64,000 nt of DNA, from positions 1,120 to 65,119 of the forward strand of contig NZ_LMUY01000043.1 of the NCBI RefSeq assembly GCF_009765685.1. The letters run 5' to 3'. This stretch comes from Acidisphaera sp. L21 (GTDB lineage Bacteria; Pseudomonadota; Alphaproteobacteria; Acetobacterales; Acetobacteraceae). The notes beneath the pieces were generated by a model. It saw only the letters and a program-made list of their open reading frames with translations, had not been told where the DNA came from and ran no database searches. The translations under genes were made by a program, and so were the position numbers. This document shows, in pieces, positions 1-64,000 of this stretch. The stretch's first letter is position 1; each line of letters starts with the position of its first letter.

Positions 1-15
1 CACAGGCTGTGCCAC

Positions 16-1722
16 ATGGTGTCTCGCGCTTACCTCGTCCGTCGAGGGACTACCTACTCGTTCCGCTGTCGCGTGCCAGCAAACATCTTAGCCCGCGTTG
101 GCCGCACGGAGCTGGTTAGAACGCTGCGCACGGGCCGCCCGCTGGTTGCACAACTACTCGCCGTCACGATAGCTATGCGTCTGTATACCCTGTGGGAGAC
201 GCTTAAACTGACCGAGCTCGATAGCGCCGTTGCGGCCAAGATCGAGGCCTGGTTTAAAGCCGAGGTTGACCGGGCTTGGCGCCTCTATAGCACTGGCGAA
301 CACGCCGGCGCGTTGATCCCGGATGATAGCAGCAGAGAGGATCGCCACAGGCTGCAGCGGGCTTATCTGGCGGACGATGCCGAACATCGCATCGCGTCCC
401 TCGTCGAGCAGCATGCTGCCGGAGACTATATCGAAGGCCGTGTCATTGCCCGTGACATAATCTCAAGCCTTCCCGGAGCTTTCGATGAACATGATCAGCG
501 GTTCACGGCACTGTCGAAACGCATCTTGGAGGCCCTCGCAGAGATCGAGGAGGCACGACTTCGATGGGCGGCTGGCGATGATGGCTACGTGCCCTTGCTC
601 GATGTCGGACAGGCTGCGGCGCCTACCCCAGCGAAGGTTCGCGGCGCCGGGACCATTCTAAAGGAAATTGCGGAAGAGTATGTTGCTCACCGCCTTGCCG
701 AGCGCGGGACATCAGCCAAGGACGCCGGTCAATTGAGGGGCCAGATCACAACGCTATTAGAACAAGTTGGCAGTGCAACTACGGTCGAAGAGTTCACGCC
801 GCGCTTAGCTGGCGAGGTCTTTACAGCGTTCCGATCGCTTCCTCCGAACTTTCGGAAGCATACTAGCCTGCGCGGCTTGACGCTATTTGACGCCGCGAAG
901 CGCGCACGCCTCGACAAACTTCAGCCGATGACAGCTAAGTCGGTCAATAACTACATGACGACATATCGCGGCGTGTTTAAAGAGGCAATTGATCAAGGTC
1001 TCGTATTTAGCAACCCTTTTCAAGGTAAGCACGTTCTCGTTACTGAGAGCGTTCAGAGCGAACGCGGTTTTAAAGCCGATGAACTTAGCGCAATACTTAA
1101 GTCTCCAGTGTTCAACGGATGCGAAAGGACGGGTCGGCCATTCCAGCCCGGCTCATTTCTCCTAAACGATCGTCGGTTCTGGCTTCCACTTGTCGCAATG
1201 CTGACGGGAGCGCGCGTATCTGAACTCTGCCAGCTTCGCAGCAAGGATGTGAAGCAACTTGATGGCGTTTGGCTAATCAGCATCAACCTTGAGGCCGGGA
1301 AGACATTAAAAACGCCGCAGTCCGTGCGAGAGGTGCCAATACACGATCAACTCCTACGGCTTGGCTTCTTGGAATACACTCGCAATCACGCTGCTGACGC
1401 GCCGGGTTCCCTATTTGATATTCCGACACCAAACAATGGAGACTGGGGAGCGAAGATGGGCAAGTGGTTAAGAGAAAAGTTTCTACCTGGTGTGCTTTCC
1501 ACGTCAACACGCGACGGGCTGGGCTTTCACTCGTTTCGGCACAATTTCGAGACTGAGATGCGGGCTGCCAACCTCCGCACTGACGTTGGACACCGAATGC
1601 TTGGACACAAACCGCCTGATGTTGCTGGAAGATATGGACGATACGAGCCGGCTACGGCAGCCGCCAATTTGAAACTCATCCGGTTTCCCAGCGACATCGA
1701 GGCAATACCGGCTCGGCCATAG
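16..1722 (+). CDS. Tyrosine-type site-specific integrase (phage integrase family); marks the left end of a genomic island
   Basis: C-terminal catalytic region has box I Arg (GARVSELCQLR), box II HSFRHNFETEMR (H-x-x-R) and terminal GRYGRYE Tyr motif. 568 aa, at the extreme window start, so the cognate tRNA/att site would lie upstream and outside the window. Confidence 0.85.
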   Translation: MVSRAYLVRRGTTYSFRCRVPANILARVGRTELVRTLRTGRPLVAQLLAVTIAMRLYTLWETLKLTELDSAVAAKIEAWFKAEVDRAWRLYSTGEHAGALIPDDSSREDRHRLQRAYLADDAEHRIASLVEQHAAGDYIEGRVIARDIISSLPGAFDEHDQRFTALSKRILEALAEIEEARLRWAAGDDGYVPLLDVGQAAAPTPAKVRGAGTILKEIAEEYVAHRLAERGTSAKDAGQLRGQITTLLEQVGSATTVEEFTPRLAGEVFTAFRSLPPNFRKHTSLRGLTLFDAAKRARLDKLQPMTAKSVNNYMTTYRGVFKEAIDQGLVFSNPFQGKHVLVTESVQSERGFKADELSAILKSPVFNGCERTGRPFQPGSFLLNDRRFWLPLVAMLTGARVSELCQLRSKDVKQLDGVWLISINLEAGKTLKTPQSVREVPIHDQLLRLGFLEYTRNHAADAPGSLFDIPTPNNGDWGAKMGKWLREKFLPGVLSTSTRDGLGFHSFRHNFETEMRAANLRTDVGHRMLGHKPPDVAGRYGRYEPATAAANLKLIRFPSDIEAIPARP

Positions 1723-1750
1723 GCTTGACCTTGAGCTGTGTTCTCCCCTG

Positions 1751-2368
1751 CTATTCCTTTAAGGAAGCGGTCGTGCTGCGCATGGAGAGGATGCCCTCCA
1801 GCGCCTCGGGGAGCAGTCCAGCGTTGGGAAAGCGGTTCGCAGCCGCAGCGTGGAGGCGGTCCGCGATGGCCGCCACGTCCTCCGCCGCGCGCGTGGCCTT
1901 AGCCAGGCTGACAGCTTCTTCGAAGTAGCTCTTCGGGAATAGGGGAGGCTCCTTCCCATCCATATACTCCGTGGTGGTTCGTGTGACCTTGGTTCGCGGA
2001 TGCGCAATGCCATCCCGCAATCGCTTCAGCTCTCTGATGGTCGACCAGGGACGCCGACCGCGTTGCAGGTGCGGAAGACCACATATCTGATCCAGTGCCT
2101 CCAACTTGCCCATGAGGCCAGTTCTCGCGAAAAGCTCCCGTTCGTCCTTCCATATCTCCGGCGCCACTTTCTCGCCCAAGAAGTTCGCGTAACCTTCGAG
2201 TGCATGGGAGCAGAATACCATCGAAACTAGATGATCTAACAAAGCTCCTTTTGGATGCTTCTCGGCATGCTCGAGCTGTCGCTTCACAACTAGCCACACA
2301 GCTTTGTGGATGAACTCTTCACCGCTAGCCTGCTCGACGAAACGACGCGTAGCGGGAGATCTGACCAT
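1751..2368 (-). CDS. Hypothetical protein between integrase and resolvase; possible HEPN-like Rx4H motif (KRLRDGIAHP)
   Basis: Listed ORF 1751-2560 trimmed to internal Met (MVRSPATRRF..., ATG at 2368) to avoid the 160-nt overlap with the resolvase gene. No recognisable family. R-x4-H near the C-terminal third is the only motif. Confidence 0.4.
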   Translation of the reverse strand: MVRSPATRRFVEQASGEEFIHKAVWLVVKRQLEHAEKHPKGALLDHLVSMVFCSHALEGYANFLGEKVAPEIWKDERELFARTGLMGKLEALDQICGLPHLQRGRRPWSTIRELKRLRDGIAHPRTKVTRTTTEYMDGKEPPLFPKSYFEEAVSLAKATRAAEDVAAIADRLHAAAANRFPNAGLLPEALEGILSMRSTTASLKE

Positions 2369-2399
2369 GCCTGCGTCGTTCCAAACAGCTGTAAGGTGA

Positions 2400-3068
2400 C
2401 TAAACACGTTGTAGAATGTTGCGCACAGCCGTTGCCGTCCATGCCCCAGCGCGAGGCGTGCGAATGCCCTTCTCCGTGAGTTCCGAAGCGATGGATCGCA
2501 GGCTTTGACCTGCAGAGCGCATCTCAGCGGCAATCGGTCCAACTTGCGCTGCAAAGGCATCTGCCCGCGCCATCACCGCTTGCGTGCCAAGATGGCCCTC
2601 GACCTTGGGACCACCTTTCCAGCCCCCCAGGACCACGCCACGTGCCCTTGCAGCTGCCAAGGCTGCCTTGGTGCGTGCCGAGATCGCCCGACGCTCCTCC
2701 TGCGCCACGACCGCCAGAATGCCGACGGTCAGATCGTTGGCACTCGGCATGTCGGCGGCAATGAACGGCACCGACCCCTTTTGGAGACCCAGCAGGAAGT
2801 GGGCATCGCGTGACAGACGATCTAGCTTGGCAATGACCAGGGTTGCCCCTGTAAGCCGGCATTGCTGAAGGGCTCGGGCGAGCTGGGGACGATCGTTGTT
2901 CTTGCCGCTCTCTACCTCTGTGAACTCGGCAGTGAGGCTCCACGAACCCCCGTTGAGATAGCTGCGCACTGCTTCGCGCTGAGCTTCCAGCCCTAGTCCA
3001 CTGGCCCCCTGCTTGGCGGTGCTCACGCGATAGTATGCAACCCAGCGACCCTCAGCCATTTGTATCAA
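2400..3068 (-). CDS. Serine recombinase (resolvase/invertase family)
   Basis: N-terminal YYRVSTAKQ catalytic-serine motif, LDRLSRD motif, C-terminal HTH (RSIASELTEKGIRTPRAGAWTATAVRNIL). 222 aa. Confidence 0.85.
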   Translation of the reverse strand: MIQMAEGRWVAYYRVSTAKQGASGLGLEAQREAVRSYLNGGSWSLTAEFTEVESGKNNDRPQLARALQQCRLTGATLVIAKLDRLSRDAHFLLGLQKGSVPFIAADMPSANDLTVGILAVVAQEERRAISARTKAALAAARARGVVLGGWKGGPKVEGHLGTQAVMARADAFAAQVGPIAAEMRSAGQSLRSIASELTEKGIRTPRAGAWTATAVRNILQRV

Positions 3069-3617
3069 ACCTGACGACGTTCGTTGTCAGATCTTATACG
3101 TGTCGTTCTCTGTGGATCAGCATGCCGGCCCGACAGCTCCACCATGCACCAGGTGCACGATCAGGCAGGTGGCAGAGGGCGTCGGGCAGCTACCGAAGTC
3201 CTAGGTTCGAGCTGAACTCTTGACCCGGGTGAACCGCAGGCTGGGCCATGCCATGCTTCAAGACCCTTGGAGAAGAACACTACCACGCCTTGTTGGACGC
3301 GGCCCCAAACCAGCGGGCTACACGACGAGGGTTGGGTTCCATCCCTCAAGCCAGCAGCAGCCCTGAGCGAAGCAGCGTTGTTACAGCCGGGCGGCCGCTG
3401 TCGAGTTCAGGCATTGTCTATTCATGTCCTGCCCTCATACCGCTCTCCCCCGGATTGGGAGATGCAAGCGGCTGATGCGCGGAATTGTCAGGCAAGTGGG
3501 AATTTTATCGCGAACCAAAATGGTGGCCATTTCAAGTATGTAGATGCGGCGAATTGTTACACAGGCGTAGTCAAAAAACGTCAACAAATCTTTATGGATT
3601 GTTAAAGAGCCAGTCTC

Positions 3618-6600
3618 ATGCCAAGTCGCCGCGTCCACGGTGACAAAGGTCGCCGTCTCGGGGAAAATGCCATGCCAACCAATGTGACTGCGCCTCCCAC
3701 CGGGTCGACTATGGAAGATGAGGTTACTTACGTTAGCGGCATCACGAACACGGGCACTGTTGCAGCGATTAGTGGCCTAACCTGGAACGGCGACGGCTCA
3801 GACTCGAGCACTCCAGACGCCGTGGCGACCTACAATCAAACCATGTCCACAGCATCTAAATGGGGTCCGAGTGAGACACCAGGCACAAGCGGCGGCACGC
3901 AGCTGTATTATTTCGATCCTGCGTCCGACTGGACACCAGCCGAGCAGTCGATCCTGGCAGGAGGACTTGCGCTCTGGTCAGCAGAGTCGAACATTCAGTT
4001 CGCCGTGACGACAAATCGCTCTGCGGCCACGCTTGACTTCATCCGCGGTAATACCGGGTCGGAGTTTGAAACCGGCGGCACTGCCCCGGGAGAGCTGATC
4101 GGCGCTACGACGTTGGGCGGCAGTCAGGGAGCAAACGTCAGCATTAACGTGACGACAAACTCGCCAGCGAGCGGCTTCGGACCAATAAGCTTTTCCTCCG
4201 ATACATACCCTATTGACGCTCTAATCCACGAAGAAGGCCATTTTCTCGGCTTCTATCATGGCGGCCCATATAATGGTGACGTCAATTCCGCGACACAACA
4301 ATACAGCCCATACGACAACCGGTTGTATAGCATTATGTCATACATCGATCCGGAAGATACGACAGCCAAGTATTACGGCAGCTATACGGTCACGGGCACT
4401 TCCTGGAACAACAATGACCCAACAACGCCTCAGATGCTCGACATCTTGGCGGCCCAACGCCTTTACGGCGCACCGACAACAACTCCACTTTCAGGGGGCC
4501 AGGTTTTCGGCTTCAATACTAATATCACGGGCCTGATTCAGCAATTCTTCGATTTCACGATCAACACTGCTCCAGTGATTACTCTGTTCGATACGGGCAC
4601 GAACAATACGCTCGACCTCTCTGGTTATGCCACCGCCGAGAAGGTGAACCTAAATGCGGGCACGTTCAGCAGCTTTGACGGCATGGTTAACAACCTGGGT
4701 ATCGCTTTCGCCACGGCGATCGACAACTTTGTCGGCGGCACGGGTGGCACCGAAGTCACCACAAATACCGATGCCGACACAATCACCGACACTGGCTTCG
4801 GCAACATCGTCGACTTCTCCGGGACCTTGGCAAGTTACCTGCTGGTGCTCGGTGGCGCGGCAAAGGTTCTTGTCACCAGTATCGCGTCGGGCATCACCGA
4901 TATCCTGAACGGTGTGCAGACGCTGGCGTTCAGCGACCAGTCGGTCCAGACCAGTGTCCTCACCGTGGCACCAACCGTCACCCTCGCCACCGCCCCGACC
5001 GCGACCAATGTGGTGAAAGCCACCCTGGGCACGGTGAGCGCCGCAAATGCGGCCACCGCTTCCGACCCGATCACCGTAACGCTGACGTCGGATGCCGACT
5101 TCAGCACGGGCAGCTCGATCGTGATTACCGGCGGCAAGCTGATCTACACGCCGGGCGTGGTCACGGCTGCCAAGGCCGGGTCGGACGTGATCAAATACGT
5201 CGTTACGGACACCACAACTGGAGCCTCCGTAAACGAGACGCAGACCGTCACCTTAGGCAACGGGCCAGCGCCCACTGTGATCCTCGCCACGTCACCGTCT
5301 GCAAGCAGCACCGCGACAGCCACTCTCGGCACGGCCATTCCAGGCGTTACGGGCGATGCCTTGGTGGTGACGCTGACCTCGGATGCGGACTTTGCTACGG
5401 GAAGCAAAGTGACGCTCTCCAATGGCAATCTGGTTTACACCCCAGGCACGATTACAGCGGCCAATGCCGGCTCGGACGCACTGAAGTATTCCGTGACCGA
5501 TAGCGTCACGGGCGCCGTCACCATGGAGACACAGAACGTCACGCTGGTGGCTGCTACAACGGGTCCAAATCCCCCGGTGACGATCGGCAGTGGGCCGCAG
5601 AGCTTCGTTCTGAACATGTCCGAAGATGCTTACATGGGGAACGCTCAGTTCACGGTCGCCGTGAATGGCACCCAGGTCGGCGGAACCCAAACTACGACGG
5701 CCTTGCACTCCATGGGTCAAGATCAGGCCTTCACGGTGGCCGGTAGCTTCGGCACGCAGCCCTACACCGTCACCGTCGATTTCCTGAATGACGCCTACGG
5801 TGGAACGGCTACCACTGACCGTAACCTTTATGTCGACACGACAACGGTCGGTGGTGTCACTCAAAACACGAATGCGGCGCTGCTGAGTTCTGGCTCGGTG
5901 TCCTTCTCGGTCGGGTCGGCCGGAACGTCTGCTCCCGTCACCATTGGCTCGGGGCCTGATACACTGGCGCTGCAGGTGTCTGGGGACGCCTACATGGGCG
6001 ATCCGCAGTTCACCGTCGCCGTGAACGGAAGCCAAATTGGCGGGGTCCAGACGGCAACAGCGTCCCATCTTGCTGGCGCGTCGCAGACCTTCAACGTCAT
6101 GGGCAACTTCGCAGGCCCAGGCTCGGCTACCATCACCTTCCTCAATGATGCCTACGGCGGAACGGCGGCAACTGACGTCAATCTCTACGAGACCGGCGCA
6201 ACCATCAACGGGAAGACGATCAGCGGTGCTCCCCTAACCGAGTTGAGCGATGGTTCCATGACCTTCCAGTTCCCAGGGTCGAACACGACGAACGCCGCCA
6301 CCAGCACCATCCTCGGGCTCTCCGAGGATGCCTACATGGGTGACGCGCAATACACGGTCTCGATCGACGGCAAGGCAGCTTCAATGCCGGCTTTCGTGAC
6401 GGCGCTTCACTCAGCGGGTGCTTCCCAGGCGCTCAGCCTGGGCACGCTGACGGCGGGCTCGCATGACATTGCGGTCTCGTTCCTCAACGACGCCTACGGC
6501 GGAACGGCGGCGACCGACAAGAACCTCTACGTCACCGGCATCGCCGTGAATGGCAGTGTTGTGCCGAACTCTACGGCTTCCCTCCTCGGTGACATGACCA

Positions 6601-6629
6601 CCCACTTCACAGTGAACGTGCCTCACTAG
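3618..6629 (+). CDS. Large metzincin zinc-metalloprotease (serralysin-like HExxHxxGxxH + SIMSY Met-turn) with Ig-like and triplicated C-terminal repeat domains
   Basis: ALIHEEGHFLGFYH = HExxHxxGxxH; SIMSY Met-turn ~25 aa downstream. Two ~95-aa Ig-like repeats (TVTLTSDADF[SA]TGS...) follow. Then three ~115-aa tandem repeats, each with [EG]DAYMG[ND][AP]Q[FY]TV...FLNDAYGGTA[AT]TD.NLY. More likely start is ATG 3672 (MPTNVT..., RBS GGGGAA 6 nt upstream). No N-terminal signal peptide and no GGxGxD RTX nonapeptides seen. Confidence 0.8.
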   Translation: MPSRRVHGDKGRRLGENAMPTNVTAPPTGSTMEDEVTYVSGITNTGTVAAISGLTWNGDGSDSSTPDAVATYNQTMSTASKWGPSETPGTSGGTQLYYFDPASDWTPAEQSILAGGLALWSAESNIQFAVTTNRSAATLDFIRGNTGSEFETGGTAPGELIGATTLGGSQGANVSINVTTNSPASGFGPISFSSDTYPIDALIHEEGHFLGFYHGGPYNGDVNSATQQYSPYDNRLYSIMSYIDPEDTTAKYYGSYTVTGTSWNNNDPTTPQMLDILAAQRLYGAPTTTPLSGGQVFGFNTNITGLIQQFFDFTINTAPVITLFDTGTNNTLDLSGYATAEKVNLNAGTFSSFDGMVNNLGIAFATAIDNFVGGTGGTEVTTNTDADTITDTGFGNIVDFSGTLASYLLVLGGAAKVLVTSIASGITDILNGVQTLAFSDQSVQTSVLTVAPTVTLATAPTATNVVKATLGTVSAANAATASDPITVTLTSDADFSTGSSIVITGGKLIYTPGVVTAAKAGSDVIKYVVTDTTTGASVNETQTVTLGNGPAPTVILATSPSASSTATATLGTAIPGVTGDALVVTLTSDADFATGSKVTLSNGNLVYTPGTITAANAGSDALKYSVTDSVTGAVTMETQNVTLVAATTGPNPPVTIGSGPQSFVLNMSEDAYMGNAQFTVAVNGTQVGGTQTTTALHSMGQDQAFTVAGSFGTQPYTVTVDFLNDAYGGTATTDRNLYVDTTTVGGVTQNTNAALLSSGSVSFSVGSAGTSAPVTIGSGPDTLALQVSGDAYMGDPQFTVAVNGSQIGGVQTATASHLAGASQTFNVMGNFAGPGSATITFLNDAYGGTAATDVNLYETGATINGKTISGAPLTELSDGSMTFQFPGSNTTNAATSTILGLSEDAYMGDAQYTVSIDGKAASMPAFVTALHSAGASQALSLGTLTAGSHDIAVSFLNDAYGGTAATDKNLYVTGIAVNGSVVPNSTASLLGDMTTHFTVNVPH

Positions 6630-6768
6630 ATTGGCCTTATCGGCGGTGGGACGAGGACGCTCCTCGATCCTACCGCCAAGATTTCGTAGACACGCTGAAG
6701 ATGCTTGTTCAGCACGGACATCAGTCGAGATGTCGGCGACTCTAACACCTCGCTTTGTCAGACAGAAC

Positions 6769-8283
6769 CTACGCGGCGGCTCTAACCGTTTCCACGAAGT
6801 GGTTGACCACCTCGTTCAGCTTGTCCGATCGGCCTGACAAGCGCGAGACAGCCTGCTGCGCGTTGGACGCCGCATGGTCAGTCTGCGACGTGCTGTGGGC
6901 CAACCGCTCCAAATTCGAGGCAATGGCGTCGCTGCTACTAGCAGCCTGCTGCACGCCGGAGGCTATCTCCCGCGTGGCATGGCCCTGTTCCTGGATCGAT
7001 GCGGCAACATGGTCCGTGACAACACCTAAATTAGCCAGCGACCGGGCGATGGAGCCGATTGCATCGACCGCCGGGCCTGTGCGGGCCTGAATGGTCGCGA
7101 CGTGGCCCTGCACATCGATCGTGGCCCGCGCCGTTTGCGCCGCCAATGCCTTCACCTCTCCAGCGACCACCGCAAACCCACGGCCCGCCTCCCCTGCACG
7201 TGCAGCCTCAATGGACGCGTTCAGAGCCAGTAGATTGGTCTTTCTCGCAATGCCGTGGATCATGCTCACGACTTCGCCAATCCTGCTGGCGGCGTCGGCT
7301 AGGTCAGCAACGGCGGTGCGGGTTTGCTCTGCGGCGACGCTAGTATCACGTGCTGCGGTTGCCGCTGAAGCCATTTCCGCCGACAAGCCAGATACGCTGT
7401 CCGTAAGCCGCCCAGCCGCCTTAGCAACTGAGATGACGCTGATGGCGGTTTGCTGCGAGGCGGCCGCGATGGCTGCCGTCTGCTCAGACGTGTCGCTAGC
7501 AATACCGGACAGGTTGGACGCGGATGCCTGCATTTCCACGGTGGTGACGAGCATCTCGCCGACTACCTTGGTCACCGTATCCTGAAAGCGGCTGGCCAGG
7601 TTAGTCGCAACTTCTTGTCGCGTCAGCATTGCCAGACGTTTGGCTTCCAATGCGGCAGACGCGGCGCGCTGTTCGGCAAGATGAATTTGCGTCGACAAGC
7701 TGGTCTGACTTTCCAGTAACTGCCCGACCTTGTGGGTGGCCCACATCAGCGTTACGGCCTCCAGAACGAGGATGACAGCATGCAGTAGCACACGCATGAT
7801 ATTGGGACCGCCGGGGTAAACAAGGGCTGAGAGGAACTCGTTCAACGTCAGATGGTGCAACGCCACTGTCACACATGCCAGCCCAACGACTCGCCAATCG
7901 CAATAGGCGCTCAGTAGCGCAAGTCCGGCGAAGAAATACATGTGAATGTCGATTTGCCAGGGTTGCGCTGCCGCTTCACCGAGCAGCACTGCAATCGAAC
8001 CCATCAACGCCACAGCGACCGTCAATCGCGTTGCTAATCCCGTCCCGAATACTGCCCAGGTAAGCGATGCCCAAACTGCCAGCCCCGCGCTCGACAAGCC
8101 AACCGATATCGGCTCGATCCCCTGGAACAGAGCGACCGCGATGCAAAGCGGCACCTGGGCCCATAACAGCGCCTGCAGGCCGCGATTGGCGAGACGGCGG
8201 ATGGTTTGAAGCTCAATGTCGCTAGCGTGAGAAGATAGCTTCGGGCTAAGCGACACCACACCACTCTCCCACAATGGCTTCAC
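6769..8283 (-). CDS. Methyl-accepting chemotaxis protein with multi-TM N-terminal sensor region
   Basis: Conserved MCP signalling hairpin [36 protein letters not shown]-terminal ~190 aa holds 5-6 hydrophobic helices. Confidence 0.85.
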
Positions 8284-9239
8284 TCGTGTTCACATCAGGC
8301 AACTTTGCCAATTTTTGAAACACCTGAACTGTCGAAATCGGGCGAGTGGCATCCATCACCTGTCGCCCAGGGGGCAAGCACTCAGCATCAGAAGCTGCTG
8401 GGTAGAGAGGCGAGAAGGCGGTTTTTCGATGGGTCAAGAGCATCAGGCATCTAATTTAAGGTCGTCTAAGTTCTGTCAGAAAGCCGTTAACAATGTGTCA
8501 TTGCATTGCTGCCTTGTGGGGGCGTCGAGCAACTATTCAGTCATAAGGTCCGTCACCGCCATGGATATCGCACTTCACAAATCCTGATTGCTTTGCATAT
8601 TTGCGATAGCGACCCCCCTTCTGGGGCACGCGGCTAATCCAGTCTCCCGAGTGCGAGCGCTCTTTTCAGACGATCCACAGTCCATGGACGCGGTTGGACG
8701 CGGTTGGTTTCGAAGTTCAGCAGCGTCGAGACTGCCATGCCGCAACTCGCTGCTAGCTGCTCTCTTGACCAGCCCAACTTTATTCGGGCTGTTTTGCATT
8801 CCTCGCCAGTCACAGTGACATCTCCAAGAGTGCCTTCCTAGCCTTCGGCACGGGAAATCAAGAATGAACCAGGGTTGGTGGCACTAGTAGCGGAGATCAA
8901 GAGAATACCTGCTAGCTGGCGGGCTGGGAGCGGTAGGACGCCTTGGGGATCAAGCCGGCAACGGTCTGCTCCTCGACCCTAATCGCAGCGTTTGTGCGTT
9001 AGATGTTGTTGTATTTCAATAGCTTAAAAAAATAATGCGAAAATACGCACATTCTTGAGAAGAATTTGCGCACATGCGCCAAGATTAATGACGAAAAACG
9101 CCGCAGGAACGGTATTCGTGCCGTTTACAGCCTCATTGCACAGCAACGCGAAACATGCGCGTAAAACGCGCAGCAAAAGCAAGGTTGCGCAAGGCAATTT
9201 TGCCCGACAGCATCAACGTAGACTGTTAGAATTGGCTCT

Positions 9240-9599
9240 ATGCCTAGTATTCCACATATCACATGCGCCCTGATCCTCGCTCAACCTTGGGCAGGACTTG
9301 TTGTCTCTGGTGTCAAACGGTGGGAGCTGCGTTCAACCGCCTGCCACAAGAGAGAACGGGTAGGCATCATCGCTAAAGGATCAGGCACTGTTATCGGCAG
9401 CGTGGTGATCACCGGTAGCTTCGGCCCTATGACGACGGACCAACTGGATACCACCGAGGACATGCACCGAGTGAGCTGTGAGCTACGACAGCTCAAGCCA
9501 CGGTGGCGACACGCCTGGCACTTCGCAGACCCTGTGCGCTTCGACGTGCCTCAGCCCTACCGGCATCCTAACGGGGCACAGAGCTGGATAAAGCTGTGA
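9240..9599 (+). CDS. ASCH (ASC-1 homology, PUA-like) domain protein
   Basis: CALILAQPWAGLVVSGVKRWELRS...RVGIIAKGSG matches the ASCH consensus (A-S-I-QPWA-LI-SG-K-E-R-W). 119 aa. Sits in the low-GC part of the island, preceded by an AT-rich regulatory region. Confidence 0.55.
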   Translation: MPSIPHITCALILAQPWAGLVVSGVKRWELRSTACHKRERVGIIAKGSGTVIGSVVITGSFGPMTTDQLDTTEDMHRVSCELRQLKPRWRHAWHFADPVRFDVPQPYRHPNGAQSWIKL

Positions 9600-10193
9600 C
9601 CCTCCTTTCATCAGAGAGGGCCCTGTGCAAGCGCATCAACTCTACATACAGATGATCGACACATTCGTCGGAAACGGGTTCAGCGCGATGTGTCAGCACG
9701 GGCGAATTTGACTTGATGATCTGTGTGCCGCTCGATCAGACTCAAACTGAAGTCGGTGCTTAGAGGAAATAAAAGATGCGGTTGTAATAGGGTGATAGGC
9801 TTTCTGACATGGAGCTGTATAGAGATAACCTGCATGGCTATGTAACGACGGTGGTTGAAGACATAGATTATTTATAAGTTATTCGGTGATATCTCCTCAA
9901 TTGACGAAAGTCTTTAGAACAGTGGTCATGAACGTAAGCTAGCGCGTCCTACTGTATTGCAACGTTTGTGTTAGGGCTTTGAGAAAACCGTGCTGGTTGT
10001 AACACTGCGAGATGTGTTCCAAGTAGCCGTTGATAACTTGCCGTCTAGAAGGATCTTTGGGGGCTTGACGTGACGCGGCCGGAGGGACTGGTAAATCCGC
10101 CAACTAGCGGTTGTAGCGCCACTCGGATTTAACGTTTCCTTTATCGAAGAAGCGCCTATAGGATCTCAGACGTCATGCCAGGGAAGGTTTAGC

Positions 10194-10862
10194 GTGGTTT
10201 CAGCTCCTGTTAGCACAGGTATGTCGGTAGTTCTAAATGGACAGTTCGCGCCTTGGACTTTCCGTCCTGACTTTCTTGCACGCGAGGGGTTTCTCACGCC
10301 TGAAGAAGCTGATGGCGCAATCAATCCAATTCTAAGTGCCGAATTCGTTCAATTTAAATTGTCGTGGGTGATGTTGACGGCAGAACTTCAACGACTCTCT
10401 ATTGCAACAATAGAAGAGCCTTATATTCGCATTCATGACCTTGTCTTGTCATATTTGACGCTGATGCCGCTTACCCCAGTATTGCATGTGGGCATCAATC
10501 GCAATGCTCATTTCCTGTGTAGTGGCACAAGGGAGTGGCATGAAATCGGTGATCGCCTCGCGCCAAAGGGCCCATGGGGAGAATTTGCTGAGGGGGAGGG
10601 CGTGACAAAGTCCGGATTGCGTAGCATGACGTTTGAAAGACCTCGCGATCCCAAAAGCGAGCTTCCCGGGCGCACGAGGGTGACGATTGAGCCATCGATG
10701 GTGCACAATCCGGGAATTTACATCGACGTGAATGATCATTACGACATCGTCGATGGTGGGCTACCCGGGAGCAGCGCCCGAGCTATGGAGCTTATTCAGA
10801 GACGGTGGGAGGTGAGCGAGGCAACACTGTCTCAAATTGCTCACAAAGTATTGGGGGCATAA
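10194..10862 (+). CDS. Hypothetical protein, first gene of a 3-gene low-GC cassette
   Basis: GTG start with RBS GGGAAGG 6 nt upstream. 222 aa, no recognisable motif. Stop TAA is immediately followed by the ATG of the next gene (translational coupling). Confidence 0.55.
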   Translation: MVSAPVSTGMSVVLNGQFAPWTFRPDFLAREGFLTPEEADGAINPILSAEFVQFKLSWVMLTAELQRLSIATIEEPYIRIHDLVLSYLTLMPLTPVLHVGINRNAHFLCSGTREWHEIGDRLAPKGPWGEFAEGEGVTKSGLRSMTFERPRDPKSELPGRTRVTIEPSMVHNPGIYIDVNDHYDIVDGGLPGSSARAMELIQRRWEVSEATLSQIAHKVLGA

Positions 10863-11441
10863 ATGAGCGCTTCAGTTGCCTACCAAACGCCGATCGCCCC
10901 GCAAGAACCACGCAACCCAACTCTGCATAAAGGGGTAACGGACTATGTGGACTCGAGACGTAAGCCTCCGCAAAGAGTTGCAGAGGTCCTACGAGCTGCA
11001 CGAGCACGGGTAAACAAGCCGGCATTTGGAACGCGTGAGGCCGAAGATAGCCCCGGTAAGGCTGACGTAACGCTAGCAAGCTCTGAGAGCGCAAATCTCC
11101 CTGCGCAATCGATTAGAGAGGACGTGATCCAGAGATGGGAAGGGAGAGTAACGTCTCTTGGATTGCATACATTTACGGCATCTTTAGTTGATGTTACAGC
11201 TGGGCATAAGATCGAGACTGAAGAGATTGAGTTACCATATGAAGAGATTCAGTTAGGAGATGTAAAAAGTCTTCGGATTGGTTCGATATTTGTTTGGCTT
11301 ATCGGGCATAGATACAATTCTGGATCCAGAGAGAAATTTGTCAGACTCATTGTTCGAAGGCTGCCGGCTTGGACACGAAGTGATTTAGAAAATGCTCGAG
11401 AAAAAGCCGCTAATTACTCCAAACTCATTGAATGGGAGTAA
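10863..11441 (+). CDS. Hypothetical protein, second gene of the cassette
   Basis: ATG abuts the upstream stop. 192 aa, no recognisable family. Its 3' end overlaps the start of the MBL gene. Confidence 0.5.
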   Translation: MSASVAYQTPIAPQEPRNPTLHKGVTDYVDSRRKPPQRVAEVLRAARARVNKPAFGTREAEDSPGKADVTLASSESANLPAQSIREDVIQRWEGRVTSLGLHTFTASLVDVTAGHKIETEEIELPYEEIQLGDVKSLRIGSIFVWLIGHRYNSGSREKFVRLIVRRLPAWTRSDLENAREKAANYSKLIEWE

Positions 11442-12564
11442 CCAAGATAGTCCACCTCATCCAGACCAAATCGAGGTAACTCTGATCGGCCCAGGCTACG
11501 GCGAGTGCGTTTGCATCCATATTGGTGCCGGAGAATGGATCGTCGTTGATAGTTGCATCAACTCAGGAAGCACAGAGCCCGCATCTGTCACCTACCTAAA
11601 CAGTATCGGCGTTGATCCCGGCCAGGCCGTAAAGCTTCTTGTTGCAACTCATTGGCATGACGATCATTGTCGTGGGCTGTCAAAATCACTCGAAGCATTT
11701 GGCTCTGCACAATTCGTGATGGCGAGTGTCCTGTCGCGTGACGAGTTTTCAACATTCGCGTCGGGATATGACGAGCGCCCCACCGCGAAAGTTGGGTCAA
11801 AGGTAACTGAAATCAACCAAGTATTTACTGCACTGACACAAGGACCTACACCTCGTCGAAAGGTTCGGCGAGCAAGCCAAGGTCGTGTGCTCCTTTCGAC
11901 AATAACCGGATCTACGACCTCGCGCGTCCAGTGTTGTGTGACGGCGCTGTCGCCTTCCGATCTCGCAGAGAGTGACTTCCTAGCGCGGCTAGCTGAAGAA
12001 ATGCCCAGTATTCGCAGAACAAAAAAAGCTGCGCCGGATATTTCTCCAAACGACGCGTCAGTAGCACTCTGGGTTGAAGTTGGAGATCGAGCAATTCTCC
12101 TCGGGGCAGATCTCGAAGAGTCCGGGCATCCTGAGCGAGGTTGGAGCGCCATTTTAGATGCGAACAATTTGCCCGTTGGAAAGGCTGATTTGTTCAAAGT
12201 GTCTCACCATGGTTCGTCGAACGGGCACCACCCAGAATTATGGAAAAAGAAGCTTAAGCCAGGCTCGCTCGCTGCGTTAACGCCATGGTCGCGTAATAAG
12301 GGGTTGCCCACGTCAGCCGACATTCGACGGCTTGATGGATTTACAAAGGGTGGGTTTGCAACAGCAAAAACGTTTCCGAACAGCGCGAGTTCAAAACCCG
12401 CAATCGTCCGATCCTATCTACGCCAACAGCGCTTAAGGCTCAGATCTTTAAATGAAGGCTTTGGAATGGTGAGGTTTCGCACGTCACCCCATCGGAGAGA
12501 TGGGGCATGGTGCATCGAGCTCTTCGACGGGGCTTGTAACATCATCAATTTACTAACTGCCTAG
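11392..12564 (+). CDS. MBL-fold metallo-hydrolase, ComEC/Rec2-C-terminal-like (COG2333-type) putative nuclease
   Basis: ATHWHDDHCRGL (HxHxDH zinc motif) and KVSHHGSSNGH (the HHGS motif typical of the ComEC beta-lactamase-like domain). 390 aa from ATG 11392; alternative TTG 11428. Overlaps the upstream gene. Confidence 0.75.
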   Translation: MLEKKPLITPNSLNGSNQDSPPHPDQIEVTLIGPGYGECVCIHIGAGEWIVVDSCINSGSTEPASVTYLNSIGVDPGQAVKLLVATHWHDDHCRGLSKSLEAFGSAQFVMASVLSRDEFSTFASGYDERPTAKVGSKVTEINQVFTALTQGPTPRRKVRRASQGRVLLSTITGSTTSRVQCCVTALSPSDLAESDFLARLAEEMPSIRRTKKAAPDISPNDASVALWVEVGDRAILLGADLEESGHPERGWSAILDANNLPVGKADLFKVSHHGSSNGHHPELWKKKLKPGSLAALTPWSRNKGLPTSADIRRLDGFTKGGFATAKTFPNSASSKPAIVRSYLRQQRLRLRSLNEGFGMVRFRTSPHRRDGAWCIELFDGACNIINLLTA

Positions 12565-12675
12565 CGATTTCTCCTCCAAGGATTGTGTCCAGACTATGTG
12601 CTTAGCCTGCGATCATCCAGTTAACACGCCGTTTGGATAGGCAACCTATTGATGCCCGTCGAAGGAAAGCGGCGA

Positions 12676-13101
12676 TCACCCTACGCTTGCTGGAGCGCGC
12701 TTAATCAGCCTGCGCAAGAACATCGGCACGTGATCTTCGCCGTATTCCTCACGCAAGCCTTCAATCCATGAGAGCTCCTGCGCCGACAGCACAGTGTTTC
12801 TCATCATGCCTTCAATCACCGCGAGGATCTTGGGTGAGTAGACCGAGCACCAAAGGCGCACGAGGCGAGGGGCATCAGCACCCAGCGCAGTTGCCAACGG
12901 CACAATCTTATCCTCGGGAACGCGCGTGACGCCACGCTTGAACATCGTAATCAGGTTCTGGTTGCCGTAGCCGATCTCGAATGCAATCTCGGTCTGCGTC
13001 TTGGGGCAGGCGTTAATTAGTCTCTTGATCTCTTCCACGAACGGATTGCTAACCGTCCCTGGTTCCTTCAACGGCGGCTGAGTTCGGGAAACACGAGCCA
13101 T
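12676..13101 (-). CDS. XRE/Cro-CI-type helix-turn-helix transcriptional regulator (repressor-like)
   Basis: HTH KTQTEIAFEIGYGNQNLITMFKRG. Start set at internal Met (MARVSRT...) with RBS AAGGGA. Divergently transcribed from the 13302 (+) small gene and Rep-like gene. Confidence 0.55.
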   Translation of the reverse strand: MARVSRTQPPLKEPGTVSNPFVEEIKRLINACPKTQTEIAFEIGYGNQNLITMFKRGVTRVPEDKIVPLATALGADAPRLVRLWCSVYSPKILAVIEGMMRNTVLSAQELSWIEGLREEYGEDHVPMFLRRLIKRAPASVG

Positions 13102-13301
13102 AATTATCCCTTGCAAAGCATCACGTCCACCCCTAAAGCGAGCGCTTACTGAGCGTAGCTGATCGTGTGCGATCGAGTCAACAGCACTCGTATCTTCCCT
13201 CTCCCACACGCCCTTCAAAGAGCGGAACCTCGAAAAAGACTTGAAACTAAGCGAGCGCTTACGTTATGAGATGGCAGAATGAGCCTTGAAGGAGATGAAG
13301 A

Positions 13302-13619
13302 ATGCTGAAGCCACGATACAGGTCATCTAAACTGGAAGCGATGATCCCGCGCGGAATGCACGTGCAGATTTCGACACTAGCCGATGCGCTCGGCTGCGAC
13401 GTCGACTCGCTGGTAATCGAGGGCATTGGAGATCTTCTAGTGCGTCTGGATCCAACGGGGGTTCATCGCATTCGGCACGCCAAACTAGAGGCGGGGATGG
13501 AAGCCATCGCAAGCATTACTAGGACACTTCAGACGCCCCACCGGCGCCGCACAACGAAGAGCAATACGCTGGTTGAAGAGAAAGATGATGAACAATCCAT
13601 CCCGTTCTACATCACATAG
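13302..13619 (+). CDS. Small hypothetical protein (possible RHH/CopG-like regulator) upstream of Rep-like gene
   Basis: 105-aa ORF divergent from the XRE gene. MIPRGMHVQISTLADALGCDVDSLVIEGIGDLLVRL resembles a small DNA-binding fold; weak. Confidence 0.3.
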   Translation: MLKPRYRSSKLEAMIPRGMHVQISTLADALGCDVDSLVIEGIGDLLVRLDPTGVHRIRHAKLEAGMEAIASITRTLQTPHRRRTTKSNTLVEEKDDEQSIPFYIT

Positions 13620-15315
13620 ATATGCCGATATTCTGATATTCCGATCTTGGAATATGCCGACATACATGTCTTGGCATATCACCCGACAGCTGACGATGCC
13701 ATTCCTCAGAAGTCGGCGTTTCGAAAGTAATTTCCTGGTCGACGATGCTTGGTCCAGCAGAGGGTCTAACGCATTGACGACGCTGGACCCCGCGCAAAAG
13801 CGAGGATCAGGGTTATCCAGCGGGGAAGACCGAGCCTGTAAAGAAGAAGACTTCTACTCTCCTGTGAGAAGAGAAGAGAAGAGAAGAGAAGAGAAGAGAA
13901 GAGAAGAGAAGAGCTGGAACGAGATCGCTGACAACATCCTCCTCTCAACCCACAACCATGAGCTTCCAATGACAGCTGTCCCGTTACCCACATCACGATC
14001 CACATCAACACCAAGCACAACGCCTTCTCCCACTACCCGCAGGGTGAACGCAGCTGGGCACGCATATCACGGCAGGAAGATACAGACTGCCACCAGGGGA
14101 CGTTACCCGTGGACGCCGAAAGCGCTGACGCCAGATGCAAGCCAATGTGCGACGATCGAACAGGTCAGTGGCGCATATGAGGCAATGCAGTTCGCTGCCA
14201 GCACAGGTCGCCGCCTCAACACGTGGTTCACCGTCATCTTCCCTCAACTGCATGGGAGTTCTGGTTGGCACGCAGGCGAGCCAGCAGGTCCACAGGTTCG
14301 GAAGCAGCGTGAGAGACTGCGGACTTGCCTAGCAGGTTGGTGCAATCGGCACGGCATCCCCCAGGCCTGGATCTCTGCTGTTGAGAACGTAGCAGGTCGC
14401 GGCCCGCATATCCACGTCTTGATGCACTTGCCGGAAGCTGCTCCACCCAAAACCCTGCCGACCGATGGCGAGATCATCCTTCTTGATCCATTGTGGCACC
14501 AACACCGCCAAAAGCTCTACGATTTGCTTCGCAAGTTTAGCGGCTGGAGTCAGAGAGAGTTGGATGCTGCCCCAGAAGGTCTGCGTCCGATCGACTTGTC
14601 GGAAGTCCACCTACCCACGGACCACCCCAAGGACAACACGTTCAGAAAGTTCTGCTACCTGGTGAAGTCACTCAGCCCCGACGAGGTTCTTACCTACCAG
14701 GGGCAGCGAATGACATTGGGCGAGATTATTTCCCATGACGGTTGTGGTGAAGATACCACCGTTCGGCCCTCGACGAACACTTACACGCACCGAATGGTCA
14801 GCTCTTCAAGAAGCATTGCCGCTGGTGCCAGGGAAAATGCCGGTTGGAAGGATGGCAAATTCGATCTCACGATACTGTCGCGGCGCATCCGTCAGGAGCG
14901 GTTGCGCGAGACTGCCTCTCGCCTGCTGCGCAATGAGCTGCCAACCAGAAAGCTCGCAGAGACAACCAGCAAGTCAGAACCGGATCCAATCCGCGATGCA
15001 GCGCTGACAAAACTCTTCGAGGCGATTGCAGCCAGCGCCGGAGACGCCGAAAACCGTGACGCAGCCGCACACGTGGATGAGCTCTTCGAAGAATATGATT
15101 TCAGCGACGATGAGCTCAGTGACTACGTTGCGCGGCATACGATGGCGACGGATTTGTCCTGCGACGATACCCTTGCAGAAACAAGCCCCAGGAAGGGCGC
15201 AGATGGCATCCTAGCGTCCACAGCTGGGGTAGGGGCATCTACGCGTCACATGCCGCTCAGCGACTCTCCTGCGCGTCGTATTGGGGCAGTATGGTGCCCG
15301 ATGGAGGGCTTATGA
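13573..15315 (+). CDS. HUH-endonuclease / rolling-circle Rep-like (replication-relaxation) protein with acidic C-terminal tail; true start possibly ATG 13969
   Basis: Motif 1-like NTWFTVIFP, HUH motif GPHIHVLMHLP, and Y-x-x-x-K motif KLYDLLRK ~35 aa later, in the order and spacing of RCR Rep/relaxase proteins. The N-terminal 130 aa of the listed ORF includes the (GAGAA)9 tract and REEKR repeats. Met at 13969 (MTAVPLP...) may be the real start. Confidence 0.5.
   Translation: MKRKMMNNPSRSTSHRYADILIFRSWNMPTYMSWHITRQLTMPFLRSRRFESNFLVDDAWSSRGSNALTTLDPAQKRGSGLSSGEDRACKEEDFYSPVRREEKRREEKRREEKSWNEIADNILLSTHNHELPMTAVPLPTSRSTSTPSTTPSPTTRRVNAAGHAYHGRKIQTATRGRYPWTPKALTPDASQCATIEQVSGAYEAMQFAASTGRRLNTWFTVIFPQLHGSSGWHAGEPAGPQVRKQRERLRTCLAGWCNRHGIPQAWISAVENVAGRGPHIHVLMHLPEAAPPKTLPTDGEIILLDPLWHQHRQKLYDLLRKFSGWSQRELDAAPEGLRPIDLSEVHLPTDHPKDNTFRKFCYLVKSLSPDEVLTYQGQRMTLGEIISHDGCGEDTTVRPSTNTYTHRMVSSSRSIAAGARENAGWKDGKFDLTILSRRIRQERLRETASRLLRNELPTRKLAETTSKSEPDPIRDAALTKLFEAIAASAGDAENRDAAAHVDELFEEYDFSDDELSDYVARHTMATDLSCDDTLAETSPRKGADGILASTAGVGASTRHMPLSDSPARRIGAVWCPMEGL
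13866..13913. repeat. Perfect pentanucleotide microsatellite (GAGAA)x9 (+GAG)
   Basis: Read directly: gagaa repeated nine times from 13866 to 13910, then gag. Lies inside the 5' part of the listed Rep-like ORF, or 56 nt upstream of the alternative start. Confidence 0.95.
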
Positions 15316-15499
15316 GGCCAGCCGCAACGCCACCCAGGACGCACGAGCAAAAATACCGATCTGACGCCCTCCTGGCCAGCCTGGCAATTGCTGCATCGGT
15401 TCGGCCTGAACTGAAGCAGGCCGTCAGCTTACCAAGGAACCAAGCTCCTCGCTCAGCATATGCGCCAAACGGCATATGCCAATGTTCGCATGAACGCAT

Positions 15500-16180
15500 A
15501 TGTCGACATGCTTATACAGGAATATGAAGATGGATATTCAAACCGCACGCTCAGCCTTTGCCGTTCTTAGCCTTTCAGGACGCCTAGAGGTTATCCAGAC
15601 CCTCGCTAAGCACGAACCTCATGGTCTCACTGTTGGACAGATTGCTACAATCGTCGACAGAAGTCAGCCGCATACGTCGAAGTATCTAACCACCTTGTTC
15701 ACCGCCGGATTGGTCACAAGGGGACCCCGTAGCCGCACCACGATCTATCACGCTAATTCAGGCAAGCTTTCAGAACTGAAATCGCTTTTAGGTCCACAGG
15801 CTGAGATTGTGCTTTTTCCCGATATCGTTGCTAAAGCCGCGCCCGGAAATATCGCTCCACCAAATAAACCTTCAGCCGAGAATGACGGGCGGTCTTCCAT
15901 TGCGGCAGAGATAAGAGAAATCGAACGTCAAGATGACAAGAGCCGTTGGCTTTCTGATGAGGAGTTAGATGAACTAGACGAATTTCAAACGGCCAACAGA
16001 ATGAAGGCTGTGGCCTTGGAGGCAACGATCAGCAAAGGCGTAACGGAGGAAAAGAAACGCATACTGGAGATGGAGATTAGTGTTCTCATGGAAGATCCCA
16101 GGATGAAAGTTTATATAAGCGATCAACTGATCGAACGAAACAGTTCAAGAGAATTAGATCTGCTTCTCGCAGATCTGTAG
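15500..16180 (+). CDS. ArsR/SmtB-family HTH regulator with long acidic C-terminal extension
   Basis: ARSAFAVLSLSGRLEVIQTLAKHEPHGLTVGQIATIVDRSQPHTSKYLTTLFTAGLVTR is a typical ArsR wHTH. The C-terminal ~120 aa is acidic/coiled (DEELDELDEF...). Confidence 0.6.
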   Translation: MSTCLYRNMKMDIQTARSAFAVLSLSGRLEVIQTLAKHEPHGLTVGQIATIVDRSQPHTSKYLTTLFTAGLVTRGPRSRTTIYHANSGKLSELKSLLGPQAEIVLFPDIVAKAAPGNIAPPNKPSAENDGRSSIAAEIREIERQDDKSRWLSDEELDELDEFQTANRMKAVALEATISKGVTEEKKRILEMEISVLMEDPRMKVYISDQLIERNSSRELDLLLADL

Positions 16181-16300
16181 AGGAGTCCAGTATATTATAT
16201 TGCGATGATCTTGGAGAAAACCCGCATCGACATCATCCAGCTGCTGGAAGGAGCCAGATGGGCTCGCCGCAGGGGAGCTGCCCCGATGCTTGCGGCCGTT

Positions 16301-16324
16301 ACCGCCACCGCCACCGCCACCGCC
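16301..16324. repeat. Hexanucleotide repeat (ACCGCC)x4
   Basis: accgccaccgccaccgccaccgcc read directly. Intergenic, 3' of the minus-strand lipoprotein gene. Confidence 0.85.
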
Positions 16325-16376
16325 AATGGGAACGACCTTTTTGCCTGCCCTGACGCCGGTCGACGCCTTCTCCCAA

Positions 16377-16955
16377 CTAGGAGTTTACCTGATGGATGCG
16401 GGCTTTTACCTCTGGGCTGTGTTCAAGAGCATCGATGAACGCAGCAATGTTGTTCTGAGCCGCCCGGTTGATGGACTCGCGGGCACGGATTACGCCAAGG
16501 AACGCGAAGTCTCCTGGAGTCTTGCCCTCAGCCGAGATTATTTGAGAGAAAAGGATCTCTCCGCTAGCCCGGTTGATGATCGTGTAACGAGCATCTGTCT
16601 GCGTCGGGAACGTTATGCCGGCAGACGGCGCATCAAACTTCAGGATCTTTACCTCAAGGCTGACGTGACTGTGGCTGTCATCATTGAAGATAGCCGCGCG
16701 AGCTAGCGCCTCCTGGGTCGCTTCCTTCCACGGGGCGGTAAGCTCCGCGACGGCTGGGGGCAGTGGGCCTGTGCGCTCATTGGGAGCTCCCGTCGTAACC
16801 GTCACGCCTCTCAGGTCCTCATCAAGGACACTGGCGCTGGGTTGGACGTTCAGCACCGAGAAGTTCATCGGCTGCGGCGGGTTACAGGCAGCAAGCGGAC
16901 CAACACACGCGAAGATTAGAGCTAGTCGCAGTATGCAGGTTGATCGAGCGGTCAT
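16377..16955 (-). CDS. Putative lipoprotein
   Basis: MTARSTCILRLALIFACVGPLAAC: signal peptide with lipobox LAAC. Start chosen at this internal Met of the listed ORF (16377-17018). Confidence 0.5.
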   Translation of the reverse strand: MTARSTCILRLALIFACVGPLAACNPPQPMNFSVLNVQPSASVLDEDLRGVTVTTGAPNERTGPLPPAVAELTAPWKEATQEALARAAIFNDDSHSHVSLEVKILKFDAPSAGITFPTQTDARYTIINRASGEILFSQIISAEGKTPGDFAFLGVIRARESINRAAQNNIAAFIDALEHSPEVKARIHQVNS

Positions 16956-17393
16956 TCTTTCGTCACTCCGTTTCGCCATAGGTCGCAGGAGGTCACTATC
17001 AACGCAACCCAGGATCACACGACAGCCGCATTTACAGATCGGGAAAAGGTGCGCCCCCGGATCGAAGCGCTTGCACGCCGAACCTTGATCGTCTGCGTCA
17101 GCACCAATTGCATCTCAGCGAAGAAGGCGTGCAACCTGATATCACTACTTCACTACGTCAAAGTTGCAACCTCTCATGCAATGCCTCAACGTTGCATTAC
17201 ATGTAATTCGACGTTGGAGTGTTGAGGCTGCTAACCCAGTAGCAAAATGGACTCGGCGGACAGACCACCGACCTGCCGTCGCTATAGTAGAACGGTGGCC
17301 ATGCTAATTGACGCAGCTGCTGCTGGTGGGATGTCATCGTTAGGCGATGGATGACCAGTGGGTGAACGGACCGATAGTGCCAGCAGCTGTCCT

Positions 17394-17891
17394 TCAGCCA
17401 GGAAGAACGGGACGGATGCCTTTGCAAATCGGATAGTTGGAGCATCCCATGAAGGTGCTTCCAGCATACCTGCCCTTCCGAGCTTGCCTCTTTCGCATTG
17501 AGCCGCCGCATCGCGGACATAGAACGGCGGCTTTCATAGCGGAGGTAGTTGGCGTAGAAGGAATGGGTGCCGCTGTAAGAGTAATGGGTGCTTGCGGTGT
17601 TGGCCCTGTGACGCTGGGCGGTGGTGTGACGTAGCGGGTGAAGACGTAGATGCCGGTGGCAACGGCGGCGATCAGTGGCAACAAGCCCCACAGTGTGTGA
17701 TGCACGCCACCATGGTGAGAGCAGGCACCTTGCCTGCCAATCGACGGCGATAGATACCCATCATTGCATGCGGCATCTGGCACAAACCAGGACAGAGCGT
17801 AGGTCGAAAGGATCATGACCAGCAGACCAGCAAGGATGCTGGTCACGATCGGGCGTGCCTTAAAAAACTCTAGAGCTTTGTGTGGCTTCAT
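17394..17891 (-). CDS. Membrane protein with DUF3761-like domain and C-terminal topoisomerase-type C4 zinc finger
   Basis: N-terminal TM helix, then YLSPSIGRQGACSHHGGV (DUF3761-like). C-terminus CPRCGGSMRKR...GCSNYPICKG (zf-C4_Topoisom-like). Confidence 0.55.
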   Translation of the reverse strand: MKPHKALEFFKARPIVTSILAGLLVMILSTYALSWFVPDAACNDGYLSPSIGRQGACSHHGGVHHTLWGLLPLIAAVATGIYVFTRYVTPPPSVTGPTPQAPITLTAAPIPSTPTTSAMKAAVLCPRCGGSMRKRQARKGRYAGSTFMGCSNYPICKGIRPVLPG

Positions 17892-18210
17892 GATTTTGTG
17901 ACCGGCTCCAAAGCGACCTTCCTGTGTGCACGTCCTGATGGGTCACCTTCCCAGCAAAGCAGGGATAGAGGCACTCGCGCTACAAATGCCACTCAGCGAG
18001 TTTCTAGCGAGTCATTGGTGGCATTTGCGGTGCCAGGGGTGGGCACAATCCCATTCCCGGCGTTGATTGGTGGAGGGGCAATAGCAGAAATGCCAATCCA
18101 CTCTGTTCACCTACGACGACACCTTCGGTCTTGTCTGACTTGAACCTGAAATCAGGCTAGAATTGCTAATCGCAACAGGCAGAAAAGCTAACGTCGCCTG
18201 GGGTGGGGCC

Positions 18211-18340
18211 AAGCTGACGACGGGGAATTGGCCCCGCCATTAAACCAGGAGAGTAATGATGCACCATCAGTTCCACCTTGGTTGTTCGTCACTCGGATTG
18301 TCAAGGTCAGTGGGACCATTCCACACGAGATGAGGCCCGC
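18211..18340 (+). repeat. Dispersed repeat A, copy 1 (5' segment of small-gene family incl. RBS AGGAGA + ATGATG)
   Basis: ~80% identical by eye to 22468-22600 outside a central indel. Shared blocks: agctgacgacggggaat, ccaggagagt[ag]atgatg, tcgtcactc[gt]gattgtcaaggt[ct]agt. Confidence 0.8.
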
Positions 18341-18539
18341 ACTATTCCTGCACTTGGTGAATGATGCCCTGCAGAACACCATCTGCCACCTGAACCACAT
18401 CGCTCAGCGGCGCGATGATTATGCGCGTTCAAGCCCCACCGCGACACACGTGTTCCTATTCCTCAGCATCAGCTCGGTCTTCATGCTGGCTGCATGGTTA
18501 CAAACGTGCAACCAGGTTTGTCTGGGCACATGGTTGTAA
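18228..18539 (+). CDS. Small ORF (103 aa), the most intact member of a thrice-repeated small-gene family in the island; possibly degenerate ArsR-like
   Basis: TTG start. Carries the conserved 5' segment (gctgacgacggggaat...caggagagtaatgatg...tcgtcactcggattgtcaaggtcagtggg) shared with 22468-22600. Product ...NTICHLNHIAQRRDDYARS... weakly resembles an ArsR recognition helix. Confidence 0.3.
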   Translation: MAPPLNQESNDAPSVPPWLFVTRIVKVSGTIPHEMRPALFLHLVNDALQNTICHLNHIAQRRDDYARSSPTATHVFLFLSISSVFMLAAWLQTCNQVCLGTWL

Positions 18540-18836
18540 CCATGCAAGCTTGCAACGTTTGAACCTTGCACCCGTGAGCGCCAGCCGGGGCGCATAGTTT
18601 GGCACCTGCCTTGACGGAAAATGTGCTAGCAGCACTCACCCAGGCGCTGACGTCAGCAGCCCCTGACTACTTGATGATGCGTCGCGCGACTGCGCCGTTC
18701 ACGCCAACTGGGGCACCGACGATCGAAACAGTGACTGCGATCAAACCGGAGTTGTGATCTGTGACGGACCCACATAGGGTGCTAATCGAAAAACCAGATC
18801 TCGGCACGAGACAATCAGTGATGATGGAAATGGCGT

Positions 18837-19085
18837 ATGTTGGTGTCCACCTTAGTTCCTGCGGTAGTCGTCGCCGTATTTATCTACTTCCTTGCAAGTC
18901 GGTTACGCTGGCAATGGCTATCTTATGGACTTACCATCGTTGCTGCTTCTACACTTATTTATGCTGGCTCCGTGCATCTTGTGTTTACAGGTATAGAGGT
19001 CGTTGGGGTTGGATGTCTTGCCACGTGGCTCGATCCTTTGGGTGCTTGGAAGAAAAAAGGGGATTCCGAACATCAGAAATCTTGA
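18837..19085 (+). CDS. Small two-TM membrane protein (hypothetical)
   Basis: MLVSTLVPAVVVAVFIYFLASRLRWQWLSYGLTIVAASTLIYAGSVHLVF...: two clear hydrophobic helices. 82 aa. Confidence 0.3.
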   Translation: MLVSTLVPAVVVAVFIYFLASRLRWQWLSYGLTIVAASTLIYAGSVHLVFTGIEVVGVGCLATWLDPLGAWKKKGDSEHQKS

Positions 19086-19742
19086 ATTTTGCACCACGCT
19101 GAACGTCGACTTTCGGGCTCTCCCGCGCCGCTCGGTTAAGGCCATCGATGGTTGTGAGCGGCCTAGCCCGTGGGGGACCAGGCGTCAGGCTTATCCACTA
19201 GGCACCTCGTCCTAGTTTGCTCGTCGCGGGATACTGTGGCGAACGCCAGGAAGTGTAGGATCCAACCTGTCGACATTGAGGATCGAACTCATGGACCAAC
19301 CCGTTGCTCTGCATAACACCGCTGTCGCGATCGTGCCGGCTGCTGACGATGTGGACTTCCAGTTCAAGATGAAGCTGACGCTCACGGTCGTATTCTCCGG
19401 GGCTCTCGCCCTTCGGTTGGCAAACAAGGCGCTACCAGGCCGCAAGACCATCCTTCTGGTGAAGTGATCCTAGGCATCCAGGCAATGTGTCGGGAGAGGC
19501 CCCTAGCCCAAAGCGCCTACAGCGAGTCCCAGGGCATTATTGAGCGCCTCCCCCGGTTCCGTCCCCCCACCAGCACCAGGACTCTTCGAACCCTTCAGCG
19601 CTCCTCAAACGCTTCTTTGAAGGAACACCTTTGCCGAGGCAGTCTCCATGCAATGACGCACGCTGCAGCCAGCGCCGTCAGCCGGAACTTCACCCGACAG
19701 TTGGCACTAGCCTGACGGTCTAATCCACGTTACTGACTTGCC

Positions 19743-20081
19743 ATGCTCCGAACGCTGTGTCTCTGCCTGGCAATCCTGACCACTGGTTGTGCGACCCGAA
19801 CCTCGTCAAGTGTGGACATGGTCTCTGGGATCATCGTCACACCCAATGACATAACAGATCGTCGCTATCAGGCACTTGGAGACATTCACGTCACGGTTTC
19901 AAAAACCACTGTCTTCAATAGCGACCCGACCGAGGCAAAGGTGGAAGAAGCGCTCAGAGAAAAAGCAGCGGATTTGGGCGCCAACGCGGTGGTGTTTGCA
20001 AGGTATGGAGCGGTGACTATGACGTTGACCTCCTATGGCGCCATGGAAGGAGCCGGCAGGGCGGTTCGTTTTGTTCCGTAA
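19743..20081 (+). CDS. Lipoprotein, YbjQ/UPF0145 (DUF74)-like
   Basis: MLRTLCLCLAILTTGC lipobox. ...EAKVEEALREKAADLGANAVVFARYG resembles the UPF0145 heavy-metal-binding-like family. Confidence 0.5.
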   Translation: MLRTLCLCLAILTTGCATRTSSSVDMVSGIIVTPNDITDRRYQALGDIHVTVSKTTVFNSDPTEAKVEEALREKAADLGANAVVFARYGAVTMTLTSYGAMEGAGRAVRFVP

Positions 20082-20442
20082 TATCCCCAACTTGGCACTT
20101 TTGACGGCGCTCACGGCGTGTGCGCCTGCCGAACTTCGTCTTCCTCCTGACACCTCGTCAATCAACGCATCAGCTCGTCCCACGCTGTCGACAGCCGAGG
20201 AGCGTCTCACTTGCCCTGAGATCACGTCGGCAATCGCGGGTGATGACACCCAGCTCGCTCAAATGGCTGCTGACACCTCAAGCCATCGAGTAGGCGACCA
20301 AGTGAGTGCGGTGTTTGGAGGGGCTGTGGCGGTTGCCGCGATCCGCAAGGACACCATGACCACCGACCAGAAGCAGAGTCTTTATGACCATCGAGATCGA
20401 ATGCTTCTCACGGGCAGATTGAAGGGTTGCAAGCTCGACTGA
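20035..20442 (+). CDS. Putative lipoprotein (hypothetical)
   Basis: MAPWKEPAGRFVLFRNIPNLALLTALTAC: signal peptide with lipobox LTAC. Overlaps the preceding gene in another frame. Confidence 0.4.
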   Translation: MAPWKEPAGRFVLFRNIPNLALLTALTACAPAELRLPPDTSSINASARPTLSTAEERLTCPEITSAIAGDDTQLAQMAADTSSHRVGDQVSAVFGGAVAVAAIRKDTMTTDQKQSLYDHRDRMLLTGRLKGCKLD

Positions 20443-20476
20443 CACCTACGGCTACACCGGCATCCCTCAGAGCACG

Positions 20477-20634
20477 ATGTCCAGCTATCTCGGCAAGCTG
20501 ACACGCGCCAAGCTGCTGAGGCAGAGCGGAGCGGTGATAGCATTTTCTACCATCTTGAATGCCTGGCGATCGGCGTGGTGTTGTTTCTCGTCAACTCGGT
20601 TGAGCTCGACTGGAAGAAGCTCAAGCGCAGCTAA
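20477..20634 (+). pseudogene. 5'-truncated, frameshifted fragment of the small-gene family (ArsR-like C-terminal half: ...LGKLTRAKLLRQSGAVI / FYHLECLAIGVVLFLVNSVELDWKKLKRS*)
   Basis: Frame A gives MSSYLGKLTRAKLLRQSGAVIAF. A +1 shift at ~20540 continues IFYHLECLAIGVVLFLVNSVELDWKKLKRS*, which matches the C-terminus encoded at 22600-22713 (GKARAKRGQHH...VVRFVVDSVELDLRMLKRS*). Confidence 0.35.
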
Positions 20635-20761
20635 GCCGGCGTGCTGGGAGGTTATCGACGGGATCCCATCGCCAGTCGGCCCACGGAGCCTGGCAGAACA
20701 CTGTTCTGGATCATGCACCATTGATCCCGTAACCAAATATTTATCGGCAGAAGGTAAACAT

Positions 20762-21049
20762 GTGGCTCCCATCCTAGTTGAAGGTGCCTTCATGATATTA
20801 CAACTAGGAAACCGTCTGCTGATGTCTGAAATTGAATTTCAAGAAGGCGATCAAGCAAGATACACCTTCAAAGTTAAATCAGCGTGCTACCACGTTACAT
20901 GGGCAAGTTCGCAGAGTGAGGCTGTGAAGCTCATGACACAGCAAAGCCCGGCGGGATCCTGCGAGATGCTATATGCCCTGAAGGAAATGAATGGCATCCT
21001 TTACGCCATTACTCCAAGACACGATCCTGACCAGGAAAATCATAACTAA
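20762..21049 (+). CDS. Hypothetical small protein, markedly AT-rich coding sequence
   Basis: GTG 20762 (RBS GAAGG) or ATG 20792 (RBS GAAGGTG). Product ...MILQLGNRLLMSEIEFQEGDQARYTFKVKSACYHVTWASSQSEAVKLM... The N-terminal part of the listed ORF 20477-21049 is better explained by the pseudogene fragment above. Confidence 0.35.
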   Translation: MAPILVEGAFMILQLGNRLLMSEIEFQEGDQARYTFKVKSACYHVTWASSQSEAVKLMTQQSPAGSCEMLYALKEMNGILYAITPRHDPDQENHN

Positions 21050-21277
21050 TACTAAGGCTCTTTGATTAGAACCTATCCGAGGGTCCGCGGTCGGCCTTGG
21101 CACCTTTGATGTCGCTGGGCTGGCCTCGCAAGCTGAGCGATTGTGATCACTGAGACTTGGTATAACCCTCTGCTTATCGAGAGCACTGTGCTTAGGCTCG
21201 TCGTGAAGAAGATCAAACCCGCCTGACAGCCAGACCCTGGTCCGATTGACCGCGCCGCGCTCTTCTGGGTTGGGGCG

Positions 21278-21547
21278 TTGAGTTCATACTTCGCGCCCAG
21301 CGTCGTTAACGCTATGGCAACCCACGATAGGCATGACGCCCTCAGGCCACTAAAGGCCGCCCTCGAGAGCAAAAACATGCACCACTCAAAGACCTACAAC
21401 ACCGCCGCCCGTGTCAGCCCTCTAGTGCTGGCAGACCGCCTCATATCCATGGCTCAGGATGCTGACCGTGCCGGCTTCAGAGAGACCGCCACCCGCCTAC
21501 TGAGCTTGGTGGATGCTGTGTTCGATGAGGCACCTCGCGGTCATTGA
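21278..21547 (+). CDS. Hypothetical small protein
   Basis: 89-aa ORF, no motifs. Convergent with the 21541-21744 ORF. Confidence 0.25.
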   Translation: MSSYFAPSVVNAMATHDRHDALRPLKAALESKNMHHSKTYNTAARVSPLVLADRLISMAQDADRAGFRETATRLLSLVDAVFDEAPRGH

Positions 21548-21916
21548 CCTCTGATGTCGGTGGTAAGCATCGATAGCGTCTTCGCGGATCGCTCAACCGC
21601 AAGGTGGGAGCGCATCACCTGTGCCCTTAGTTCGGCGCACTCGTGAGTGGTTTGAGCAATGCGCGCCTTTGCCTCGGACGTCAGACTCCTCGCAAGCTCT
21701 AGGGTCCACAGCACATCGATGTTCACACTATCGCGCCGCCCCATACAGCCAAGATAGAACCACCTCCATCGTCGTCAATGACGAGGACACAGGCTCCATC
21801 AGAGGCCCTGAGCACCCCTAGGTAGCCTCCGACGGCCCATGCGCGGCATGTGAAGCGATCGACGGCCGAGTGAGCCGAACCATCCGAGGCTTAGGTGCGA
21901 ATATCAGGTCGTCTCG

Positions 21917-22102
21917 TCACTGCTTCCGATGCGGCTTACCCTCTGCGGCTCTTTCGGTGTCCTGGCGGTCGTTGTCAGGAGACCCCATCGCCTCCCCGGT
22001 CCCCGCTTTGCCACCGCCTTCGGCGTGGGTGTCCTTGACCCGCTTCTGCGCTGCGTCGTCCTGCTGGCGGTGGGTGTCGTCTGAGGATTTGGGTTCGGTC
22101 AT
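21917..22102 (-). CDS. Small highly hydrophilic protein (stress-protein-like)
   Basis: MTEPKSSDDTHRQQDDAAQKRVKDTHAEGGGKAGTGEAMGSPDNDRQDTERAAEGKPHRKQ. Start at internal Met of listed ORF (ATG 22102). Confidence 0.3.
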   Translation of the reverse strand: MTEPKSSDDTHRQQDDAAQKRVKDTHAEGGGKAGTGEAMGSPDNDRQDTERAAEGKPHRKQ

Positions 22103-22192
22103 GCGCGTTTCTCCAGTTGTTGGCGTTCTTGCGCAAGCCTGAAAGTCAGCCTGGTCCTGCACCATATACCGGCTCCACCACATGGAGCGTGT

Positions 22193-22459
22193 ATGTCCGA
22201 CAAGAAGCCCACGCCAACCCAACCTAGCGGCATCAAAGGCCGCTTTGCGCTGCACCTGGGCGCCCCTGAAAACCCCATCAGCCTATCCACTGCCCTGCGG
22301 GAGCTACGTCGACACCTGGACCGTGCCAAGATCAAAACCTGGTCCTATGCCGACCCGATGTGGAATGGCGCCGATCGCTCCAGTGTCACGTCATATTCCC
22401 CGACATACGTTCAGCCGAAATTGCCAAACGCGACTGGCGGCCGATCTGAAATAGTTTGA
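22193..22459 (+). CDS. Hypothetical small protein
   Basis: 88-aa ORF, no recognisable motifs. Confidence 0.25.
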   Translation: MSDKKPTPTQPSGIKGRFALHLGAPENPISLSTALRELRRHLDRAKIKTWSYADPMWNGADRSSVTSYSPTYVQPKLPNATGGRSEIV

Positions 22460-22467
22460 TTGAGCTC

Positions 22468-22713
22468 GAGCTGACGACGGGGAATGAGCCCTGCCGTCAA
22501 TCCAGGAGAGTGATGATGGAGAAGCGTTATTAGCTCCTACTGTGGTTAGTCGTCACTCTGATTGTCAAGGTTAGTAGGGGCATTCCCCACGGGAAGGCCA
22601 GAGCGAAACGGGGGCAACACCATCTATCATCCAGGCGTCTCTCGCTTGGCAGTGTGGTGAGGTTTGTCGTTGATTCAGTGGAACTCGATTTGAGGATGCT
22701 CAAGCGCAGCTGA
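22468..22713 (+). repeat. Dispersed repeat A+B, copy 2: internally deleted, start-less copy of the small-gene family
   Basis: 5' part matches 18211-18340. 3' part (22674-22713) matches 20596-20634 at both DNA and peptide level (both end ...LKRS*). Frame reads LLLWLVVTLIVKVSRGIPHGKARAKRGQHH...VDSVELDLRMLKRS* with no ATG/GTG/TTG start. Confidence 0.7.
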
Positions 22714-23394
22714 GTTGGTCCACTCCTTACTCACTGGCACGAACGGTGGTTGGGGAGAGCCACCCACAACGGCAGTCTTGCCGAAACAAGGCTCAAGACG
22801 CGCCTAGAAGCGTTCCAAGGGCGCCCAGCGAGTCTCTGATGCGTCGTCTCGGGACAGTCCAGTGGCGGAAGGCGTCCACCGAATACCATCTTGGTCATTC
22901 CAAGCCTTAGATCGCGGTCTCGGGCTACGTCGGCGATTGCTCGGGAAGTTGTCGAACTGCACGGCGAGAAAAGAACATCCGTGCTCATCACATGTTCCAC
23001 AGCCGCGCTGAACGGCCCTGCCGGCTTGTCAAATTGGCACCTGATGGCGACCCTTGCTCTGTAACACAATCTGCTACACGCTCAGTCCGAAGCTGGGATG
23101 CAGCAAGCGACAAACGTCTGATCGAACTTCCTAAAATCTAGGTGGTGGAGGGTCCAACCCCCTCCACCATTCCGGGATCTGGACCCTTCCGACCGTCAGC
23201 CTAGCCGAGGGATGGAGGGAAGCTGCGATAGCAGCCGCGACCAAAAAGGATTTAGGTGGCGCTTCAGCTCGGTCATTATCCGCGATGGTTCGTGGGTCCG
23301 ATGATACGAGAGCAGTCTGCAATGCCCCTCACCGTCTCGCCACTCGATCATGGCCGCTCAATTTGGTGTCGATCAAGCCATCGCTGATCGGCCA

Positions 23395-23607
23395 TTACAG
23401 CAGGACATAAATTATGCTGCCGATCAGGGCCCAGATGGGAATCGATAGCGCTACGGCTAGCGCAATCCCGCTACTTTCCGTCTTGGTGGGTGCGCGGAGC
23501 AATGCGACAAGTTCAGGCGATACGGGGCGTCGGCCGGGTCGCCGGCGATCGCTGATCTCGGTCCGCGCCTCAATCGCCGTTGCATCGTCGACGTCGACAG
23601 TCATCAT
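23395..23607 (-). CDS. Small tail-anchored membrane protein (hypothetical)
   Basis: MMTVDVDDATAIEARTEISDRRRPGRRPVSPELVALLRAPTKTESSGIALAVALSIPIWALIGSIIYVLL: single C-terminal TM helix. Confidence 0.3.
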   Translation of the reverse strand: MMTVDVDDATAIEARTEISDRRRPGRRPVSPELVALLRAPTKTESSGIALAVALSIPIWALIGSIIYVLL

Positions 23608-24010
23608 AGTGCTCCCGTGGCTTCCTCGGCGACTAAACATGCGAGATGCCGGTTATCCTCTCGGGCACCGCGCGGTGCCCGTCACGAGTGGGGCATCGGC
23701 GCGGCGGCAAGTCCACGGTATTCCGCGACAACTGACAATTCCTGACCCCATTCAGACGATGCTCGACGTGGGTTTACAGAGAGTTACGGTATTATAACGC
23801 GGAGGAGACGATCTTGATCGGGGTCAAGCAACACATGGTCACACTCCGTTAATACGCACGGCCCAGTCTGTTCGGTGGAAGACGGCCCGCGACCTCGTGG
23901 TGGGTTTCATGCCTTGGGCTGATGGGGCGTTGAACTCTGGAATCGGGTTGGCACTCGTCAGCACGAGCTGAGGTTGTTGGTGTTGGCTGCTTTCACGTGA
24001 AGGTTTTCGT

Positions 24011-25198
24011 TTGTTCGACAAGGCAATCGACTTCAACTCCGTCGGAAACGTAGCAACCCAGACGAGTTTGCGCCTTCTCGAGATGGATGCTGTTCGAGGT
24101 TGGGCCGCATTGTCTGTCATCATGTTTCACGTGTTCTGGGAAGCACTCGGGGTCGTCGAGCCAAACTTTCGGAATTCGTGGACGGCGCCATTCATCAATG
24201 GTTCGGCAGATGTTGCGATATTCTTCGTCCTCTCCGGCGACGTCATCGTTTACAAATACTTGGCTACCGGCAATTCAACGATTGTTCAAAGCATTGCGCT
24301 CAGGCGATACCTCAGGTTGAGTCTACCAATATTTGTATCGTCTATGATGATTTTCGTTTTGCTGAAGTCTGGGCTGTACTCGTGGGATAGTGCAAGCGCA
24401 TTGCTTCATCGGGAAAATTGGTTCAGGATTACCTCTGCCGACAAGGCGACGTTGGCAACGGTTTTTACGTATTCATTCGCCGATGTTTACTGGTGGACGC
24501 CAACTGAGCCGCAGTACATGCCATTTCTGTGGACTATGCAGACAGAGTTGTTTGGGTCAGCGGCAGTCATCTTGTATGCGCTCGCTCAGCGGCCGATTGC
24601 TTTCAAAAAGACATGTTGCGCTGCCATCGCGGTTTGCCTTTATGTCGTTGGTAGCTACTTAGCGGCCTTTTTCGTAGGGGTTTTGATCGCGCAGGCCCGT
24701 AGTGAGGGACGGCTGAAGCGACATTCAACTCGGCGATTTCTAGGATCTATCGGGCTGATCGTCGTGGGAATGCTTTTCAGTGAATGGGCGATGTGCGGAG
24801 ATCATCGGGGAACGCGCTGGAGCACGACCGTCGGCGTCCTCGTCGTCACCGGAATCATCAATAATCGACCGCTTTGCGCCGTTCTTGCGCGCAGTCGCGT
24901 ATCGCGGTTTCTCGGCCACATTGCCTTTCCGCTCTATCTTGTGCAGTTGCCGATGATACTTGGGCCGATGTCGTGGATGGTCATCTGGGCCGCGCAACAC
25001 GGGTTCGAGACGTCGGCCGATCACCTGGGTATCGCAGTTGCCACGATAACACTCTGCGTTTTGTGCGCCTGGGGATTTTCGCCGGTCGAGCGCGGCACTG
25101 CCGTCATCAACCGATTTATCGTGGCGGCCGTGGGAAGTGTTATCGACGCCCCGCGCTCGCGCCGGCATCGAAGCCTAAGACAAGCCGAAACAGGCTAG
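24011..25198 (+). CDS. Acyltransferase family 3 integral membrane protein (O-acyl/acetyltransferase)
   Basis: RLLEMDAVRGWAALSVIMFHVFWE (acyltransferase-3 start motif) followed by ~10 TM helices. 395 aa. Confidence 0.85.
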   Translation: MFDKAIDFNSVGNVATQTSLRLLEMDAVRGWAALSVIMFHVFWEALGVVEPNFRNSWTAPFINGSADVAIFFVLSGDVIVYKYLATGNSTIVQSIALRRYLRLSLPIFVSSMMIFVLLKSGLYSWDSASALLHRENWFRITSADKATLATVFTYSFADVYWWTPTEPQYMPFLWTMQTELFGSAAVILYALAQRPIAFKKTCCAAIAVCLYVVGSYLAAFFVGVLIAQARSEGRLKRHSTRRFLGSIGLIVVGMLFSEWAMCGDHRGTRWSTTVGVLVVTGIINNRPLCAVLARSRVSRFLGHIAFPLYLVQLPMILGPMSWMVIWAAQHGFETSADHLGIAVATITLCVLCAWGFSPVERGTAVINRFIVAAVGSVIDAPRSRRHRSLRQAETG

Positions 25199-25441
25199 GA
25201 CAGGGTCCGAACCCGCCCCCCTCACTCCCTTCGAATAGCCAACCAGGGCGATCCGTCGCCGGGGCCGGAAGCGGGCTTCGTCGGCGAGGGCGTCGATGGC
25301 GCCCCAATCGAATTCACCGCGTGCGATCGGCACCAGCGCTTCCAGCGCGTGGAACATTTGCCGCAAGGCCTGATAGCGGACAAGTGAGGCGCAAGTGGCA
25401 CAGCCTTGGCCAAAGCTGTCGAGCACATCTGCCTCGGTCAT
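25175..25441 (-). CDS. Hypothetical small protein
   Basis: 88-aa ORF (MTEADVLDSFGQGCATCASLVRYQALRQMFHALEALVP...) convergent with the acyltransferase gene. No motifs; could be a shadow ORF. Confidence 0.2.
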   Translation of the reverse strand: MTEADVLDSFGQGCATCASLVRYQALRQMFHALEALVPIARGEFDWGAIDALADEARFRPRRRIALVGYSKGVRGAGSDPVLACFGLS

Positions 25442-25594
25442 GGCAGCCTCACATATTCACTTGGGGCGCGAACGTAGCCGGCTGGGCAATCGCAGCGGCT
25501 GCTGGGTCACTTCGTAGTGAGGCAATGCCGAAGCATCAAATGTTGCAATCAGGCAGCTATTTCCCAGCAATGGTATTGCGGAAAATTTAATTGA

Positions 25595-28500
25595 TTGACT
25601 CTGTTCGACCTCGCAACGTTCGATGGCCCCGCAACCGTTTGGGTGGAGGCGATGGCAAATCGTATATGGCGGGGCGGAAATGGCGACTGGTATGACGCCA
25701 GCAACTGGCTGACCAGTTCCGGCCCGGCGAACTATCCCCTCCCCGGCGATACCGTCACGATCGCCAGCGGCGACATCGATCTGATTGGTAGCGAGGCCAA
25801 GGATAACGGGACATTCGACGCCGATGCGGTGACGCTCGGCACCTCTGGTGGTCTGGAGACGACGCTCACCGCGATCGATGCGATCCTGAACCACAATTTC
25901 ACCGTCACCGCCGCTGGGTCTGCCACCATTCTGGCGGTTGGGCAGTCCATCATCGAGGGTAGCATCACGGCTGGTGTTGCAGGCGCCACCTTCACGCTCG
26001 CGAGCGTGGCCAATGGCAGCGAGCCGGGCAATCTGGTGTTCACCCGCGGCTCCAGCCTGACCATCAGCGGCACCGAGACACTCGACCTCGAGGGCAACAT
26101 CACGGTTGAGGCCGGGTCCGGCTTCATAACCCCGTCCACAGTCAACGTGGTGAACAACGGGACCGTCAGCCAGATCGGCGCCGCCGATACGATCGATGGC
26201 AGCCTGGCGGGAACCGGCACGTGGGAGCTCACATTCTCGACCAGCCTCCTGCTGGCGGGGAGCGTCTCGGCCGGCCAGGATTTCACCTTCGGGTTGGATG
26301 GGCGGCTTCGGCTTGCCGACCCGACGGCATTCGATGGCTCCATCGGCGGCTTCACGCCGGGCAACCTGATCGACTTCACGACCATCAGTGCCAGCAACGT
26401 CAGCTACGATGCCGCGACGGGCACATTGACGCTGAACAATGGCACTGGCAGCCCAGCGCTGGCCACGATCGACCACGTGACGGCCGCCGCGGGCACGATG
26501 GTCGCGACATCCGACGGCAATGGCGGCACGTTGGTCAGCTACACCGACACGTCCACCCGGCAGCGCTACGAGAACGCCGGTGCGGACGACGCGATGCGAT
26601 CCAACGTCGTCCGGGATACGATGACGGTGCCGGGCACGACGACGCCGATCACGGGCGCCGGGGTGAAGATCGGCATCATTTCCGACAGTTTCGACGAGGC
26701 GAGCCCTGGCAGCGCCAATACCGACGCCGCCAACGGCTATTTACCCGAGTCGGGCGGCAAATCGGCGGTTACCGTCCTGACCGAAGGCGGGACTGGATCG
26801 TCGGACGAAGGCCGCGCGATGGCCGAGCTGATCTACCAGGCGGCACCCGGCGCGCAGCTGTATTTTTCCGCCGCCGGCGACAGCGAGGCGGCGATGGCGA
26901 GTTCCATCAACGGCCTCGTCGCGGCGGGCTGCAACATCATCGTCGACGACATCAGCTTTCTCGACACACCCATGTACCAGGTCGACGGGACGCTGGACAC
27001 CGCGGTCAGCAACGCCATCGGCGACGGCGTAGATTACTTCACCTCGGCCGGCAATTTTGGCGACTCGTTCCTCGACCAGAGTTTCGCCCCGGCAACGACG
27101 ACCCTGCACGATGGCACGGTGGCGAACGAGCATGTGTTCAGCAACGGCACGGCCTACGAGTCCATCACCGTGCCTGCCTCGACGTCGACCCAGATCGATC
27201 TGCAATGGACGGCCGCCTATGAAGGGCTGGGCGACACCGGCGCGCCGGATGCGCTGACGTTCAAGGTCTTCGATGCCTCGGGTACATTGGTGGCGACGTC
27301 CACGCAGGCGAGCGAAGGGGCGCTGACAACCGACATCTCCGCGTCCTTGCCAACATCCGGCGCGGCGACACCATACCAACTTGCCGTCTATCTGAATGGC
27401 GGGCAGGTCCAGCCGAGCGGCTTCAAGCTGGTGCTATCGGCCACCGGCAACGGATCCGGACCCGGCGGCGTGATCGACGACCCACAGGCCGCAAGCGGCT
27501 CGGGCGATATACGGGGGCAGGAACTCATCCCGGGCGTCAACACGGTCGGGGCCACGTATTACGGGGACAGCGCCGCCTTCGGGCAGACGCCGGACGCGAC
27601 GGAGTATTACTCCGACAGTGGCACCGGCACGTTGCTGTATGCCAGCGATGGTACACCCCTCGCCACGCCGGAGAGCGCGGGCAAGGTCGATTTCGTGGCG
27701 CCTGACGGGGTGAACACCACCGTTCCCGAACTCGCCTCGTTCTTCGGGACCTCCGCCGCAGCGCCAGATGCGGCGGCGGTGGCCGCGCTGATGCTGCAGG
27801 CCGAGCCGTCGCTGACCACCGCGCAAGTCTCGGACGATTTGGCCGGGTCGGCGATAAGCCTGGGTTTGTCCCCCGCGGCGCAGGGGGCGGGCCTGATCCA
27901 GGCGGATCGTGCCGTGGCCCTGGCGGAGGGGATTGCTTGCTACGTAGCCGGTACCCAGATCTTGACGGTTCGCGGCGAGGTTGCGGTGGAGGCATTGGCG
28001 CCGGGTGACATGGCGGTCACCGCCAACGGTGCACACCGCCCGATCATCTGGATGGGTCATCGGCGACTCGACTGCCGCAACCATCCGCGCCCGGCGACAG
28101 TCTGGCCGGTGCGGGTGGAGGCCGGCGCATTCGGCCGTGGCCTGCCGCACCATGATTTATGGCTGAGCCCCGGCCATGCCGTGTTGATCGAGGGGGCTCT
28201 GCTGCCGGTGGAGCGGTTGATCAACGGCGCCACCGTCACATCCGTGCCGGTCGATAGCGTAACGTATTGGCACGTGGAGTTGGATCGGCACGACGTGATC
28301 TTCGCCAACGGCGCCGCGGCGGAGAGCTACCTCGATACCGGCAACCGGTCCGCGTTCGGAAACGGCGGCGACGCGTTGGCACTGCATCCGGATTTTTCGT
28401 CCACGGCGGACATGGCGCTGCGCAAGACCTTCCCCGTGTCGAAGCAGGCGACGACGGCGGCGCGGGCCAAGATCCTGGGGGTTGCAGGCCTGCTCGGATA

Positions 28501-28927
28501 CGCGCTGACAGCAGATGTCGCGCTGCACATCCTAGTCGACGGCGTTGCCCTCGCGCCGAGCCGGGTCGAGGGCAATGCCTTCGTGTTCGAGCTACCGCCG
28601 GCTTATGGCGAGGCTTGGCTGGCGTCTTCGCACTTCGTTCCGGCGCAGATGCGGCCGAATATGACCGACTTGCGCCGATTGGGTGTGCGGCTGTCCGGCC
28701 TTTGGGTGGACGGAACCAGAGTGCCGCTCGCGAACTTGCCGGACGAGGGTTGGCATAAGCTGGAGGTCGCTCGCGGCAAGGTTGCGGGTGAGGCGCGCTG
28801 GACCAACGGGCGCGGCCGGCTGCCGGAAGGCGGGCGGCTGGTCCGGATCGAACTGATCCAGGAATTGCGGGCCTGGGTCCGGGCTGACAGGAGCCCGGCT
28901 CGTGCGACGAGTCAGTCAGCCGCCTAG
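25595..28927 (+). CDS. Large exported multi-domain protein: N-terminal beta-helix-like repeats, subtilisin (S8) peptidase domain, Hint (Hedgehog/intein) domain
   Basis: S8 motifs VKIGIISDSFD (Asp), HGT-region, GTSAAAPDAAAVAALM (Ser). Hint domain CYVAGTQILTVRGE...HAVLIEGALLPVERL...HDVIFANGAAAESY. TTG start at 25595. 1110 aa. No classical signal peptide. Confidence 0.85.
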   Translation: MTLFDLATFDGPATVWVEAMANRIWRGGNGDWYDASNWLTSSGPANYPLPGDTVTIASGDIDLIGSEAKDNGTFDADAVTLGTSGGLETTLTAIDAILNHNFTVTAAGSATILAVGQSIIEGSITAGVAGATFTLASVANGSEPGNLVFTRGSSLTISGTETLDLEGNITVEAGSGFITPSTVNVVNNGTVSQIGAADTIDGSLAGTGTWELTFSTSLLLAGSVSAGQDFTFGLDGRLRLADPTAFDGSIGGFTPGNLIDFTTISASNVSYDAATGTLTLNNGTGSPALATIDHVTAAAGTMVATSDGNGGTLVSYTDTSTRQRYENAGADDAMRSNVVRDTMTVPGTTTPITGAGVKIGIISDSFDEASPGSANTDAANGYLPESGGKSAVTVLTEGGTGSSDEGRAMAELIYQAAPGAQLYFSAAGDSEAAMASSINGLVAAGCNIIVDDISFLDTPMYQVDGTLDTAVSNAIGDGVDYFTSAGNFGDSFLDQSFAPATTTLHDGTVANEHVFSNGTAYESITVPASTSTQIDLQWTAAYEGLGDTGAPDALTFKVFDASGTLVATSTQASEGALTTDISASLPTSGAATPYQLAVYLNGGQVQPSGFKLVLSATGNGSGPGGVIDDPQAASGSGDIRGQELIPGVNTVGATYYGDSAAFGQTPDATEYYSDSGTGTLLYASDGTPLATPESAGKVDFVAPDGVNTTVPELASFFGTSAAAPDAAAVAALMLQAEPSLTTAQVSDDLAGSAISLGLSPAAQGAGLIQADRAVALAEGIACYVAGTQILTVRGEVAVEALAPGDMAVTANGAHRPIIWMGHRRLDCRNHPRPATVWPVRVEAGAFGRGLPHHDLWLSPGHAVLIEGALLPVERLINGATVTSVPVDSVTYWHVELDRHDVIFANGAAAESYLDTGNRSAFGNGGDALALHPDFSSTADMALRKTFPVSKQATTAARAKILGVAGLLGYALTADVALHILVDGVALAPSRVEGNAFVFELPPAYGEAWLASSHFVPAQMRPNMTDLRRLGVRLSGLWVDGTRVPLANLPDEGWHKLEVARGKVAGEARWTNGRGRLPEGGRLVRIELIQELRAWVRADRSPARATSQSAA

Positions 28928-29238
28928 GCGTGGCTCCGCGGCTTAGGGTGTGCCTGACCCATGGTCCAGCCAGGTGTCTATCGCGCTACAGGCTGCTGCA
29001 TGGGCGCGCGCGAAAGCCCGGGGGCCGTCGACCGCACCGGTGATGGGCTGCGGGGCCGAGTCGTCGCCCGGATGAACCATCCAGCGGAACACTGGGGGCT
29101 CGTCGGGCAGGCTCTCCCGGGTGATGGAGAAATGCACGGCACGGTGGTTCAGGCTCTGGTTGATGTCGGGCATCACCAGCAAACGCCTAAGGTGACACCG
29201 GGTTTAGTGCCGGGCACGAACGGACGGGATGGGCAAGG

Positions 29239-29649
29239 CTACGTAGCCGGGTCGGCCGCCGCGGATAGCTCGGCACAATGGCGCAGCACCTCGGCGCCCG
29301 TTGCATTCCAGGTGGTGATGCCGCCGACCATGATGACCTGCACCAGCCCTTCGGCCAGTTCAGGGACCGTAACGCCCAGTTTCATTGCGGCGGCGGCGTG
29401 GTTCTTGGCGCCGCGGGTCTGGCCGGCCAACGTGTCCAACAGCGCGAAGATCAGTTCCTTTGTTTTCAACGGTAGCGCGCCGCCGGCCGCTGTGTCCTGC
29501 ATCACGAAATCCCGCATGAGGCCGTAGCCGGCGAAGGCTGCCGGGGCATGCTGGGCGAGTAGCGTGAAATTCTCGGGCACGCGCCCGAAGGTGGCCATGA
29601 AGCTGGCGAGGCCCTTTTGCACCGCCGCGTCCGTCGTGTCGTCGCTCAT
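29239..29649 (-). CDS. Carboxymuconolactone decarboxylase (CMD/AhpD-like) family protein
   Basis: ...KELIFALLDTLAGQTRGAKNHAAAAMKLGVTVPELAEGLVQV... typical CMD fold motif. 136 aa. Confidence 0.75.
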   Translation of the reverse strand: MSDDTTDAAVQKGLASFMATFGRVPENFTLLAQHAPAAFAGYGLMRDFVMQDTAAGGALPLKTKELIFALLDTLAGQTRGAKNHAAAAMKLGVTVPELAEGLVQVIMVGGITTWNATGAEVLRHCAELSAAADPAT

Positions 29650-29749
29650 GCTGGTTGTCCCGCTGCCGCTAGTGCCACTTCAACACGGCCCGGCTTGCTT
29701 TCAAACGCCGAACTTTGCCCAGGCGGTTCATGCCACGGTTAGGCTAGCC

Positions 29750-30076
29750 CTATGGATGGGCGGCCGATGACGCGATGGTGCCGATGGGTCGGCATTGGAA
29801 CGTGGCGTCGAAGGCGGTGGGCCAGTAATAGCCGCGGGGATCGCCGTCCGGGCGAAGGTCCAACATTGCCATGGCACGCCCCTGCTGCTGGCAGAAGCCC
29901 GCGGCCTCATCCAGCACGGCGCGCTGCGCCTCGGCACCACCGCCGCGAACGGGGGCACGCATTTCCGACAGCACGTAGGTGTCCGGCCCGATCGCCACGA
30001 TGCCGGATGTCATGGCACAGCCTGCCGCTAGGAGGGCGGCAGCCAGAGCGGCGACTTTATGGACGGGATGCTTCAT
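29750..30076 (-). CDS. Putative lipoprotein
   Basis: MKHPVHKVAALAAALLAAGCAM: lipobox LAAGC. Start trimmed to this Met. Confidence 0.5.
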   Translation of the reverse strand: MKHPVHKVAALAAALLAAGCAMTSGIVAIGPDTYVLSEMRAPVRGGGAEAQRAVLDEAAGFCQQQGRAMAMLDLRPDGDPRGYYWPTAFDATFQCRPIGTIASSAAHP

Positions 30077-30222
30077 GGCGTGTGCGGTTGTCTCTGGCCG
30101 ATCTCCGCAACGTAGCGAGATTTGGGGCGGTGGACAATGCAACCCCGGCGTCAGCCGACCGGCCATCGGCGGCGAGGCAGCGTGGAACCAGGAACCGTGC
30201 TAGGTGTTCTGAGAGGTGGAAT

Positions 30223-30420
30223 ATGACGACCGATACATCCATGCCATCGGACCGGCAGAGGTTCATCGATGCCGTGCTGGCGGAGAGATATGCGCTGGCC
30301 AATCCGGATCGGGTGGCGGAGTGCGAGATCATCATGCCCGACGCGGTTTGTGCCTCGCTCGGGCTGCATCACAACGCCACATACGCGCAGGGTGCTGCAA
30401 AGCTGCGGCAAGTAAGATAG
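30223..30420 (+). CDS. Hypothetical small protein
   Basis: ATG 30223 preceded by RBS GAGAGGTGGA. MTTDTSMPSDRQRFIDAVLAERYALANPDRVAECEIIMPDAV... Confidence 0.35.
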   Translation: MTTDTSMPSDRQRFIDAVLAERYALANPDRVAECEIIMPDAVCASLGLHHNATYAQGAAKLRQVR

Positions 30421-30446
30421 CTGGCCCAGGCTCTACAAGGACCTAG

Positions 30447-30543
30447 GGTTACGAGACCTAAGTCTTGCGAAGACCTATGCCTTGCGAAGACCTATGCCTT
30501 GCGAAGACCTATGTCTTGCGAAGCCCTATGTCTTGCGGAGACC
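30447..30543. repeat. Tandem repeat, 17-bp unit cttgcgaagacctatgc x ~5.5
   Basis: Units at 30464-30480 and 30481-30497 are identical. 30498-30514 has 1 mismatch and 30515-30531 has 2. Partial units flank both ends. Confidence 0.9.
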
Positions 30544-30735
30544 GGGGAAGCGGCCCTCGTCGTAATGCTCTTCAAGTTCCGGCCGCTCGATCGTCACGTC
30601 ATTGGGGCCAAGTGCCCGTCGCACGACGAACGACAGCTTCATCAACTCGCAAGCGGTCTGGATCGCGGCATCGCGGGAGCGCGCTACCTGTGACTCAACC
30701 CGGCCAGACTTGTCCTCGAACACGACATGCCACAT
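30526..30735 (-). CDS. Hypothetical small protein; stop codon lies inside a 17-bp tandem repeat array
   Basis: MWHVVFEDKSGRVESQVARSRDAAIQTACELMKLSFVVRRALGPNDVTIERPELEEHYDEGRFPGLRKT*. C-terminal GLRKT* is encoded by the last repeat unit (revcomp ggtctccgcaagacatag). Confidence 0.4.
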   Translation of the reverse strand: MWHVVFEDKSGRVESQVARSRDAAIQTACELMKLSFVVRRALGPNDVTIERPELEEHYDEGRFPGLRKT

Positions 30736-31037
30736 GGAATTTCAACAATTCCCCCCTCATACGCGTCCCGGCCCGGCGACGCCGGGTGCTGCACACCACT
30801 GTATCACCGGGTAGGAGAGTTTCCTACTGCCATCCCTTCGGCCGCGGGTCGGCGGCTCTACGGGCTCATTTTCGGTTGGAGGGACCCCAGTGCCATGCCG
30901 GTGTTGCATTGCTGCGCCACGCCGATCGCTGCGCCGGGTTCGTTTCGGGGTTGTATGATCCTCGTCGCGTTCTGCAGGGCGAATCCTGCCGCTGAGGCGC
31001 CTAGCTCCATTCGCCTCACACAGGGGACACAGTTTCA

Positions 31038-32963
31038 ATGCCGTTCGACCCCATCGTCTCCATGGCTCTTCCAGCCATAGGCTTGATCGGTGCTGTACTC
31101 GTTTTGGTTCTGCTGCTGCGTGCCTGCCTCGTCTTCATCCCGAACGACCATTACGGCGTGGTCGAGCGGAAATGGACCGTGCGCGGCAACCAGGACAGCA
31201 GCAGCTTCATGTCGCTCACCGGATCACCCGGCTTCATACCGGAGGTAATCCGCGGTGGCTGGCACGTGTTCTTTCCGGGCAAATACCGGATCCACCGCAA
31301 GGAACTGATCACCGTGCGGTCCATCGGCTATTTGTTCGCGCGGGACGGTGCGCCGTTGCCGAATGGGCAGGCGCTGGCGGCGTGGCCGGATGGGGTCGAC
31401 CCACAGGATGCACGCAGCTTCCTGGGCAGGGGCGGCCAGCAAGGCCCGCAGCGCAAGATGCTGCGGCAGGGCACCTACGCCATCAACACCGCCCTGTTCG
31501 TGGTTTTTACCGAAAGCACGACCCATGCCGTGCCGCTGGGTGACGCGGAGAAGGCGGACTCACTGCACGCCATGCTGGAGAGCCGCAATGCCTTCGAGCC
31601 GGTGACCATCACCGGGGACCAGATCGCCGTCGTCACGGTCCAGGATGGCCCGGCGCTGGACCACGGCGAGATCATTGCGCCGACCGTAGGCACCGATGCC
31701 AAGCAGCCTGCGATGTTCCACAACAGCTTCCAGGATATCGAGCGGTTCCTGGCGGCCGGCGGTCGCCGGGGCCGGCAGGAACAGGTGCTGGTGGAAGGGA
31801 CGTACTACGTGAACCGGCTGTTTGCGACGGTAGAGATGACGGAGAAGACTGTCGTCAAGATCGGCCATGTCGGCGTGGTGGTGTCCTATACCGGGCCGCA
31901 GGGGGTGGATTTGTCTGGCGACGACTACAAGCATGGGCAGTTGGTGGAACAGGGCCAGCGCGGCGTCTGGCAGAAACCGCTGCAGCCGGGCAAATATGCG
32001 ATGAACCCGTTCGCGGTGCAGGTGCGGGAGGTTCCCACCACCAACTTCCAACTGCGCTGGATCCAGGGCAGCACGGACACGCATAATTTCGACGCCAATC
32101 TGTCGGAGATCGTGCTGATCACCAAAGATGCGTTCGAGCCGATCCTGCCGCTGTCGATCGTGGTGCATATCGGCCAGACCGACGCGCCCTATGTGGTCCA
32201 GCAATTCGCCGAAATCGGCAAGCTGGTGGACCAGACATTGGACCCGATGGTGAGCGCCTGGTTCAAGGACGCGGCGCAGTCCATGACGTTGATCGAGCTG
32301 GTGAACAGACGCAGCGAGTTGCAGGCGAAGGCGCTGGAGGAGATGCGGGCGCGGTTTCAGAAATACCGGCTGAACGTGATGGAGGTGATGATCGGCACGC
32401 CGCGGGCCTCAGTCGGCGACAAGCATATCGACACGGTGTTCGAACAGCTGCGGTCCCGCCAGGTCGCTCGGGAAAAGGTCGCCACGTATGAGAGCCAGCA
32501 AATTGCGGCGAGCAAGGAGCGGGAGTTGCGGGAGGCCGAGGCGATTGCATCGCAGCAACCGGCGCTGACGGCGTCGAAGGTCGCGATCGAAGTTGCGGCG
32601 AACCAGGGCGAGGCGGAAGTGGCCAAGCGCACCCGCGATGCCAAGGCCACGGTGTTGATGGCGGAGGCAGAGGCGCAGCGCGTGCGGCTGACTGGCCAAG
32701 CGGAGGCCGACAAGATCGAAGCCGTCGGTACCGCGAATGCGAACGCGGCGCGGGCTCAGGTGGATGCCTATGGCGGTGCGGAGGTGGCGTTGAAGAAGGT
32801 AATGGTTGAGATCTTGGCCGACGCCGTGAAGCATGCAGCGCAGCCAATGGTGCCCGGCGTCGCGATGGCTGGCGGCGGGTCCAGTATTCCAGACCTGCTG
32901 ATGGCGTTGACGCTGGCGCGGGGCGATGTCGGCCGGGCGATCGGCGCGACGCCCACGGCCTGA
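31038..32963 (+). CDS. Flotillin-like SPFH/band-7 domain membrane protein (YqiK/FloT-like)
   Basis: N-terminal TM helix (ALPAIGLIGAVLVLVLLL), SPFH region, C-terminal EA-rich coiled coil (ASKERELREAEAIASQQPALTASKVAIEVAANQGEAEVAKRTRDAKATVLMAEAEAQRVRL...). 641 aa. Confidence 0.8.
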   Translation: MPFDPIVSMALPAIGLIGAVLVLVLLLRACLVFIPNDHYGVVERKWTVRGNQDSSSFMSLTGSPGFIPEVIRGGWHVFFPGKYRIHRKELITVRSIGYLFARDGAPLPNGQALAAWPDGVDPQDARSFLGRGGQQGPQRKMLRQGTYAINTALFVVFTESTTHAVPLGDAEKADSLHAMLESRNAFEPVTITGDQIAVVTVQDGPALDHGEIIAPTVGTDAKQPAMFHNSFQDIERFLAAGGRRGRQEQVLVEGTYYVNRLFATVEMTEKTVVKIGHVGVVVSYTGPQGVDLSGDDYKHGQLVEQGQRGVWQKPLQPGKYAMNPFAVQVREVPTTNFQLRWIQGSTDTHNFDANLSEIVLITKDAFEPILPLSIVVHIGQTDAPYVVQQFAEIGKLVDQTLDPMVSAWFKDAAQSMTLIELVNRRSELQAKALEEMRARFQKYRLNVMEVMIGTPRASVGDKHIDTVFEQLRSRQVAREKVATYESQQIAASKERELREAEAIASQQPALTASKVAIEVAANQGEAEVAKRTRDAKATVLMAEAEAQRVRLTGQAEADKIEAVGTANANAARAQVDAYGGAEVALKKVMVEILADAVKHAAQPMVPGVAMAGGGSSIPDLLMALTLARGDVGRAIGATPTA

Positions 32964-32969
32964 TCGATG

Positions 32970-33007
32970 GCTGGCGTCCACCGCGCAGCAGCGCGGTGGA
33001 CGCCAGC
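32970..33007. terminator. Perfect 17-bp stem / 4-nt loop hairpin between convergent genes (bidirectional terminator candidate, no U-tract)
   Basis: gctggcgtccaccgcgc agca gcgcggtggacgccagc. Begins 7 nt after the flotillin stop and 7 nt before the 3' end of the minus-strand lipoprotein gene. Confidence 0.55.
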
Positions 33008-33013
33008 ATCATC

Positions 33014-33208
33014 CTAGTGGGCCGCCGTCGTCACGCTTCCCGTGCCGGGCAGAGGGGCGCCAGCGCCGCCGGCCGCCCCGGCCGACCCGGTCGCGGCGAG
33101 ACCACTATCGGCCCGGACCGCCGGTGAGAACGCACTCGGCGGCGCGCTGCTGCATGCCGCGATGCCGCACAGAATTGCCGCGAACAGAAGGCCTTGAGAT
33201 ACTGACAT
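33014..33208 (-). CDS. Small putative lipoprotein
   Basis: MSVSQGLLFAAILCGIAACSSAPPS: lipobox IAAC. Ala/Gly-rich mature part. Confidence 0.4.
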   Translation of the reverse strand: MSVSQGLLFAAILCGIAACSSAPPSAFSPAVRADSGLAATGSAGAAGGAGAPLPGTGSVTTAAH

Positions 33209-33605
33209 GATCGGGACCGGATTGTTGTATGCCACGGGAACGCCGGCATCATGGGATAGTTTCGTCTCGAATTGTGACCGATAACCCGGAAGCCCAGACG
33301 GTCACGGGGCGCGACCGCAGCCGTGCCAACGAGTGACTATACAGAACTGTTGGGCGGAAATACTTAATTCATTGTTTTGGCACCGCAGCGGCACCCTACT
33401 GTCATAGTGATCTTCGTGAAGGACATTAGCCCATTGCAGAGGTCGCGTTGTGTCAGAGACTTCGCTAGCCTATGGCGAGTAACTTTCACGCCGGGATCAG
33501 CCATAGCGAGGTCGGTTGGACTGGCAGTACGTGATGAAGCCCGTATTATTACGGTATTGTGCCGTAATTACGGACAGGATAGGCGCACCTTCCAGGAGGC
33601 ATACT

Positions 33606-33803
33606 GTCGTGCGCACACCGAAGACCATGTATCGTCCGACGCAGTTGGATCTGGCTTTGATGCAAGACCCGGCGGCAAAGGCAGCTGAGGAGGCCCTGCG
33701 CATCGCGGCCGGCGAGGGCCAGAAGGCGCGAACTCCCACGCCATGGCCGCTCTCCCCGGGCGCGCTGGCGCCGCGCGACAAGAAGGGTGACAAGGCGCAT
33801 TAG
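33606..33803 (+). CDS. Hypothetical small protein
   Basis: GTG 33606 with RBS CAGGAGG 7 nt upstream. VRTPKTMYRPTQLDLALMQDPAAKAAEEALRIAAGEGQKARTPTPW... Confidence 0.3.
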   Translation, partial: VVRTPKTMYRPTQLDLALMQDPAAKAAEEALRIAAGEGQKARTPTPWPLSPGALAPRDKKGDKAH

Positions 33804-33810
33804 CGCTTGG

Positions 33811-34215
33811 CTAGGATTTGACCTGAGGCCATTTTCGAATGGGTGTCCTGCTCTGCCGCTGGATGATGATCAGCCGGTCGGGGCGGCGCTTGGGGCAGCC
33901 TTGTAGACCGGTCTGCTGGATCGACAGCAGCGCCGCGGCACGGCCCTCTAGAATGGCATTTTCGGCAAAGCTCGCGTCCAGCCCCTGCAACTCGCGCTCG
34001 CCGAGGGAATCGAGCGAATTCAGCACGGCGGCCCCATCCTCGTGACGCCGATAGTGCTGGCAGAGAGAGGCGATTTCCGCGTCGTGGCCGAGCATCACTA
34101 GATCAGGGCGTAGGGCGACGAGCCAGGCCGGCGTGGTCCCATCGGCCGCGGCGCTATGACACAGGACGATGGCCAGAAACAGAATGGGCACCCGCATCAA
34201 AGATTCTCGTCTCAA
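33811..34215 (-). CDS. Secreted hypothetical protein (signal peptide)
   Basis: MRRESLMRVPILFLAIVLCHSAAADG: cleavable signal peptide. 134 aa. Confidence 0.45.
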   Translation of the reverse strand: MRRESLMRVPILFLAIVLCHSAAADGTTPAWLVALRPDLVMLGHDAEIASLCQHYRRHEDGAAVLNSLDSLGERELQGLDASFAENAILEGRAAALLSIQQTGLQGCPKRRPDRLIIIQRQSRTPIRKWPQVKS

Positions 34216-34340
34216 GGTAGAGGGCGGCGAAAGATGAAATGACTGGCTGCAGGCAGTTGTTAACCACTCGGCGACATCTGAGACTAGCCTTATTTTTACG
34301 GTCTTGGTTTCAGACAGGGGCAGCCAACTCCTCGTGAATT

Positions 34341-35288
34341 TTACCCAGCGTTACGCTCCTTAGGATTGTCCTTTACTTGCTTTCCGCTTGCGGCACGGCG
34401 CAGGCTGTCGACCATCTGGCGAAACCTCGTTAGCGCTGGCGAGGGGTGGAGGCGCCTGGTGGCGATGTGGATCGGCGCCGACAGGCCGCCGCTGCGTGAC
34501 AAGCCGCGATAGACGATGTCGTCGCCACCCAGCCGCTGCATCGAGGCGGGGACGATGGAGATGCCCAGCCCAGCGGCCACCAGGCTGAGCGTGGCGGGCA
34601 GTCGCGGCGCCTCCTGCGCGATGATCGGGCTGAAACCTTGCGTGCGGCAGGCGGTCACGATGGCATCGTGCAGCCCGGGGCCGCTGGCTCGGCGATACAG
34701 GATCAATGGTTCGGCGGCCAGGGCGGCGAGTGGTAGCTTCTGGTTCGTCATCGCCAAAGGGTGGCCCGCGGGAATGGCCGCCAGCATCGGCTCGTCCAAC
34801 ACCATGTCGAGTTGCAAGGAAGGCTGGCCCTTCACTGGGGAGCGGACGAAGGCGGCGTCCAACGCGCCATGCACCAGCGCGTCCACCAACTCGGCGGTGC
34901 CAGCTTCGTCCAGGGTGACGGCGACGCCGGGCAGGGTTTCGCGGAAGCGGCGCAGCACGGCGGGCACGAAGGGATGCAATGCGGCGGAACTGGTGAAACC
35001 GAGCGCGAGGCTGCCTTGCTCCCCCCGATCGGCCTTCTGCACGATGTCCGCCAGCTTGGCTGCGCGGGCCAGGATGAGGCGCGCTTCGGCCAGCAGGGCT
35101 TTGCCGCCTTCGGTGGGGCGCACGCCGCGGGATAGGCGGTGCATCAGGATGGCGCCGAGTTCGGTTTCCATGCCGCGAAGCAGCCGGGTCAGCGGCGGCT
35201 GTTGCATGCCCAGGCGCTCGGCGGCGCGGGTGACGTTGCCTTCCTCGGCAAGGGCGACGAAGGCGCGAAGGCGGTGCAGGTCGATCAT
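34341..35288 (-). CDS. LysR-family transcriptional regulator
   Basis: MIDLHRLRAFVALAEEGNVTRAAERLGMQQPPLTRLLRGMETELGAILMHR: LysR HTH. C-terminal substrate-binding domain. 315 aa. Confidence 0.9.
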   Translation of the reverse strand: MIDLHRLRAFVALAEEGNVTRAAERLGMQQPPLTRLLRGMETELGAILMHRLSRGVRPTEGGKALLAEARLILARAAKLADIVQKADRGEQGSLALGFTSSAALHPFVPAVLRRFRETLPGVAVTLDEAGTAELVDALVHGALDAAFVRSPVKGQPSLQLDMVLDEPMLAAIPAGHPLAMTNQKLPLAALAAEPLILYRRASGPGLHDAIVTACRTQGFSPIIAQEAPRLPATLSLVAAGLGISIVPASMQRLGGDDIVYRGLSRSGGLSAPIHIATRRLHPSPALTRFRQMVDSLRRAASGKQVKDNPKERNAG

Positions 35289-35383
35289 CGATACCTTCAG
35301 GGTATCACAAATCGTCAGGTCGCATCATAGGTGACGGGCTGCGCCGGTCGTAGGCTCTGCCCCAACGATGATGGAGCGACGAC

Positions 35384-36163
35384 ATGGCCTGGTCGGCAAC
35401 GCAATATACCAAGTTCGAAGACGAGCGGACGCGGCCGGTTCGCGACCTGCTGGCACAGTTGCCGGCGGCGGCGGTGCGCGTCGCGGTCGACCTCGGCTGC
35501 GGACCGGGCAACTCGACCGCGTTGCTGCGGGACCGGTGTCCTGGCGCCGTGGTCAGCGGCGTGGATAGTTCTGCCGACATGCTGGACGCCGCACGGGCCC
35601 GCCTGCCGGATGTGCGGTTCGAGGTGTCGGACATCACGGCGTGGAGCGGCAGCGGCGAGCCGGTCGACGTGATCCTGGCCAACGCGGCGCTGCAATGGGT
35701 GCCGGACCACGCCACGCTGCTGCCGGCGCTGCTTGGCCGATTGGCGCCGGGTGGCAGCCTGGCGGTGCAGATCCCGGATAATCTGGCCGAGCCCGCGCAT
35801 ATCCTGATGCGGGATGTCGCCGAGGATGGCGCCTGGGCGGCCAAGCTGGCGGGCGCCGCGCGCAGCACCGACAGCCGGCACAGCCCCGACTGGTATTATC
35901 GCACGCTGCACGGGGCGGGGGCGGCGGTGAACATCTGGCGCACCATCTACCACCACCCGCTCGCGGGCGGGGCTGCGGCGGTGGTGGAGTGGTTCAAGGG
36001 CAGTTCGTTGCGCCCCTTCCTGCAACGCCTGGATGCAGCGGAGCAGGAGGCTTTCTTGGCGCGTTACCAGGCTTGCATCGCCGAAGCCCATCCGGCGCAA
36101 CCCGATGGGACGGTGTTGCTGCCGTTCCCTCGCCTGTTCTTCGTCGCCACCACACCGGGTTAG
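35384..36163 (+). CDS. tam: Trans-aconitate 2-methyltransferase
   Basis: [23 protein letters not shown]...[14 protein letters not shown]...[11 protein letters not shown]: SAM-MTase motif I plus Tam-specific N-terminus. 259 aa. Divergent from the LysR gene. Confidence 0.85.
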
Positions 36164-36249
36164 CACCGACCGAGCGCCCAAAGCTTAAGCATTGCGAAAC
36201 TTCGAGTGATTATGGTTTTGGGGAAATACTGTGTGACTGCCAAAATGGT

Positions 36250-37635
36250 ATGAAGCCGCCGTCCGACCCGATCATCATGCGCATGGCGCGCGAGGCTGGC
36301 CTGCTGAGCCTGGGCGTGGCCGATGTCGCCGGGTCGGTCGAGGACGTGTCGGCGCGGGTGACGAAGGGAGTCGTGGCGCTCGATCAGTTACAGGTGTTCA
36401 CCTCTCTCGTGTCCAACGACAATATCGCGGTGGCCGCAGCGGCGGAACAGGCGCGACGGCATGCCGTGACGGCGCGGTCCGACATGGACCGATCCTATGC
36501 GTCGCTGGAACTGGCCGCACTTGGGGTGTCGCAGCTTGCCGCCGATGTGGCTGCCCTGGGAGCGGATGGTGCGACGCTGGAACAGGCGCTCCGCAGTATC
36601 GATGCCGTTGCGATCCAGATCAGTTCCATCGCGGCGCAGACGAGGATGCTGGCGCTGAATGCCGCGATCGAGGCGGCGCGGGCAGGCGAATACGGGCTCG
36701 GTTTCGCGGTCGTTGCCGCCGAGGTACGCACGCTAGCCGCCCGTACAGCCGAGGCGACGGTCGGCATCCGCGCTACGGTGGAGGGATTGCGCGCAGGGGC
36801 GCAAATCATGATCGGCCGGGCCAAGACCAGTGCCACGCAGGCCAATCTGGTGAACACCCAGAGCACGGATGTGCTGCGCCTGGTGGGAATGACCAAGCAG
36901 CGCATGGCCGAGATTACCGAGCGGACGGACCACATCGCCGATCACACCCAGCAGGTCAGCGGGCGCTGCACCGAGTTGCGGGAGGCGATGCGGGAGATGT
37001 CGCGCGACATGCATGGCTCGGATAGCGATATCCGCCGCGCGCGTGACACGATCCTGGGCCTGGTCACCATTTCGGAGGAAATGGTGGGCGCGGTGCTGCA
37101 GGGCGGCGGCGTCACCGACGATACGCCGTTCATCGATTACGTGCAGCGCGTCGCGGTTCAGGTGAGCGCGTTGTTCACGCGGGAACTGGATGCCGGCCGG
37201 CTGACCGAAGACGATATGTTCGACGAGGATTACCAGGCGATCCCCGGCACCAACCCGGTCCAGATGATGGCCCGCTACACCAAGACGGCCGACCGCATCA
37301 TGCCGCCGCTGATCGAGGCCGCGTTGAAGTTCGATCCACGCGTGGTGTACTGCGTTGCAACGGACCGCAACGGCTACCTGCCGACGCACACCCAAGCATA
37401 TTCCCAGCCGCAGAGCAGCGACCCGGTGTGGAACCATGCCAATTGCCGCCAGCGTCGCACCTTTCGGGACCGCACCAACATCCGTGCCTCGGCCAACGAT
37501 ACCCTGCCGTTCCTGCTGCAGACCTACCGTCGCAACATGGGCGGCGGCGTGTTCGCGGTGGTGAAGCATGCATCTGGCCCGGTGACGATCCGGGGCCGGC
37601 ATTGGGGCGCGATTTGCCTGGCTTATGAAACGTAG
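36250..37635 (+). CDS. Soluble MCP-signalling-domain protein with C-terminal uncharacterised ~200-aa domain (inverted domain order)
   Basis: [39 protein letters not shown] hairpin lies in the N-terminal half. No TM segment. C-terminal region (...[49 protein letters not shown]...) is unassigned. Start set at ATG 36250 (MKPPSDPI...). Terminal YET* is encoded by the 16-bp repeat array. Confidence 0.75.
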
Positions 37636-37708
37636 GGCGTATGAAACCCAGGGCGTATGAAGTTCAGGGCGTATGAAACCCAGGGCCGACGAAATCTAGG
37701 CGGCGACG
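37629..37708. repeat. Tandem repeat, 16-bp unit gggcgtatgaaaccca x ~5
   Basis: gcttatgaaacgta / gggcgtatgaaaccca / gggcgtatgaagttca / gggcgtatgaaaccca / gggccgacgaaatcta. Lies between the convergent MCP and antiporter genes. Contains the MCP stop TAG. Confidence 0.9.
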
Positions 37709-38973
37709 CGGACGATCTTCGCGTAACCGATCCGGCGCAGTAGCACCTGCAGCAGCGGCCCCGTCATGATCGTTGTCACCACCGCCATGATCACCAGCAT
37801 GGTAAACACACGTTTCGGCAGCACGCCCAGATCGTAGCCGACATTCAGCACGATCAGTTCCATCAGCGCCCGCGTGTTCATCAGCACGCCGAGTGTGGCC
37901 GCCTGCCAGCCATCGAAGCCGGAGGCGCGGCCGGCGACGAAGACCGGGATGACCTTGCCGCCGATGGAGATGGCCAGGATCAAGGCCAGCCACGGCATGT
38001 CCGCCATGGTGAGGCCCAGCAGGTTGGTGCGCAGCCCGGTGAAGGTGAAGAACACCGGCAAGAAGAAAACCAGGACGAAGCGGCCGACCATGGTCTGCCA
38101 GGCGGCGACGAATGCCTCGTGCCGATGGAACAGCAGGCCGCCGACGAAACCGCCGAAGATGGTGAAGATGCCGATCATGTTGCTGGCACAGCCGAGCATC
38201 ATGACCAGGCACAGCACGCAGGCCAGCAGGCCGGGGGGCAATGCCCCCGCCCGCACTGGGAAGTAGGCCAGCACCCGCGGCACCATGGGCCGCAGAACGA
38301 ACCATAGCAGCAGGCCGCCACCGACGAGTGCCGCAGCGCGCCAGAGCAAGAATGCGGCCGATAGCTGTTGCATGGTGAAGGCGGTGATGCACGCCAGCAG
38401 CATCCAGCCGACGATGTCGTTGATGGCCGCGGCAGAGATCGCGATCAGCCCGACGCGATTCCGGGTCAGCCCGTATTCGCGCAGGATGCGGCCCAGGATC
38501 GGCACGGCGGTAATTGCCACCGCCACGCCGCAGAACAGGCTGTAGGGCACAACTCTGGCACCCGGCGCCAACGTGCCGGCCGAGGCGAACCCAAACCCGC
38601 AGCCCAGTGCCAACGGCACCAGGATGGAGGCCAGGGCGACCCGCAGCACGGCCCCACGCTCCTGCGGGAGGCGGAGGCGGCTGAACTCGAACTCGGTCCC
38701 GACCTGGAACATCAGCAGCAACAGGCCGAGTTGGCTGATGGCAGTGATGGCGGTAATGGCAACCGGGTCGAACAAGGCCGCCGAGGCGGTGGGGAACACA
38801 TGACCGAACAGGGATGGGCCGAGTGCCAGGCCGGCCAGGATCTCGCCCACCGCACCGGGCTGGCCCAGCCGGCGGGCGGCGGCGTTACCCAGGGCGGCCA
38901 CGCCGATCATCACGATCAACTGGCCCAGCACGAGCAGCAGCAGATGCTCGGTCGCGTATGCCGACGCGGTCAT
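37696..38973 (-). CDS. Cation:proton antiporter (CPA2 / Kef-type Na+/H+ exchanger family)
   Basis: HLLLLVLGQLIVMIGVAALGNAAARRLGQPGAVGEILAGLALGPSLFG is the typical CPA2 N-terminus. ~12 TM helices. 425 aa. Confidence 0.85.
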   Translation of the reverse strand: MTASAYATEHLLLLVLGQLIVMIGVAALGNAAARRLGQPGAVGEILAGLALGPSLFGHVFPTASAALFDPVAITAITAISQLGLLLLMFQVGTEFEFSRLRLPQERGAVLRVALASILVPLALGCGFGFASAGTLAPGARVVPYSLFCGVAVAITAVPILGRILREYGLTRNRVGLIAISAAAINDIVGWMLLACITAFTMQQLSAAFLLWRAAALVGGGLLLWFVLRPMVPRVLAYFPVRAGALPPGLLACVLCLVMMLGCASNMIGIFTIFGGFVGGLLFHRHEAFVAAWQTMVGRFVLVFFLPVFFTFTGLRTNLLGLTMADMPWLALILAISIGGKVIPVFVAGRASGFDGWQAATLGVLMNTRALMELIVLNVGYDLGVLPKRVFTMLVIMAVVTTIMTGPLLQVLLRRIGYAKIVRVAA

Positions 38974-39030
38974 TGTCCCACCCTCGTACGTCGCGAGGGC
39001 ATAACAATCACCGATCCCTGCAACAAGGCT

Positions 39031-40164
39031 CTAATGCTGAGTACGGCGGGCACCCGGCTGGCGGGCAAGGGCAATGAGTTCGGTTTGGCGGAAGGTGTTG
39101 GTCTTCTGGAACACCCGGTCCAGATGCGATTTGGCGGTGGCGCGGGAAATGCCGAGTTGCTGCGCCGACCACGCCAGGCCGTTGCCAGACAACACCGCAT
39201 CCAGCAGCCGCGTTTCGGCCGGGGTGAGGTCGAAGCGGCGGGCAAAATCGTCACCCTCCAGCCCTTCCACCTGCACCAGGCAGCGGGCGCGGCCGGCGCC
39301 GTCCATGCCGAGTTCGGACCAGCGGGTCTGGGCACTCGGGAGCGGTGTCACGGTGATGCTGATGGGTCGACGACCAGGGCGGGCTACCTCGATCACGGTG
39401 CCGGTGGCCGTGCTGTGGCGGCCCAGCGCATGGGACACGGCGCGCTGTAGCCTGGCATCGTTGGATGCGTCCTGGATCTGCAGCGCGCCAGCGGTGACAG
39501 ACAGCCAATCGGTCGCCGGGTCGGCCAGCATCTGGTCCGCGGCCGGACTGGTGAGCATGACGTGACCCAGGCCGTCCAGCAGGAAACCCGGGCCGGACAT
39601 GGCGCCGAGCATTTCCAACATGGCCTGCAAACGGTGCTCGTGGCTTTGCACCCGCATAGAGACGCGGATGGCGTGCATGAGATGGGGCGCCAGGCGATGC
39701 AGGAAATTCCGATCGGCTTTGGTCGCCTCCCCGGTACCATCCGGGCGCACCAACGTCAGCGGGATCACCGTGTTGCCCATGCGGTGTACGACCAGGGTGA
39801 GCGGGCTGCACAGGCCCTGCGGCTTGGCCCAGCCGTTATAGAACTCGGTCCGGCGGAAATCCTGCGTGCGGATGACGTCGCCGTTGGCGATGATGGCGCC
39901 GGGCTGCATCTTTTGGGCGCAGCCGAATAGCGGGTTCATCGGTAGATAGCGGTCGAACGTGCGCGCGACATGCTGTGGATCGAAGCCGAAATAGGTGATG
40001 GGATTGCCGCGGCCGGTCGCCGGGTCCTCGACCGTCAATCCGCCGGCCACGCAGCCCAGCAGTCGCGCCAATTGACGCAACAATGGGTCCCACGCGGCAC
40101 TATCCAGCGCCGCGTCGTGGATGAGCCCAATGGTTGAGAGGTAGTCAGACTCCGTAATCCGCAT
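39031..40164 (-). CDS. LuxR-family transcriptional regulator (C-terminal GerE HTH)
   Basis: C-terminus LTPAETRLLDAVLSGNGLAWSAQQLGISRATAKSHLDRVFQKTNTFRQTELIAL. 377 aa. Confidence 0.8.
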   Translation of the reverse strand: MRITESDYLSTIGLIHDAALDSAAWDPLLRQLARLLGCVAGGLTVEDPATGRGNPITYFGFDPQHVARTFDRYLPMNPLFGCAQKMQPGAIIANGDVIRTQDFRRTEFYNGWAKPQGLCSPLTLVVHRMGNTVIPLTLVRPDGTGEATKADRNFLHRLAPHLMHAIRVSMRVQSHEHRLQAMLEMLGAMSGPGFLLDGLGHVMLTSPAADQMLADPATDWLSVTAGALQIQDASNDARLQRAVSHALGRHSTATGTVIEVARPGRRPISITVTPLPSAQTRWSELGMDGAGRARCLVQVEGLEGDDFARRFDLTPAETRLLDAVLSGNGLAWSAQQLGISRATAKSHLDRVFQKTNTFRQTELIALARQPGARRTQH

Positions 40165-40369
40165 GGTCCGCCGAGTGCGCCCTACCCGCCGGGGGACATA
40201 AAGTGCCGGCTGGCCGCTAGTTTAACAGTTTCGGCAGCGGCTGCGACTCGATTTTAGCCGACATCACGTAATCGCGAGCTTTGTTGACATGCGTACCACT
40301 ATGGTCGCGGCCCCAAGTGTATTTGCTTATTCGATGCGACGGCCTGATTACGGTTGCAAAACAGGATTA

Positions 40370-40783
40370 CTACTGCATTGTCGGCGGTGCCGTATGATGA
40401 ATCGCCATACGGCGCACACGATCCACCGTGTCCTTAAGGTCATAGGGCTTCGGCACGAAGTGGGCGCCGGGCGGCAGGTCCGATGGCTCCAACCTGGCTT
40501 TGCCGGACGCGATCAGGAGGCGGATCCATGGCCAGTTTTCGTGAACGTGGTGGACGAGGGCCAGGCCGTCCATGGTGCCCGGCATGTGGATGTCGGTGAA
40601 TAGCAGGCTTACCTCGCCCTGATGCGCCTGGAGGATGACGAGCGCCTCATGTGCATCCGCGGCCTCCCGCACGTCGAACCCGGCATCCGACAAAACGTCC
40701 GCCATGAGGGCTCGGATAAGGAACTCGTCCTCTACCAGCACGACGACGACTGGCTTGGCTGAAACAGACTGCAACGTTCCCAT
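40370..40783 (-). CDS. Single-domain response regulator (CheY-like receiver)
   Basis: KPVVVVLVEDEFLIRALMADVLSDAGFDVREAADAHEALVIL...LLFTDIHMPGTMDGLAL: D-D-K receiver signature. Start at ATG 40783. Confidence 0.8.
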   Translation of the reverse strand: MGTLQSVSAKPVVVVLVEDEFLIRALMADVLSDAGFDVREAADAHEALVILQAHQGEVSLLFTDIHMPGTMDGLALVHHVHENWPWIRLLIASGKARLEPSDLPPGAHFVPKPYDLKDTVDRVRRMAIHHTAPPTMQ

Positions 40784-40907
40784 GGTCTGATAAGCCGTTC
40801 GATGCCCGTTGGTTCCGGGCTCCCTTGACCGTGACCACGTAGGTTGGGCCATCTGGCCAGCCAACCGGACTTGGCCCTACAACCGTGGCGGCATCGGAGG
40901 CAGCTGG

Positions 40908-41270
40908 ATGGCATACGAGACGATCATTGTTGCGTATGACAGCGGCAAACGCGCCAATAACGCGGTCCGGGCGCTGCGCGAGATGGGTGTGCCGGCCAGC
41001 GACATCCGGCGCCACCCGGTAGACCAGTCCAGCCTAGAAGACGTGGCCGCCGCCCCGGCGGAACAGAGCGGGCTGTGGACCTGGCTATTCGGTGAGGAGG
41101 CCGAGGGGGCGCGGCTGGCAACCTATAAGAAAGCGGTGCAAAGGGGTGGCACCGTGCTGAGCGTCCGCGTGATGGAAGACGAGGCCGGCCAGGTGCAGAC
41201 CGTGCTGAATAGCTTCGAGCCGCTCGATCTGTCCGGTGGGGATCTGTCCGCCCAACCCGAGGTGCCCTGA
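40908..41270 (+). CDS. General-stress-protein-like small protein (hypothetical)
   Basis: ATG 40908 with RBS GGAGG. MAYETIIVAYDSGKRANNAVRALREMGVPASDIRRHPVDQSS... Confidence 0.45.
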   Translation: MAYETIIVAYDSGKRANNAVRALREMGVPASDIRRHPVDQSSLEDVAAAPAEQSGLWTWLFGEEAEGARLATYKKAVQRGGTVLSVRVMEDEAGQVQTVLNSFEPLDLSGGDLSAQPEVP

Positions 41271-41971
41271 TGCTGAACCCGAAAGACCGCGTCGTCATGA
41301 TCTCCGGCGCCACACGCGGCATTGGCCGGGCGGTGCTCGACCGGCTGTTGGCCGCCGGGTGCCTGGTGAGCGCCGGCGTGCGCGACCCGGCGCGGCTGCC
41401 GGAGCACCCGAATTTGTCGCATCACCGCTACGATGCCAGCCAGCCGGAAGCCGCGGCGAGTTGGGCCGCCGCCGCCATGCAGCGCCACGGGCGGATCGAC
41501 GCGCTGGTGAACGCGGCTGGCATCAATCCGAAGGGCACGCTGTTGGATGGGGCGGACGCGCCGTTCGAGGCATGTTGGAACGTCAACTCCATGGCGCCGA
41601 TGCGGGTGATCCGCGCCGCCTGGCCGCATCTGGTCGCCAGCGGCACCGGGCGGGTGGTGAACGTATCGTCGCTGTCGGGCAAGCGGGTGCGCAATGACAA
41701 TCTGGCCTACGCGATGAGCAAGTTCGCGGTGGTGGCGCTGACGCAGGAGGTGCGGCGGCTGGGCTGGGCACATGGCATCCGTGCGACCACGGTGGCGCCG
41801 GGCTTCGTGGATACGGACATGACGGCACACGTGCCCACCGCCCAAATGGCACGCAACCAGATGACCCAGCCGGAAGATCTGGCCGTGCTGGTGGAGGCGG
41901 TGCTGCATCTGCCCAATAACGCGTCCGTGGCCGAGTTGCTGGTGAATTGCCGGCACGAGGACACGCTTTAG
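41270..41971 (+). CDS. SDR-family short-chain dehydrogenase/reductase
   Basis: VVMISGATRGIGRAV (TGxxxGxG), NAAG, S...YAMSK catalytic motifs. 233 aa. Confidence 0.85.
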   Translation: MLNPKDRVVMISGATRGIGRAVLDRLLAAGCLVSAGVRDPARLPEHPNLSHHRYDASQPEAAASWAAAAMQRHGRIDALVNAAGINPKGTLLDGADAPFEACWNVNSMAPMRVIRAAWPHLVASGTGRVVNVSSLSGKRVRNDNLAYAMSKFAVVALTQEVRRLGWAHGIRATTVAPGFVDTDMTAHVPTAQMARNQMTQPEDLAVLVEAVLHLPNNASVAELLVNCRHEDTL

Positions 41972-42116
41972 ACCCGGCACCCTTGCCGGCGCGGCATCGC
42001 CACGATAACTATTTCGGCGATGATGACGGTCATAACCCCGGTCCGGGCGAATTGGTGGCGCTTCCAGTAGGGAGCGGCATGTCGTCATCGTCTATGACCA
42101 TTGCCGCCGTCGCCCG

Positions 42117-42608
42117 GTGTGCTTTGGTCGATACGGCGTAGGCAATCCGGTCACGGCGGCTTCCACGAAAGGAAGACCTGTGACACTCCCGATTGACTAC
42201 ATGCTGCACGAGGCGACGCCCGATACCGCGGATTATCTTCGGCTTCGTCGGGTCAGCGGTCTGGCGCCCCGCAGTACAGCAGCGGCCGATCGCGGTCTGC
42301 CCAACACGTTTTTCGCGGTTTGCGTTCAGCACGGCGAGGATACGATCGGCATGGGCCGCATCGTCGGCGATGGGGCGTTGTTTCTGCATATCGTCGATGT
42401 GGCGGTCGACCCGCAGCATCAGGGCCGCGGGCTTGGGAAGGCCATCATGGCGGCGTTGCTGGCGCATGTCGCGGCGGTTGTACCGGCGGAGGTTTACGTC
42501 AGCCTGATGGCGAATGGCGAGGCGTATCGATTGTATGAGCAACTCGGCTTTGCATCGGTTTTGCCAGAGGCGCGCGGGATGGCTTTGTGGATGGGTGAAC
42601 GGCCCTAG
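42117..42608 (+). CDS. GNAT-family N-acetyltransferase
   Basis: IVDVAVDPQHQGRGLGKAIMAALLAHV: acetyl-CoA binding motif Q/RxxGxG/A. Confidence 0.75.
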   Translation: MCFGRYGVGNPVTAASTKGRPVTLPIDYMLHEATPDTADYLRLRRVSGLAPRSTAAADRGLPNTFFAVCVQHGEDTIGMGRIVGDGALFLHIVDVAVDPQHQGRGLGKAIMAALLAHVAAVVPAEVYVSLMANGEAYRLYEQLGFASVLPEARGMALWMGERP

Positions 42609-43669
42609 TCCGCGCCGCCCGCGGCCTCCCGATCCAGCAGGGCGCGTTTGCGCTGGACGCCCCAGCGATAGCCCGACAGCGCGCCGTTGGAGCCGACGAC
42701 GCGGTGGCAGGGGACGACGACGGCGAGTTTGTTGGCGGCGCAGGCGCCGGCCACGGCACGCACGGCTTTCGGGTTGCCGAGTTGCGCGGCGACCTGGGCA
42801 TAGCTGCTGGTGGCGCCGGGTGGGATGCTGCGCAGCACCTCCCAGACCCGGCGCTGGAAGGCAGTGCCCTGGATGTCCAGTGGTAACGTAAAGCTGTCGC
42901 GCGGGGCGTCGACATGGGCCACGACTTGCGCGACCCAGTCGCCGAAGCCGGCTTCGGCGGCCTCCAGCTGGGCGCGGGGGAAGCGGGATTGCAGGGCGGC
43001 CGTGTCCTCGCCGAGCAGAATGGCGCAGACGCCGCGTTCGGTGGCGGCGACCAGCACCGGGCCTAGCGTGCTATGCCCGGTGGCGTAGCGGATCGTCTCC
43101 CCTGCCCCGCCGGCGCGGAAGATGGATGGCGCCATGCCCAACATGTTCGCGGCTGCGGCGTAGAATCGTCCGGAGGAGTTGAAGCCGGCGTCGTACATCG
43201 CCTCGGTCACGCTGTCGCCGGCGCGCAGGCCGGATTGCACCCGATCGGCACGCCGGGCGTCGGCGTAGGCCTTGGGCGTGACGCCGGCGATGCGGCGGAA
43301 CAGGCGGTGGAAATGGAACGGGCTGAGCCCGGCGGCGGCGGCCAGTTGGTCCAGCGCCGGGGGTTCCTCCGCCTGTTCGATGCTGCGACAGGCGTCGGCG
43401 ACCAGGGCGGCTTCGCGTTCGGCGCGGGGCGGCTGGTCGGGCTTGCAGCGTTTGCAGGGGCGGAAGCCGGCGGCCTCGGCGGCGCTGCGGTCGGCGTGGA
43501 AGCTCACGTTTTCGGGCCGGGCCGGGCGGGCGGCGCAGGAGGGGTGGCAGTACACGCCGGTGGTGGCGACGGCGTAGAGGAACCGGCCGTCCGCACGCTT
43601 GTCGCGGTTGCGGAGCGCGGTCCAGCGGTCGGCTTCGGTGTCGAATGTGGCGGGGGCGATGGCGTTCAT
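42605..43669 (-). CDS. ada: Bifunctional Ada: methylphosphotriester-DNA methyltransferase/AraC-type regulator + O6-methylguanine-DNA methyltransferase
   Basis: N-terminal Ada zinc domain (RFLYAVATTGVYCHPSCAARPARPENVSF), AraC HTH, C-terminal PCHRVVGSNGALSGYRWG. Start at ATG 43669 (RBS AGGAG). Confidence 0.85.
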   Translation of the reverse strand: MNAIAPATFDTEADRWTALRNRDKRADGRFLYAVATTGVYCHPSCAARPARPENVSFHADRSAAEAAGFRPCKRCKPDQPPRAEREAALVADACRSIEQAEEPPALDQLAAAAGLSPFHFHRLFRRIAGVTPKAYADARRADRVQSGLRAGDSVTEAMYDAGFNSSGRFYAAAANMLGMAPSIFRAGGAGETIRYATGHSTLGPVLVAATERGVCAILLGEDTAALQSRFPRAQLEAAEAGFGDWVAQVVAHVDAPRDSFTLPLDIQGTAFQRRVWEVLRSIPPGATSSYAQVAAQLGNPKAVRAVAGACAANKLAVVVPCHRVVGSNGALSGYRWGVQRKRALLDREAAGGAD

Positions 43670-43834
43670 GGCGTGCTCCTTCTCAGGCATCGGACCATGC
43701 CGGGCAAGCATCGAACGGACACTCCGGGTCTTGCGCCGCAATCGAAATGGGGGGCGCGGGTTTGGGGAGCAAGATGCGGAGTGTTGGCATCGGGCGAGGC
43801 CGGCAGCTTGGGGGGGTCGTTGGAGTCGTGTCGC

Positions 43835-45085
43835 ATGAATGCCACCCTGCCTGCTGCGTTTCGTCGCCTCGCCTGGTCCAATTTGGCGGCGCAGTCGGCC
43901 GACCAGATCGCACTGGCGGCCACGCCGATGCTGGCGGTGCTGGCGCTGGGGGCCGGCCCGGGCGAGACCGGGATGCTGGCGGCGGTGCAGACATTGCCGT
44001 TCCTGGTGTTGTCGCTGCCGCTGGGGATGCTGGCCGATCGCACGGCCCGACGGCGGTTGATGACCGGGGCGGAACTGGCGCGCGCGGCGGCGTTGATGGC
44101 GATTCCCCTGTTAGCGATGTCAGGCCATGTGTCGTTGGGCTGGCTGGCGGTACTGGGGTGTGTCGCGGCGACGGGCACCGTGGCCTACAGCGTGGCGGCG
44201 CCGTCGCTGGTGCCGGCGCTGGTGCCGCAAGGGGCGCTGACACTGGCGAATGGGCGGCTGGAACTGGTGCGCAGCATGGCGTTCACCGCCGGGCCGGCGG
44301 CGGCAGGGGCGCTGGTCGGGTGGGCCGGGGTGCCGGCTACCTTCGCGGCGGCGGCGGCGCTGTCGTTGTTGGCGGCGCTGCTGCTGTCGGGGCTGCGCGA
44401 ACCGGCCCGACCGGCGACCCCACGCAAGGGTGTGCTGCATGATCTGCGGGAGGGGGCGCAATTTGCCTGGGGGCATCCGCTGCTGCGGCCGATCTTGCTG
44501 ACGGCGGTGGGCTGGAACATCGCGTGGTTCGTGCTGCAGGCGGTGTACATGCCGTATGCGCTGACCACGCTGGGCCTGTCCTCCGCCGCCGTGGGGATCA
44601 CTCTGGGATGTTACGGCGTGGGGATGTTGGCGGGGGCAATGGGGGCGCCGTGGCTGGGCCGGCGGGTGCGGTTCGGCACGCTGATCGCGGCGGGGCCGGT
44701 CGTGTCCGTCATTGCGGCGCTGGTGATGTTGGCATCGCCCTGGGTGCCGGGTTGGGGTGTGCCGGCGGTGGCGCTGTTCCTGTTTGGCGCCGGGCCGATT
44801 TTGTGGACGATCGGGCAGACCACGCTGCGCCAGGCGGTGACGCCGCCGGGCATGCTGGGGCGGGTGTCGGCGCTGATCATGATGGCGACGTTCGGCGCCC
44901 GGCCAATCGGCGCGGCGTTGGGCGGTTGGGTGGGATCGGTGGCTGGTCCCGTGGCGTGCCTGGCGCTGGCGGCGGTGGGGTTCGGGGTGCAGGCGCTGGT
45001 GATCGCCGCCTCCCCCATACCGCATCTGGCGCGGTTGCCGGATAGTTCGGCGTTGGCCGAAGCATCGGAGCGCAGTCCGGCGTAG
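43835..45085 (+). CDS. MFS transporter
   Basis: 12 TM helices. MLADRTARRRLM between TM2/3 (MFS signature). Start ATG 43835 inside listed ORF 43073-45085. Confidence 0.85.
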   Translation: MNATLPAAFRRLAWSNLAAQSADQIALAATPMLAVLALGAGPGETGMLAAVQTLPFLVLSLPLGMLADRTARRRLMTGAELARAAALMAIPLLAMSGHVSLGWLAVLGCVAATGTVAYSVAAPSLVPALVPQGALTLANGRLELVRSMAFTAGPAAAGALVGWAGVPATFAAAAALSLLAALLLSGLREPARPATPRKGVLHDLREGAQFAWGHPLLRPILLTAVGWNIAWFVLQAVYMPYALTTLGLSSAAVGITLGCYGVGMLAGAMGAPWLGRRVRFGTLIAAGPVVSVIAALVMLASPWVPGWGVPAVALFLFGAGPILWTIGQTTLRQAVTPPGMLGRVSALIMMATFGARPIGAALGGWVGSVAGPVACLALAAVGFGVQALVIAASPIPHLARLPDSSALAEASERSPA

Positions 45086-45112
45086 ACTGGGCGCCTGCCG
45101 AGGAACCAGACC

Positions 45113-45829
45113 ATGACCAATATCGCTGCACTTGCCGAAGCTGGGGCCCTGGTGGGCGACCCGGCGCGCGCTTGCATGCTGACGGCACTGCTGGATGGGC
45201 GGGCGCTGACGGCGGGGGAGTTGGCTCGGGTAGCGGGGGTGACGCCGCAGACTGCCAGCGGGCATTTGGCGCGGCTGACGCAGGCCGGGTTGCTGGCGCA
45301 GGAGCGGCAGGGGCGGCATCGCTATCACCGGCTGGCCTCGGCGGCGGTGGCGCAATTGCTGGAGAGTATGATGTCGGTGGCGTCCGGCGTGGCGTCCGCC
45401 CCGCGGCGGGTGTCGACCGGGCCGCGGGACCAAGCGATGAAGCGGGCGCGCACGTGTTACGACCATTTGGCCGGGGAACTGGCCGTTGCCATGGCGGACC
45501 GGATGATCGAGCGCGGCGAGTTGGAATTCGCCGATGAATGTGGCGCACTGACGGCGGCGGGCGTGACGTTTCTTCGCGGCATGGGGGTCGATCTGGATGC
45601 TGCCACCGCGCGCGCGGCCAAGCGTGGCGGCGGCCCGGTGTTCTGCCGCCCTTGCCTGGATTGGAGCGAACGTCGCCCGCACATCGCCGGGGCGGTGGGT
45701 GCGGCGCTGTGCGCGTGCTGGCTGGATCGGGGCTGGGTGCGCCGGGTAGACGGCACGCGCGCCATCCGGGTGAGCCCGGCTGGGCAGGCCAAACTGCTAC
45801 AAGCATTCGACCTGCGCTGGCCGGGTTAG
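45113..45829 (+). CDS. ArsR/SmtB-type HTH transcriptional regulator with C-terminal extension
   Basis: LGDPARACMLTALLDGRALTAGELARVAGVTPQTASGHLARLTQAGLLAQERQGRHRYHRLA. Confidence 0.7.
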   Translation: MTNIAALAEAGALVGDPARACMLTALLDGRALTAGELARVAGVTPQTASGHLARLTQAGLLAQERQGRHRYHRLASAAVAQLLESMMSVASGVASAPRRVSTGPRDQAMKRARTCYDHLAGELAVAMADRMIERGELEFADECGALTAAGVTFLRGMGVDLDAATARAAKRGGGPVFCRPCLDWSERRPHIAGAVGAALCACWLDRGWVRRVDGTRAIRVSPAGQAKLLQAFDLRWPG

Positions 45830-45830
45830 A

Positions 45831-46136
45831 TCAGCCCGAAGCGAGACGTAGGAAAATCCGATCTTCCTTGCGGATGAATTGCTCGCGCTGGGCGAACTCG
45901 TAGTTTTGCCGACCGAGCGGGTCGTGTTTCAGGCGCTCGCGATACGCCTCGTAGGCGGCGAGGTTTTCAATGTTGTAGATGCCGTATGCGGTGGTGGCGG
46001 AGCCCTCGTGCGGGGCGAAATAGCCGATGAGGTCGGCGCCGCAACGTGGGATCGCCTGGCCCCAATTGCGCGCATATTCCTCGAACGCGGGCTTCTTGAA
46101 CGGGTCGATTTCGTAGCGGATGAAGCAGGTGATCAC
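45831..46136 (-). CDS. NIPSNAP-family protein
   Basis: VITCFIRYEIDPFKKPAFEEYARNWGQAIPRCGADLIGYFAPHEGSATTAYGIYNIENLAAYEAYRERLKHDP. GTG start at 46136. Confidence 0.5.
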   Translation of the reverse strand: MITCFIRYEIDPFKKPAFEEYARNWGQAIPRCGADLIGYFAPHEGSATTAYGIYNIENLAAYEAYRERLKHDPLGRQNYEFAQREQFIRKEDRIFLRLASG

Positions 46137-46206
46137 GGCGCATCCTCCTGGTTGGATGCATGGGCATAGGCCCAACCAGGAGCGCCACGCTTCGGCGGCG
46201 GCCGAA

Positions 46207-47040
46207 CTATTCGCCGGCAACGATCGCGGTTTCCACCGCTGCGTGGGAGGCGACGCCGTATAGGGCGCCGGGGAGGTCGCCATCGCGCAGCAAATGCCCA
46301 GCGGCCATCACCTGGCCATACGCCGCGCGCGCCAATGCGCCGCCGACGCTGATGCGGCGTACGCCAGCGGCGGCTAGGGTGGAGAGCGGCACCAGCCCGT
46401 CGCGTGGGCCGGACAGCACGTTCACCGGCTTTGGCGACACTGCGGCAACGACGGCGCGGATGGCGTCCATGTCGGGGAGAGCGGGGGCGTACAGGCAATC
46501 GGCACCCGCCTCGGCGAAGGCGACCAGGCGACGGATCGTGTCATCGAGGTCGGGGCGGCCGTGCAGGAAGTTTTCCGCGCGCGCCGTGAGGATGAACGGG
46601 TGCGTGACCGAGCGGGCGGCGCGGGCGGCGGCGCGGATGCGGGCGACGGCGGTGTCGAACACGTGGATCGGGGCGGCCGGGTCGGCGGTCGTATCCTCGA
46701 TCGTGCAGCCGCACAGGCCAGCGTTCGCGGCCAGACGCACTGTCGCGGCACAATCCTCCGGGGAGGCGCCGTAGCCGTCCTCCAGATCGGCCGACGTAGG
46801 ACAATCCGTTGACCCGGCGATGTCGCCCGCATTGGCCAGCGCCTCCGCCTGGGACACGCTGGCGCGACCGTCGCGGCGGCCCAGCATGAAAGCGAGGCCG
46901 GCGGAGGTGGTGGCGATGGCGGAGAACCCCTGCCCGGCCAGGATGCGCGCGCTGCCCGCATCCCAGGCGTTGGCGATGACGAAACACCCCTCCCGATGCA
47001 GCGCGGCGAAGCGTTCGGCCTTGTCGTAGATGGTGGTCAT
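46207..47040 (-). CDS. Isocitrate lyase / PEP mutase superfamily enzyme (2-methylisocitrate lyase / carboxyvinyl-carboxyphosphonate phosphorylmutase-like)
   Basis: MTTIYDKAERFAALHREGCFVIANAWDAGSARILAGQGFSAIATTSAGLAFMLGRRDG...LEDGYG. Start ATG 47040. Confidence 0.8.
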   Translation of the reverse strand: MTTIYDKAERFAALHREGCFVIANAWDAGSARILAGQGFSAIATTSAGLAFMLGRRDGRASVSQAEALANAGDIAGSTDCPTSADLEDGYGASPEDCAATVRLAANAGLCGCTIEDTTADPAAPIHVFDTAVARIRAAARAARSVTHPFILTARAENFLHGRPDLDDTIRRLVAFAEAGADCLYAPALPDMDAIRAVVAAVSPKPVNVLSGPRDGLVPLSTLAAAGVRRISVGGALARAAYGQVMAAGHLLRDGDLPGALYGVASHAAVETAIVAGE

Positions 47041-47699
47041 GTCACTCCTTCGGGCGTGAACTGGGCGATGTTGGCCGGCAGCGGCGTGCCGGGGGCCAGG
47101 CGCGGGTCCGGAATCGGGGCGCCAGCGATGACGGAGAGTGGCAGAACGCCGGCCCAAACCGGAAGCGCATAATCTTCGTCGTCGTCGACGGGTTGGCCGG
47201 TGCGGATTTTGGCCGACGCCTCCGTCAGTTCCAGGCGCAGGATCGTGGTCGCCTTCAGTTCCTGCGTGGTGGGTGGGCGCAGGGTTTCCCAGCGGCCAGG
47301 GACGAGGCGGTCGCTGAACATCTTGAGGGCGTGGAGTTTGTGGTCGCCTTCCACCAATTCGGCGCGACCAAGGGCCATGACGGCGCGGTAGTTCATCGAG
47401 TGGTGGAAGCCCGAGCGGGCCAGGACCAGGCCGTCCAGCATGCTGACGGTGACGCACACCTCCACCCCGCCCACCAGGGTACGCAGCATGCGGCTGGCGG
47501 AGGAGCCGTGCCAGTAGACGTAGTCGCCGTCGCGCCAATGCGCCGTTGGGGTGACATAGGGCTGGCCTTCGACGACGTAGCCGACATGGCACAGCAGCCC
47601 GGCGTCGAGGATCGCATCGATGGCTGCGCGGTCGTAGGCCCCACGCTTCGGCATACGGCGAACCCGGGTGCGGTCGCTGGGGGCTACGTCCATGGTCAT
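47037..47699 (-). CDS. Pyridoxamine 5'-phosphate oxidase-like FMN-binding split-barrel protein
   Basis: MTMDVAPSDRTRVRRMPKRGAYDRAAIDAILDAGLLCHVGYVVEGQPYVTPTAHWRDGDYVYWHGSSASRM. 4-bp ATGA overlap with downstream gene. Confidence 0.7.
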   Translation of the reverse strand: MTMDVAPSDRTRVRRMPKRGAYDRAAIDAILDAGLLCHVGYVVEGQPYVTPTAHWRDGDYVYWHGSSASRMLRTLVGGVEVCVTVSMLDGLVLARSGFHHSMNYRAVMALGRAELVEGDHKLHALKMFSDRLVPGRWETLRPPTTQELKATTILRLELTEASAKIRTGQPVDDDEDYALPVWAGVLPLSVIAGAPIPDPRLAPGTPLPANIAQFTPEGVT

Positions 47700-47790
47700 G
47701 ATCCTTAATCTGGTTTGGCGGGGTGGAGGATTGACTCTATCCGGCTCAGGCGAAAGAACCGGTTCGGTAGAAAATGACTGGACCAGTTCG

Positions 47791-49221
47791 ATGCGCAACC
47801 CGAGCAAGGCCGCCCCGCTGGGCCTGGCGCTGGACGCAACCGGGCGGGAACCGCTGCATCGGCAGATCGGGGCGGAGTTGCGCCGGGCGATCTTGGAGCG
47901 GCGGTTGGCGGGGGGCATGAAGCTGCCGTCGTCTCGGCTGATGGCGGTCGAGTTGGCCTGCGCCCGCGGCACGGTGCTGCTGGCTCTGGAGCAGTTGATT
48001 GCCGAGGGCTACATCGTGGCCCGCCCTGGCTCCGGCATGTCGGTCGCGGCGGATTTGCCGGACGAGATGCTGGCCGCACCGGCACCGGCGATCCAGGGGC
48101 CGCCGAGGCAAGCGGCCACGATGCGGGCCGGTCCAGATGCGGCGTTGCGGATTGGGCAGCCGGACCGGGATTTTCCCTTCCCGCTTTGGGCCAAATTGCT
48201 GGAAGCGGAGTGGCGGCGGCCGTCCTGGGCAATCGCGGGCATGCCGCATCCGTTCGGGCATCCCGGGTTGCGCGCGGCGATTGCGGACCATTTGGGGGCG
48301 TTGCGCGGGTTTCGCTGCGACCCGGCGGAGGTGGTGGTGACCACGGGGATCCGCGAGAGCGTGACATTGCTGGCCCGGCTGCTGTTGGCGCCGGGGGAGC
48401 AGGCGTGGATGGAGGAACCGGGTTATCCCGGCATTCGGTTGGCGTTGGAAGCGGCGGGGGTGCGCGCGGTGGCGGTGGCGGTGGACGAGGCCGGGTTCGT
48501 GCCGGATCGCGCGATGGCCTTGGCGCCGGGTGCGCGGCTGGCGGTGGTGGCGCCGGCGCATCATTTCCCGCTGGGCATCGTGCTGAGCCTGCAGCGGCGC
48601 CTGGCGCTGCTAGCCTGGGCGGAGCGGACGGGCGGGTGGATCGTGGAGGATGATTACGACGGTGAATACCGCTATTCCGGCCGGCCGTTGTCGCCATTGC
48701 GGGCGTTGGATCGGAGCGGACGGGTGGCGTTCGTGGGCAGCTTCTCGAAACTGCTGTTTCCGGCGTTGCGGCTGAGTTACCTGGTGCTGCCACGGGCGCT
48801 GGCTGGGCCGGCAGAGGTTGCGCTTGCGGGGGGCGGCGCGTCGATGCTGGGCCAGGGCGCGCTGGCGCGGTTCATTGCGGAGGGGCATTTCGCCGCGCAT
48901 TTGCGACGGACGCGTCGAATTTACGCGGAACGGCAGGCGGCCATGATCGAGGCGATGCGGACGCATTGCGCCGATAGGCTGACGATCGTGGCGGATCCTG
49001 GCGGCATGCATTTGGTAGCGCGGCCGCTAGGTGAGTTCGATGACGCGGCGGCGGTGCGCGCGGCGGCCTCGATGAATTTGGCACCCAGTGCTCTGTCGGT
49101 CTGTTACGCGAGCGCGCCGGCGTGTCATGGCTTGCTGTTGGGGTATGCAGCGTTGCCAGTGGCGGAGATGAATGCGGCGGTGCGTCGGTTGCGCGCCGCG
49201 CTGGCGCTGGCGAGGAATTAG
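47791..49221 (+). CDS. MocR/PdxR-type regulator (GntR HTH fused to class I aminotransferase-like domain)
   Basis: N-terminal LHRQIGAELRRAILERRLAGGMKLPSSRLMAVELACARGTVLLALEQLIAEGYIVARPGSG. Long PLP-fold domain with SFSKLLFPALRLSYLV (PLP-Lys). Confidence 0.85.
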   Translation: MRNPSKAAPLGLALDATGREPLHRQIGAELRRAILERRLAGGMKLPSSRLMAVELACARGTVLLALEQLIAEGYIVARPGSGMSVAADLPDEMLAAPAPAIQGPPRQAATMRAGPDAALRIGQPDRDFPFPLWAKLLEAEWRRPSWAIAGMPHPFGHPGLRAAIADHLGALRGFRCDPAEVVVTTGIRESVTLLARLLLAPGEQAWMEEPGYPGIRLALEAAGVRAVAVAVDEAGFVPDRAMALAPGARLAVVAPAHHFPLGIVLSLQRRLALLAWAERTGGWIVEDDYDGEYRYSGRPLSPLRALDRSGRVAFVGSFSKLLFPALRLSYLVLPRALAGPAEVALAGGGASMLGQGALARFIAEGHFAAHLRRTRRIYAERQAAMIEAMRTHCADRLTIVADPGGMHLVARPLGEFDDAAAVRAAASMNLAPSALSVCYASAPACHGLLLGYAALPVAEMNAAVRRLRAALALARN

Positions 49222-49303
49222 CAGCAAGGATGGAATGAACCACTGCGGGCAGTGTCTTGATGATGGCGCGCAACATCAGCGCCGATTTGCATGGGAGACA
49301 CCG

Positions 49304-49693
49304 ATGCCGAAAAATCTCGTCTTACTTGCCGGGTTTCTGAGCCTTGCCATGGGTGGCTGCGCGATGGCCCAGGGCGCGGCGCCCGCCACGGTGGCGACCA
49401 CCGCCAAGGGGCCAGCCTTCGTGGATGCCAAGGGCATGTCGCTGTACACGTTCGACAAAGACAGCGCGGGCAAGTCCGTCTGCAACGGCCCGTGCCAAGG
49501 GAATTGGCCGGCGATGATGGCCACGGCCTCTGCCACGGCATCCGGCGGTTGGAGCGTCATCACCCGCGACGACGGCAGCAAGCAGTGGGCGTATAAGGAC
49601 AAGCCGCTGTATACCTTCGCCAAGGACACCATGCCGGCCGACAGCAAGGGTGATGGCTTCCTGAACGGCGCGTGGCATCTGGCCAAGCCGTAA
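49304..49693 (+). CDS. Secreted lipoprotein with Y-x4-D repeat (COG4315-like), partner of ECF sigma/anti-sigma
   Basis: MPKNLVLLAGFLSLAMGGCAMAQG lipobox. ...SLYTFDKD...PLYTFAKD repeats. Confidence 0.6.
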   Translation: MPKNLVLLAGFLSLAMGGCAMAQGAAPATVATTAKGPAFVDAKGMSLYTFDKDSAGKSVCNGPCQGNWPAMMATASATASGGWSVITRDDGSKQWAYKDKPLYTFAKDTMPADSKGDGFLNGAWHLAKP

Positions 49694-49709
49694 CGATCCA
49701 GCCGCCTCC

Positions 49710-50219
49710 GTGACCGATCTATCAGCGGCGCTAGAACCCCACATACCGGCGCTGCGCCGGTATGCCTGGGCGCTGGTGCGCAATCAGGAGGCGGCAGACG
49801 ATTTGGTGCAGGATTGCCTGGAACGGGCCATCGGGCGCTGGCATTTGCGGCGGCGGGACGCCAGCACGCGCGCCTGGCTGATGACAATCCTGCGCAATTT
49901 GTTCCTGAACGACATACGCCGCCGCACCCGGCAGGGCCGTCACGTGGAACTGGCCGAGGCGCATGGGCATGAGGGCCAGGACGCCAATGGCGAGCGTCGG
50001 CTGATGGCCCGCGACGCGCTGGCCGCGCTGGATAGTTTGGGGGAGGACCAACGATCGCTGCTATTGCTGGTGGGTGTTGAAGACCTGTCCTACGCAGAGG
50101 CGGCCGCCGTGTTCGGCGTGCCCGAGGGCACGATCATGTCGCGATTGAGCCGGGCACGGGCCCAATTGCGGCGCCTGGTGGAGGGCGGTGAACGCGTGAT
50201 GTTGCGGAGGGTGAAGTGA
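49710..50219 (+). CDS. ECF-type RNA polymerase sigma factor
   Basis: Region 2 DLVQDCLERAIGRW, region 4 SYAEAAAVFGVPEGTIMSRLSRARAQLR. 169 aa. Confidence 0.9.
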   Translation: MTDLSAALEPHIPALRRYAWALVRNQEAADDLVQDCLERAIGRWHLRRRDASTRAWLMTILRNLFLNDIRRRTRQGRHVELAEAHGHEGQDANGERRLMARDALAALDSLGEDQRSLLLLVGVEDLSYAEAAAVFGVPEGTIMSRLSRARAQLRRLVEGGERVMLRRVK

Positions 50220-51013
50220 GCGAGGACGGGCGCCCCATCGGCGAGGACGACATCGAAGCCTATGTCGATGGCCGGCTGTCGGTGGCACGGCGGGACGCTG
50301 TCGGGGCAACACTGGCGAACGCCCCGGCGTTGCAGGCGCGCGTCGATGCCGACCTGGCGCTGCGCCACGCCCTGCGCGAGCGGTTGGCGCCGATTGCGGA
50401 GCAGCCTCTTCCATCGCGGCTGCGCGTTGCGACATTGATAGGCCGGCGACGGGCGCGGTTGCGGCGCAGCCTGAGCGCGGTTGCGGCGTCGGTGTTGCTG
50501 CTGGCGATTGGGGTAGGCGCCGGGTGGGAGGCGCGGGGGTGGAACGCGCCGGTTCGCCAAGCCGGCCAGGCCTCGACGGCCGTGGATGCGATCGAGGCAC
50601 ATCGCGTGTTCGTCGTGGAAAAGGCGCATCCGGTGGAGGTCGCCGCGGCGCAGGAGGCGCATCTGGTGCAATGGCTGTCGCGCCGGGTCGGGCACACGCT
50701 GAAGGTGCCGGATTTGTCGGCGCAGGGATACGAATTGATGGGCGGGCGGCTGATCCCGGAGGCGGGAGAAGCAGCGGCGCAATTCATGTTCCAGGATGGC
50801 GCGGGCGGCCGGCTGACGCTGTTCGTGAAGGCCGGCAAAGCTGGGCCGGCACGATTTGCCTTCCTGCAATCCAATGGATACGCGGCGTTTTCCTGGAATG
50901 ACGACGCGCTGAGTTTCGCACTGGTCGCGGCGGTGGAGCGGCCGGTGTTATTGACGCTGGCCGAGGCGACGTATCGCCAACTGGACCCGAGCGGGACGAT
51001 GCTGACGCATTAG
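50216..51013 (+). CDS. Anti-sigma factor (single-pass membrane)
   Basis: Overlaps sigma gene by 4 bp. N-terminal anti-sigma domain (IEAYVDGRLSVARRDAVGATLANAPALQARV). TM helix AVAASVLLLAIGVGAGW. Confidence 0.7.
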   Translation: MSEDGRPIGEDDIEAYVDGRLSVARRDAVGATLANAPALQARVDADLALRHALRERLAPIAEQPLPSRLRVATLIGRRRARLRRSLSAVAASVLLLAIGVGAGWEARGWNAPVRQAGQASTAVDAIEAHRVFVVEKAHPVEVAAAQEAHLVQWLSRRVGHTLKVPDLSAQGYELMGGRLIPEAGEAAAQFMFQDGAGGRLTLFVKAGKAGPARFAFLQSNGYAAFSWNDDALSFALVAAVERPVLLTLAEATYRQLDPSGTMLTH

Positions 51014-51021
51014 GAATAGGC

Positions 51022-51789
51022 TTATGCCACGGCGCGCCGTGGCTTGGCGGGGCGTTTGGGAAGGGCTGCGGCGCTCTCGGCGGTGAGGGCGAAGAATTCG
51101 GGGTGGCGCTGCATCACGGCCTCCACCGAGACGAACACGCCGCGCAAATGGCGGCGCATCGCGTCCAGTGCGGCTGCCGGGTCGCGGCGGAGGATGCCGT
51201 CCACGATCTCGCTATGCTCCTTGAACACGGCGCGGCGCTTCAGCGGGTCGTGAACCGTCAGGCGGCGAACGCGGTCGTGCTGGCGCTTGGCGGTTTCGAC
51301 GACGGACCAGGCGCGTTCGTGGCCGGCCATCTGCATGAGGGCGGCGTGGAAATGTTCGTCGGCTTCGAAGAACGGGTCGGGCTCGCCCATCAAATGCCGG
51401 CGCTGGGTGGCGACGGCCGCCTCCAAGGCGGTGGCGTCGGCGGGTTGCAGGATTTCCACCAGCTTGGCCAGGGCGGCGCATTCCAGGGATTCGCGGACGA
51501 ATTGGCCGTCGTAGATGTCGGCCACGCGGATGGGGGCGACGAAGCTGCCGTATTGGGGATAGATGGCGATGAGGCCCTCTTCCTCTAGCTTGATGAATGC
51601 CTCTCGCACTGGGGTGCGGCTGAGGCCCAGCCTGGCCGCGACCTCGTTCTCGGAGAGCGGGTGGCCCGGCAGCATACGCCCGGCGACGATGGAGTCGCGG
51701 AGATGGTTACGCACCTCCATGGCGACGGTGGTGCGCCGCCGGGCAGCCGCGATGCGAGGCTCGGTCAGCGGCCGTTCTTCTCGCGCCAT
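51022..51789 (-). CDS. GntR-family (FadR/FCD subfamily) transcriptional regulator
   Basis: LSENEVAARLGLSRTPVREAFIKLEEEGLIAIYPQYGSFVAP. Confidence 0.85.
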   Translation of the reverse strand: MAREERPLTEPRIAAARRRTTVAMEVRNHLRDSIVAGRMLPGHPLSENEVAARLGLSRTPVREAFIKLEEEGLIAIYPQYGSFVAPIRVADIYDGQFVRESLECAALAKLVEILQPADATALEAAVATQRRHLMGEPDPFFEADEHFHAALMQMAGHERAWSVVETAKRQHDRVRRLTVHDPLKRRAVFKEHSEIVDGILRRDPAAALDAMRRHLRGVFVSVEAVMQRHPEFFALTAESAAALPKRPAKPRRAVA

Positions 51790-52484
51790 GTCTTGAACAG
51801 ATCCAGATTGGCTTCGTCCGTCGGCGGATACAGGCCGCGCGTGGGGTGGCCGGCACGGACGCGTTCGGTGACGAAATCCTCGTAGGCGGTCATTTCGGTG
51901 GCCTCGGCAGCGAGGTCGTCCGCCAGGTGCGCGGGCAGGACGATGCAGCCATCGGCATCGCCGACGATGACGTCGCCCGGGAAGACCGGGGCGTCGCCGC
52001 AGCCGATCGGCACGTTGATGTCGATCGCCTGGTGCAGCGTGAGGTTGGTGGGGGCGCTGGGCCGGTTGTGGTAGGACGCGATGTCCAGCCCGGCGATCTC
52101 TGCCGAATCACGGAAGCCACCATCGGTGACGATGCCGGCGACGCCGCGGGCCATGAGCCGCGTGACCAGGATGCCGCCGGCGGAGGCAGCGCGGGCGTCC
52201 TTGCGGCTGTCGATCACCATGACGGCGCCGGGCGGACATTCCTCGACCGCCTTGCGCTGGGGATGGGCGTGGTTGCGGAATACGCTCATGTCGTTGAGGT
52301 CTTCGCGGGCGGGGATGTAGCGCAGCGTATACGCCTCCCCCACCATGGAATCGGCTTTGGGTGGGGAGAGCGCTTGCACGCCCTGGATCATCTGGTTGCG
52401 GAAGCCGCGCTTGTAGAGGGCGGTGGCGAGGGTTGCGGTGCTGACGCGCTTCAGCTTGTCGCGGGTTTCTGTCTTCAAGGTCAT
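51765..52484 (-). CDS. RraA-family protein (4-hydroxy-4-methyl-2-oxoglutarate aldolase / RNase E inhibitor-like)
   Basis: VSTATLATALYKRGFRNQMIQGVQAL...GAVMVIDSRKDARAASAGGILVTRLMARGVAGIVTDGGFRD. Start ATG 52484. Confidence 0.8.
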   Translation of the reverse strand: MTLKTETRDKLKRVSTATLATALYKRGFRNQMIQGVQALSPPKADSMVGEAYTLRYIPAREDLNDMSVFRNHAHPQRKAVEECPPGAVMVIDSRKDARAASAGGILVTRLMARGVAGIVTDGGFRDSAEIAGLDIASYHNRPSAPTNLTLHQAIDINVPIGCGDAPVFPGDVIVGDADGCIVLPAHLADDLAAEATEMTAYEDFVTERVRAGHPTRGLYPPTDEANLDLFKTWREKNGR

Positions 52485-52494
52485 TTGGCTAGTC

Positions 52495-54252
52495 CTAATA
52501 GATGACTGGTTCGGTGACCGGCGCGCCGAAATCGGTGCGGAGGAAGTCGAAATCGCAGCCTTCGTCGGCTTGCTGAATGTGCTTGGTGAACATGAAGCCG
52601 TAGCCCCGTTCAAAGCGCTTTTCCGGCGGGATCCAGGCGGCGCGGCGAGTGGCGAGTTCTTCGTCCGACACCTCCATGCGGATGGTGCGGGCGTCGACGT
52701 CCATGGTGACGATGTCGCCGGTGCGCAGCAGGGCCAGCGGGCCGCCAATGTAGGATTCGGGGGCGACGTGCAGGATGCAGGCGCCGTAGCTGGTGCCGCT
52801 CATACGCGCATCGCTCATCCGCAGCATGTCGCGATGGCCTTGTTTCAGCAGAGCCTTGGGCATTGGCAGCATGCCCCATTCGGGCATGCCGGGGCCGCCC
52901 TGGGGGCCGGCGTTGCGCAGGACCAGGACGTGGTCGGGGGTGATGTCCCAGGTTTCGTCGTCGACGGCTTTTTTCAGGGAGGGGTAATCGTCGAACACCA
53001 CGGCCGGGCCGGAGTGTTTGAGGAAGCGCTGGTCCATGGCGGCGGGTTTGATGACGCAGCCGTCGGGGGCGAGGTTGCCGGTGAGCACGGCGAGGGAGCC
53101 TTCGCCGTAGATGGGGTTTGAGGTAGTACGAATGACGTCCTCGTTGTAGACTTTGGCGCCGGCGATGTTCTCGCCGATGGTGCGGCCGCTGACGGTGAGG
53201 CAGTCGAGATGCAAATGGTCGCGAATGTTGCCCATCAACGCGCGAATGCCGCCGGCGTAGAAGAAATCTTCCATCAGATAGGTGGAGCCTGTGGGGCGCA
53301 CGTTGCCGATGACGGGGACGCGGCGGCTGTAACGCTCGAAATCCTCCAGCCCGATCTCCTGCCCGGCGCGGCGGGCCATGGCGATGAGGTGGATGATGGC
53401 GTTGGTGGAACAGCCCATGGCCATGGCGACGGCGATCGCGTTTTCGAAGGCTGGCTTGGTCTGGATCTTCTGCGGGGTCAGGTCTTCCCACACCATTTCG
53501 ACGATGCGGCGGCCGCATTCGGAGGCCAAGCGGATGTGACCCGCGTCGGCGGCGGGGATGGACGAGCCGCCGGGTAGCACCATGCCGACGGCCTCGGCGA
53601 TGGCGGTCATGGTGGAGGCGGTGCCCATGGTCATGCAGGTGCCGTAGGACCGGGCTATGCCGCCCTCGACGCCGAGCCAGTCTTCCTCGGTGATTTTACC
53701 GGCGCGCAGTTCGTCCCAGTATTTCCAGCTATCAGAGCCGGAGCCCAGGATCTTGCCGCCCCAGTTGCCGCGCAGCATCGGGCCAGCGGGCATGAAGATG
53801 ACGGGGATGTTCATGCTGGTGGCGCCTAGCAGCAGGCCCGGCGTGGTCTTGTCGCAGCCGCCCATCAGCACGGCGCCGTCGACGGGGTGGGAGCGCAGAA
53901 GCTCCTCCGTCTCCATGGCTAGCATGTTGCGGTACATCATGGTGGTGGGCTTGACGAAACTTTCGGAGACGGAGAGGGCGGGGAGTTCCACGGGGAAACC
54001 GCCGGCCATCAGGATGCCGCGCTTGACGTCCTCGACCCGGGTTTTGAAGTGGCTGTGGCAGGGCTGCAGGTCCGACCAGGTGTTGAGGATGGCGATCACG
54101 GGTTTGCCGGTCCATTCCTCCGGCGCGTAGCCCATCTGCATGGCGCGGGAACGGTGGCCGAAGGAGCGGAGGTCGGCCGGGCCGAACCAGCGGCGGCTGC
54201 GCAAGGTCTCCGGCGTTTTGCGGCCGGCGGATGGGGGGGATTGATCTGCCAT
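52495..54252 (-). CDS. IlvD/EDD-family dehydratase (sugar-acid / dihydroxy-acid dehydratase)
   Basis: PVIAILNTWSDLQPCHSHF...CDKTTPGLLLGA...: [2Fe-2S]/Mg ligand motifs of the IlvD/EDD family. Start ATG 54252. Confidence 0.9.
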   Translation of the reverse strand: MADQSPPSAGRKTPETLRSRRWFGPADLRSFGHRSRAMQMGYAPEEWTGKPVIAILNTWSDLQPCHSHFKTRVEDVKRGILMAGGFPVELPALSVSESFVKPTTMMYRNMLAMETEELLRSHPVDGAVLMGGCDKTTPGLLLGATSMNIPVIFMPAGPMLRGNWGGKILGSGSDSWKYWDELRAGKITEEDWLGVEGGIARSYGTCMTMGTASTMTAIAEAVGMVLPGGSSIPAADAGHIRLASECGRRIVEMVWEDLTPQKIQTKPAFENAIAVAMAMGCSTNAIIHLIAMARRAGQEIGLEDFERYSRRVPVIGNVRPTGSTYLMEDFFYAGGIRALMGNIRDHLHLDCLTVSGRTIGENIAGAKVYNEDVIRTTSNPIYGEGSLAVLTGNLAPDGCVIKPAAMDQRFLKHSGPAVVFDDYPSLKKAVDDETWDITPDHVLVLRNAGPQGGPGMPEWGMLPMPKALLKQGHRDMLRMSDARMSGTSYGACILHVAPESYIGGPLALLRTGDIVTMDVDARTIRMEVSDEELATRRAAWIPPEKRFERGYGFMFTKHIQQADEGCDFDFLRTDFGAPVTEPVIY

Positions 54253-54397
54253 CGTTTGTTTCCTCGACTCTGCGGCGCCGTTGGCGCGGTCTTTCACTGG
54301 TCCTACAACACTTGCATGCAAGACAAAAGGGCGGCGGTCCTGCGGCACGGCACGCGGTGTGCTAGAGCCAGCGGGACTGAGTTGGAGTTGCCTGAGC

Positions 54398-55417
54398 ATG
54401 CCCCTGCCCTATCCGAACCGCCGCCTGGTGCTTGGCGGCCTGGCCGCCGCCTCGCTTGCCCCAAGGGCGCAGGCGCAGAGCAGCGACAGCTTCGTCGTTG
54501 CGACCTATGGCGGGTTGTTCGAGCAGATTTTGCGCAAGAATGTGATCCCGGATTTCGAGGCGAAGCACGGCGTGCGCGTGGTGCTGGAACTAGGCCAGGG
54601 GACGACGTTCCTGCCGAAGCTGGCGACGGCGCGCCGCCGGTCCCCCTACGACGTGGTGTACGTGAACGACGACGAGGCAGCGCTGGGCGGATCGATGGGG
54701 CTGTGGGCGCCGGATATGTCGGCTCAGATCCCGAATGTGGCGGCACTCTACCCGTCGCTGCGGCCGTCCAAGGCGATGCCGCTGTATACGACGACGGTGT
54801 ACGACTTCCCGCTGCTGTATCGCACCGCCTTGGCGGCGCCGACGTCATGGGGGGATTTGTGGTCGATCGACCAGGCGGTGGGGGTGCCGCACATCTCCAA
54901 CTCGTACGGGCTGACGTTCCTGCTGATCGCGGCGCTGCTGAATGGCGGGGATGCGGCGAACATGGCGCCGGGGTTCGCGGCGGTGAAGCGGCTGAAGAAC
55001 CCGAAGGTGTGGCGCGGCATCACCCAGGGCTACGGCATGTTCCAGCAAGGCGAAGTGGTGGCCGGGCTGATGTATAATCACCGCGCCCAGCAATTGGTCG
55101 ATGCCGGGCTGCCGGTGGCGATGGTGCATCCGAAGGAGGGCGTGTGGGGCCAGCGCACCGGGTTGCAGATCCCGAAGACGGCGACCCGGCCGGACTTGTC
55201 CGCCGCATGGGCCGATATCGCGCTGGGGGTCGACTACCAGGCCGCGTTTGCCGAGGGATTGTACAGCCCGTCCAACGCGAAGGTGCCGTTGAAGCAGGCG
55301 GAGAAGTTCGTCACCGGAGAGGCGCGGATCAACGGGCTGCGGTTCCCGGATTGGGACGTGATCAACCCGCAGCGGGATGCGTTATTGGATCAGTGGAACC
55401 GGGTGGTCGGGAATTAG
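54398..55417 (+). CDS. ABC transporter periplasmic substrate-binding protein (PotD/PotF-like), Tat/Sec signal
   Basis: MPLPYPNRRLVLGGLAAASLAPRAQAQSS signal. SFVVATYGGLFEQILRKNVIPDFEAKHGVRVV (SBP_bac_8-like). Confidence 0.85.
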   Translation: MPLPYPNRRLVLGGLAAASLAPRAQAQSSDSFVVATYGGLFEQILRKNVIPDFEAKHGVRVVLELGQGTTFLPKLATARRRSPYDVVYVNDDEAALGGSMGLWAPDMSAQIPNVAALYPSLRPSKAMPLYTTTVYDFPLLYRTALAAPTSWGDLWSIDQAVGVPHISNSYGLTFLLIAALLNGGDAANMAPGFAAVKRLKNPKVWRGITQGYGMFQQGEVVAGLMYNHRAQQLVDAGLPVAMVHPKEGVWGQRTGLQIPKTATRPDLSAAWADIALGVDYQAAFAEGLYSPSNAKVPLKQAEKFVTGEARINGLRFPDWDVINPQRDALLDQWNRVVGN

Positions 55418-56205
55418 ACTCCGGTTCCCATAGCACGATCGAGGCCTAGCACCTTCTGGAGCAGCGCGATCAGGCCGAAGGCGAAGATGATCAGCAGGGT
55501 GGAGACGGCGGCCACCATCGGGTCTACGGCAAAGTCGATGTAGGTGTAGATCCGCACCGGCAACGGCATCACGTCCGGTCCGGCCAGGAAGATCGATACC
55601 GTTGCCTGGTCGAACGAGGTGATGAACACGAAGATCATCGCCGCCATGATCGAGGGCGCGATCGCCGGCAGGGTGACGCGGAACAAGATGCGCAGGCCGC
55701 CAGCGCCGAGGCTGCCGGCGGCCTCCTCCAGCGCCGGGTCGAGGCCGACCAGGCCGGCACCGACGGTACGGCAGACATAGGGGATGGTGATCAGGATGTG
55801 GCCGATCAGCAGCCCGGTCAGCGGCGCGTCCATGTCGATGAGGTAGTAGAATTGCAGCAGCGCCACGCCGGTGACGATGGTTGGCAGCACCAGCGGCGAC
55901 ATGAGGAAGGCGCGGAACAGGCGTTGGCCGGTGACGCCGTGGCGGTGCAGGCCGATGACGGCAGCCACGCCCAGCGCCATCGCGCAGAGGCTGCACAGCA
56001 CCGCCAGCACGATGCTGATGAGGAAGGACTGCAGGAAATCGCCCCGATGCAGCAATTGTTCGTACCAGCGCAGGGTGAAGCCGGCGGGTGGAAAGGCGAC
56101 GTAGGGCGTTTCGGTGAACGAGCCGCCGATGATGACGATCAGCGGGCCGAGGATGAACAGCACCACCAGCCAGCCGAGGATATCCAGCGCCTTGTCGAGC
56201 ATCAT
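55414..56205 (-). CDS. ABC transporter permease (PotC-like)
   Basis: 6 TM. EAAGSLGAGGLRILFRVTLPAIAP (EAA loop). Confidence 0.85.
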   Translation of the reverse strand: MMLDKALDILGWLVVLFILGPLIVIIGGSFTETPYVAFPPAGFTLRWYEQLLHRGDFLQSFLISIVLAVLCSLCAMALGVAAVIGLHRHGVTGQRLFRAFLMSPLVLPTIVTGVALLQFYYLIDMDAPLTGLLIGHILITIPYVCRTVGAGLVGLDPALEEAAGSLGAGGLRILFRVTLPAIAPSIMAAMIFVFITSFDQATVSIFLAGPDVMPLPVRIYTYIDFAVDPMVAAVSTLLIIFAFGLIALLQKVLGLDRAMGTGV

Positions 56206-57050
56206 GCCTCCCGAAACAGGCGGCCGTGCAGGGCGATGACGGCGGCGTTGATCACCAGCAGCGCCATCACCAGCGTCGCACCCACGGGCCAGTTGGCGGA
56301 GAAGGTGAATTTCTCATAGATCACCGTGCTGATGGTGGAGACGCGATTGCCACCCAGCAGGCTTGGCGTAATGAACGCGCTGATGGTGAAGGTGAACACC
56401 AGCAGCGACCCGGCGCCGATGCCGGGTAGCGAGAGCGGCAGGATGATCTTGCGCAGGATGCGGGCGCGGGATGCGCCCAGGCTGTCGGCCGCGTCGACCA
56501 AGGCGGCGTCGATGCGTTCCAGCACGCCGATCAGGCTCAGCGCCATCAGCGGCAGGCTGACGTGGACCAGGCCGACCACGACGGCGAACATGTTGCCGCC
56601 GAGGGGGAGCGGTGCGGTGGTGAGGCCGAGCGCCTGCAGCCATTTGTTCACCACACCGGTGTCGCCCAGCAGCACCAGCCAGGCGTAGGTGCGGACCAGC
56701 AGGTTGATCAGCAGGGGTGACAGGGTGATGGCGATCAGCAGGCTTTTCAGCCGCGGGCCGGCGCGGGCGATTTTGAGCGCCAGGGGATAGCCGAGCAGCA
56801 GGGAGATCACCGTCACCAGCACACCCAGCCCGATCGTGCGGGCCATGAGTGCGAGGTAGAACGGGTCGGTGAGCACGGCGGTGTAGTTCGCCAGGGTGAA
56901 TTGCGGGATGTAGAGCTGCATGGCGCTGAAGCGGAACACGCTCAGCCGCAGCACCATCGCGTAGGGGGCGACCAGGAACACCAGGTAGAACAATGTCACC
57001 GGGCCGAGGTAGAGCGCCAACGCGGCGCGGCGCGGCATTTGGGTGTTCAT
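56202..57050 (-). CDS. ABC transporter permease (PotB-like)
   Basis: 6 TM. DAADSLGASRARILRKIILPLSLPGIGAG (EAA loop). Start ATG 57050 inside listed ORF. Confidence 0.85.
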   Translation of the reverse strand: MNTQMPRRAALALYLGPVTLFYLVFLVAPYAMVLRLSVFRFSAMQLYIPQFTLANYTAVLTDPFYLALMARTIGLGVLVTVISLLLGYPLALKIARAGPRLKSLLIAITLSPLLINLLVRTYAWLVLLGDTGVVNKWLQALGLTTAPLPLGGNMFAVVVGLVHVSLPLMALSLIGVLERIDAALVDAADSLGASRARILRKIILPLSLPGIGAGSLLVFTFTISAFITPSLLGGNRVSTISTVIYEKFTFSANWPVGATLVMALLVINAAVIALHGRLFREA

Positions 57051-58087
57051 CAGTGGGGCAGCACGCGGCAATCGGCCGGGTCGGCGTGCAGATGCACGTG
57101 GGTGCCGATTGTGAAGGCGGACGCGGCGGCGGGGGAGAGGTGGGCGCAGACGATGCCACCGGGCGTGGCCATTTGCAGTTCCACCATGGCGCCCAAAAAG
57201 CGGCGTCCGGTGATCGGCATGCCATTGGCGGCGGGGCTGACGCGGAGTTTGTCGAACGGCACCTGGACGACGCTGCCGGGTGGGGCGCCGGGGAGGATGC
57301 TGGCGGCGTCGCCGCGCAACAGGTTGCCAGCGCCGACGAACTCGCACACCCAGGCGGAGTTGGGGGCGGCGAACAAGCTCTCCGGCGTGTCGATCTGGGC
57401 GATTTTTCCGTCACGCATCACGACGATGCGGTCGGCCATGGACATCGCCTCCTCCTGATCGTGGGTGACGAACAGAGCGGTGACGCCGAGGCGGCGTTGC
57501 AGGGCTTTGAGTTCGGTTTGCATCTGCACGCGGAGCTGTTTGTCCAGGGCGCCGAGCGGTTCGTCCAGGAGTAGGAGGTCGGGTTCGATGACGATGGCGC
57601 GGGCCAAGGCGACGCGTTGTTGTTGGCCGCCGGAGAGTTGTTTGGGGCGGCGGTCGGCGAAGGCGGACAGGCCCACCAGGCCGATCGCGTCGCGGGCGCG
57701 CTGGGTGGCGGCAGATTTGGGGATGCCGCGGCATTCGAGGCCGAATAGCACGTTCTGCAGCACGCTCATGTGCGGGAACAGGGCGTAGGACTGGAAGACG
57801 ATGCCGATGTTGCGGTGGCGCGGTGCCAGCCCGGCGACGTCGCGCCCGTTCAGCCGCACGGCGCCCTGCTGGGGATGAACGAAGCCGGCGATGGTCCGCA
57901 GCAGCGACGTTTTGCCGCAGCCGGACGGGCCGAGCAGGGCCACGAATTCGCCGCTTGCCACTTCCAGGTCTATGCCCTGCAGCGCCGCGACGCCGCCATA
58001 TTGAAGCTGTATGCCGGCCACGGCCAAGGAGGGTTGGGTTGTTGACGTCGTCTCGGGCGCGCGCATGGTGGGGAGGCGTAGCAACAT
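57050..58087 (-). CDS. ABC transporter ATP-binding protein (PotA-like)
   Basis: Walker A GPSGCGKTS, signature LSGGQQQRVALARA, Walker B LLLLDEP. C-terminal TOBE-like domain. Confidence 0.9.
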   Translation of the reverse strand: MLLRLPTMRAPETTSTTQPSLAVAGIQLQYGGVAALQGIDLEVASGEFVALLGPSGCGKTSLLRTIAGFVHPQQGAVRLNGRDVAGLAPRHRNIGIVFQSYALFPHMSVLQNVLFGLECRGIPKSAATQRARDAIGLVGLSAFADRRPKQLSGGQQQRVALARAIVIEPDLLLLDEPLGALDKQLRVQMQTELKALQRRLGVTALFVTHDQEEAMSMADRIVVMRDGKIAQIDTPESLFAAPNSAWVCEFVGAGNLLRGDAASILPGAPPGSVVQVPFDKLRVSPAANGMPITGRRFLGAMVELQMATPGGIVCAHLSPAAASAFTIGTHVHLHADPADCRVLPH

Positions 58088-58179
58088 CCATACCCCGCCG
58101 AAACCCTGCGTCGACAGGGGGCGAGCGCGCCTGTATTCCTGGGCACCATCAATCCGTCGCCGGCAGATCGGGGCCTTGG

Positions 58180-59382
58180 ATGCAGTTCATCACCACGGGG
58201 GTCGCGCGCCTGGTTCCGGCCGCGGCCATGTTAGGCGTCCTGTTGGTCGCCGGATGCGCCAATACCGGCGGCTATGGCTATTCCTCCGACGGGGCGGTGC
58301 CGTACGATGGGTATGACCCGGCGGCCGAACGGCAGGCCGCGCGCTTCGCCCCCAGCCGCTACTATCCGCCCCCGGGCCCGGCGTCGGACCCGTGGGGGCC
58401 GTATATCCGGGAGGCAGCTTCGCGGTTTCGCGTGCCGGAGCAGTGGGTGCGCGCGGTGATGCACCAGGAGTCCGGCGGCCGAGAGCAGGCGGTGTCTCCG
58501 GTCGGCGCGATGGGGCTGATGCAGGTGATGCCGGCCACGTATGCCGGGCTGAAACGGCGGCACCGGTTGGGTGACGACCCATACGATCCGCACAACAATA
58601 TCCTGGCAGGCACGGCCTACATCAAGGAGATGTATGACCGGTATGGCGCGCCGGGGTTCCTGGCGGCGTATAATGCCGGGCCGGACCGGCTAGACAGCTA
58701 TCTGGGTGCGGGCAACCCGTTGCCAGCGGAAACGGTGAACTACCTGGCGTCGATCACGCCGAATCTGGGCAATGCCGTGCCGCTCAGTGGGCCGCTGGCG
58801 ACCTATGGTGTCGGTTATGGCGCCACCTACGCCGCTGCCTCACCCAGGCCGGCGCCGACCGTCACCAGCCTGGCCGCCGGGTGTGACGAGAATGCCGCCT
58901 ACGATCCGGACCATCCTTGCGCACCGCTGGTGCAGGCGGCGTCGGCGCCGGTGCAGCAGGTCGCCTCGGTCGGGTCGTGCAACCCGGATGCGGCGTATGA
59001 TCCGACCCGGCGTTGCACGTCGTATGCCGCGCCGACGCCGTCGTATAGTGCAGCGCCGATTCAGGCGGCGCCGCTGGGCACGACGACGGCGGTCTACCGC
59101 CCTGCCCCGCCCAACCCGCGGGCCGGTGGTGGGTGGAGTATTCAGGTCGGCGCGTTCGGCAACCCGGCGCTGGCGCGGGCGGTGGCGGAGGGTGCGCGGA
59201 CGGAGGCGATGGATCAGTTGCGGTCGGCCGCAGTGCTGCTGCCGCCGACGTCGCCGTTCGGGGGCAATGTGCTGTATCGGGCGCGGCTGGGGAATTTGTC
59301 GGCGAACCAGGCTTCGGTCGCGTGCCAACGGTTGAACCAGCGGCAGTTGCCGTGCGTGGTGGTGGAGCCCGCAGGCGCATAA
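58180..59382 (+). CDS. Lytic transglycosylase (SLT domain) lipoprotein with C-terminal SPOR domain
   Basis: Lipobox LLVAGCAN. SLT motifs VMHQESGGREQAVSPVGAMGLMQVMPATY...AYNAG. C-terminal SPOR-like (WSIQVGAFGNPALARAV...YRARLGNLSANQASVACQRL). Confidence 0.8.
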   Translation: MQFITTGVARLVPAAAMLGVLLVAGCANTGGYGYSSDGAVPYDGYDPAAERQAARFAPSRYYPPPGPASDPWGPYIREAASRFRVPEQWVRAVMHQESGGREQAVSPVGAMGLMQVMPATYAGLKRRHRLGDDPYDPHNNILAGTAYIKEMYDRYGAPGFLAAYNAGPDRLDSYLGAGNPLPAETVNYLASITPNLGNAVPLSGPLATYGVGYGATYAAASPRPAPTVTSLAAGCDENAAYDPDHPCAPLVQAASAPVQQVASVGSCNPDAAYDPTRRCTSYAAPTPSYSAAPIQAAPLGTTTAVYRPAPPNPRAGGGWSIQVGAFGNPALARAVAEGARTEAMDQLRSAAVLLPPTSPFGGNVLYRARLGNLSANQASVACQRLNQRQLPCVVVEPAGA

Positions 59383-59407
59383 ACGGAGGTTCGTGGCCAG
59401 CCGCCAG

Positions 59408-60337
59408 TCAGCGGGTCGAATAGGCGGCTCGGCAGACGGACATCACGGCGTCGCGTAGCCAACGATGCGCCGGGTCGGCGTCCATGCGGGGATGCCACAT
59501 GGCGGAGATCATGAAGGCCGGCGTGGGGAATGGGATCTCGAATCGTGCGAGGCCCGAGCTGATTTCGTGGCCATTGGCGGGTTTATTGCCAAAGCAGGAC
59601 CGGGGCACGAGCGTCACCAGATCCGATTGGCTCGCGATCCGCATTGCATCCGGGTAGCCCGGCACGACGACGCGGATTGCCCGTTTGAGGCCCAGCGTTG
59701 CCAGCGCGTCATCGACGGATTGTACGACATTGCCGTCGCGGGACGCCACGACGTGGCCGCAGGCGGCATAGCGTTCGGGCGTCGCGCCTGGGTCGGTGAG
59801 CAGAGCATGGCCCACCCGTGCCACGCCGATGAACGAGTCCTGGAACAGGGATTGGGTGCGTATTTCCGGCGCGGAGCCGCCGAGCACACCGATTTCGAGA
59901 TCAATCAGGCCTTCCCGAAGCGGCGCTGCATCCTTGTCCGGTTTGGGTGCGAAGCGGAGGCGGACACGCGGCGCGGCGTGGGTGATGGCGGCCACGACGG
60001 GAGCGGCCAGGAACTCCATGAACGCCTCGCTGGCGCGGATCGTGAACGTCAGTTCGAGCGAGGCGATGTCCAGATCGCTGATTTGCGGCCGGAGCACCGC
60101 CTGCACGTCACGGGTGAGTGCGTGAACGCGCTCGCGCAATTCGGTCGCCCGCGGGGTCGGCACCAGGCCACGGCCGGCGCGCACGAGGAGTGGATCGGCG
60201 GTTGCCGCGCGAAGCCGGGCCAGGGTGCGGCTCATGGCGGAGGCGCTGAGGCGGAGGCGACGGGCGGCGCCGGTGACGCTGCCCTCGGCCAGTAGAGCGT
60301 CCAGTGCGACGAGCAGGTTGAGATCCAGGTCATTCAT
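59408..60337 (-). CDS. LysR-family transcriptional regulator
   Basis: MNDLDLNLLVALDALLAEGSVTGAARRLRLSASAMSRTLARLR. Start ATG 60337. Confidence 0.85.
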   Translation of the reverse strand: MNDLDLNLLVALDALLAEGSVTGAARRLRLSASAMSRTLARLRAATADPLLVRAGRGLVPTPRATELRERVHALTRDVQAVLRPQISDLDIASLELTFTIRASEAFMEFLAAPVVAAITHAAPRVRLRFAPKPDKDAAPLREGLIDLEIGVLGGSAPEIRTQSLFQDSFIGVARVGHALLTDPGATPERYAACGHVVASRDGNVVQSVDDALATLGLKRAIRVVVPGYPDAMRIASQSDLVTLVPRSCFGNKPANGHEISSGLARFEIPFPTPAFMISAMWHPRMDADPAHRWLRDAVMSVCRAAYSTR

Positions 60338-60451
60338 CACCCGAGCATAGGACATGGCGCGAGGTGCAACTATAGTGTGCAATCGATGCGTCTGGCGCTG
60401 AGTGGGTGGCGTGGCCATAGTCTTGGCCGGTGACGCGAGAGGATTTGCGCA

Positions 60452-61150
60452 ATGCCTATACCCAGCACGATTCTGATTATCGGCGCCTCGCGTGGCCTTG
60501 GTCATGCCATGGCTGCGGCGTTCCTGGAGAAGGGATGGACCATCGTTGGCACGGTTCGCGAGGGCGGAAGGCGGACTCTTCTGCACGACCTGGCGGACGA
60601 GTTCGCTGGGCGGGTGGAGATCGAAACGGTCGACATCTGCGCGCCGGATCAGGTGGCCGCATTACGGGACCGGCTGTCGGGCAGAATGTTCGAAATCCTG
60701 TTCGTGAACGCCGGCACCACCAACAACCCGGCGGAAACAATCGCGGACGTGACGACGGACGAGTTCGTGCGCGTCATGGTGACGAATGCGCTGAGCCCGA
60801 TGCGGGTCATCGAGAGCTTGGAGCACTGCGTTGCCACCACGGGCACGATTGGTGTGATGTCGTCCGGCCAAGGCAGCGTGAGCAACAACGAGACCGGCAT
60901 GCGCGAGGTCTATCGCGGCAGCAAGGCGGCGCTGAACATGTTCATGCGGAGCTTCGCAGCACGCCACGCCGGATCGGCACGCGCGATGGTGCTGATGGCG
61001 CCGGGCTGGGTTCGCACCGAATTGGGCGGCCCGGATGGGCGGCTGAGCATCGAGGAAAGCGTGCCTAAGCTGGTGAACGTGCTGCTGTCGCAGCAGGGCA
61101 CGCCGGGCCTGCAGTATCTCGATTATCTGGGCCGCACCGTCCCTTGGTGA
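60452..61150 (+). CDS. SDR-family oxidoreductase
   Basis: ILIIGASRGLGHAMA, NAG, S...YRGSK motifs. 232 aa. Divergent from the LysR gene. Confidence 0.85.
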   Translation: MPIPSTILIIGASRGLGHAMAAAFLEKGWTIVGTVREGGRRTLLHDLADEFAGRVEIETVDICAPDQVAALRDRLSGRMFEILFVNAGTTNNPAETIADVTTDEFVRVMVTNALSPMRVIESLEHCVATTGTIGVMSSGQGSVSNNETGMREVYRGSKAALNMFMRSFAARHAGSARAMVLMAPGWVRTELGGPDGRLSIEESVPKLVNVLLSQQGTPGLQYLDYLGRTVPW

Positions 61151-61172
61151 GCGCCTCGCCCGGCTCGATGTT

Positions 61173-62201
61173 CTAGGCCGTGGTGCGGGACACCACGCCG
61201 ACGCGGGTTTCCACCGCGTCCGGCAAAGCGGGTTCCATCGGGCGGCTGCCATAGCGGCGGGCCAGGGTCGCGCACAGCATCAGTTGCAGCTGATGGAACA
61301 ACATCAGCGGCAGCACGATGAGCCCCACTTGCGAGCCGGCGAAGAGCACGCTGGCCATGGGGAGGCCGCTGGCGAGGCTTTTCTTGGAGCCGCAGAAGAC
61401 GACGACGATCTCGTCCTCCACCGGGAAGCGCAGGATGTAGCGGCTGACGATGGTGGTGATGGCGAGCACCAGCAGCAGCAACACCAGAGAGATGGCGACC
61501 AGCGTGCCGAGGCTGGCAAGGTCCAGTTGGTGCCAGACGCCGGACACGACGCCTTCGCTGAAGGCTGTGTAGATGACCAGCAGGATGGAACCACGGTCGA
61601 CGAAGCCGAGAGAGGATTTGTTCCGGGTCAGCCAGCCGTTGATCCAGGGGCGTAGCGCCTGCCCGGCCATGAACGGCAGCAGCAATTGGGTGATGATGTC
61701 CAGCAGCACGCCGAACGAGAAGCCGCCGCTTTGCGTGTGCATCAGGAACGCAGCCAGCAGCGGGGTGGCGAAGATGCCGATGAGGTTGGAGGCGGACGCG
61801 CTGCACAGGGCGGCGGCGACGTTACCCTTGGCGATGGAGGTGAAGGCGATCGAGGACTGCACGGTGGAGGGCAGCACGCAGAGGAACATCAGGCCGTTGT
61901 AGAGCGAGCGCGGCAGGATGCTTTCGGGCAGGTAGCCCAGCGCCAGGCCGAGGGCGGGGAAGAGTACGAAGGTCGACAGCAGCACCACGCCGTGCAGCCG
62001 CCAATGCGTCAGCCCCGTCAGCGCGGCCTGCGGGGACAGCTTGGCGCCATACATGAAGAACAGGATGCCGATGGCGAGCGTGGCCGCCCAGTTCGCGATG
62101 GTCGCGCCCATGCCGGTCGCCGGCAGGATGGAGGCGATGCCGACGGTGGCCACCATCATCAGGATGTAGGGGTCGATCGGGGAGCGGAATTTGCGCGCCA
62201 T
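61173..62201 (-). CDS. Bile acid:sodium symporter (BASS/YfeH-like) family transporter
   Basis: ~10 TM. CVLPSTVQSSIAFTSIAKGNVAAAL is typical of the BASS family. 342 aa. Confidence 0.8.
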   Translation of the reverse strand: MARKFRSPIDPYILMMVATVGIASILPATGMGATIANWAATLAIGILFFMYGAKLSPQAALTGLTHWRLHGVVLLSTFVLFPALGLALGYLPESILPRSLYNGLMFLCVLPSTVQSSIAFTSIAKGNVAAALCSASASNLIGIFATPLLAAFLMHTQSGGFSFGVLLDIITQLLLPFMAGQALRPWINGWLTRNKSSLGFVDRGSILLVIYTAFSEGVVSGVWHQLDLASLGTLVAISLVLLLLVLAITTIVSRYILRFPVEDEIVVVFCGSKKSLASGLPMASVLFAGSQVGLIVLPLMLFHQLQLMLCATLARRYGSRPMEPALPDAVETRVGVVSRTTA

Positions 62202-62295
62202 CTTGCCAGCCTTCGTTGCCTCGACATTCTTCTAACCCGGGAAGCGCGTGGTTGGGGACATTCACTGTTATCGTGATTTGCGATAACCAGAGGCG

Positions 62296-63147
62296 ATGTT
62301 GGACCCTACTCTGCTGCGCAGTTTCGACGCCGTGGTGCAAACGCGCAGCTTTACCGAGGCGGCGAGCCGGCTGCGGCTGGCGCAATCCACCATCAGCGGG
62401 CACGTGGCACGGCTGGAGCGGTCCTGCGGGCGGCGGCTGTTCGTGCGCGACACCCATAGCGTGACGTTGACGCTGGACGGGGAGGCGATGGCCGGGTTCG
62501 CCCGCAGCGTGTTGCAGGCGGAGGACCGTGCGCGGCGGCACTTCACCGCGTCCAGCCTGCGGGGGCGGCTGCGGTTCGGCGTGTCGGAGGATCTGGTATT
62601 GCGTGGCCTGCCGGAGGTGCTGCGGCAATTCGTGCAGACGCACCAGGCCGTGGATCTGGAACTGACGGTGGGTCTGAGCGGGTCCCTGCACGAGCAGTTG
62701 CAGGGCGGCGCGCTGGACCTGATCTTCGTCAAGCGCACCCGCCCCGGGCCGCAAGGGGAGACGGTGTGGCGGGAACGGCTGGCCTGGATCGGCCGGCCGG
62801 ACATTCGGCTGGACCCGTCCCTGCCCGTCCCGCTGATCTTGTTGGCGCCGCCCAGCATTACCCGGCTGCGGGCGCTGGACGTGCTGGAGGCGGCGGGCCG
62901 CGCCTGGCGGGTGGTGTGCACCAGCTTTTCCCAAAGCGGCAGCTATGCCGCAGCGCTGGCGGGGTTGGGCGTGGCGCCGCATGCCGTGTCGCTGGTGCCA
63001 CCGGACCTGGCCGAGGTCGAGTTGGGACTGCCGCCGTTGGGTGAAATCGACTTCGTCGTGCTGGGCAATGCCGGCGTCGCCGCAAGGGCATTGGCCCGGT
63101 TGATCCTGGACAGCGCGCCGTTGCTCCAAGGCGGTCTGCCCGGCTAG
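62296..63147 (+). CDS. LysR-family transcriptional regulator
   Basis: MLDPTLLRSFDAVVQTRSFTEAASRLRLAQSTISGHVARLER. Divergent from the BASS transporter gene. Confidence 0.9.
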   Translation: MLDPTLLRSFDAVVQTRSFTEAASRLRLAQSTISGHVARLERSCGRRLFVRDTHSVTLTLDGEAMAGFARSVLQAEDRARRHFTASSLRGRLRFGVSEDLVLRGLPEVLRQFVQTHQAVDLELTVGLSGSLHEQLQGGALDLIFVKRTRPGPQGETVWRERLAWIGRPDIRLDPSLPVPLILLAPPSITRLRALDVLEAAGRAWRVVCTSFSQSGSYAAALAGLGVAPHAVSLVPPDLAEVELGLPPLGEIDFVVLGNAGVAARALARLILDSAPLLQGGLPG

Positions 63148-63303
63148 GGCGCGGGGTCTCATGCGATGAGCGCATCGTTTCGACACCCTGAACGAGCCGT
63201 TATTGAATTGACCCAACGGGTGATATTAATCTCGGGATAAGAGGGTGCGGTTGTTTCGCTCCGCCTGCCGTGGCAAAACACCGAAATACGAAGGCATGGT
63301 TGC

Positions 63304-64000
63304 ATGACCGACACACTGATTGTCGGGGCTGGTCCATACGGGCTGTCTCTGGCCGCCTTTCTGCGGGGTAGGGCCGAATTCGAGATCGCTGGCGACCCGA
63401 TGGGTGCGTGGAGCGCGAGCATGCCAGAGGGCATGCACCTGAAATCCGAAGGCTTCGCATCGACGCTGTATGAGCCGGCAGGGCTAGACACACTGGCTGC
63501 GTTCTGCGCCGCCGAGGGCATTGCCTACGCCGACACCGGCATCCCCGTCAGTCTGGGTACCTTCGTGGCCTACGGAAAGGCGTTCCAGAAGCGCCACGTG
63601 CCGAATGTGCAGGAGCGCACCGTCACCGCGATCCGGCAGATCGCAAAGGGGTTCGAGACGATTTTCGCCGATGGGGGCCGCATGCGATCGCGCCGGGTGG
63701 TGATGGCGGGGGGCGTGCAGCATTACGCGCAGGTGCCGCCTGTGTTGGGGGGCCTGCCGCCGGCGTTGCTCAGCCATAGCGCCGACCATCACAGCCTGGC
63801 GCAGTTCGCAGGGCAGTCGGTGGCGGTCATCGGCGGCGGGTCGTCGGCGATGGACATTGCGGCTGCCTTGCGCCGGGTGGGCGCCATCGCCACCATCATC
63901 GCCCGGCGCAACACCGTGCGATTTCAGACGCCGCTGGGGCGCCGCAGCCTGCGGGACAAAATCCGCACGCCGATGACGTCGATCGGGCCGGGCTGGAAGT
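63304..64000 (+). CDS. FAD/NAD(P)-binding oxidoreductase (flavin monooxygenase-like), 3'-truncated by window end
   Basis: MTDTLIVGAGPYGLSLAA (GxGxxG dinucleotide fold) and second AVIGGGSSAMD motif. Runs off the window end. Confidence 0.6.
   Translation, partial: MTDTLIVGAGPYGLSLAAFLRGRAEFEIAGDPMGAWSASMPEGMHLKSEGFASTLYEPAGLDTLAAFCAAEGIAYADTGIPVSLGTFVAYGKAFQKRHVPNVQERTVTAIRQIAKGFETIFADGGRMRSRRVVMAGGVQHYAQVPPVLGGLPPALLSHSADHHSLAQFAGQSVAVIGGGSSAMDIAAALRRVGAIATIIARRNTVRFQTPLGRRSLRDKIRTPMTSIGPGWK

What the first reader, a model, noticed from the sequence alone, without database searches (positions are those of the whole stretch)
3618..6629. 1003-aa metzincin with triplicated ~115-aa DAYMG...FLNDAYGG...NLY repeat and no visible secretion signal
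The catalytic core is textbook (HEEGHFLGFYH plus SIMSY Met-turn). However there is no N-terminal signal peptide and none of the GGxGxD calcium-binding nonapeptides expected for T1SS-secreted serralysins. No T1SS genes are nearby. The C-terminal half consists of two Ig-like repeats and three near-identical repeats, which are also near-identical at DNA level (for example ctcaatgatgcctacggcggaacggcggcaactgac at ~6140 and ~6485). That makes the locus recombination-prone. The repeat looks carbohydrate-binding-like but I cannot assign it. The gene sits in the island next to the recombinases.
Basis: partly seen in the sequence, partly recalled or inferred. Interest (0 to 1): 0.55.

Follow-up and report, generated by a model that had tools for sequence, protein, structure and literature searches.

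The report
Leaderless serralysin-type protease with CBM60 tail
This gene in an Acidisphaera genomic island encodes an intact zinc protease of the serralysin type whose usual calcium-repeat secretion tail is replaced by two cadherin-like spacers and three sugar-binding CBM60 modules, a swappable tail found on over a thousand signal-peptide-less enzymes in related bacteria, so it is a mosaic variant of a known kind and not a new system.

Summary
The ORF (3618-6629, +) is real. NCBI annotates it in Acidisphaera sp. L21 as 985 aa, starting at Met19.

**Architecture**
- The head is a serralysin-type M10 domain (HEEGHFLGFYH, SIMSY) followed by a truncated, RTX-free beta-roll stub.
- Two cadherin/Ig-like domains follow.

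- There is no signal peptide.
- There is no GGxGxD motif.
- There are no T1SS genes in the window.

- The repeats are not near-identical: 41-54% aa and 49-57% nt identity, longest shared exact run 20 nt.
- A relative diverged by 12% in DNA keeps all three copies.

**New findings**
- The cadherin-like + CBM60 tail is a shuffled cassette. The relative carries it at 88% nt identity behind an S8-like protease head.
- The CBM60 cassette sits on more than 1000 leaderless, mostly Cys-free enzymes (GH16, GH5, GH26, GDSL...).
- Sister M10 proteins carry RTX or Hint_2 tails in the same position.

**Interpretation**
- It is most likely exported by an unlinked, multi-substrate T1SS (PrsDE-like) and tethered to a polysaccharide matrix.
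- Export route and ligand are inferred, not shown.
- It is a new variant of a known kind, of moderate interest.

The parts
3618..6629 (+). Longest ORF (1003 aa plus stop) for the mosaic M10 protease. The first in-frame start after an upstream stop is at 3618, so no longer N-terminus is possible.
3672..3674 (+). Probable true start codon (Met19, giving 985 aa). It matches the NCBI model P0001 and places the conserved family N-terminal motif (EDEV-x-[YF]-[VI]-SG ... WNGD) about 13 residues from the start, as in homologs.
3714..4493 (+). Serralysin-type (M10B-like) N-terminal segment and catalytic domain, aa 33-292. It aligns to solved serralysins, AprA and PrtC with E about 1e-23.
4227..4259 (+). 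Zinc-binding motif HEEGHFLGFYH (aa 204-214).
4329..4343 (+). Met-turn SIMSY (aa 238-242), with the Tyr typical of serralysins and astacins. It aligns to SVMSY of serralysin.
4494..4961 (+). Truncated, degenerate beta-roll stub (aa 293-448). Peptidase_M10_C matches only profile positions 8-95 of 193. 'GGTGGTEVT' and 'TGFGNIVDF' stand where serralysins have GGxGxD, so there is no canonical RTX motif.
4962..5255 (+). Cadherin/Ig-like beta-sandwich repeat 1 (aa 449-546).
5262..5552 (+). Cadherin/Ig-like beta-sandwich repeat 2 (aa 549-645), 57% identical to repeat 1.
5580..5927 (+). CBM60 repeat R1 (aa 655-770).
5928..6281 (+). CBM60 repeat R2 (aa 771-888).
6282..6626 (+). CBM60 repeat R3 (aa 889-1003). 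It ends at the protein's C-terminus (…THFTVNVPH), as in most carriers of the cassette. It is the candidate site of an uncleaved C-terminal export signal (inferred).
4965..6628 (+). Mosaic tail segment (2 cadherin-like + 3 CBM60) shared at 87.8% nt identity with contig L086, where it follows an unrelated S8-like head. Homology starts at the domain boundary (aa 450) and stops at the stop codon. GC is 0.62 here against 0.557 in the head.

Best explanation
The gene encodes a catalytically intact, extracellular serralysin-type zinc metalloprotease built by domain shuffling.

Shown:
- The M10 head and the first ~45% of the serralysin C-terminal domain are retained.
- The RTX beta-roll and C-terminal tail of classical serralysins are replaced by a 1.66-kb cassette of two cadherin-like spacers and three CBM60 (Ca-dependent carbohydrate-binding) modules.
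- The cassette circulates among different enzyme heads.

Inferred:
- The protein leaves the cell without Sec, most likely through an unlinked, broad-specificity type I secretion system of the AprD/PrsDE kind that recognises the uncleaved C-terminal region.
- The triple CBM60 then tethers the protease, in a Ca-dependent and multivalent way, to a polysaccharide matrix. That matrix could be the cell's own exopolysaccharide or other beta-glycans in its habitat, where the enzyme would degrade matrix or cell-wall proteins.
For: Head:
- It has the zinc motif and a Met-turn with Tyr, and matches solved serralysins at E about 1e-23.
- It is 45-62% identical to hundreds of alphaproteobacterial M10 proteins.

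Tail:
- The middle repeats model at pLDDT 89.9 and match cadherin EC, SraP and GH107 Ig-like domains at E down to 1.5e-7.

Leaderless family:
- 1 of 120 M10 homologs and 2 of 94 Met-initiated CBM60-cassette carriers have a hydrophobic N-terminus.
- 93 of 120 carriers have no Cys. The query has 0 Cys, with D+E 76 against K+R 23.
- In 80 of 120 carriers the cassette ends within 5 aa of the C-terminus. K+R+E make up 2.4% of the last 20 residues. This matches the published K/R/E depletion and beta-strand enrichment of T1SS C-termini (PMC8861453).

Tail interchangeability:
- The same M10 head family carries RTX tails or Hint_2 tails.
- P0327 and P0349 are M10 head + stub + cadherin-like domains + terminal RTX. 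P0006 is head + 2 cadherin-like repeats + RTX-type tail.
- The cadherin-like + CBM60 tail follows an S8-like head in L086 and a GDSL head in P0273.

Precedent:
- Rhizobium PrsDE exports at least 13 unlinked substrates with no predicted signal peptide. They include cadherin-like proteins, non-RTX glycanases and a Zn-metalloprotease-RTX protein (PMC2275737; PMC3034196).

Ligand hint:
- Cassette genes recur next to EPS biosynthesis and export genes.
- Cassette partners are mostly glycoside hydrolases.
Against: - No T1SS gene lies in the 64-kb window.
- T1SS genes are not linked to cassette genes elsewhere. Only 1 of 80 loci (L048) has a C39-ABC/ABC pair within 10 kb. None lies next to the closest M10 homologs.
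- The protein has no RTX motif, whereas 110 of 120 relatives have at least one.
- It ends in ...VPH, and only 6% of carriers end in the [FLI][VAI] dipeptide typical of T1SS cargo.
- The terminal repeat R3 is not more conserved than R1 or R2.
- I could not check whether the L21 genome has a T1SS at all.
- Ca and ligand-binding residues of CBM60 could not be mapped because the paper is not held.
- Profile-to-PDB sequence searches do not reach the solved CBM60, so this subfamily is distant from the characterised xylan-binding modules.
- No signal-peptide predictor was available. The leaderless call rests on hydropathy and on family comparison.
Confidence: 0.6

Rival explanations
1. The CBM60 triple cassette is itself the export module. 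It would be a non-RTX, Ca-dependent C-terminal domain that stays unfolded in the low-Ca cytoplasm, is threaded by a T1SS-like exporter and folds outside the cell. It would functionally replace the RTX beta-roll across a large family of Acetobacteraceae and Methylobacterium exoenzymes, with carbohydrate binding secondary or absent.
For: - The cassette occupies the position taken by RTX blocks in sister proteins.
- It is C-terminal in 80 of 120 carriers, on leaderless, Cys-free proteins with many unrelated heads.
- More than 1000 protein hits and 476 loci exist in reference genomes, often several per genome.
- CBM60 is a Ca-dependent fold (Pfam description; PMC4444583 figure legend).
- The repeat's invariant residues are Asp/Asn-rich (ND...DRNLY).
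Against: - 40 of 120 carriers have the cassette in N-terminal or internal position.
- There is no linkage to exporter genes.
- R3 shows no extra constraint.
- Cassette-only proteins and GH partners fit a plain lectin or CBM role equally well.
- No experiment or literature bears on this.
Confidence: 0.3
2. The protein is exported or released by a route other than T1SS (vesicles, lysis, or an unrecognised system), and the T1SS-like features are only family inheritance.
For: - No T1SS genes are linked, either here or around 80 cassette loci.
- There is no RTX motif and no [FLI][VAI] end.
Against: - The head family includes many RTX-bearing members.
- Unlinked cargo is documented for PrsDE.
- The composition (acidic, Cys-free, K/R/E-poor C-terminus) matches T1SS cargo.
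- No feature of any other secretion system was seen.
Confidence: 0.2
3. This is the first reader's view: a recently triplicated, near-identical repeat array that makes the locus recombination-prone with variable copy number.
For: - Short conserved DNA cores of 50-65 nt share 66-82% identity.
- Repeats within one protein are on average slightly more alike (0.48-0.54) than same-position repeats in different proteins (0.45-0.50). This allows occasional intragenic conversion over evolutionary time.
Against: - Whole repeats are 49-57% identical in DNA, with at most 20 nt of exact match.
- TRF finds nothing.
- For 51 of 69 repeats, the nearest relative in another protein sits at the same position, so the triple unit is old.
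- A homolog at 88% nt identity has the same three repeats.
Confidence: 0.05
4. The gene is a non-functional mosaic remnant carried on a mobile island.
For: - It lies in a low-GC island beside two recombinases.
- The related copy in L086 is split by a 1-nt deletion and flanked by IS elements.
- The exact architecture is unique among all retrieved proteins.
Against: - The 3-kb ORF is uninterrupted, with all catalytic residues and all seven domains intact.
- The models are confident.
- The L086 frameshift may be an assembly error.
Confidence: 0.07

Closest known systems
Serralysins (MEROPS M10B: Serratia serralysin, Pseudomonas AprA, Dickeya PrtC)
   Same: - It has the HEXXHXXGXXH zinc site and an SxMSY Met-turn with Tyr.
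- Homology runs across the catalytic domain and the start of the C-terminal domain (E about 1e-23).
- It has no signal peptide.
   Different: - It has no GGxGxD repeats, and only profile positions 8-95 of 193 of Peptidase_M10_C.
- The last ~95 residues of AprA (RTX repeats plus signal) are replaced by cadherin-like and CBM60 domains.
- No adjacent aprDEF or inhibitor genes are present.
- It scores far below the NCBIfam serralysin cut-off (111 against 500 bits).
CBM60 (Cellvibrio japonicus xylanase module; PDB 2XFD/2XHH)
   Same: - It matches the same Pfam family at 136 bits.
- The family is Ca-dependent.
   Different: - Here it forms a tandem triple cassette on leaderless proteins of Acetobacteraceae and Methylobacterium, attached to a protease and not a Sec-exported xylanase.
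- It is too divergent to be found by sequence search against the solved structure.
- Its ligand is unknown.
Rhizobium leguminosarum PrsDE (T1SS) substrates: Rap cadherin-like Ca-lectins, PlyA/PlyB glycanases, RL0790 metalloprotease-RTX
   Same: - These are alphaproteobacterial exoproteins without signal peptides, encoded at scattered loci.
- They contain cadherin-like and carbohydrate-binding or processing domains.
- Some lack RTX repeats.
- They are linked to the cell's own EPS.
   Different: - No sequence relationship was tested here beyond domain types.
- PrsDE dependence is experimental in Rhizobium and only inferred for this protein.
- The Rhizobium substrates are not reported to carry CBM60.
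Sister proteins from public assemblies: P0006 (M10 head + 2 cadherin-like + RTX-type tail), P0327/P0349 (M10 + cadherin-like + terminal RTX), P0298 in L086 (S8-like head + identical tail), P0273 (GDSL + cadherin-like + 3 CBM60)
   Same: - Heads are shared at 45-62% aa identity.
- The tail is shared at 83-96% aa identity (L086).
- The module order is the same: head, spacer, terminal Ca-binding block.
   Different: None of the 361 retrieved proteins combines this serralysin-type head with the CBM60 cassette.

Membership tests
Serralysin (M10B) | Zinc motif HEXXHXXGXXH | tested here: met
   HEEGHFLGFYH is at aa 204-214 and aligns to HEIGHTLGLSH of solved serralysins.
Serralysin (M10B) | Met-turn SxMSY with Tyr as fifth zinc ligand | tested here: met
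   SIMSY is at aa 238-242 and aligns to SVMSY.
Serralysin (M10B) | C-terminal RTX beta-roll with GGxGxD nonapeptides | tested here: not met
   There are no GGxGxD matches. Peptidase_M10_C covers only positions 8-95 of 193. 110 of 120 relatives have at least one such motif.
Serralysin (M10B) | Reaches the curated family score (NCBIfam NF035945 serralysin subfamily) | tested here: not met
   It scores 111 bits against a cut-off of 500.
Serralysin (M10B) | Operon with a dedicated T1SS (ABC, MFP, OMP) and/or inhibitor | tested here: not met
   No such genes are in the 64-kb window. The rest of the genome was not available.
CBM60 | Matches Pfam PF16841 above the gathering score | tested here: met
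   It scores 136.2 bits against 28.2, with three stretches.
CBM60 | CBM60 beta-sandwich fold | tested here: met
   [not shown]
CBM60 | Conserved Ca and ligand-coordinating residues; Ca-dependent glycan binding | not testable with these tools
   The defining paper (PMC2951246) is not held. Only the invariant N-D...D-R-N-L-Y motif can be noted. Binding needs experiment.
CBM60 | Appended to Sec-exported glycoside hydrolases (the characterised context) | tested here: not met
   Here it sits on a leaderless protease. In relatives it sits on leaderless GH16, GH5, GH26, GDSL, S8-like and M10 heads, or stands alone.
Type I secretion substrate | No cleavable N-terminal signal; acidic; few or no Cys | tested here: met
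   Maximum hydropathy in the first 100 aa is 0.84, with 0 Cys and D+E 76 against K+R 23. The pattern holds family-wide.
Type I secretion substrate | C-terminal uncleaved signal (K/R/E/P-poor, beta-rich, often ending [FLI][VAI]) | tested here: inconclusive
   The last 20 residues have no K, R or E and are beta-strand in the model. But the protein ends ...VPH, and only 6% of carriers end [FLI][VAI].
Type I secretion substrate | Export depends on an ABC/MFP/TolC system | not testable with these tools
   This needs the whole genome and genetics. Linkage analysis is negative but uninformative, because PrsDE cargo is also unlinked.
Cadherin-like / bacterial Ig (Big_9-type) domains | Tandem seven-strand beta-sandwich fold | tested here: met
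   The model has pLDDT 89.9. There are 147 PDB matches at E of 1e-3 or better, topped by GH107 Ig-like domains, protocadherin EC repeats and SraP. One homolog carries PF17963. The query itself has no Pfam hit.

The most novel reading that the evidence does not exclude
The triple CBM60-like cassette, with or without cadherin-like spacers, is a previously unrecognised non-RTX, Ca-dependent C-terminal export-and-anchoring module. A multi-substrate type I (or T1SS-like) exporter in Acetobacteraceae, Methylobacterium and allies would recognise it. It would define a regulon-like family of more than 1000 leaderless exoenzymes and lectins that act on the cells' own exopolysaccharide matrix. This protease would be one product of ongoing head/tail shuffling within that family.
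Probability: 0.3. Interest if true: 0.65.

Novelty: new variant of a known kind. Interest (0 to 1): 0.4.

Why it matters
Taken alone, the gene is a mosaic extracellular protease and is interesting mainly as annotation. NCBI calls it only a 'carbohydrate-binding domain-containing protein' and misses the protease.

The broader pattern found while checking it is more useful. A conserved CBM60 cassette marks a very large set of signal-peptide-less, cysteine-free enzymes in acidophilic and lichen- or soil-associated alphaproteobacteria. It is interchangeable with RTX and Hint_2 tails on the same heads.

If the cassette turns out to be an export or matrix-anchoring tag, three things would follow:
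- It would extend the rules for recognising non-RTX T1SS cargo, which current predictors handle poorly.
- It would give a handle on how these bacteria build and remodel their polysaccharide matrix.
- It would offer a portable secretion or immobilisation tag.

The recent cassette swap (88% nt identity, with breakpoints at a domain boundary and at the stop codon) is also a clean natural example of domain shuffling.

Tried and rejected
- **Sequence searches against PDB:** the cassette profile and a single repeat both failed to find the solved CBM60.
- **The search for related loci with the 24-sequence alignment:** An 8-sequence alignment worked.
- **Montanier 2010 CBM60 paper:** it could not be read, so Ca-site residues were not mapped.
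- **Look-up of P0001's own contig:** it failed, so the island's left boundary and the rest of the genome could not be examined. The window contains no tRNA.
- **T1SS linkage:** it was tested three ways and rejected as a general feature. The tests were the window ORFs, the flanks of 80 cassette loci, and the flanks of the closest M10 homologs and cassette carriers.
- **Stronger constraint on the terminal repeat:** this idea, which would suggest a signal, was not supported.
- **P0174/P0177 as same-architecture relatives:** rejected, because their M10 head is an unrelated matrixin type.
- **P0273 as a same-architecture relative:** rejected, because it is GDSL + cassette.
- **Literature searches:** CBM60 with type I secretion returned nothing, and Hint-domain exoproteins returned nothing relevant.
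- **Tat signal:** considered because of SRRV/GRRL near the N-terminus. Rejected because no hydrophobic region follows and these residues lie upstream of the likely start.
Full report
**1. Observation**

The ORF is at 3618..6629 on the + strand and encodes 1003 aa. It is 100% identical to a 985-aa NCBI protein from Acidisphaera sp. L21, which NCBI names only 'carbohydrate-binding domain-containing protein'.

The start codon is probably Met19. Homologs begin with a short peptide followed by a conserved '…EDEVAFISGV…WNGD' motif. Here that motif begins at residue 33, so Met19 (nt 3672) is the likely start. Position 3618 is the first possible start after an upstream stop, so no hidden N-terminal extension exists.

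- HEEGHFLGFYH is at aa 204 and SIMSY at aa 238.
- The three repeats carry DAYMG at aa 670/790/904, FLNDAYGG at 722/841/955 and NLY at 736/855/969.
- There are no GGxGxD motifs and no Cys.
- D+E is 76 against K+R 23.
- The most hydrophobic 15-residue window in the first 100 aa has a Kyte-Doolittle mean of only 0.84.

The 'near-identical at DNA level' statement does not hold:
- Aligned repeats share 41-54% aa and 49-57% nt identity, with a longest exact shared run of 20 nt.
- TRF reports nothing.
- Only 50-65-nt cores reach 66-82% identity.
- The quoted 36-mer occurs once, at 6141. Its partner at 6483 matches 32 of 36 bases.

**2. Anatomy**

Head:
- phmmer against PDB aligns residues 116-417 to serralysin, AprA and PrtC at E about 1e-23, with the zinc site and Met-turn in register.
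- NCBIfam's serralysin subfamily model scores 111 bits, far below its 500-bit cut-off.

Beta-roll stub:
- Peptidase_M10_C matches only profile positions 8-95 of 193.
- Where AprA has GGSGSD/GGAGND, this protein has GGTGGT/TGFGNI, so the Asp ligands are lost.
- The beta-roll is therefore a truncated, degenerate stub.

Middle repeats:
- Two ~96-aa repeats, 57% identical to each other, have no Pfam match and only 12 homologs, one of which carries Big_9.
- Their AF2 model (pLDDT 89.9) matches cadherin EC repeats, SraP cadherin-like modules and GH107 Ig-like domains. There are 147 PDB hits at E of 1e-3 or better, the best at 1.5e-7.
- 'Ig-like' is therefore right, and cadherin-like is more precise.

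Triplicated repeat:
- It is Pfam CBM60: E 5.5e-40, 136 bits against a cut-off of 28.2, in three copies.
- Sequence searches do not reach the solved CBM60, and Foldseek on the three-domain model failed.

**3. Surroundings**

- The gene lies in a 25-kb block with GC 0.561, against 0.665 for the rest of the window.
- Its neighbours are a tyrosine integrase (16-1722), a serine recombinase (2400-3068, minus strand) and a convergent methyl-accepting chemotaxis gene (6769-8283, minus strand).
- None of the large ORFs in the window is an ABC exporter, HlyD or TolC protein.
- The only Walker A plus ABC-signature segment is a stand-alone 378-aa ATPase at 57053-58186.
- The window contains no tRNA.

**4. 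Related sequences: heads and tails are shuffled**

The head family:
- The head is 45-62% identical to hundreds of alphaproteobacterial M10 proteins.
- Their C-terminal parts vary: Hint_2, RTX, FG-GAP/VCBS and others.
- 110 of 120 have at least one GGxGxD motif, and only 1 of 120 has a hydrophobic N-terminus.

The cassette family:
- The CBM60 cassette alone finds more than 1050 proteins and 476 confirmed loci in GTDB species representatives.
- These are mostly Acetobacteraceae MAGs, plus Methylobacterium, Roseicella, Paracraurococcus lichenis, Lichenibacterium and Methylosinus, often with several loci per genome.
- Partner domains include GH16, GH5, GH26, Glyco_hydro_cc, phosphoesterase, matrixin-type M10, calpain, SPRY, beta-helix and RTX. 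Many proteins are cassette-only.
- Of 120 carriers, 93 have no Cys. Only 2 of the 94 that start with Met have a hydrophobic N-terminus.
- In 80 of 120 the cassette ends within 5 residues of the C-terminus.

The recent swap:
- Contig L086 carries the same tail (two cadherin-like repeats plus three CBM60) at 83-96% aa and 87.8% nt identity.
- DNA homology starts at nt 4965 (aa 450, the first residue of the first cadherin-like domain) and ends at the stop codon.
- Upstream of the tail, L086 has an unrelated 770-aa head. That head is 41% identical (E 2e-61) to the S8-like head of this window's own S8-Hint_2 protein at 25595-28927.
- GC steps from 0.557 in the head to 0.62 in the tail at the junction.

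The exhaustive search:
- A search of 1.84 billion representatives found 4893 relatives at E of 1e-3 or better.
- The nearest architectures are P0006 (head + 2 cadherin-like + RTX-type tail), P0327 and P0349 (M10 + stub + cadherin-like + terminal RTX) and P0273 (GDSL + cadherin-like + 3 CBM60).

The result is a head-by-tail matrix. Heads are M10, S8-like, GDSL or GH domains. Tails are RTX, Hint_2 or (cadherin-like +) CBM60x3.

**5. Is the locus repeat-unstable?**

- The L086 copy, 12% diverged in DNA, has the same three repeats. It differs by one 9-nt in-frame deletion and one 1-nt deletion that splits its ORF, which is either an assembly error or a pseudogene.
- Across 24 cassette proteins, a repeat's nearest relative in another protein sits at the same position in 51 of 69 cases, against about one third expected by chance. 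The triple unit is therefore old.
- Repeats within one protein are on average slightly more alike (0.48-0.54) than same-position repeats between proteins (0.45-0.50). This leaves room for occasional intragenic conversion over long times.
- There is no support for a currently hypervariable array.

**6. How it most likely works**

Shown:
- The metzincin catalytic core is intact.
- Extracellular-type modules are present.
- There is no Sec, Tat or lipoprotein signal.
- The tail is a CBM60 cassette shared with many glycoside hydrolases.

Inferred export route: an unlinked T1SS. The arguments for it are:
- The head family is the T1SS-exported serralysin family and mostly carries RTX.
- The cassette sits where sister proteins have RTX.
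- The composition is acidic and Cys-free, with a K/R/E-free, beta-strand C-terminus. Published T1SS features match this (PMC8861453; PMC3034196).
- There is a documented alphaproteobacterial precedent. [quoted passage not shown] They include cadherin-like proteins, non-RTX glycanases and a Zn-metalloprotease-RTX protein, all with SignalP probability 0.000 (PMC2275737).

The arguments against it are:
- There is no T1SS linkage anywhere I looked. Only 1 of 80 loci has a linked exporter pair.
- There is no [FLI][VAI] end.
- The terminal repeat is under no extra constraint.

Inferred targeting: the CBM60 triplet gives multivalent, Ca-dependent attachment to a glycan. The partner enzymes are mostly beta-glycanases. 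A recurrent subset of cassette genes lies in exopolysaccharide clusters, although these loci are probably orthologous and therefore not independent. The clusters contain a GNVR co-polymerase, GT2, GT4, a beta-barrel porin, a Wzx-type flippase, a Bac_transf priming transferase and an OpgC acyltransferase. This makes the cell's own EPS a plausible ligand, as for the Rhizobium Rap and Ply proteins.

**7. Comparison and novelty**

- The protein works like a serralysin. It fails two defining membership features: the RTX beta-roll and the curated family score.
- The repeat is a CBM60 by profile and fold, but in an uncharacterised, leaderless, tandem-cassette context.
- No paper in the library links CBM60 with type I secretion or with these bacteria.
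- I rate it a new variant of a known kind.
- The single gene is of modest interest. The family-wide cassette pattern is the part worth following up.

Noticed in passing
window 25595-28927 (+): This 1110-aa ORF has an S8-like subtilase head and a Hint_2 (PF13403, 2.2e-44) tail. It has no obvious signal peptide and sits at the GC jump. Its head is 41% identical to the head that carries the CBM60 tail in contig L086. Hint_2 is also the commonest tail on the closest M10 homologs. It looks like a second member of the same head/tail shuffling system in this genome.
   Followed up: partly
L086 1-16226 (ENA ERZ24894558 ctg22484l): This relative's S8-like-head + cadherin-like + CBM60 gene is split by a single-base deletion (equivalent to window 5681). 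It is flanked by IS21, DDE_3 and rve transposase genes. The deletion is either a pseudogene or a long-read assembly error.
   Followed up: partly
L006 1-6702 and the equivalent blocks in L007, L009, L012, L015; also L001, L002, L017: Cassette-only or cassette-bearing genes recur beside exopolysaccharide biosynthesis and export genes. These include a GNVR co-polymerase, GT2, GT4, a BBP2_2 porin, a Wzx-type flippase, Bac_transf, an OpgC acyltransferase and GDSL. In L002 two CBM60 genes are adjacent.
   Followed up: partly
window 10194-12564 (+): This is a three-gene run: two ORFs with no family match (222 and 192 aa), followed by a 390-aa metallo-beta-lactamase-fold protein. The last has weak PADLOC similarity to LmuA (1.9e-12) and to a DRT-associated MBL. 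It may be defence-island cargo.
   Followed up: partly
window 15500-16180 (+): This 226-aa winged-helix (ArsR/MarR-like) protein has weak similarity to CRISPR-associated Csa3 regulators (1.5e-8). No CRISPR or cas genes were seen nearby.
   Followed up: no
window 18212-18261 / 22469-22518 and 20575-20635 / 22654-22714: Two pairs of 50-61-nt direct repeats (86% and 77% identical) lie 2-4 kb apart inside the low-GC island. This suggests a duplicated small gene or module.
   Followed up: no
window ~25000: GC rises sharply from about 0.56 (1-25 kb) to about 0.67 (25-64 kb). This probably marks the right edge of the island. The left edge lies outside the window, and no tRNA or att-like repeat was found.
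   Followed up: partly
L048 8225-11821 and 15775-20828: This 1198-aa protein has Calx-beta + glucose/sorbosone dehydrogenase + five CBM60 repeats. It lies about 4 kb from a C39-peptidase ABC exporter and a second ABC exporter. This is the only one of 80 cassette loci with a nearby exporter pair.
   Followed up: partly
loci L003-L082 (record titles): Carriers of the cassette are overwhelmingly Acetobacteraceae MAGs. Several named hosts carry lichen-related names (Paracraurococcus lichenis, Lichenibacterium minor), which hints at an ecological association. Sample origins were not checked.
   Followed up: no

Follow-up and report, generated by a model that had tools for sequence, protein, structure and literature searches.

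A perfect GAGAA repeat tract before a Rep-class HUH endonuclease gene on an integrative element of Acidisphaera sp. L21: a plausible phase switch

Could a simple sequence repeat lying in front of a replication gene of a mobile element change the expression of that gene at random? The question is raised by a 64,000-nt stretch of DNA from Acidisphaera sp. L21 (Acetobacteraceae according to the host record), which was analysed at its full length and is called the window here. A sequence-only reading had proposed that an HUH Rep-like gene within the open reading frame 13573-15315 carries at its 5′ end nine perfect GAGAA units, and that slippage of this tract might act as a phase switch. The frame was present as listed and encodes 580 amino acids. 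The repeat was also found exactly as described, with nine complete units at 13866-13910 and a partial gag up to 13913: TRF returned a period-5 array at 13866-13913 of the + strand with the consensus GAGAA, 9.6 copies and 100% perfection, and direct reading and repeat scans gave the same result. This (GAGAA)x9 + GAG microsatellite of 48 nt is at the same time a perfect homopurine mirror repeat; the next purine run measures 16 nt, a third of its length.

No other perfect repeat in the 64-kb window reaches 15 nt with more than four copies. The 15-mer of the GAGAA repeat occurred eight times against 0.03 expected by chance, and all eight occurrences fell inside the tract. Scanning the window revealed no other simple or contingency-type repeat, so that this part of the Acidisphaera sp. 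L21 genome bears no sign of contingency-locus use. The sequence-only reading had stressed the rarity of such a tract in a high-GC bacterium; this held in so far as the window contains no counterpart, but the tract is situated in an island of 50-60% GC and not in the host backbone of 65-70% GC. As regards the type of repeat, a unit of 5 nt, which is not a multiple of three, in 9.6 perfect copies is what is seen at contingency loci. By what is known of repeat slippage, a perfect tract of nine 5-nt units should expand and contract frequently, because loops of 5 nt mostly evade mismatch repair. The GAGAA tract thus probably changes length easily, and its length could vary the amount of replication protein that is made.

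The tract is a real and curious feature, and it is a known kind of thing, namely a 5′ pentanucleotide repeat as in Neisseria opa. In the opa genes, a 5′-proximal (CTCTT)n repeat decides by its copy number whether the downstream frame is read (PMC13183285). The microsatellite is the same one, because reverse-complementing CTCTT gives AAGAG, which is GAGAA cyclically permuted, and a genome scan with (GAGAA)x7 recovered an Opa gene of Neisseria lactamica. The settings differ, however. The opa repeat is found where the conserved signal peptide of a surface adhesin is encoded, at many paralogous loci in a pathogen restricted to its host, and its variation is documented, whereas the present tract belongs to a replication gene of a mobile element in a free-living acidophile, lies upstream of the conserved start and is not common to relatives.

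That the protein is an HUH endonuclease of the Rep class with a single tyrosine, belonging to an unnamed family, is well supported by conservation across the family, a confident structural model, fold matches and gene context, in agreement with the sequence-only reading. Numbered from ATG 13969, the conserved core spans about residues 40 to 330, while residues 330 to 448 form a copy-specific acidic tail. Motif I (LNTWFTVIF, 14215-14241, + strand) is a β-strand of the model (55-60), and L215, N216, T217 and F223, counted in the 580-aa frame, do not vary among the closest relatives. The motif II block ENVAGRGPHIHVLMHLP (14383-14433, + strand) is modelled as a β-hairpin and contains the metal-binding HUH signature of the Rep class, two histidines with a hydrophobic residue between them, as H147-I-H149 in GPHIHVLMHLP; E139, G143, G145, H147, H149, H153 and P155 are conserved in at least 90% of 41 sequences. 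The strings NTWFTVIFP, HIHVLMH and YDLLRK and the acidic tail had all been noticed before and are all contained in the frame 13573-15315. However, the assignment of motif III to YDLLRK (14518-14535, + strand) was mistaken, because its tyrosine varies even among the five closest relatives. The conserved YxxK is Y-L-V-K within FCYLVKS (14656-14667, + strand). Its tyrosine, Y230 from ATG 13969 or Y362 of the 580-aa frame, is nearly invariant (at least 90% of 41 sequences), and both Y362 and K365 of the 580-aa numbering are invariant in a six-sequence alignment. This tyrosine lies C-terminal to HUH on helix 194-201 of the model, an arrangement typical of the Rep class, and conservation points to Y230 as the likely catalytic residue. 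Enzymes of the Rep class nick ssDNA at specific sites with the help of metal ions, through a covalent 5′-phosphotyrosine intermediate.

The predicted nuclease fold resembles solved HUH structures, which answers a check that had been called for; the near systems include the nuclease domains of parvovirus NS1, AAV Rep, SIRV1 ORF119 and RepB of pMV158. The protein of the window gave no match in Pfam, NCBIfam, PHROGs or PADLOC, none to PDB sequences by phmmer and profile search, and none to PF23343 (REP_ORF2-G2P) at E≤1. The last is the only Pfam family touched by the relatives: 24 of the 41 family members matched it, always over the segment of motifs I and II, with scores of 12 to 20 bits that all fall below the gathering threshold of 27.8 bits. 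The relation to PF23343 is therefore one of superfamily and not of membership. A filamentous-phage prophage, suggested by this G2P-like match, was rejected because the island carries no phage structural or assembly genes and has no support from PHROGs. The Rep family comprises 42 representative clusters at 50% identity, is covered by no Pfam or NCBIfam model, and was recovered only by exhaustive HMMER search, a word-indexed protein search having returned the window protein alone.

The Rep gene is part of a conserved integrative-element backbone with a tyrosine integrase, a serine resolvase, an ASCH protein and HTH regulators. The integrase (16-1722, + strand) has a DUF6538 N-terminal domain and is 54% identical to the integrase beside the Rep gene of a relative (P0003). 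The serine resolvase (2400-3068, − strand) and a divergent HTH regulator (12676-13218, − strand) are respectively 45% identical to the resolvase and 44% identical to the gene at the same position in another relative locus (L125). Immediately upstream of rep lies a 105-aa frame (13302-13619, + strand; hypothetical in the NCBI annotation) with coding-like codon usage and no relatives, and downstream an ArsR/SmtB-type winged-helix regulator (15500-16180, + strand); in the closest relative an HTH_5 gene also adjoins rep. No conjugation genes were seen in the island, and no known RNA family, plasmid antisense RNAs included, matched in 13000-16300. Rolling-circle replication of an integrated element after its excision is known from the pSAM2-type elements of actinomycetes and from ICEBs1. 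Here too one chromosomal element carries both an integrase and an initiator of HUH or Rep type, and a similar lifestyle may be inferred; the protein families are different, and the island has no visible conjugation genes.

On either side of rep lies a cluster of nested repeats, inverted and direct, with ATATGCC/GGCATAT as the building unit. One lies between the 105-aa frame and TTG 13774 (13619-13680) and is a candidate operator or origin; the other (15457-15511), between the Rep stop codon and the ArsR-like gene, includes the palindrome GGCATATGCC at 15471-15480. Five of the six ATATGCC matches of the window fall inside these clusters. Their hairpins are predicted to be only marginally better than those of shuffled sequences (z −1.7 and −1.1), and no motif common with the relatives was found upstream of rep. 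In rolling-circle replicons, the double-strand origin with its bind and nick loci has repeats or a hairpin beside rep on which the Rep protein acts.

Whether the tract can act on the protein or only on its expression depends on where translation starts. Initiation at 13573, one of the starts considered by the sequence-only reading, was judged unlikely: the frame would overlap the coding-like 105-aa frame by 47 nt and would read through the inverted-repeat cluster. NCBI annotates a 513-aa protein starting at TTG 13774, which places the tract inside the coding sequence and in frame. A GAGGG at 13760-13764, 9 nt 5′ of this TTG, makes a plausible Shine-Dalgarno and start pair. The starts of the relatives and codon usage nevertheless point downstream of the tract. 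The five closest relatives start 10 to 60 residues after the position of ATG 13969, have no N-terminal extension and possess non-coding regions of 170 to 380 nt upstream of rep. The 48 non-repeat codons of 13774-13968 scored −0.20 per codon in the Rep frame, compared with +0.14 (sd 0.09) for genuine in-frame segments of genes of the island, and the protein search found no relatives of this extension. On these grounds ATG 13969, or a codon close by, is favoured as the conserved start, giving a protein of 448 aa (13969-15315, + strand). The tract would then probably lie in the leader, outside the ancestral coding sequence; from its end to the ATG we counted 55 nt. Since this start is favoured, a simple frameshift that turns the entire protein ON or OFF is less probable than a modulation through the upstream frame.

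What repeat length would do to that upstream frame is given by the geometry of the locus, because a 5-nt unit is not a multiple of three and the number of units sets the frame relation with Rep. The copy-specific upstream frame contains the tract and corresponds, at 13774-13968 (+ strand), to the N-terminal 65 residues of the NCBI protein. With 9 or 12 units it fuses with Rep into the 513-aa long form; this is the assembled state, in which an upstream open frame of 160 codons, whose annotated start is TTG 13774, is joined to Rep and the residues bridging the junction read ...SWNEIADNILLSTHNHELPMTAVPLPTSR. With 7 or 10 units it ends at TGA 13970-13972, overlapping the Rep ATG in an ATGA stop-start junction (13969-13972, + strand). 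With 8 or 11 units it ends at another TGA (13929-13931, + strand), 37 nt before ATG 13969. The ATGA arrangement permits termination-reinitiation; we estimate that such an overlap would arise by chance in about 10% of cases.

The three length classes thus have defined frame relations, while slippage, translation of the upstream frame and an effect on the Rep level are inferred. Our best overall explanation, in which we place somewhat less than even confidence, is that an integrative-element HUH Rep is subject to a tract whose length alters its isoform or amount, and the phase-switch idea is in this form plausible. Rep would nick a site on the excised element and start rolling-circle replication or transfer. 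The copy-specific (GAGAA)9.6 tract, within a region of about 350 nt before rep, would gain and lose units by slippage; the upstream frame would be translated from TTG 13774, and the tract length would select fusion, ATGA overlap or the earlier stop. Repeat length would in this way produce stochastic changes in Rep isoform and amount, and hence in the replication activity of the excised element. A bolder version, which we consider improbable, is that the mobile element has made the initiator of its own replication subject to a hypermutable repeat, a bet-hedging of the element and not of the host. A random minority of cells with a different amount or isoform of Rep would then let the excised element replicate, amplify or transfer, the three states being fusion, ATGA coupling and uncoupled reading.

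These proposals have to be weighed against an incidental microsatellite, which we regard as a serious possibility although not the leading one: Rep would be made from ATG 13969, the tract would be a recent neutral expansion in a non-coding leader with no meaningful effect of its length, and a stop-free, T-poor and purine-rich stretch would have given rise to the long frame and the annotated TTG as by-products. Several observations that count against a repeat switch fit this explanation. None of the eight readable loci of relatives has the tract, which is therefore no feature of the family and may be of recent, neutral origin; the extension has the codon usage of non-coding DNA and no relatives; the closest relatives start after the position of ATG 13969; and the window holds no other simple repeat. 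The sequence contains only 18% T, and among 119 comparable tracts elsewhere 55 do not adjoin any long open frame. The switch is further weakened by the lack of a Shine-Dalgarno sequence at ATG 13969 and of a σ70-like promoter in a scan of the + strand, and by the chance expectation of the ATGA overlap. On the other hand, an upstream open frame of at least 132 codons appeared in just 0.5% of composition-matched shuffles, and the tract is perfect and in frame. With a plausible Shine-Dalgarno sequence and TTG upstream, some ribosomes probably cross the tract, and a change in length would then alter their behaviour at the Rep start. We consider it improbable that the tract modulates the promoter or an origin with no part played by the reading frame, from a position that has the ATATGCC operator-like cluster on one side and the Rep promoter or start on the other. 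In that case every 5-bp step would rotate the helix through roughly half a turn; alternatively, the 48-bp mirror repeat could adopt H-DNA under supercoiling. The perfect mirror symmetry of the homopurine run, the inverted-repeat cluster 186 nt upstream of the tract and a CTGACA hexamer read directly just 3′ of it (13927-13932) are consistent with such a role, but no acceptable −10 element follows CTGACA and the relatives have no polypurine tract upstream of rep. Repeats in 5′-UTRs or promoters are known switches: an (ATCTTTC)n repeat in the leader of the Haemophilus influenzae hmw1A transcript adjusts the level of expression without a frame shift (PMC12721329). As a simple repeat before the start codon it offers a model for a Rep starting at ATG 13969. 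The hmw1A heptamer, however, forms a long RNA hairpin cut by RNase III, whereas the leader here is not more structured than shuffles (z +1.0), and a structured leader of the hmw type was dismissed.

A pure opa-type ON/OFF switch appears still less probable. The functional protein would be the long form (from TTG 13774 or ATG 13585/13588), the tract would encode (REEKR)3, and lengths other than nine plus a multiple of three units would abolish Rep. The annotated TTG with GAGGG 9 nt before it, the in-frame tract and the long open frame of the assembly argue for this, as do the non-conserved N-terminal extensions of 60 to 180 residues in several distant relatives. The closest relatives, however, have no extension, its codon usage here is non-coding-like, a start at 13573-13588 meets the overlap and the inverted-repeat cluster already mentioned, and the whole conserved domain lies downstream of ATG 13969, which would probably make the OFF states leaky. 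A separate alternative bears on the role of the protein alone and leaves the repeat question unaffected. Instead of an initiator, the protein might be an HUH transposase or a Rep-like relaxase mobilising the element through the conjugation machinery of another element, which we judge unlikely. The transposases of IS91, ISCR and Helitron elements have two catalytic tyrosines (Y2) and occur in multiple copies per genome. The present protein has one conserved tyrosine, is encoded once in the window beside conserved neighbour genes and not in an insertion-sequence-like unit, and matches Helraiser at the level of the fold only. The motif order, with the tyrosine after HUH, is that of Rep proteins and not of classical relaxases (PMC5714925).

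A second copy of the element with another repeat number was sought widely. None was found in plasmid, phage, viral and metagenome collections, nor among 15 billion proteins. The individual searches covered plasmid DNA, genome contigs by protein pattern, metagenome contigs, both with the protein and with a flank-gap-flank DNA pattern that left the repeat number variable, viral contigs, and plasmids and phages by tblastn; each returned no other copy of the locus. No member of the Rep family was found on any catalogued plasmid or phage, and the short contigs of the relatives showed no terminal overlaps suggestive of circular plasmids.

The HUH Rep family travels with DUF6538-type tyrosine integrases and resolvases, and is useful for recognising integrative elements of a class that is poorly described. 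To our knowledge, phase variation driven by repeats comes almost exclusively from pathogens adapted to a host, in their surface genes and restriction-modification genes. If true, control by a repeat over an integrative element's replication initiator would carry phase variation over to the activity of mobile elements, and would bring repeat-driven variation to free-living bacteria of soil or acid environments, here an environmental alphaproteobacterium.

A perfect array of nine GAGAA units followed by GAG (period 5) occupies positions 13866-13913, as determined by TRF (score 96) and by direct reading of the sequence. A 15-nt probe of the repeat gave eight matches in the window against 0.03 expected from shuffles, and all eight were inside the tract, which confirms the array claimed by the sequence-only reading. 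The tract forms a 48-nt homopurine run of perfect mirror symmetry; the next-longest purine or pyrimidine run in the 64 kb measures 16 nt. Besides this tract, no perfect simple repeat with more than four copies was found in the 64 kb, and neither homopolymers of at least 8 bases nor tetranucleotide arrays were present. The GAGAA microsatellite is both genuine and striking. At 16301-16325, a perfect (ACCGCC)x4 array of hexanucleotides encodes a proline run in the ORF 16290-16706, and changes in its length would keep the frame. The high-GC part of the window carries a 17-bp tandem repeat at 30454-30543 (AGACCTATGTCTTGCGA, 5.3 copies, 91% matches) and, at 37620-37686, 4.2 copies of a 16-bp tandem repeat.

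The candidate replication (Rep) gene lies within the ORF 13573-15315 (580 aa), which is present and carries every string quoted previously. A single entry in the protein database is identical to it: a 513-aa 'hypothetical protein' from Acidisphaera sp. L21 (Acetobacteraceae), whose length implies a TTG start at 13774. The protein has no match in Pfam, NCBIfam, PHROGs or PADLOC, and no sequence match in PDB. When 1.84 billion representatives were searched exhaustively with HMMER, 42 relatives were recovered; 24 had E<1e-10, and the top three share 52%, 42% and 36% identity. Residues E139, G143, G145, H147, H149, H153, P155 and Y230 (counted from ATG 13969) are at least 90% conserved in a 41-sequence alignment, and conservation falls into three blocks: LNTWFTVIF (14215-14241), ENVAGRGPHIHVLMHLP (14383-14433) and Y-L-V-K within FCYLVKS (14656-14667). 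The motif I-II-III order defines Rep-class HUH endonucleases (PMC5714925), and the same order is found here, with a single tyrosine. The earlier choice of YDLLRK (14518-14535) as motif III was wrong: the five closest relatives have L, F, Y, F and C at the position of its tyrosine, and the third block is the one that contains Y230. Once motif III is corrected, the conserved blocks, the motif order and the 42 relatives bear out the proposed HUH Rep assignment. PF23343 (REP_ORF2-G2P) matched 24 of the 41 family members weakly, always over the motif I-II segment and always below threshold (12-20 bits for a cut-off of 27.8 bits). The protein is inside the HUH superfamily and outside PF23343, and we consider it with high confidence to be a genuine Rep-class enzyme of an unnamed family.

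Translation had been proposed to begin either upstream of the tract or at ATG 13969. The five closest relatives start 10 to 60 residues downstream of the point that corresponds to ATG 13969, and the frames ahead of their starts run into a stop after 7-88 codons. Non-coding DNA of 170-380 nt lies before their rep genes, similar in length to the 350 nt which separate a 105-aa ORF from ATG 13969 in the window. No relatives were found for the extension 13774-13968, which contains the tract. A log-odds model of codon usage, built from the genes of the island itself, gave the 48 non-repeat codons of this extension -0.20 per codon in the Rep frame, while real in-frame 48-codon chunks scored +0.14 (sd 0.09), with 92% of them not below 0. 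Scores typical of coding sequence were also obtained for the 105-aa ORF (+0.17), the Rep core (+0.09) and the Rep tail (+0.16). These data favor ATG 13969 and suggest that the tract lies upstream of the ancestral start, most probably in a leader and not in ancestral coding sequence. Translation through the tract nonetheless finds support in the frame upstream of ATG 13969, which is open for 160 codons, in a GAGGG located 9 nt before TTG 13774, and in the choice of this TTG by the NCBI pipeline. Among composition-matched shuffles, 0.5% kept 132 or more codons open, and 12% kept 65 or more, enough to reach back to TTG 13774. ATG 13969 is not preceded by a Shine-Dalgarno sequence. No promoter was predicted on the plus strand, the leader is unstructured, and Rfam families gave no match.

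The Rep gene belongs to a block of 50-60% GC (around 1-25 kb) set in a backbone of 62-72% GC. The step is sharp, with positions 1-25500 at 50-61% and 25500-64000 at 62-72%. At its left end this block carries the gene of a DUF6538 tyrosine integrase (16-1722), followed by that of a serine resolvase (2400-3068, minus strand); it probably represents a single integrative island, with its left attachment site beyond the window. Several genes neighboring Rep recur in the contigs of relatives. The integrase (DUF6538 + Phage_integrase) shares 54% identity with the integrase next to the Rep gene of P0003, and an ASCH protein (9240-9599) is 59% identical to one beside that of P0002. The resolvase and a divergent HTH regulator (12676-13218) share 45% and 44% identity, respectively, with genes in the contig of P0014, and the ArsR-type HTH gene adjoining Rep (15500-16180) likewise adjoins Rep in the P0002 locus. 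None of the Rep relatives occurred among 72,556 plasmids and 50,697 phage records, which indicates that the family belongs to integrative elements. Judged from sequence, the likeliest role is the initiation of rolling-circle replication of the excised element, the rival roles being Rep-like mobilisation or transposition. In the contig of one relative (L002, 3243-6165), DUF6538 and Phage_integrase are called as separate genes flanking a DDE_Tnp_1 transposase gene, the integrase being apparently split by this insertion.

Five of the six ATATGCC/GGCATAT matches in the window form two short clusters bracketing Rep, one upstream (13619-13680) and one downstream (15457-15511). Within them are nested inverted repeats and a palindrome, GGCATATGCC, located just upstream of the ArsR-like gene. 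These clusters are candidate operator or origin sites, with marginal fold statistics. Long tandem repeats upstream of rep in two relatives (183 bp x1.8 at L005 101-436; 19 bp x2.1 at L002 860-898) may be iteron-like origin elements and do not resemble the GAGAA tract. Elsewhere in the low-GC island, three tightly packed or overlapping genes (10194-12564) may constitute cargo for anti-phage defence: neither of the first two ORFs has a family match, and the last gene encodes an MBL-fold protein (11392-12564) matching PADLOC LmuA (1.9e-12), RTasMBL, NCBIfam Avs1a (1.5e-6) and phrog_28593 (1.9e-31). A 1003-aa protein (3618-6629) combines three CBM60 xylan-binding modules with a serralysin-type C-terminal domain, its gene adjoining a methyl-accepting chemotaxis gene (6769-8283, minus strand). 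At the GC boundary, a 1110-aa protein (25595-28927) carries subtilase (Peptidase_S8) and Hint_2 domains.

When 185,579 species genomes were scanned for (GAGAA)x7, at least 119 tracts were found, those listed being spread over many phyla and including alphaproteobacterial MAGs. It follows that such tracts, although rare, exist outside the L21 genome as well. The tract had been called very unusual for a high-GC alphaproteobacterium; the gene sits in the 50-60% GC block. Of the 119 tracts listed, 47 are situated at the 5′ border of a long open frame. The proteins scanned downstream of 53 such loci, selected by a slightly broader criterion, were for the most part secreted or exposed at the surface, with the Opa positive control among them, and no replication or mobile-element family appeared among the 25 listed of 37 families. 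In a single Hyphomicrobiales MAG (CBDCEV01; loci L007, L042 and L060), several contigs each bear a long (GAGAA)n tract, with lengths of 15-21 units, which suggests that some lineages accumulate this repeat. A CTCTT coding repeat switches the Neisseria opa genes, and the reverse complement of the GAGAA tract is a cyclic permutation of this unit (PMC13183285). We rank the tract as a further case of a known kind, an opa-type 5′ pentanucleotide repeat, here on an unusual target gene.

A neutral origin of the tract is almost as probable as a regulatory one. It agrees with the most probable position of the tract, in a leader outside ancestral coding sequence, and with its being copy-specific: none of the eight readable relatives' loci has a microsatellite near rep. 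No second copy of the element was found in the plasmid, phage, viral, metagenome and genome contigs searched. Perfect tetra- and pentanucleotide arrays are known to slip, and mismatch repair corrects 5-nt loops poorly, so the length of the tract should be unstable. An effect of slipped-strand length changes on Rep is mechanistically plausible. When the locus was rebuilt in silico with 7 to 12 units, the upstream frame was fused to Rep with 9 or 12 units, and stopped at TGA 13929-13931 with 8 or 11. With 7 or 10 units it stopped at TGA 13970-13972, which shares an ATGA with ATG 13969, a junction typical of translational coupling. Depending on its length, the tract thus puts upstream translation and the Rep start into one of three distinct relations, whose significance depends on the use of TTG 13774; this three-state geometry is specific and testable.
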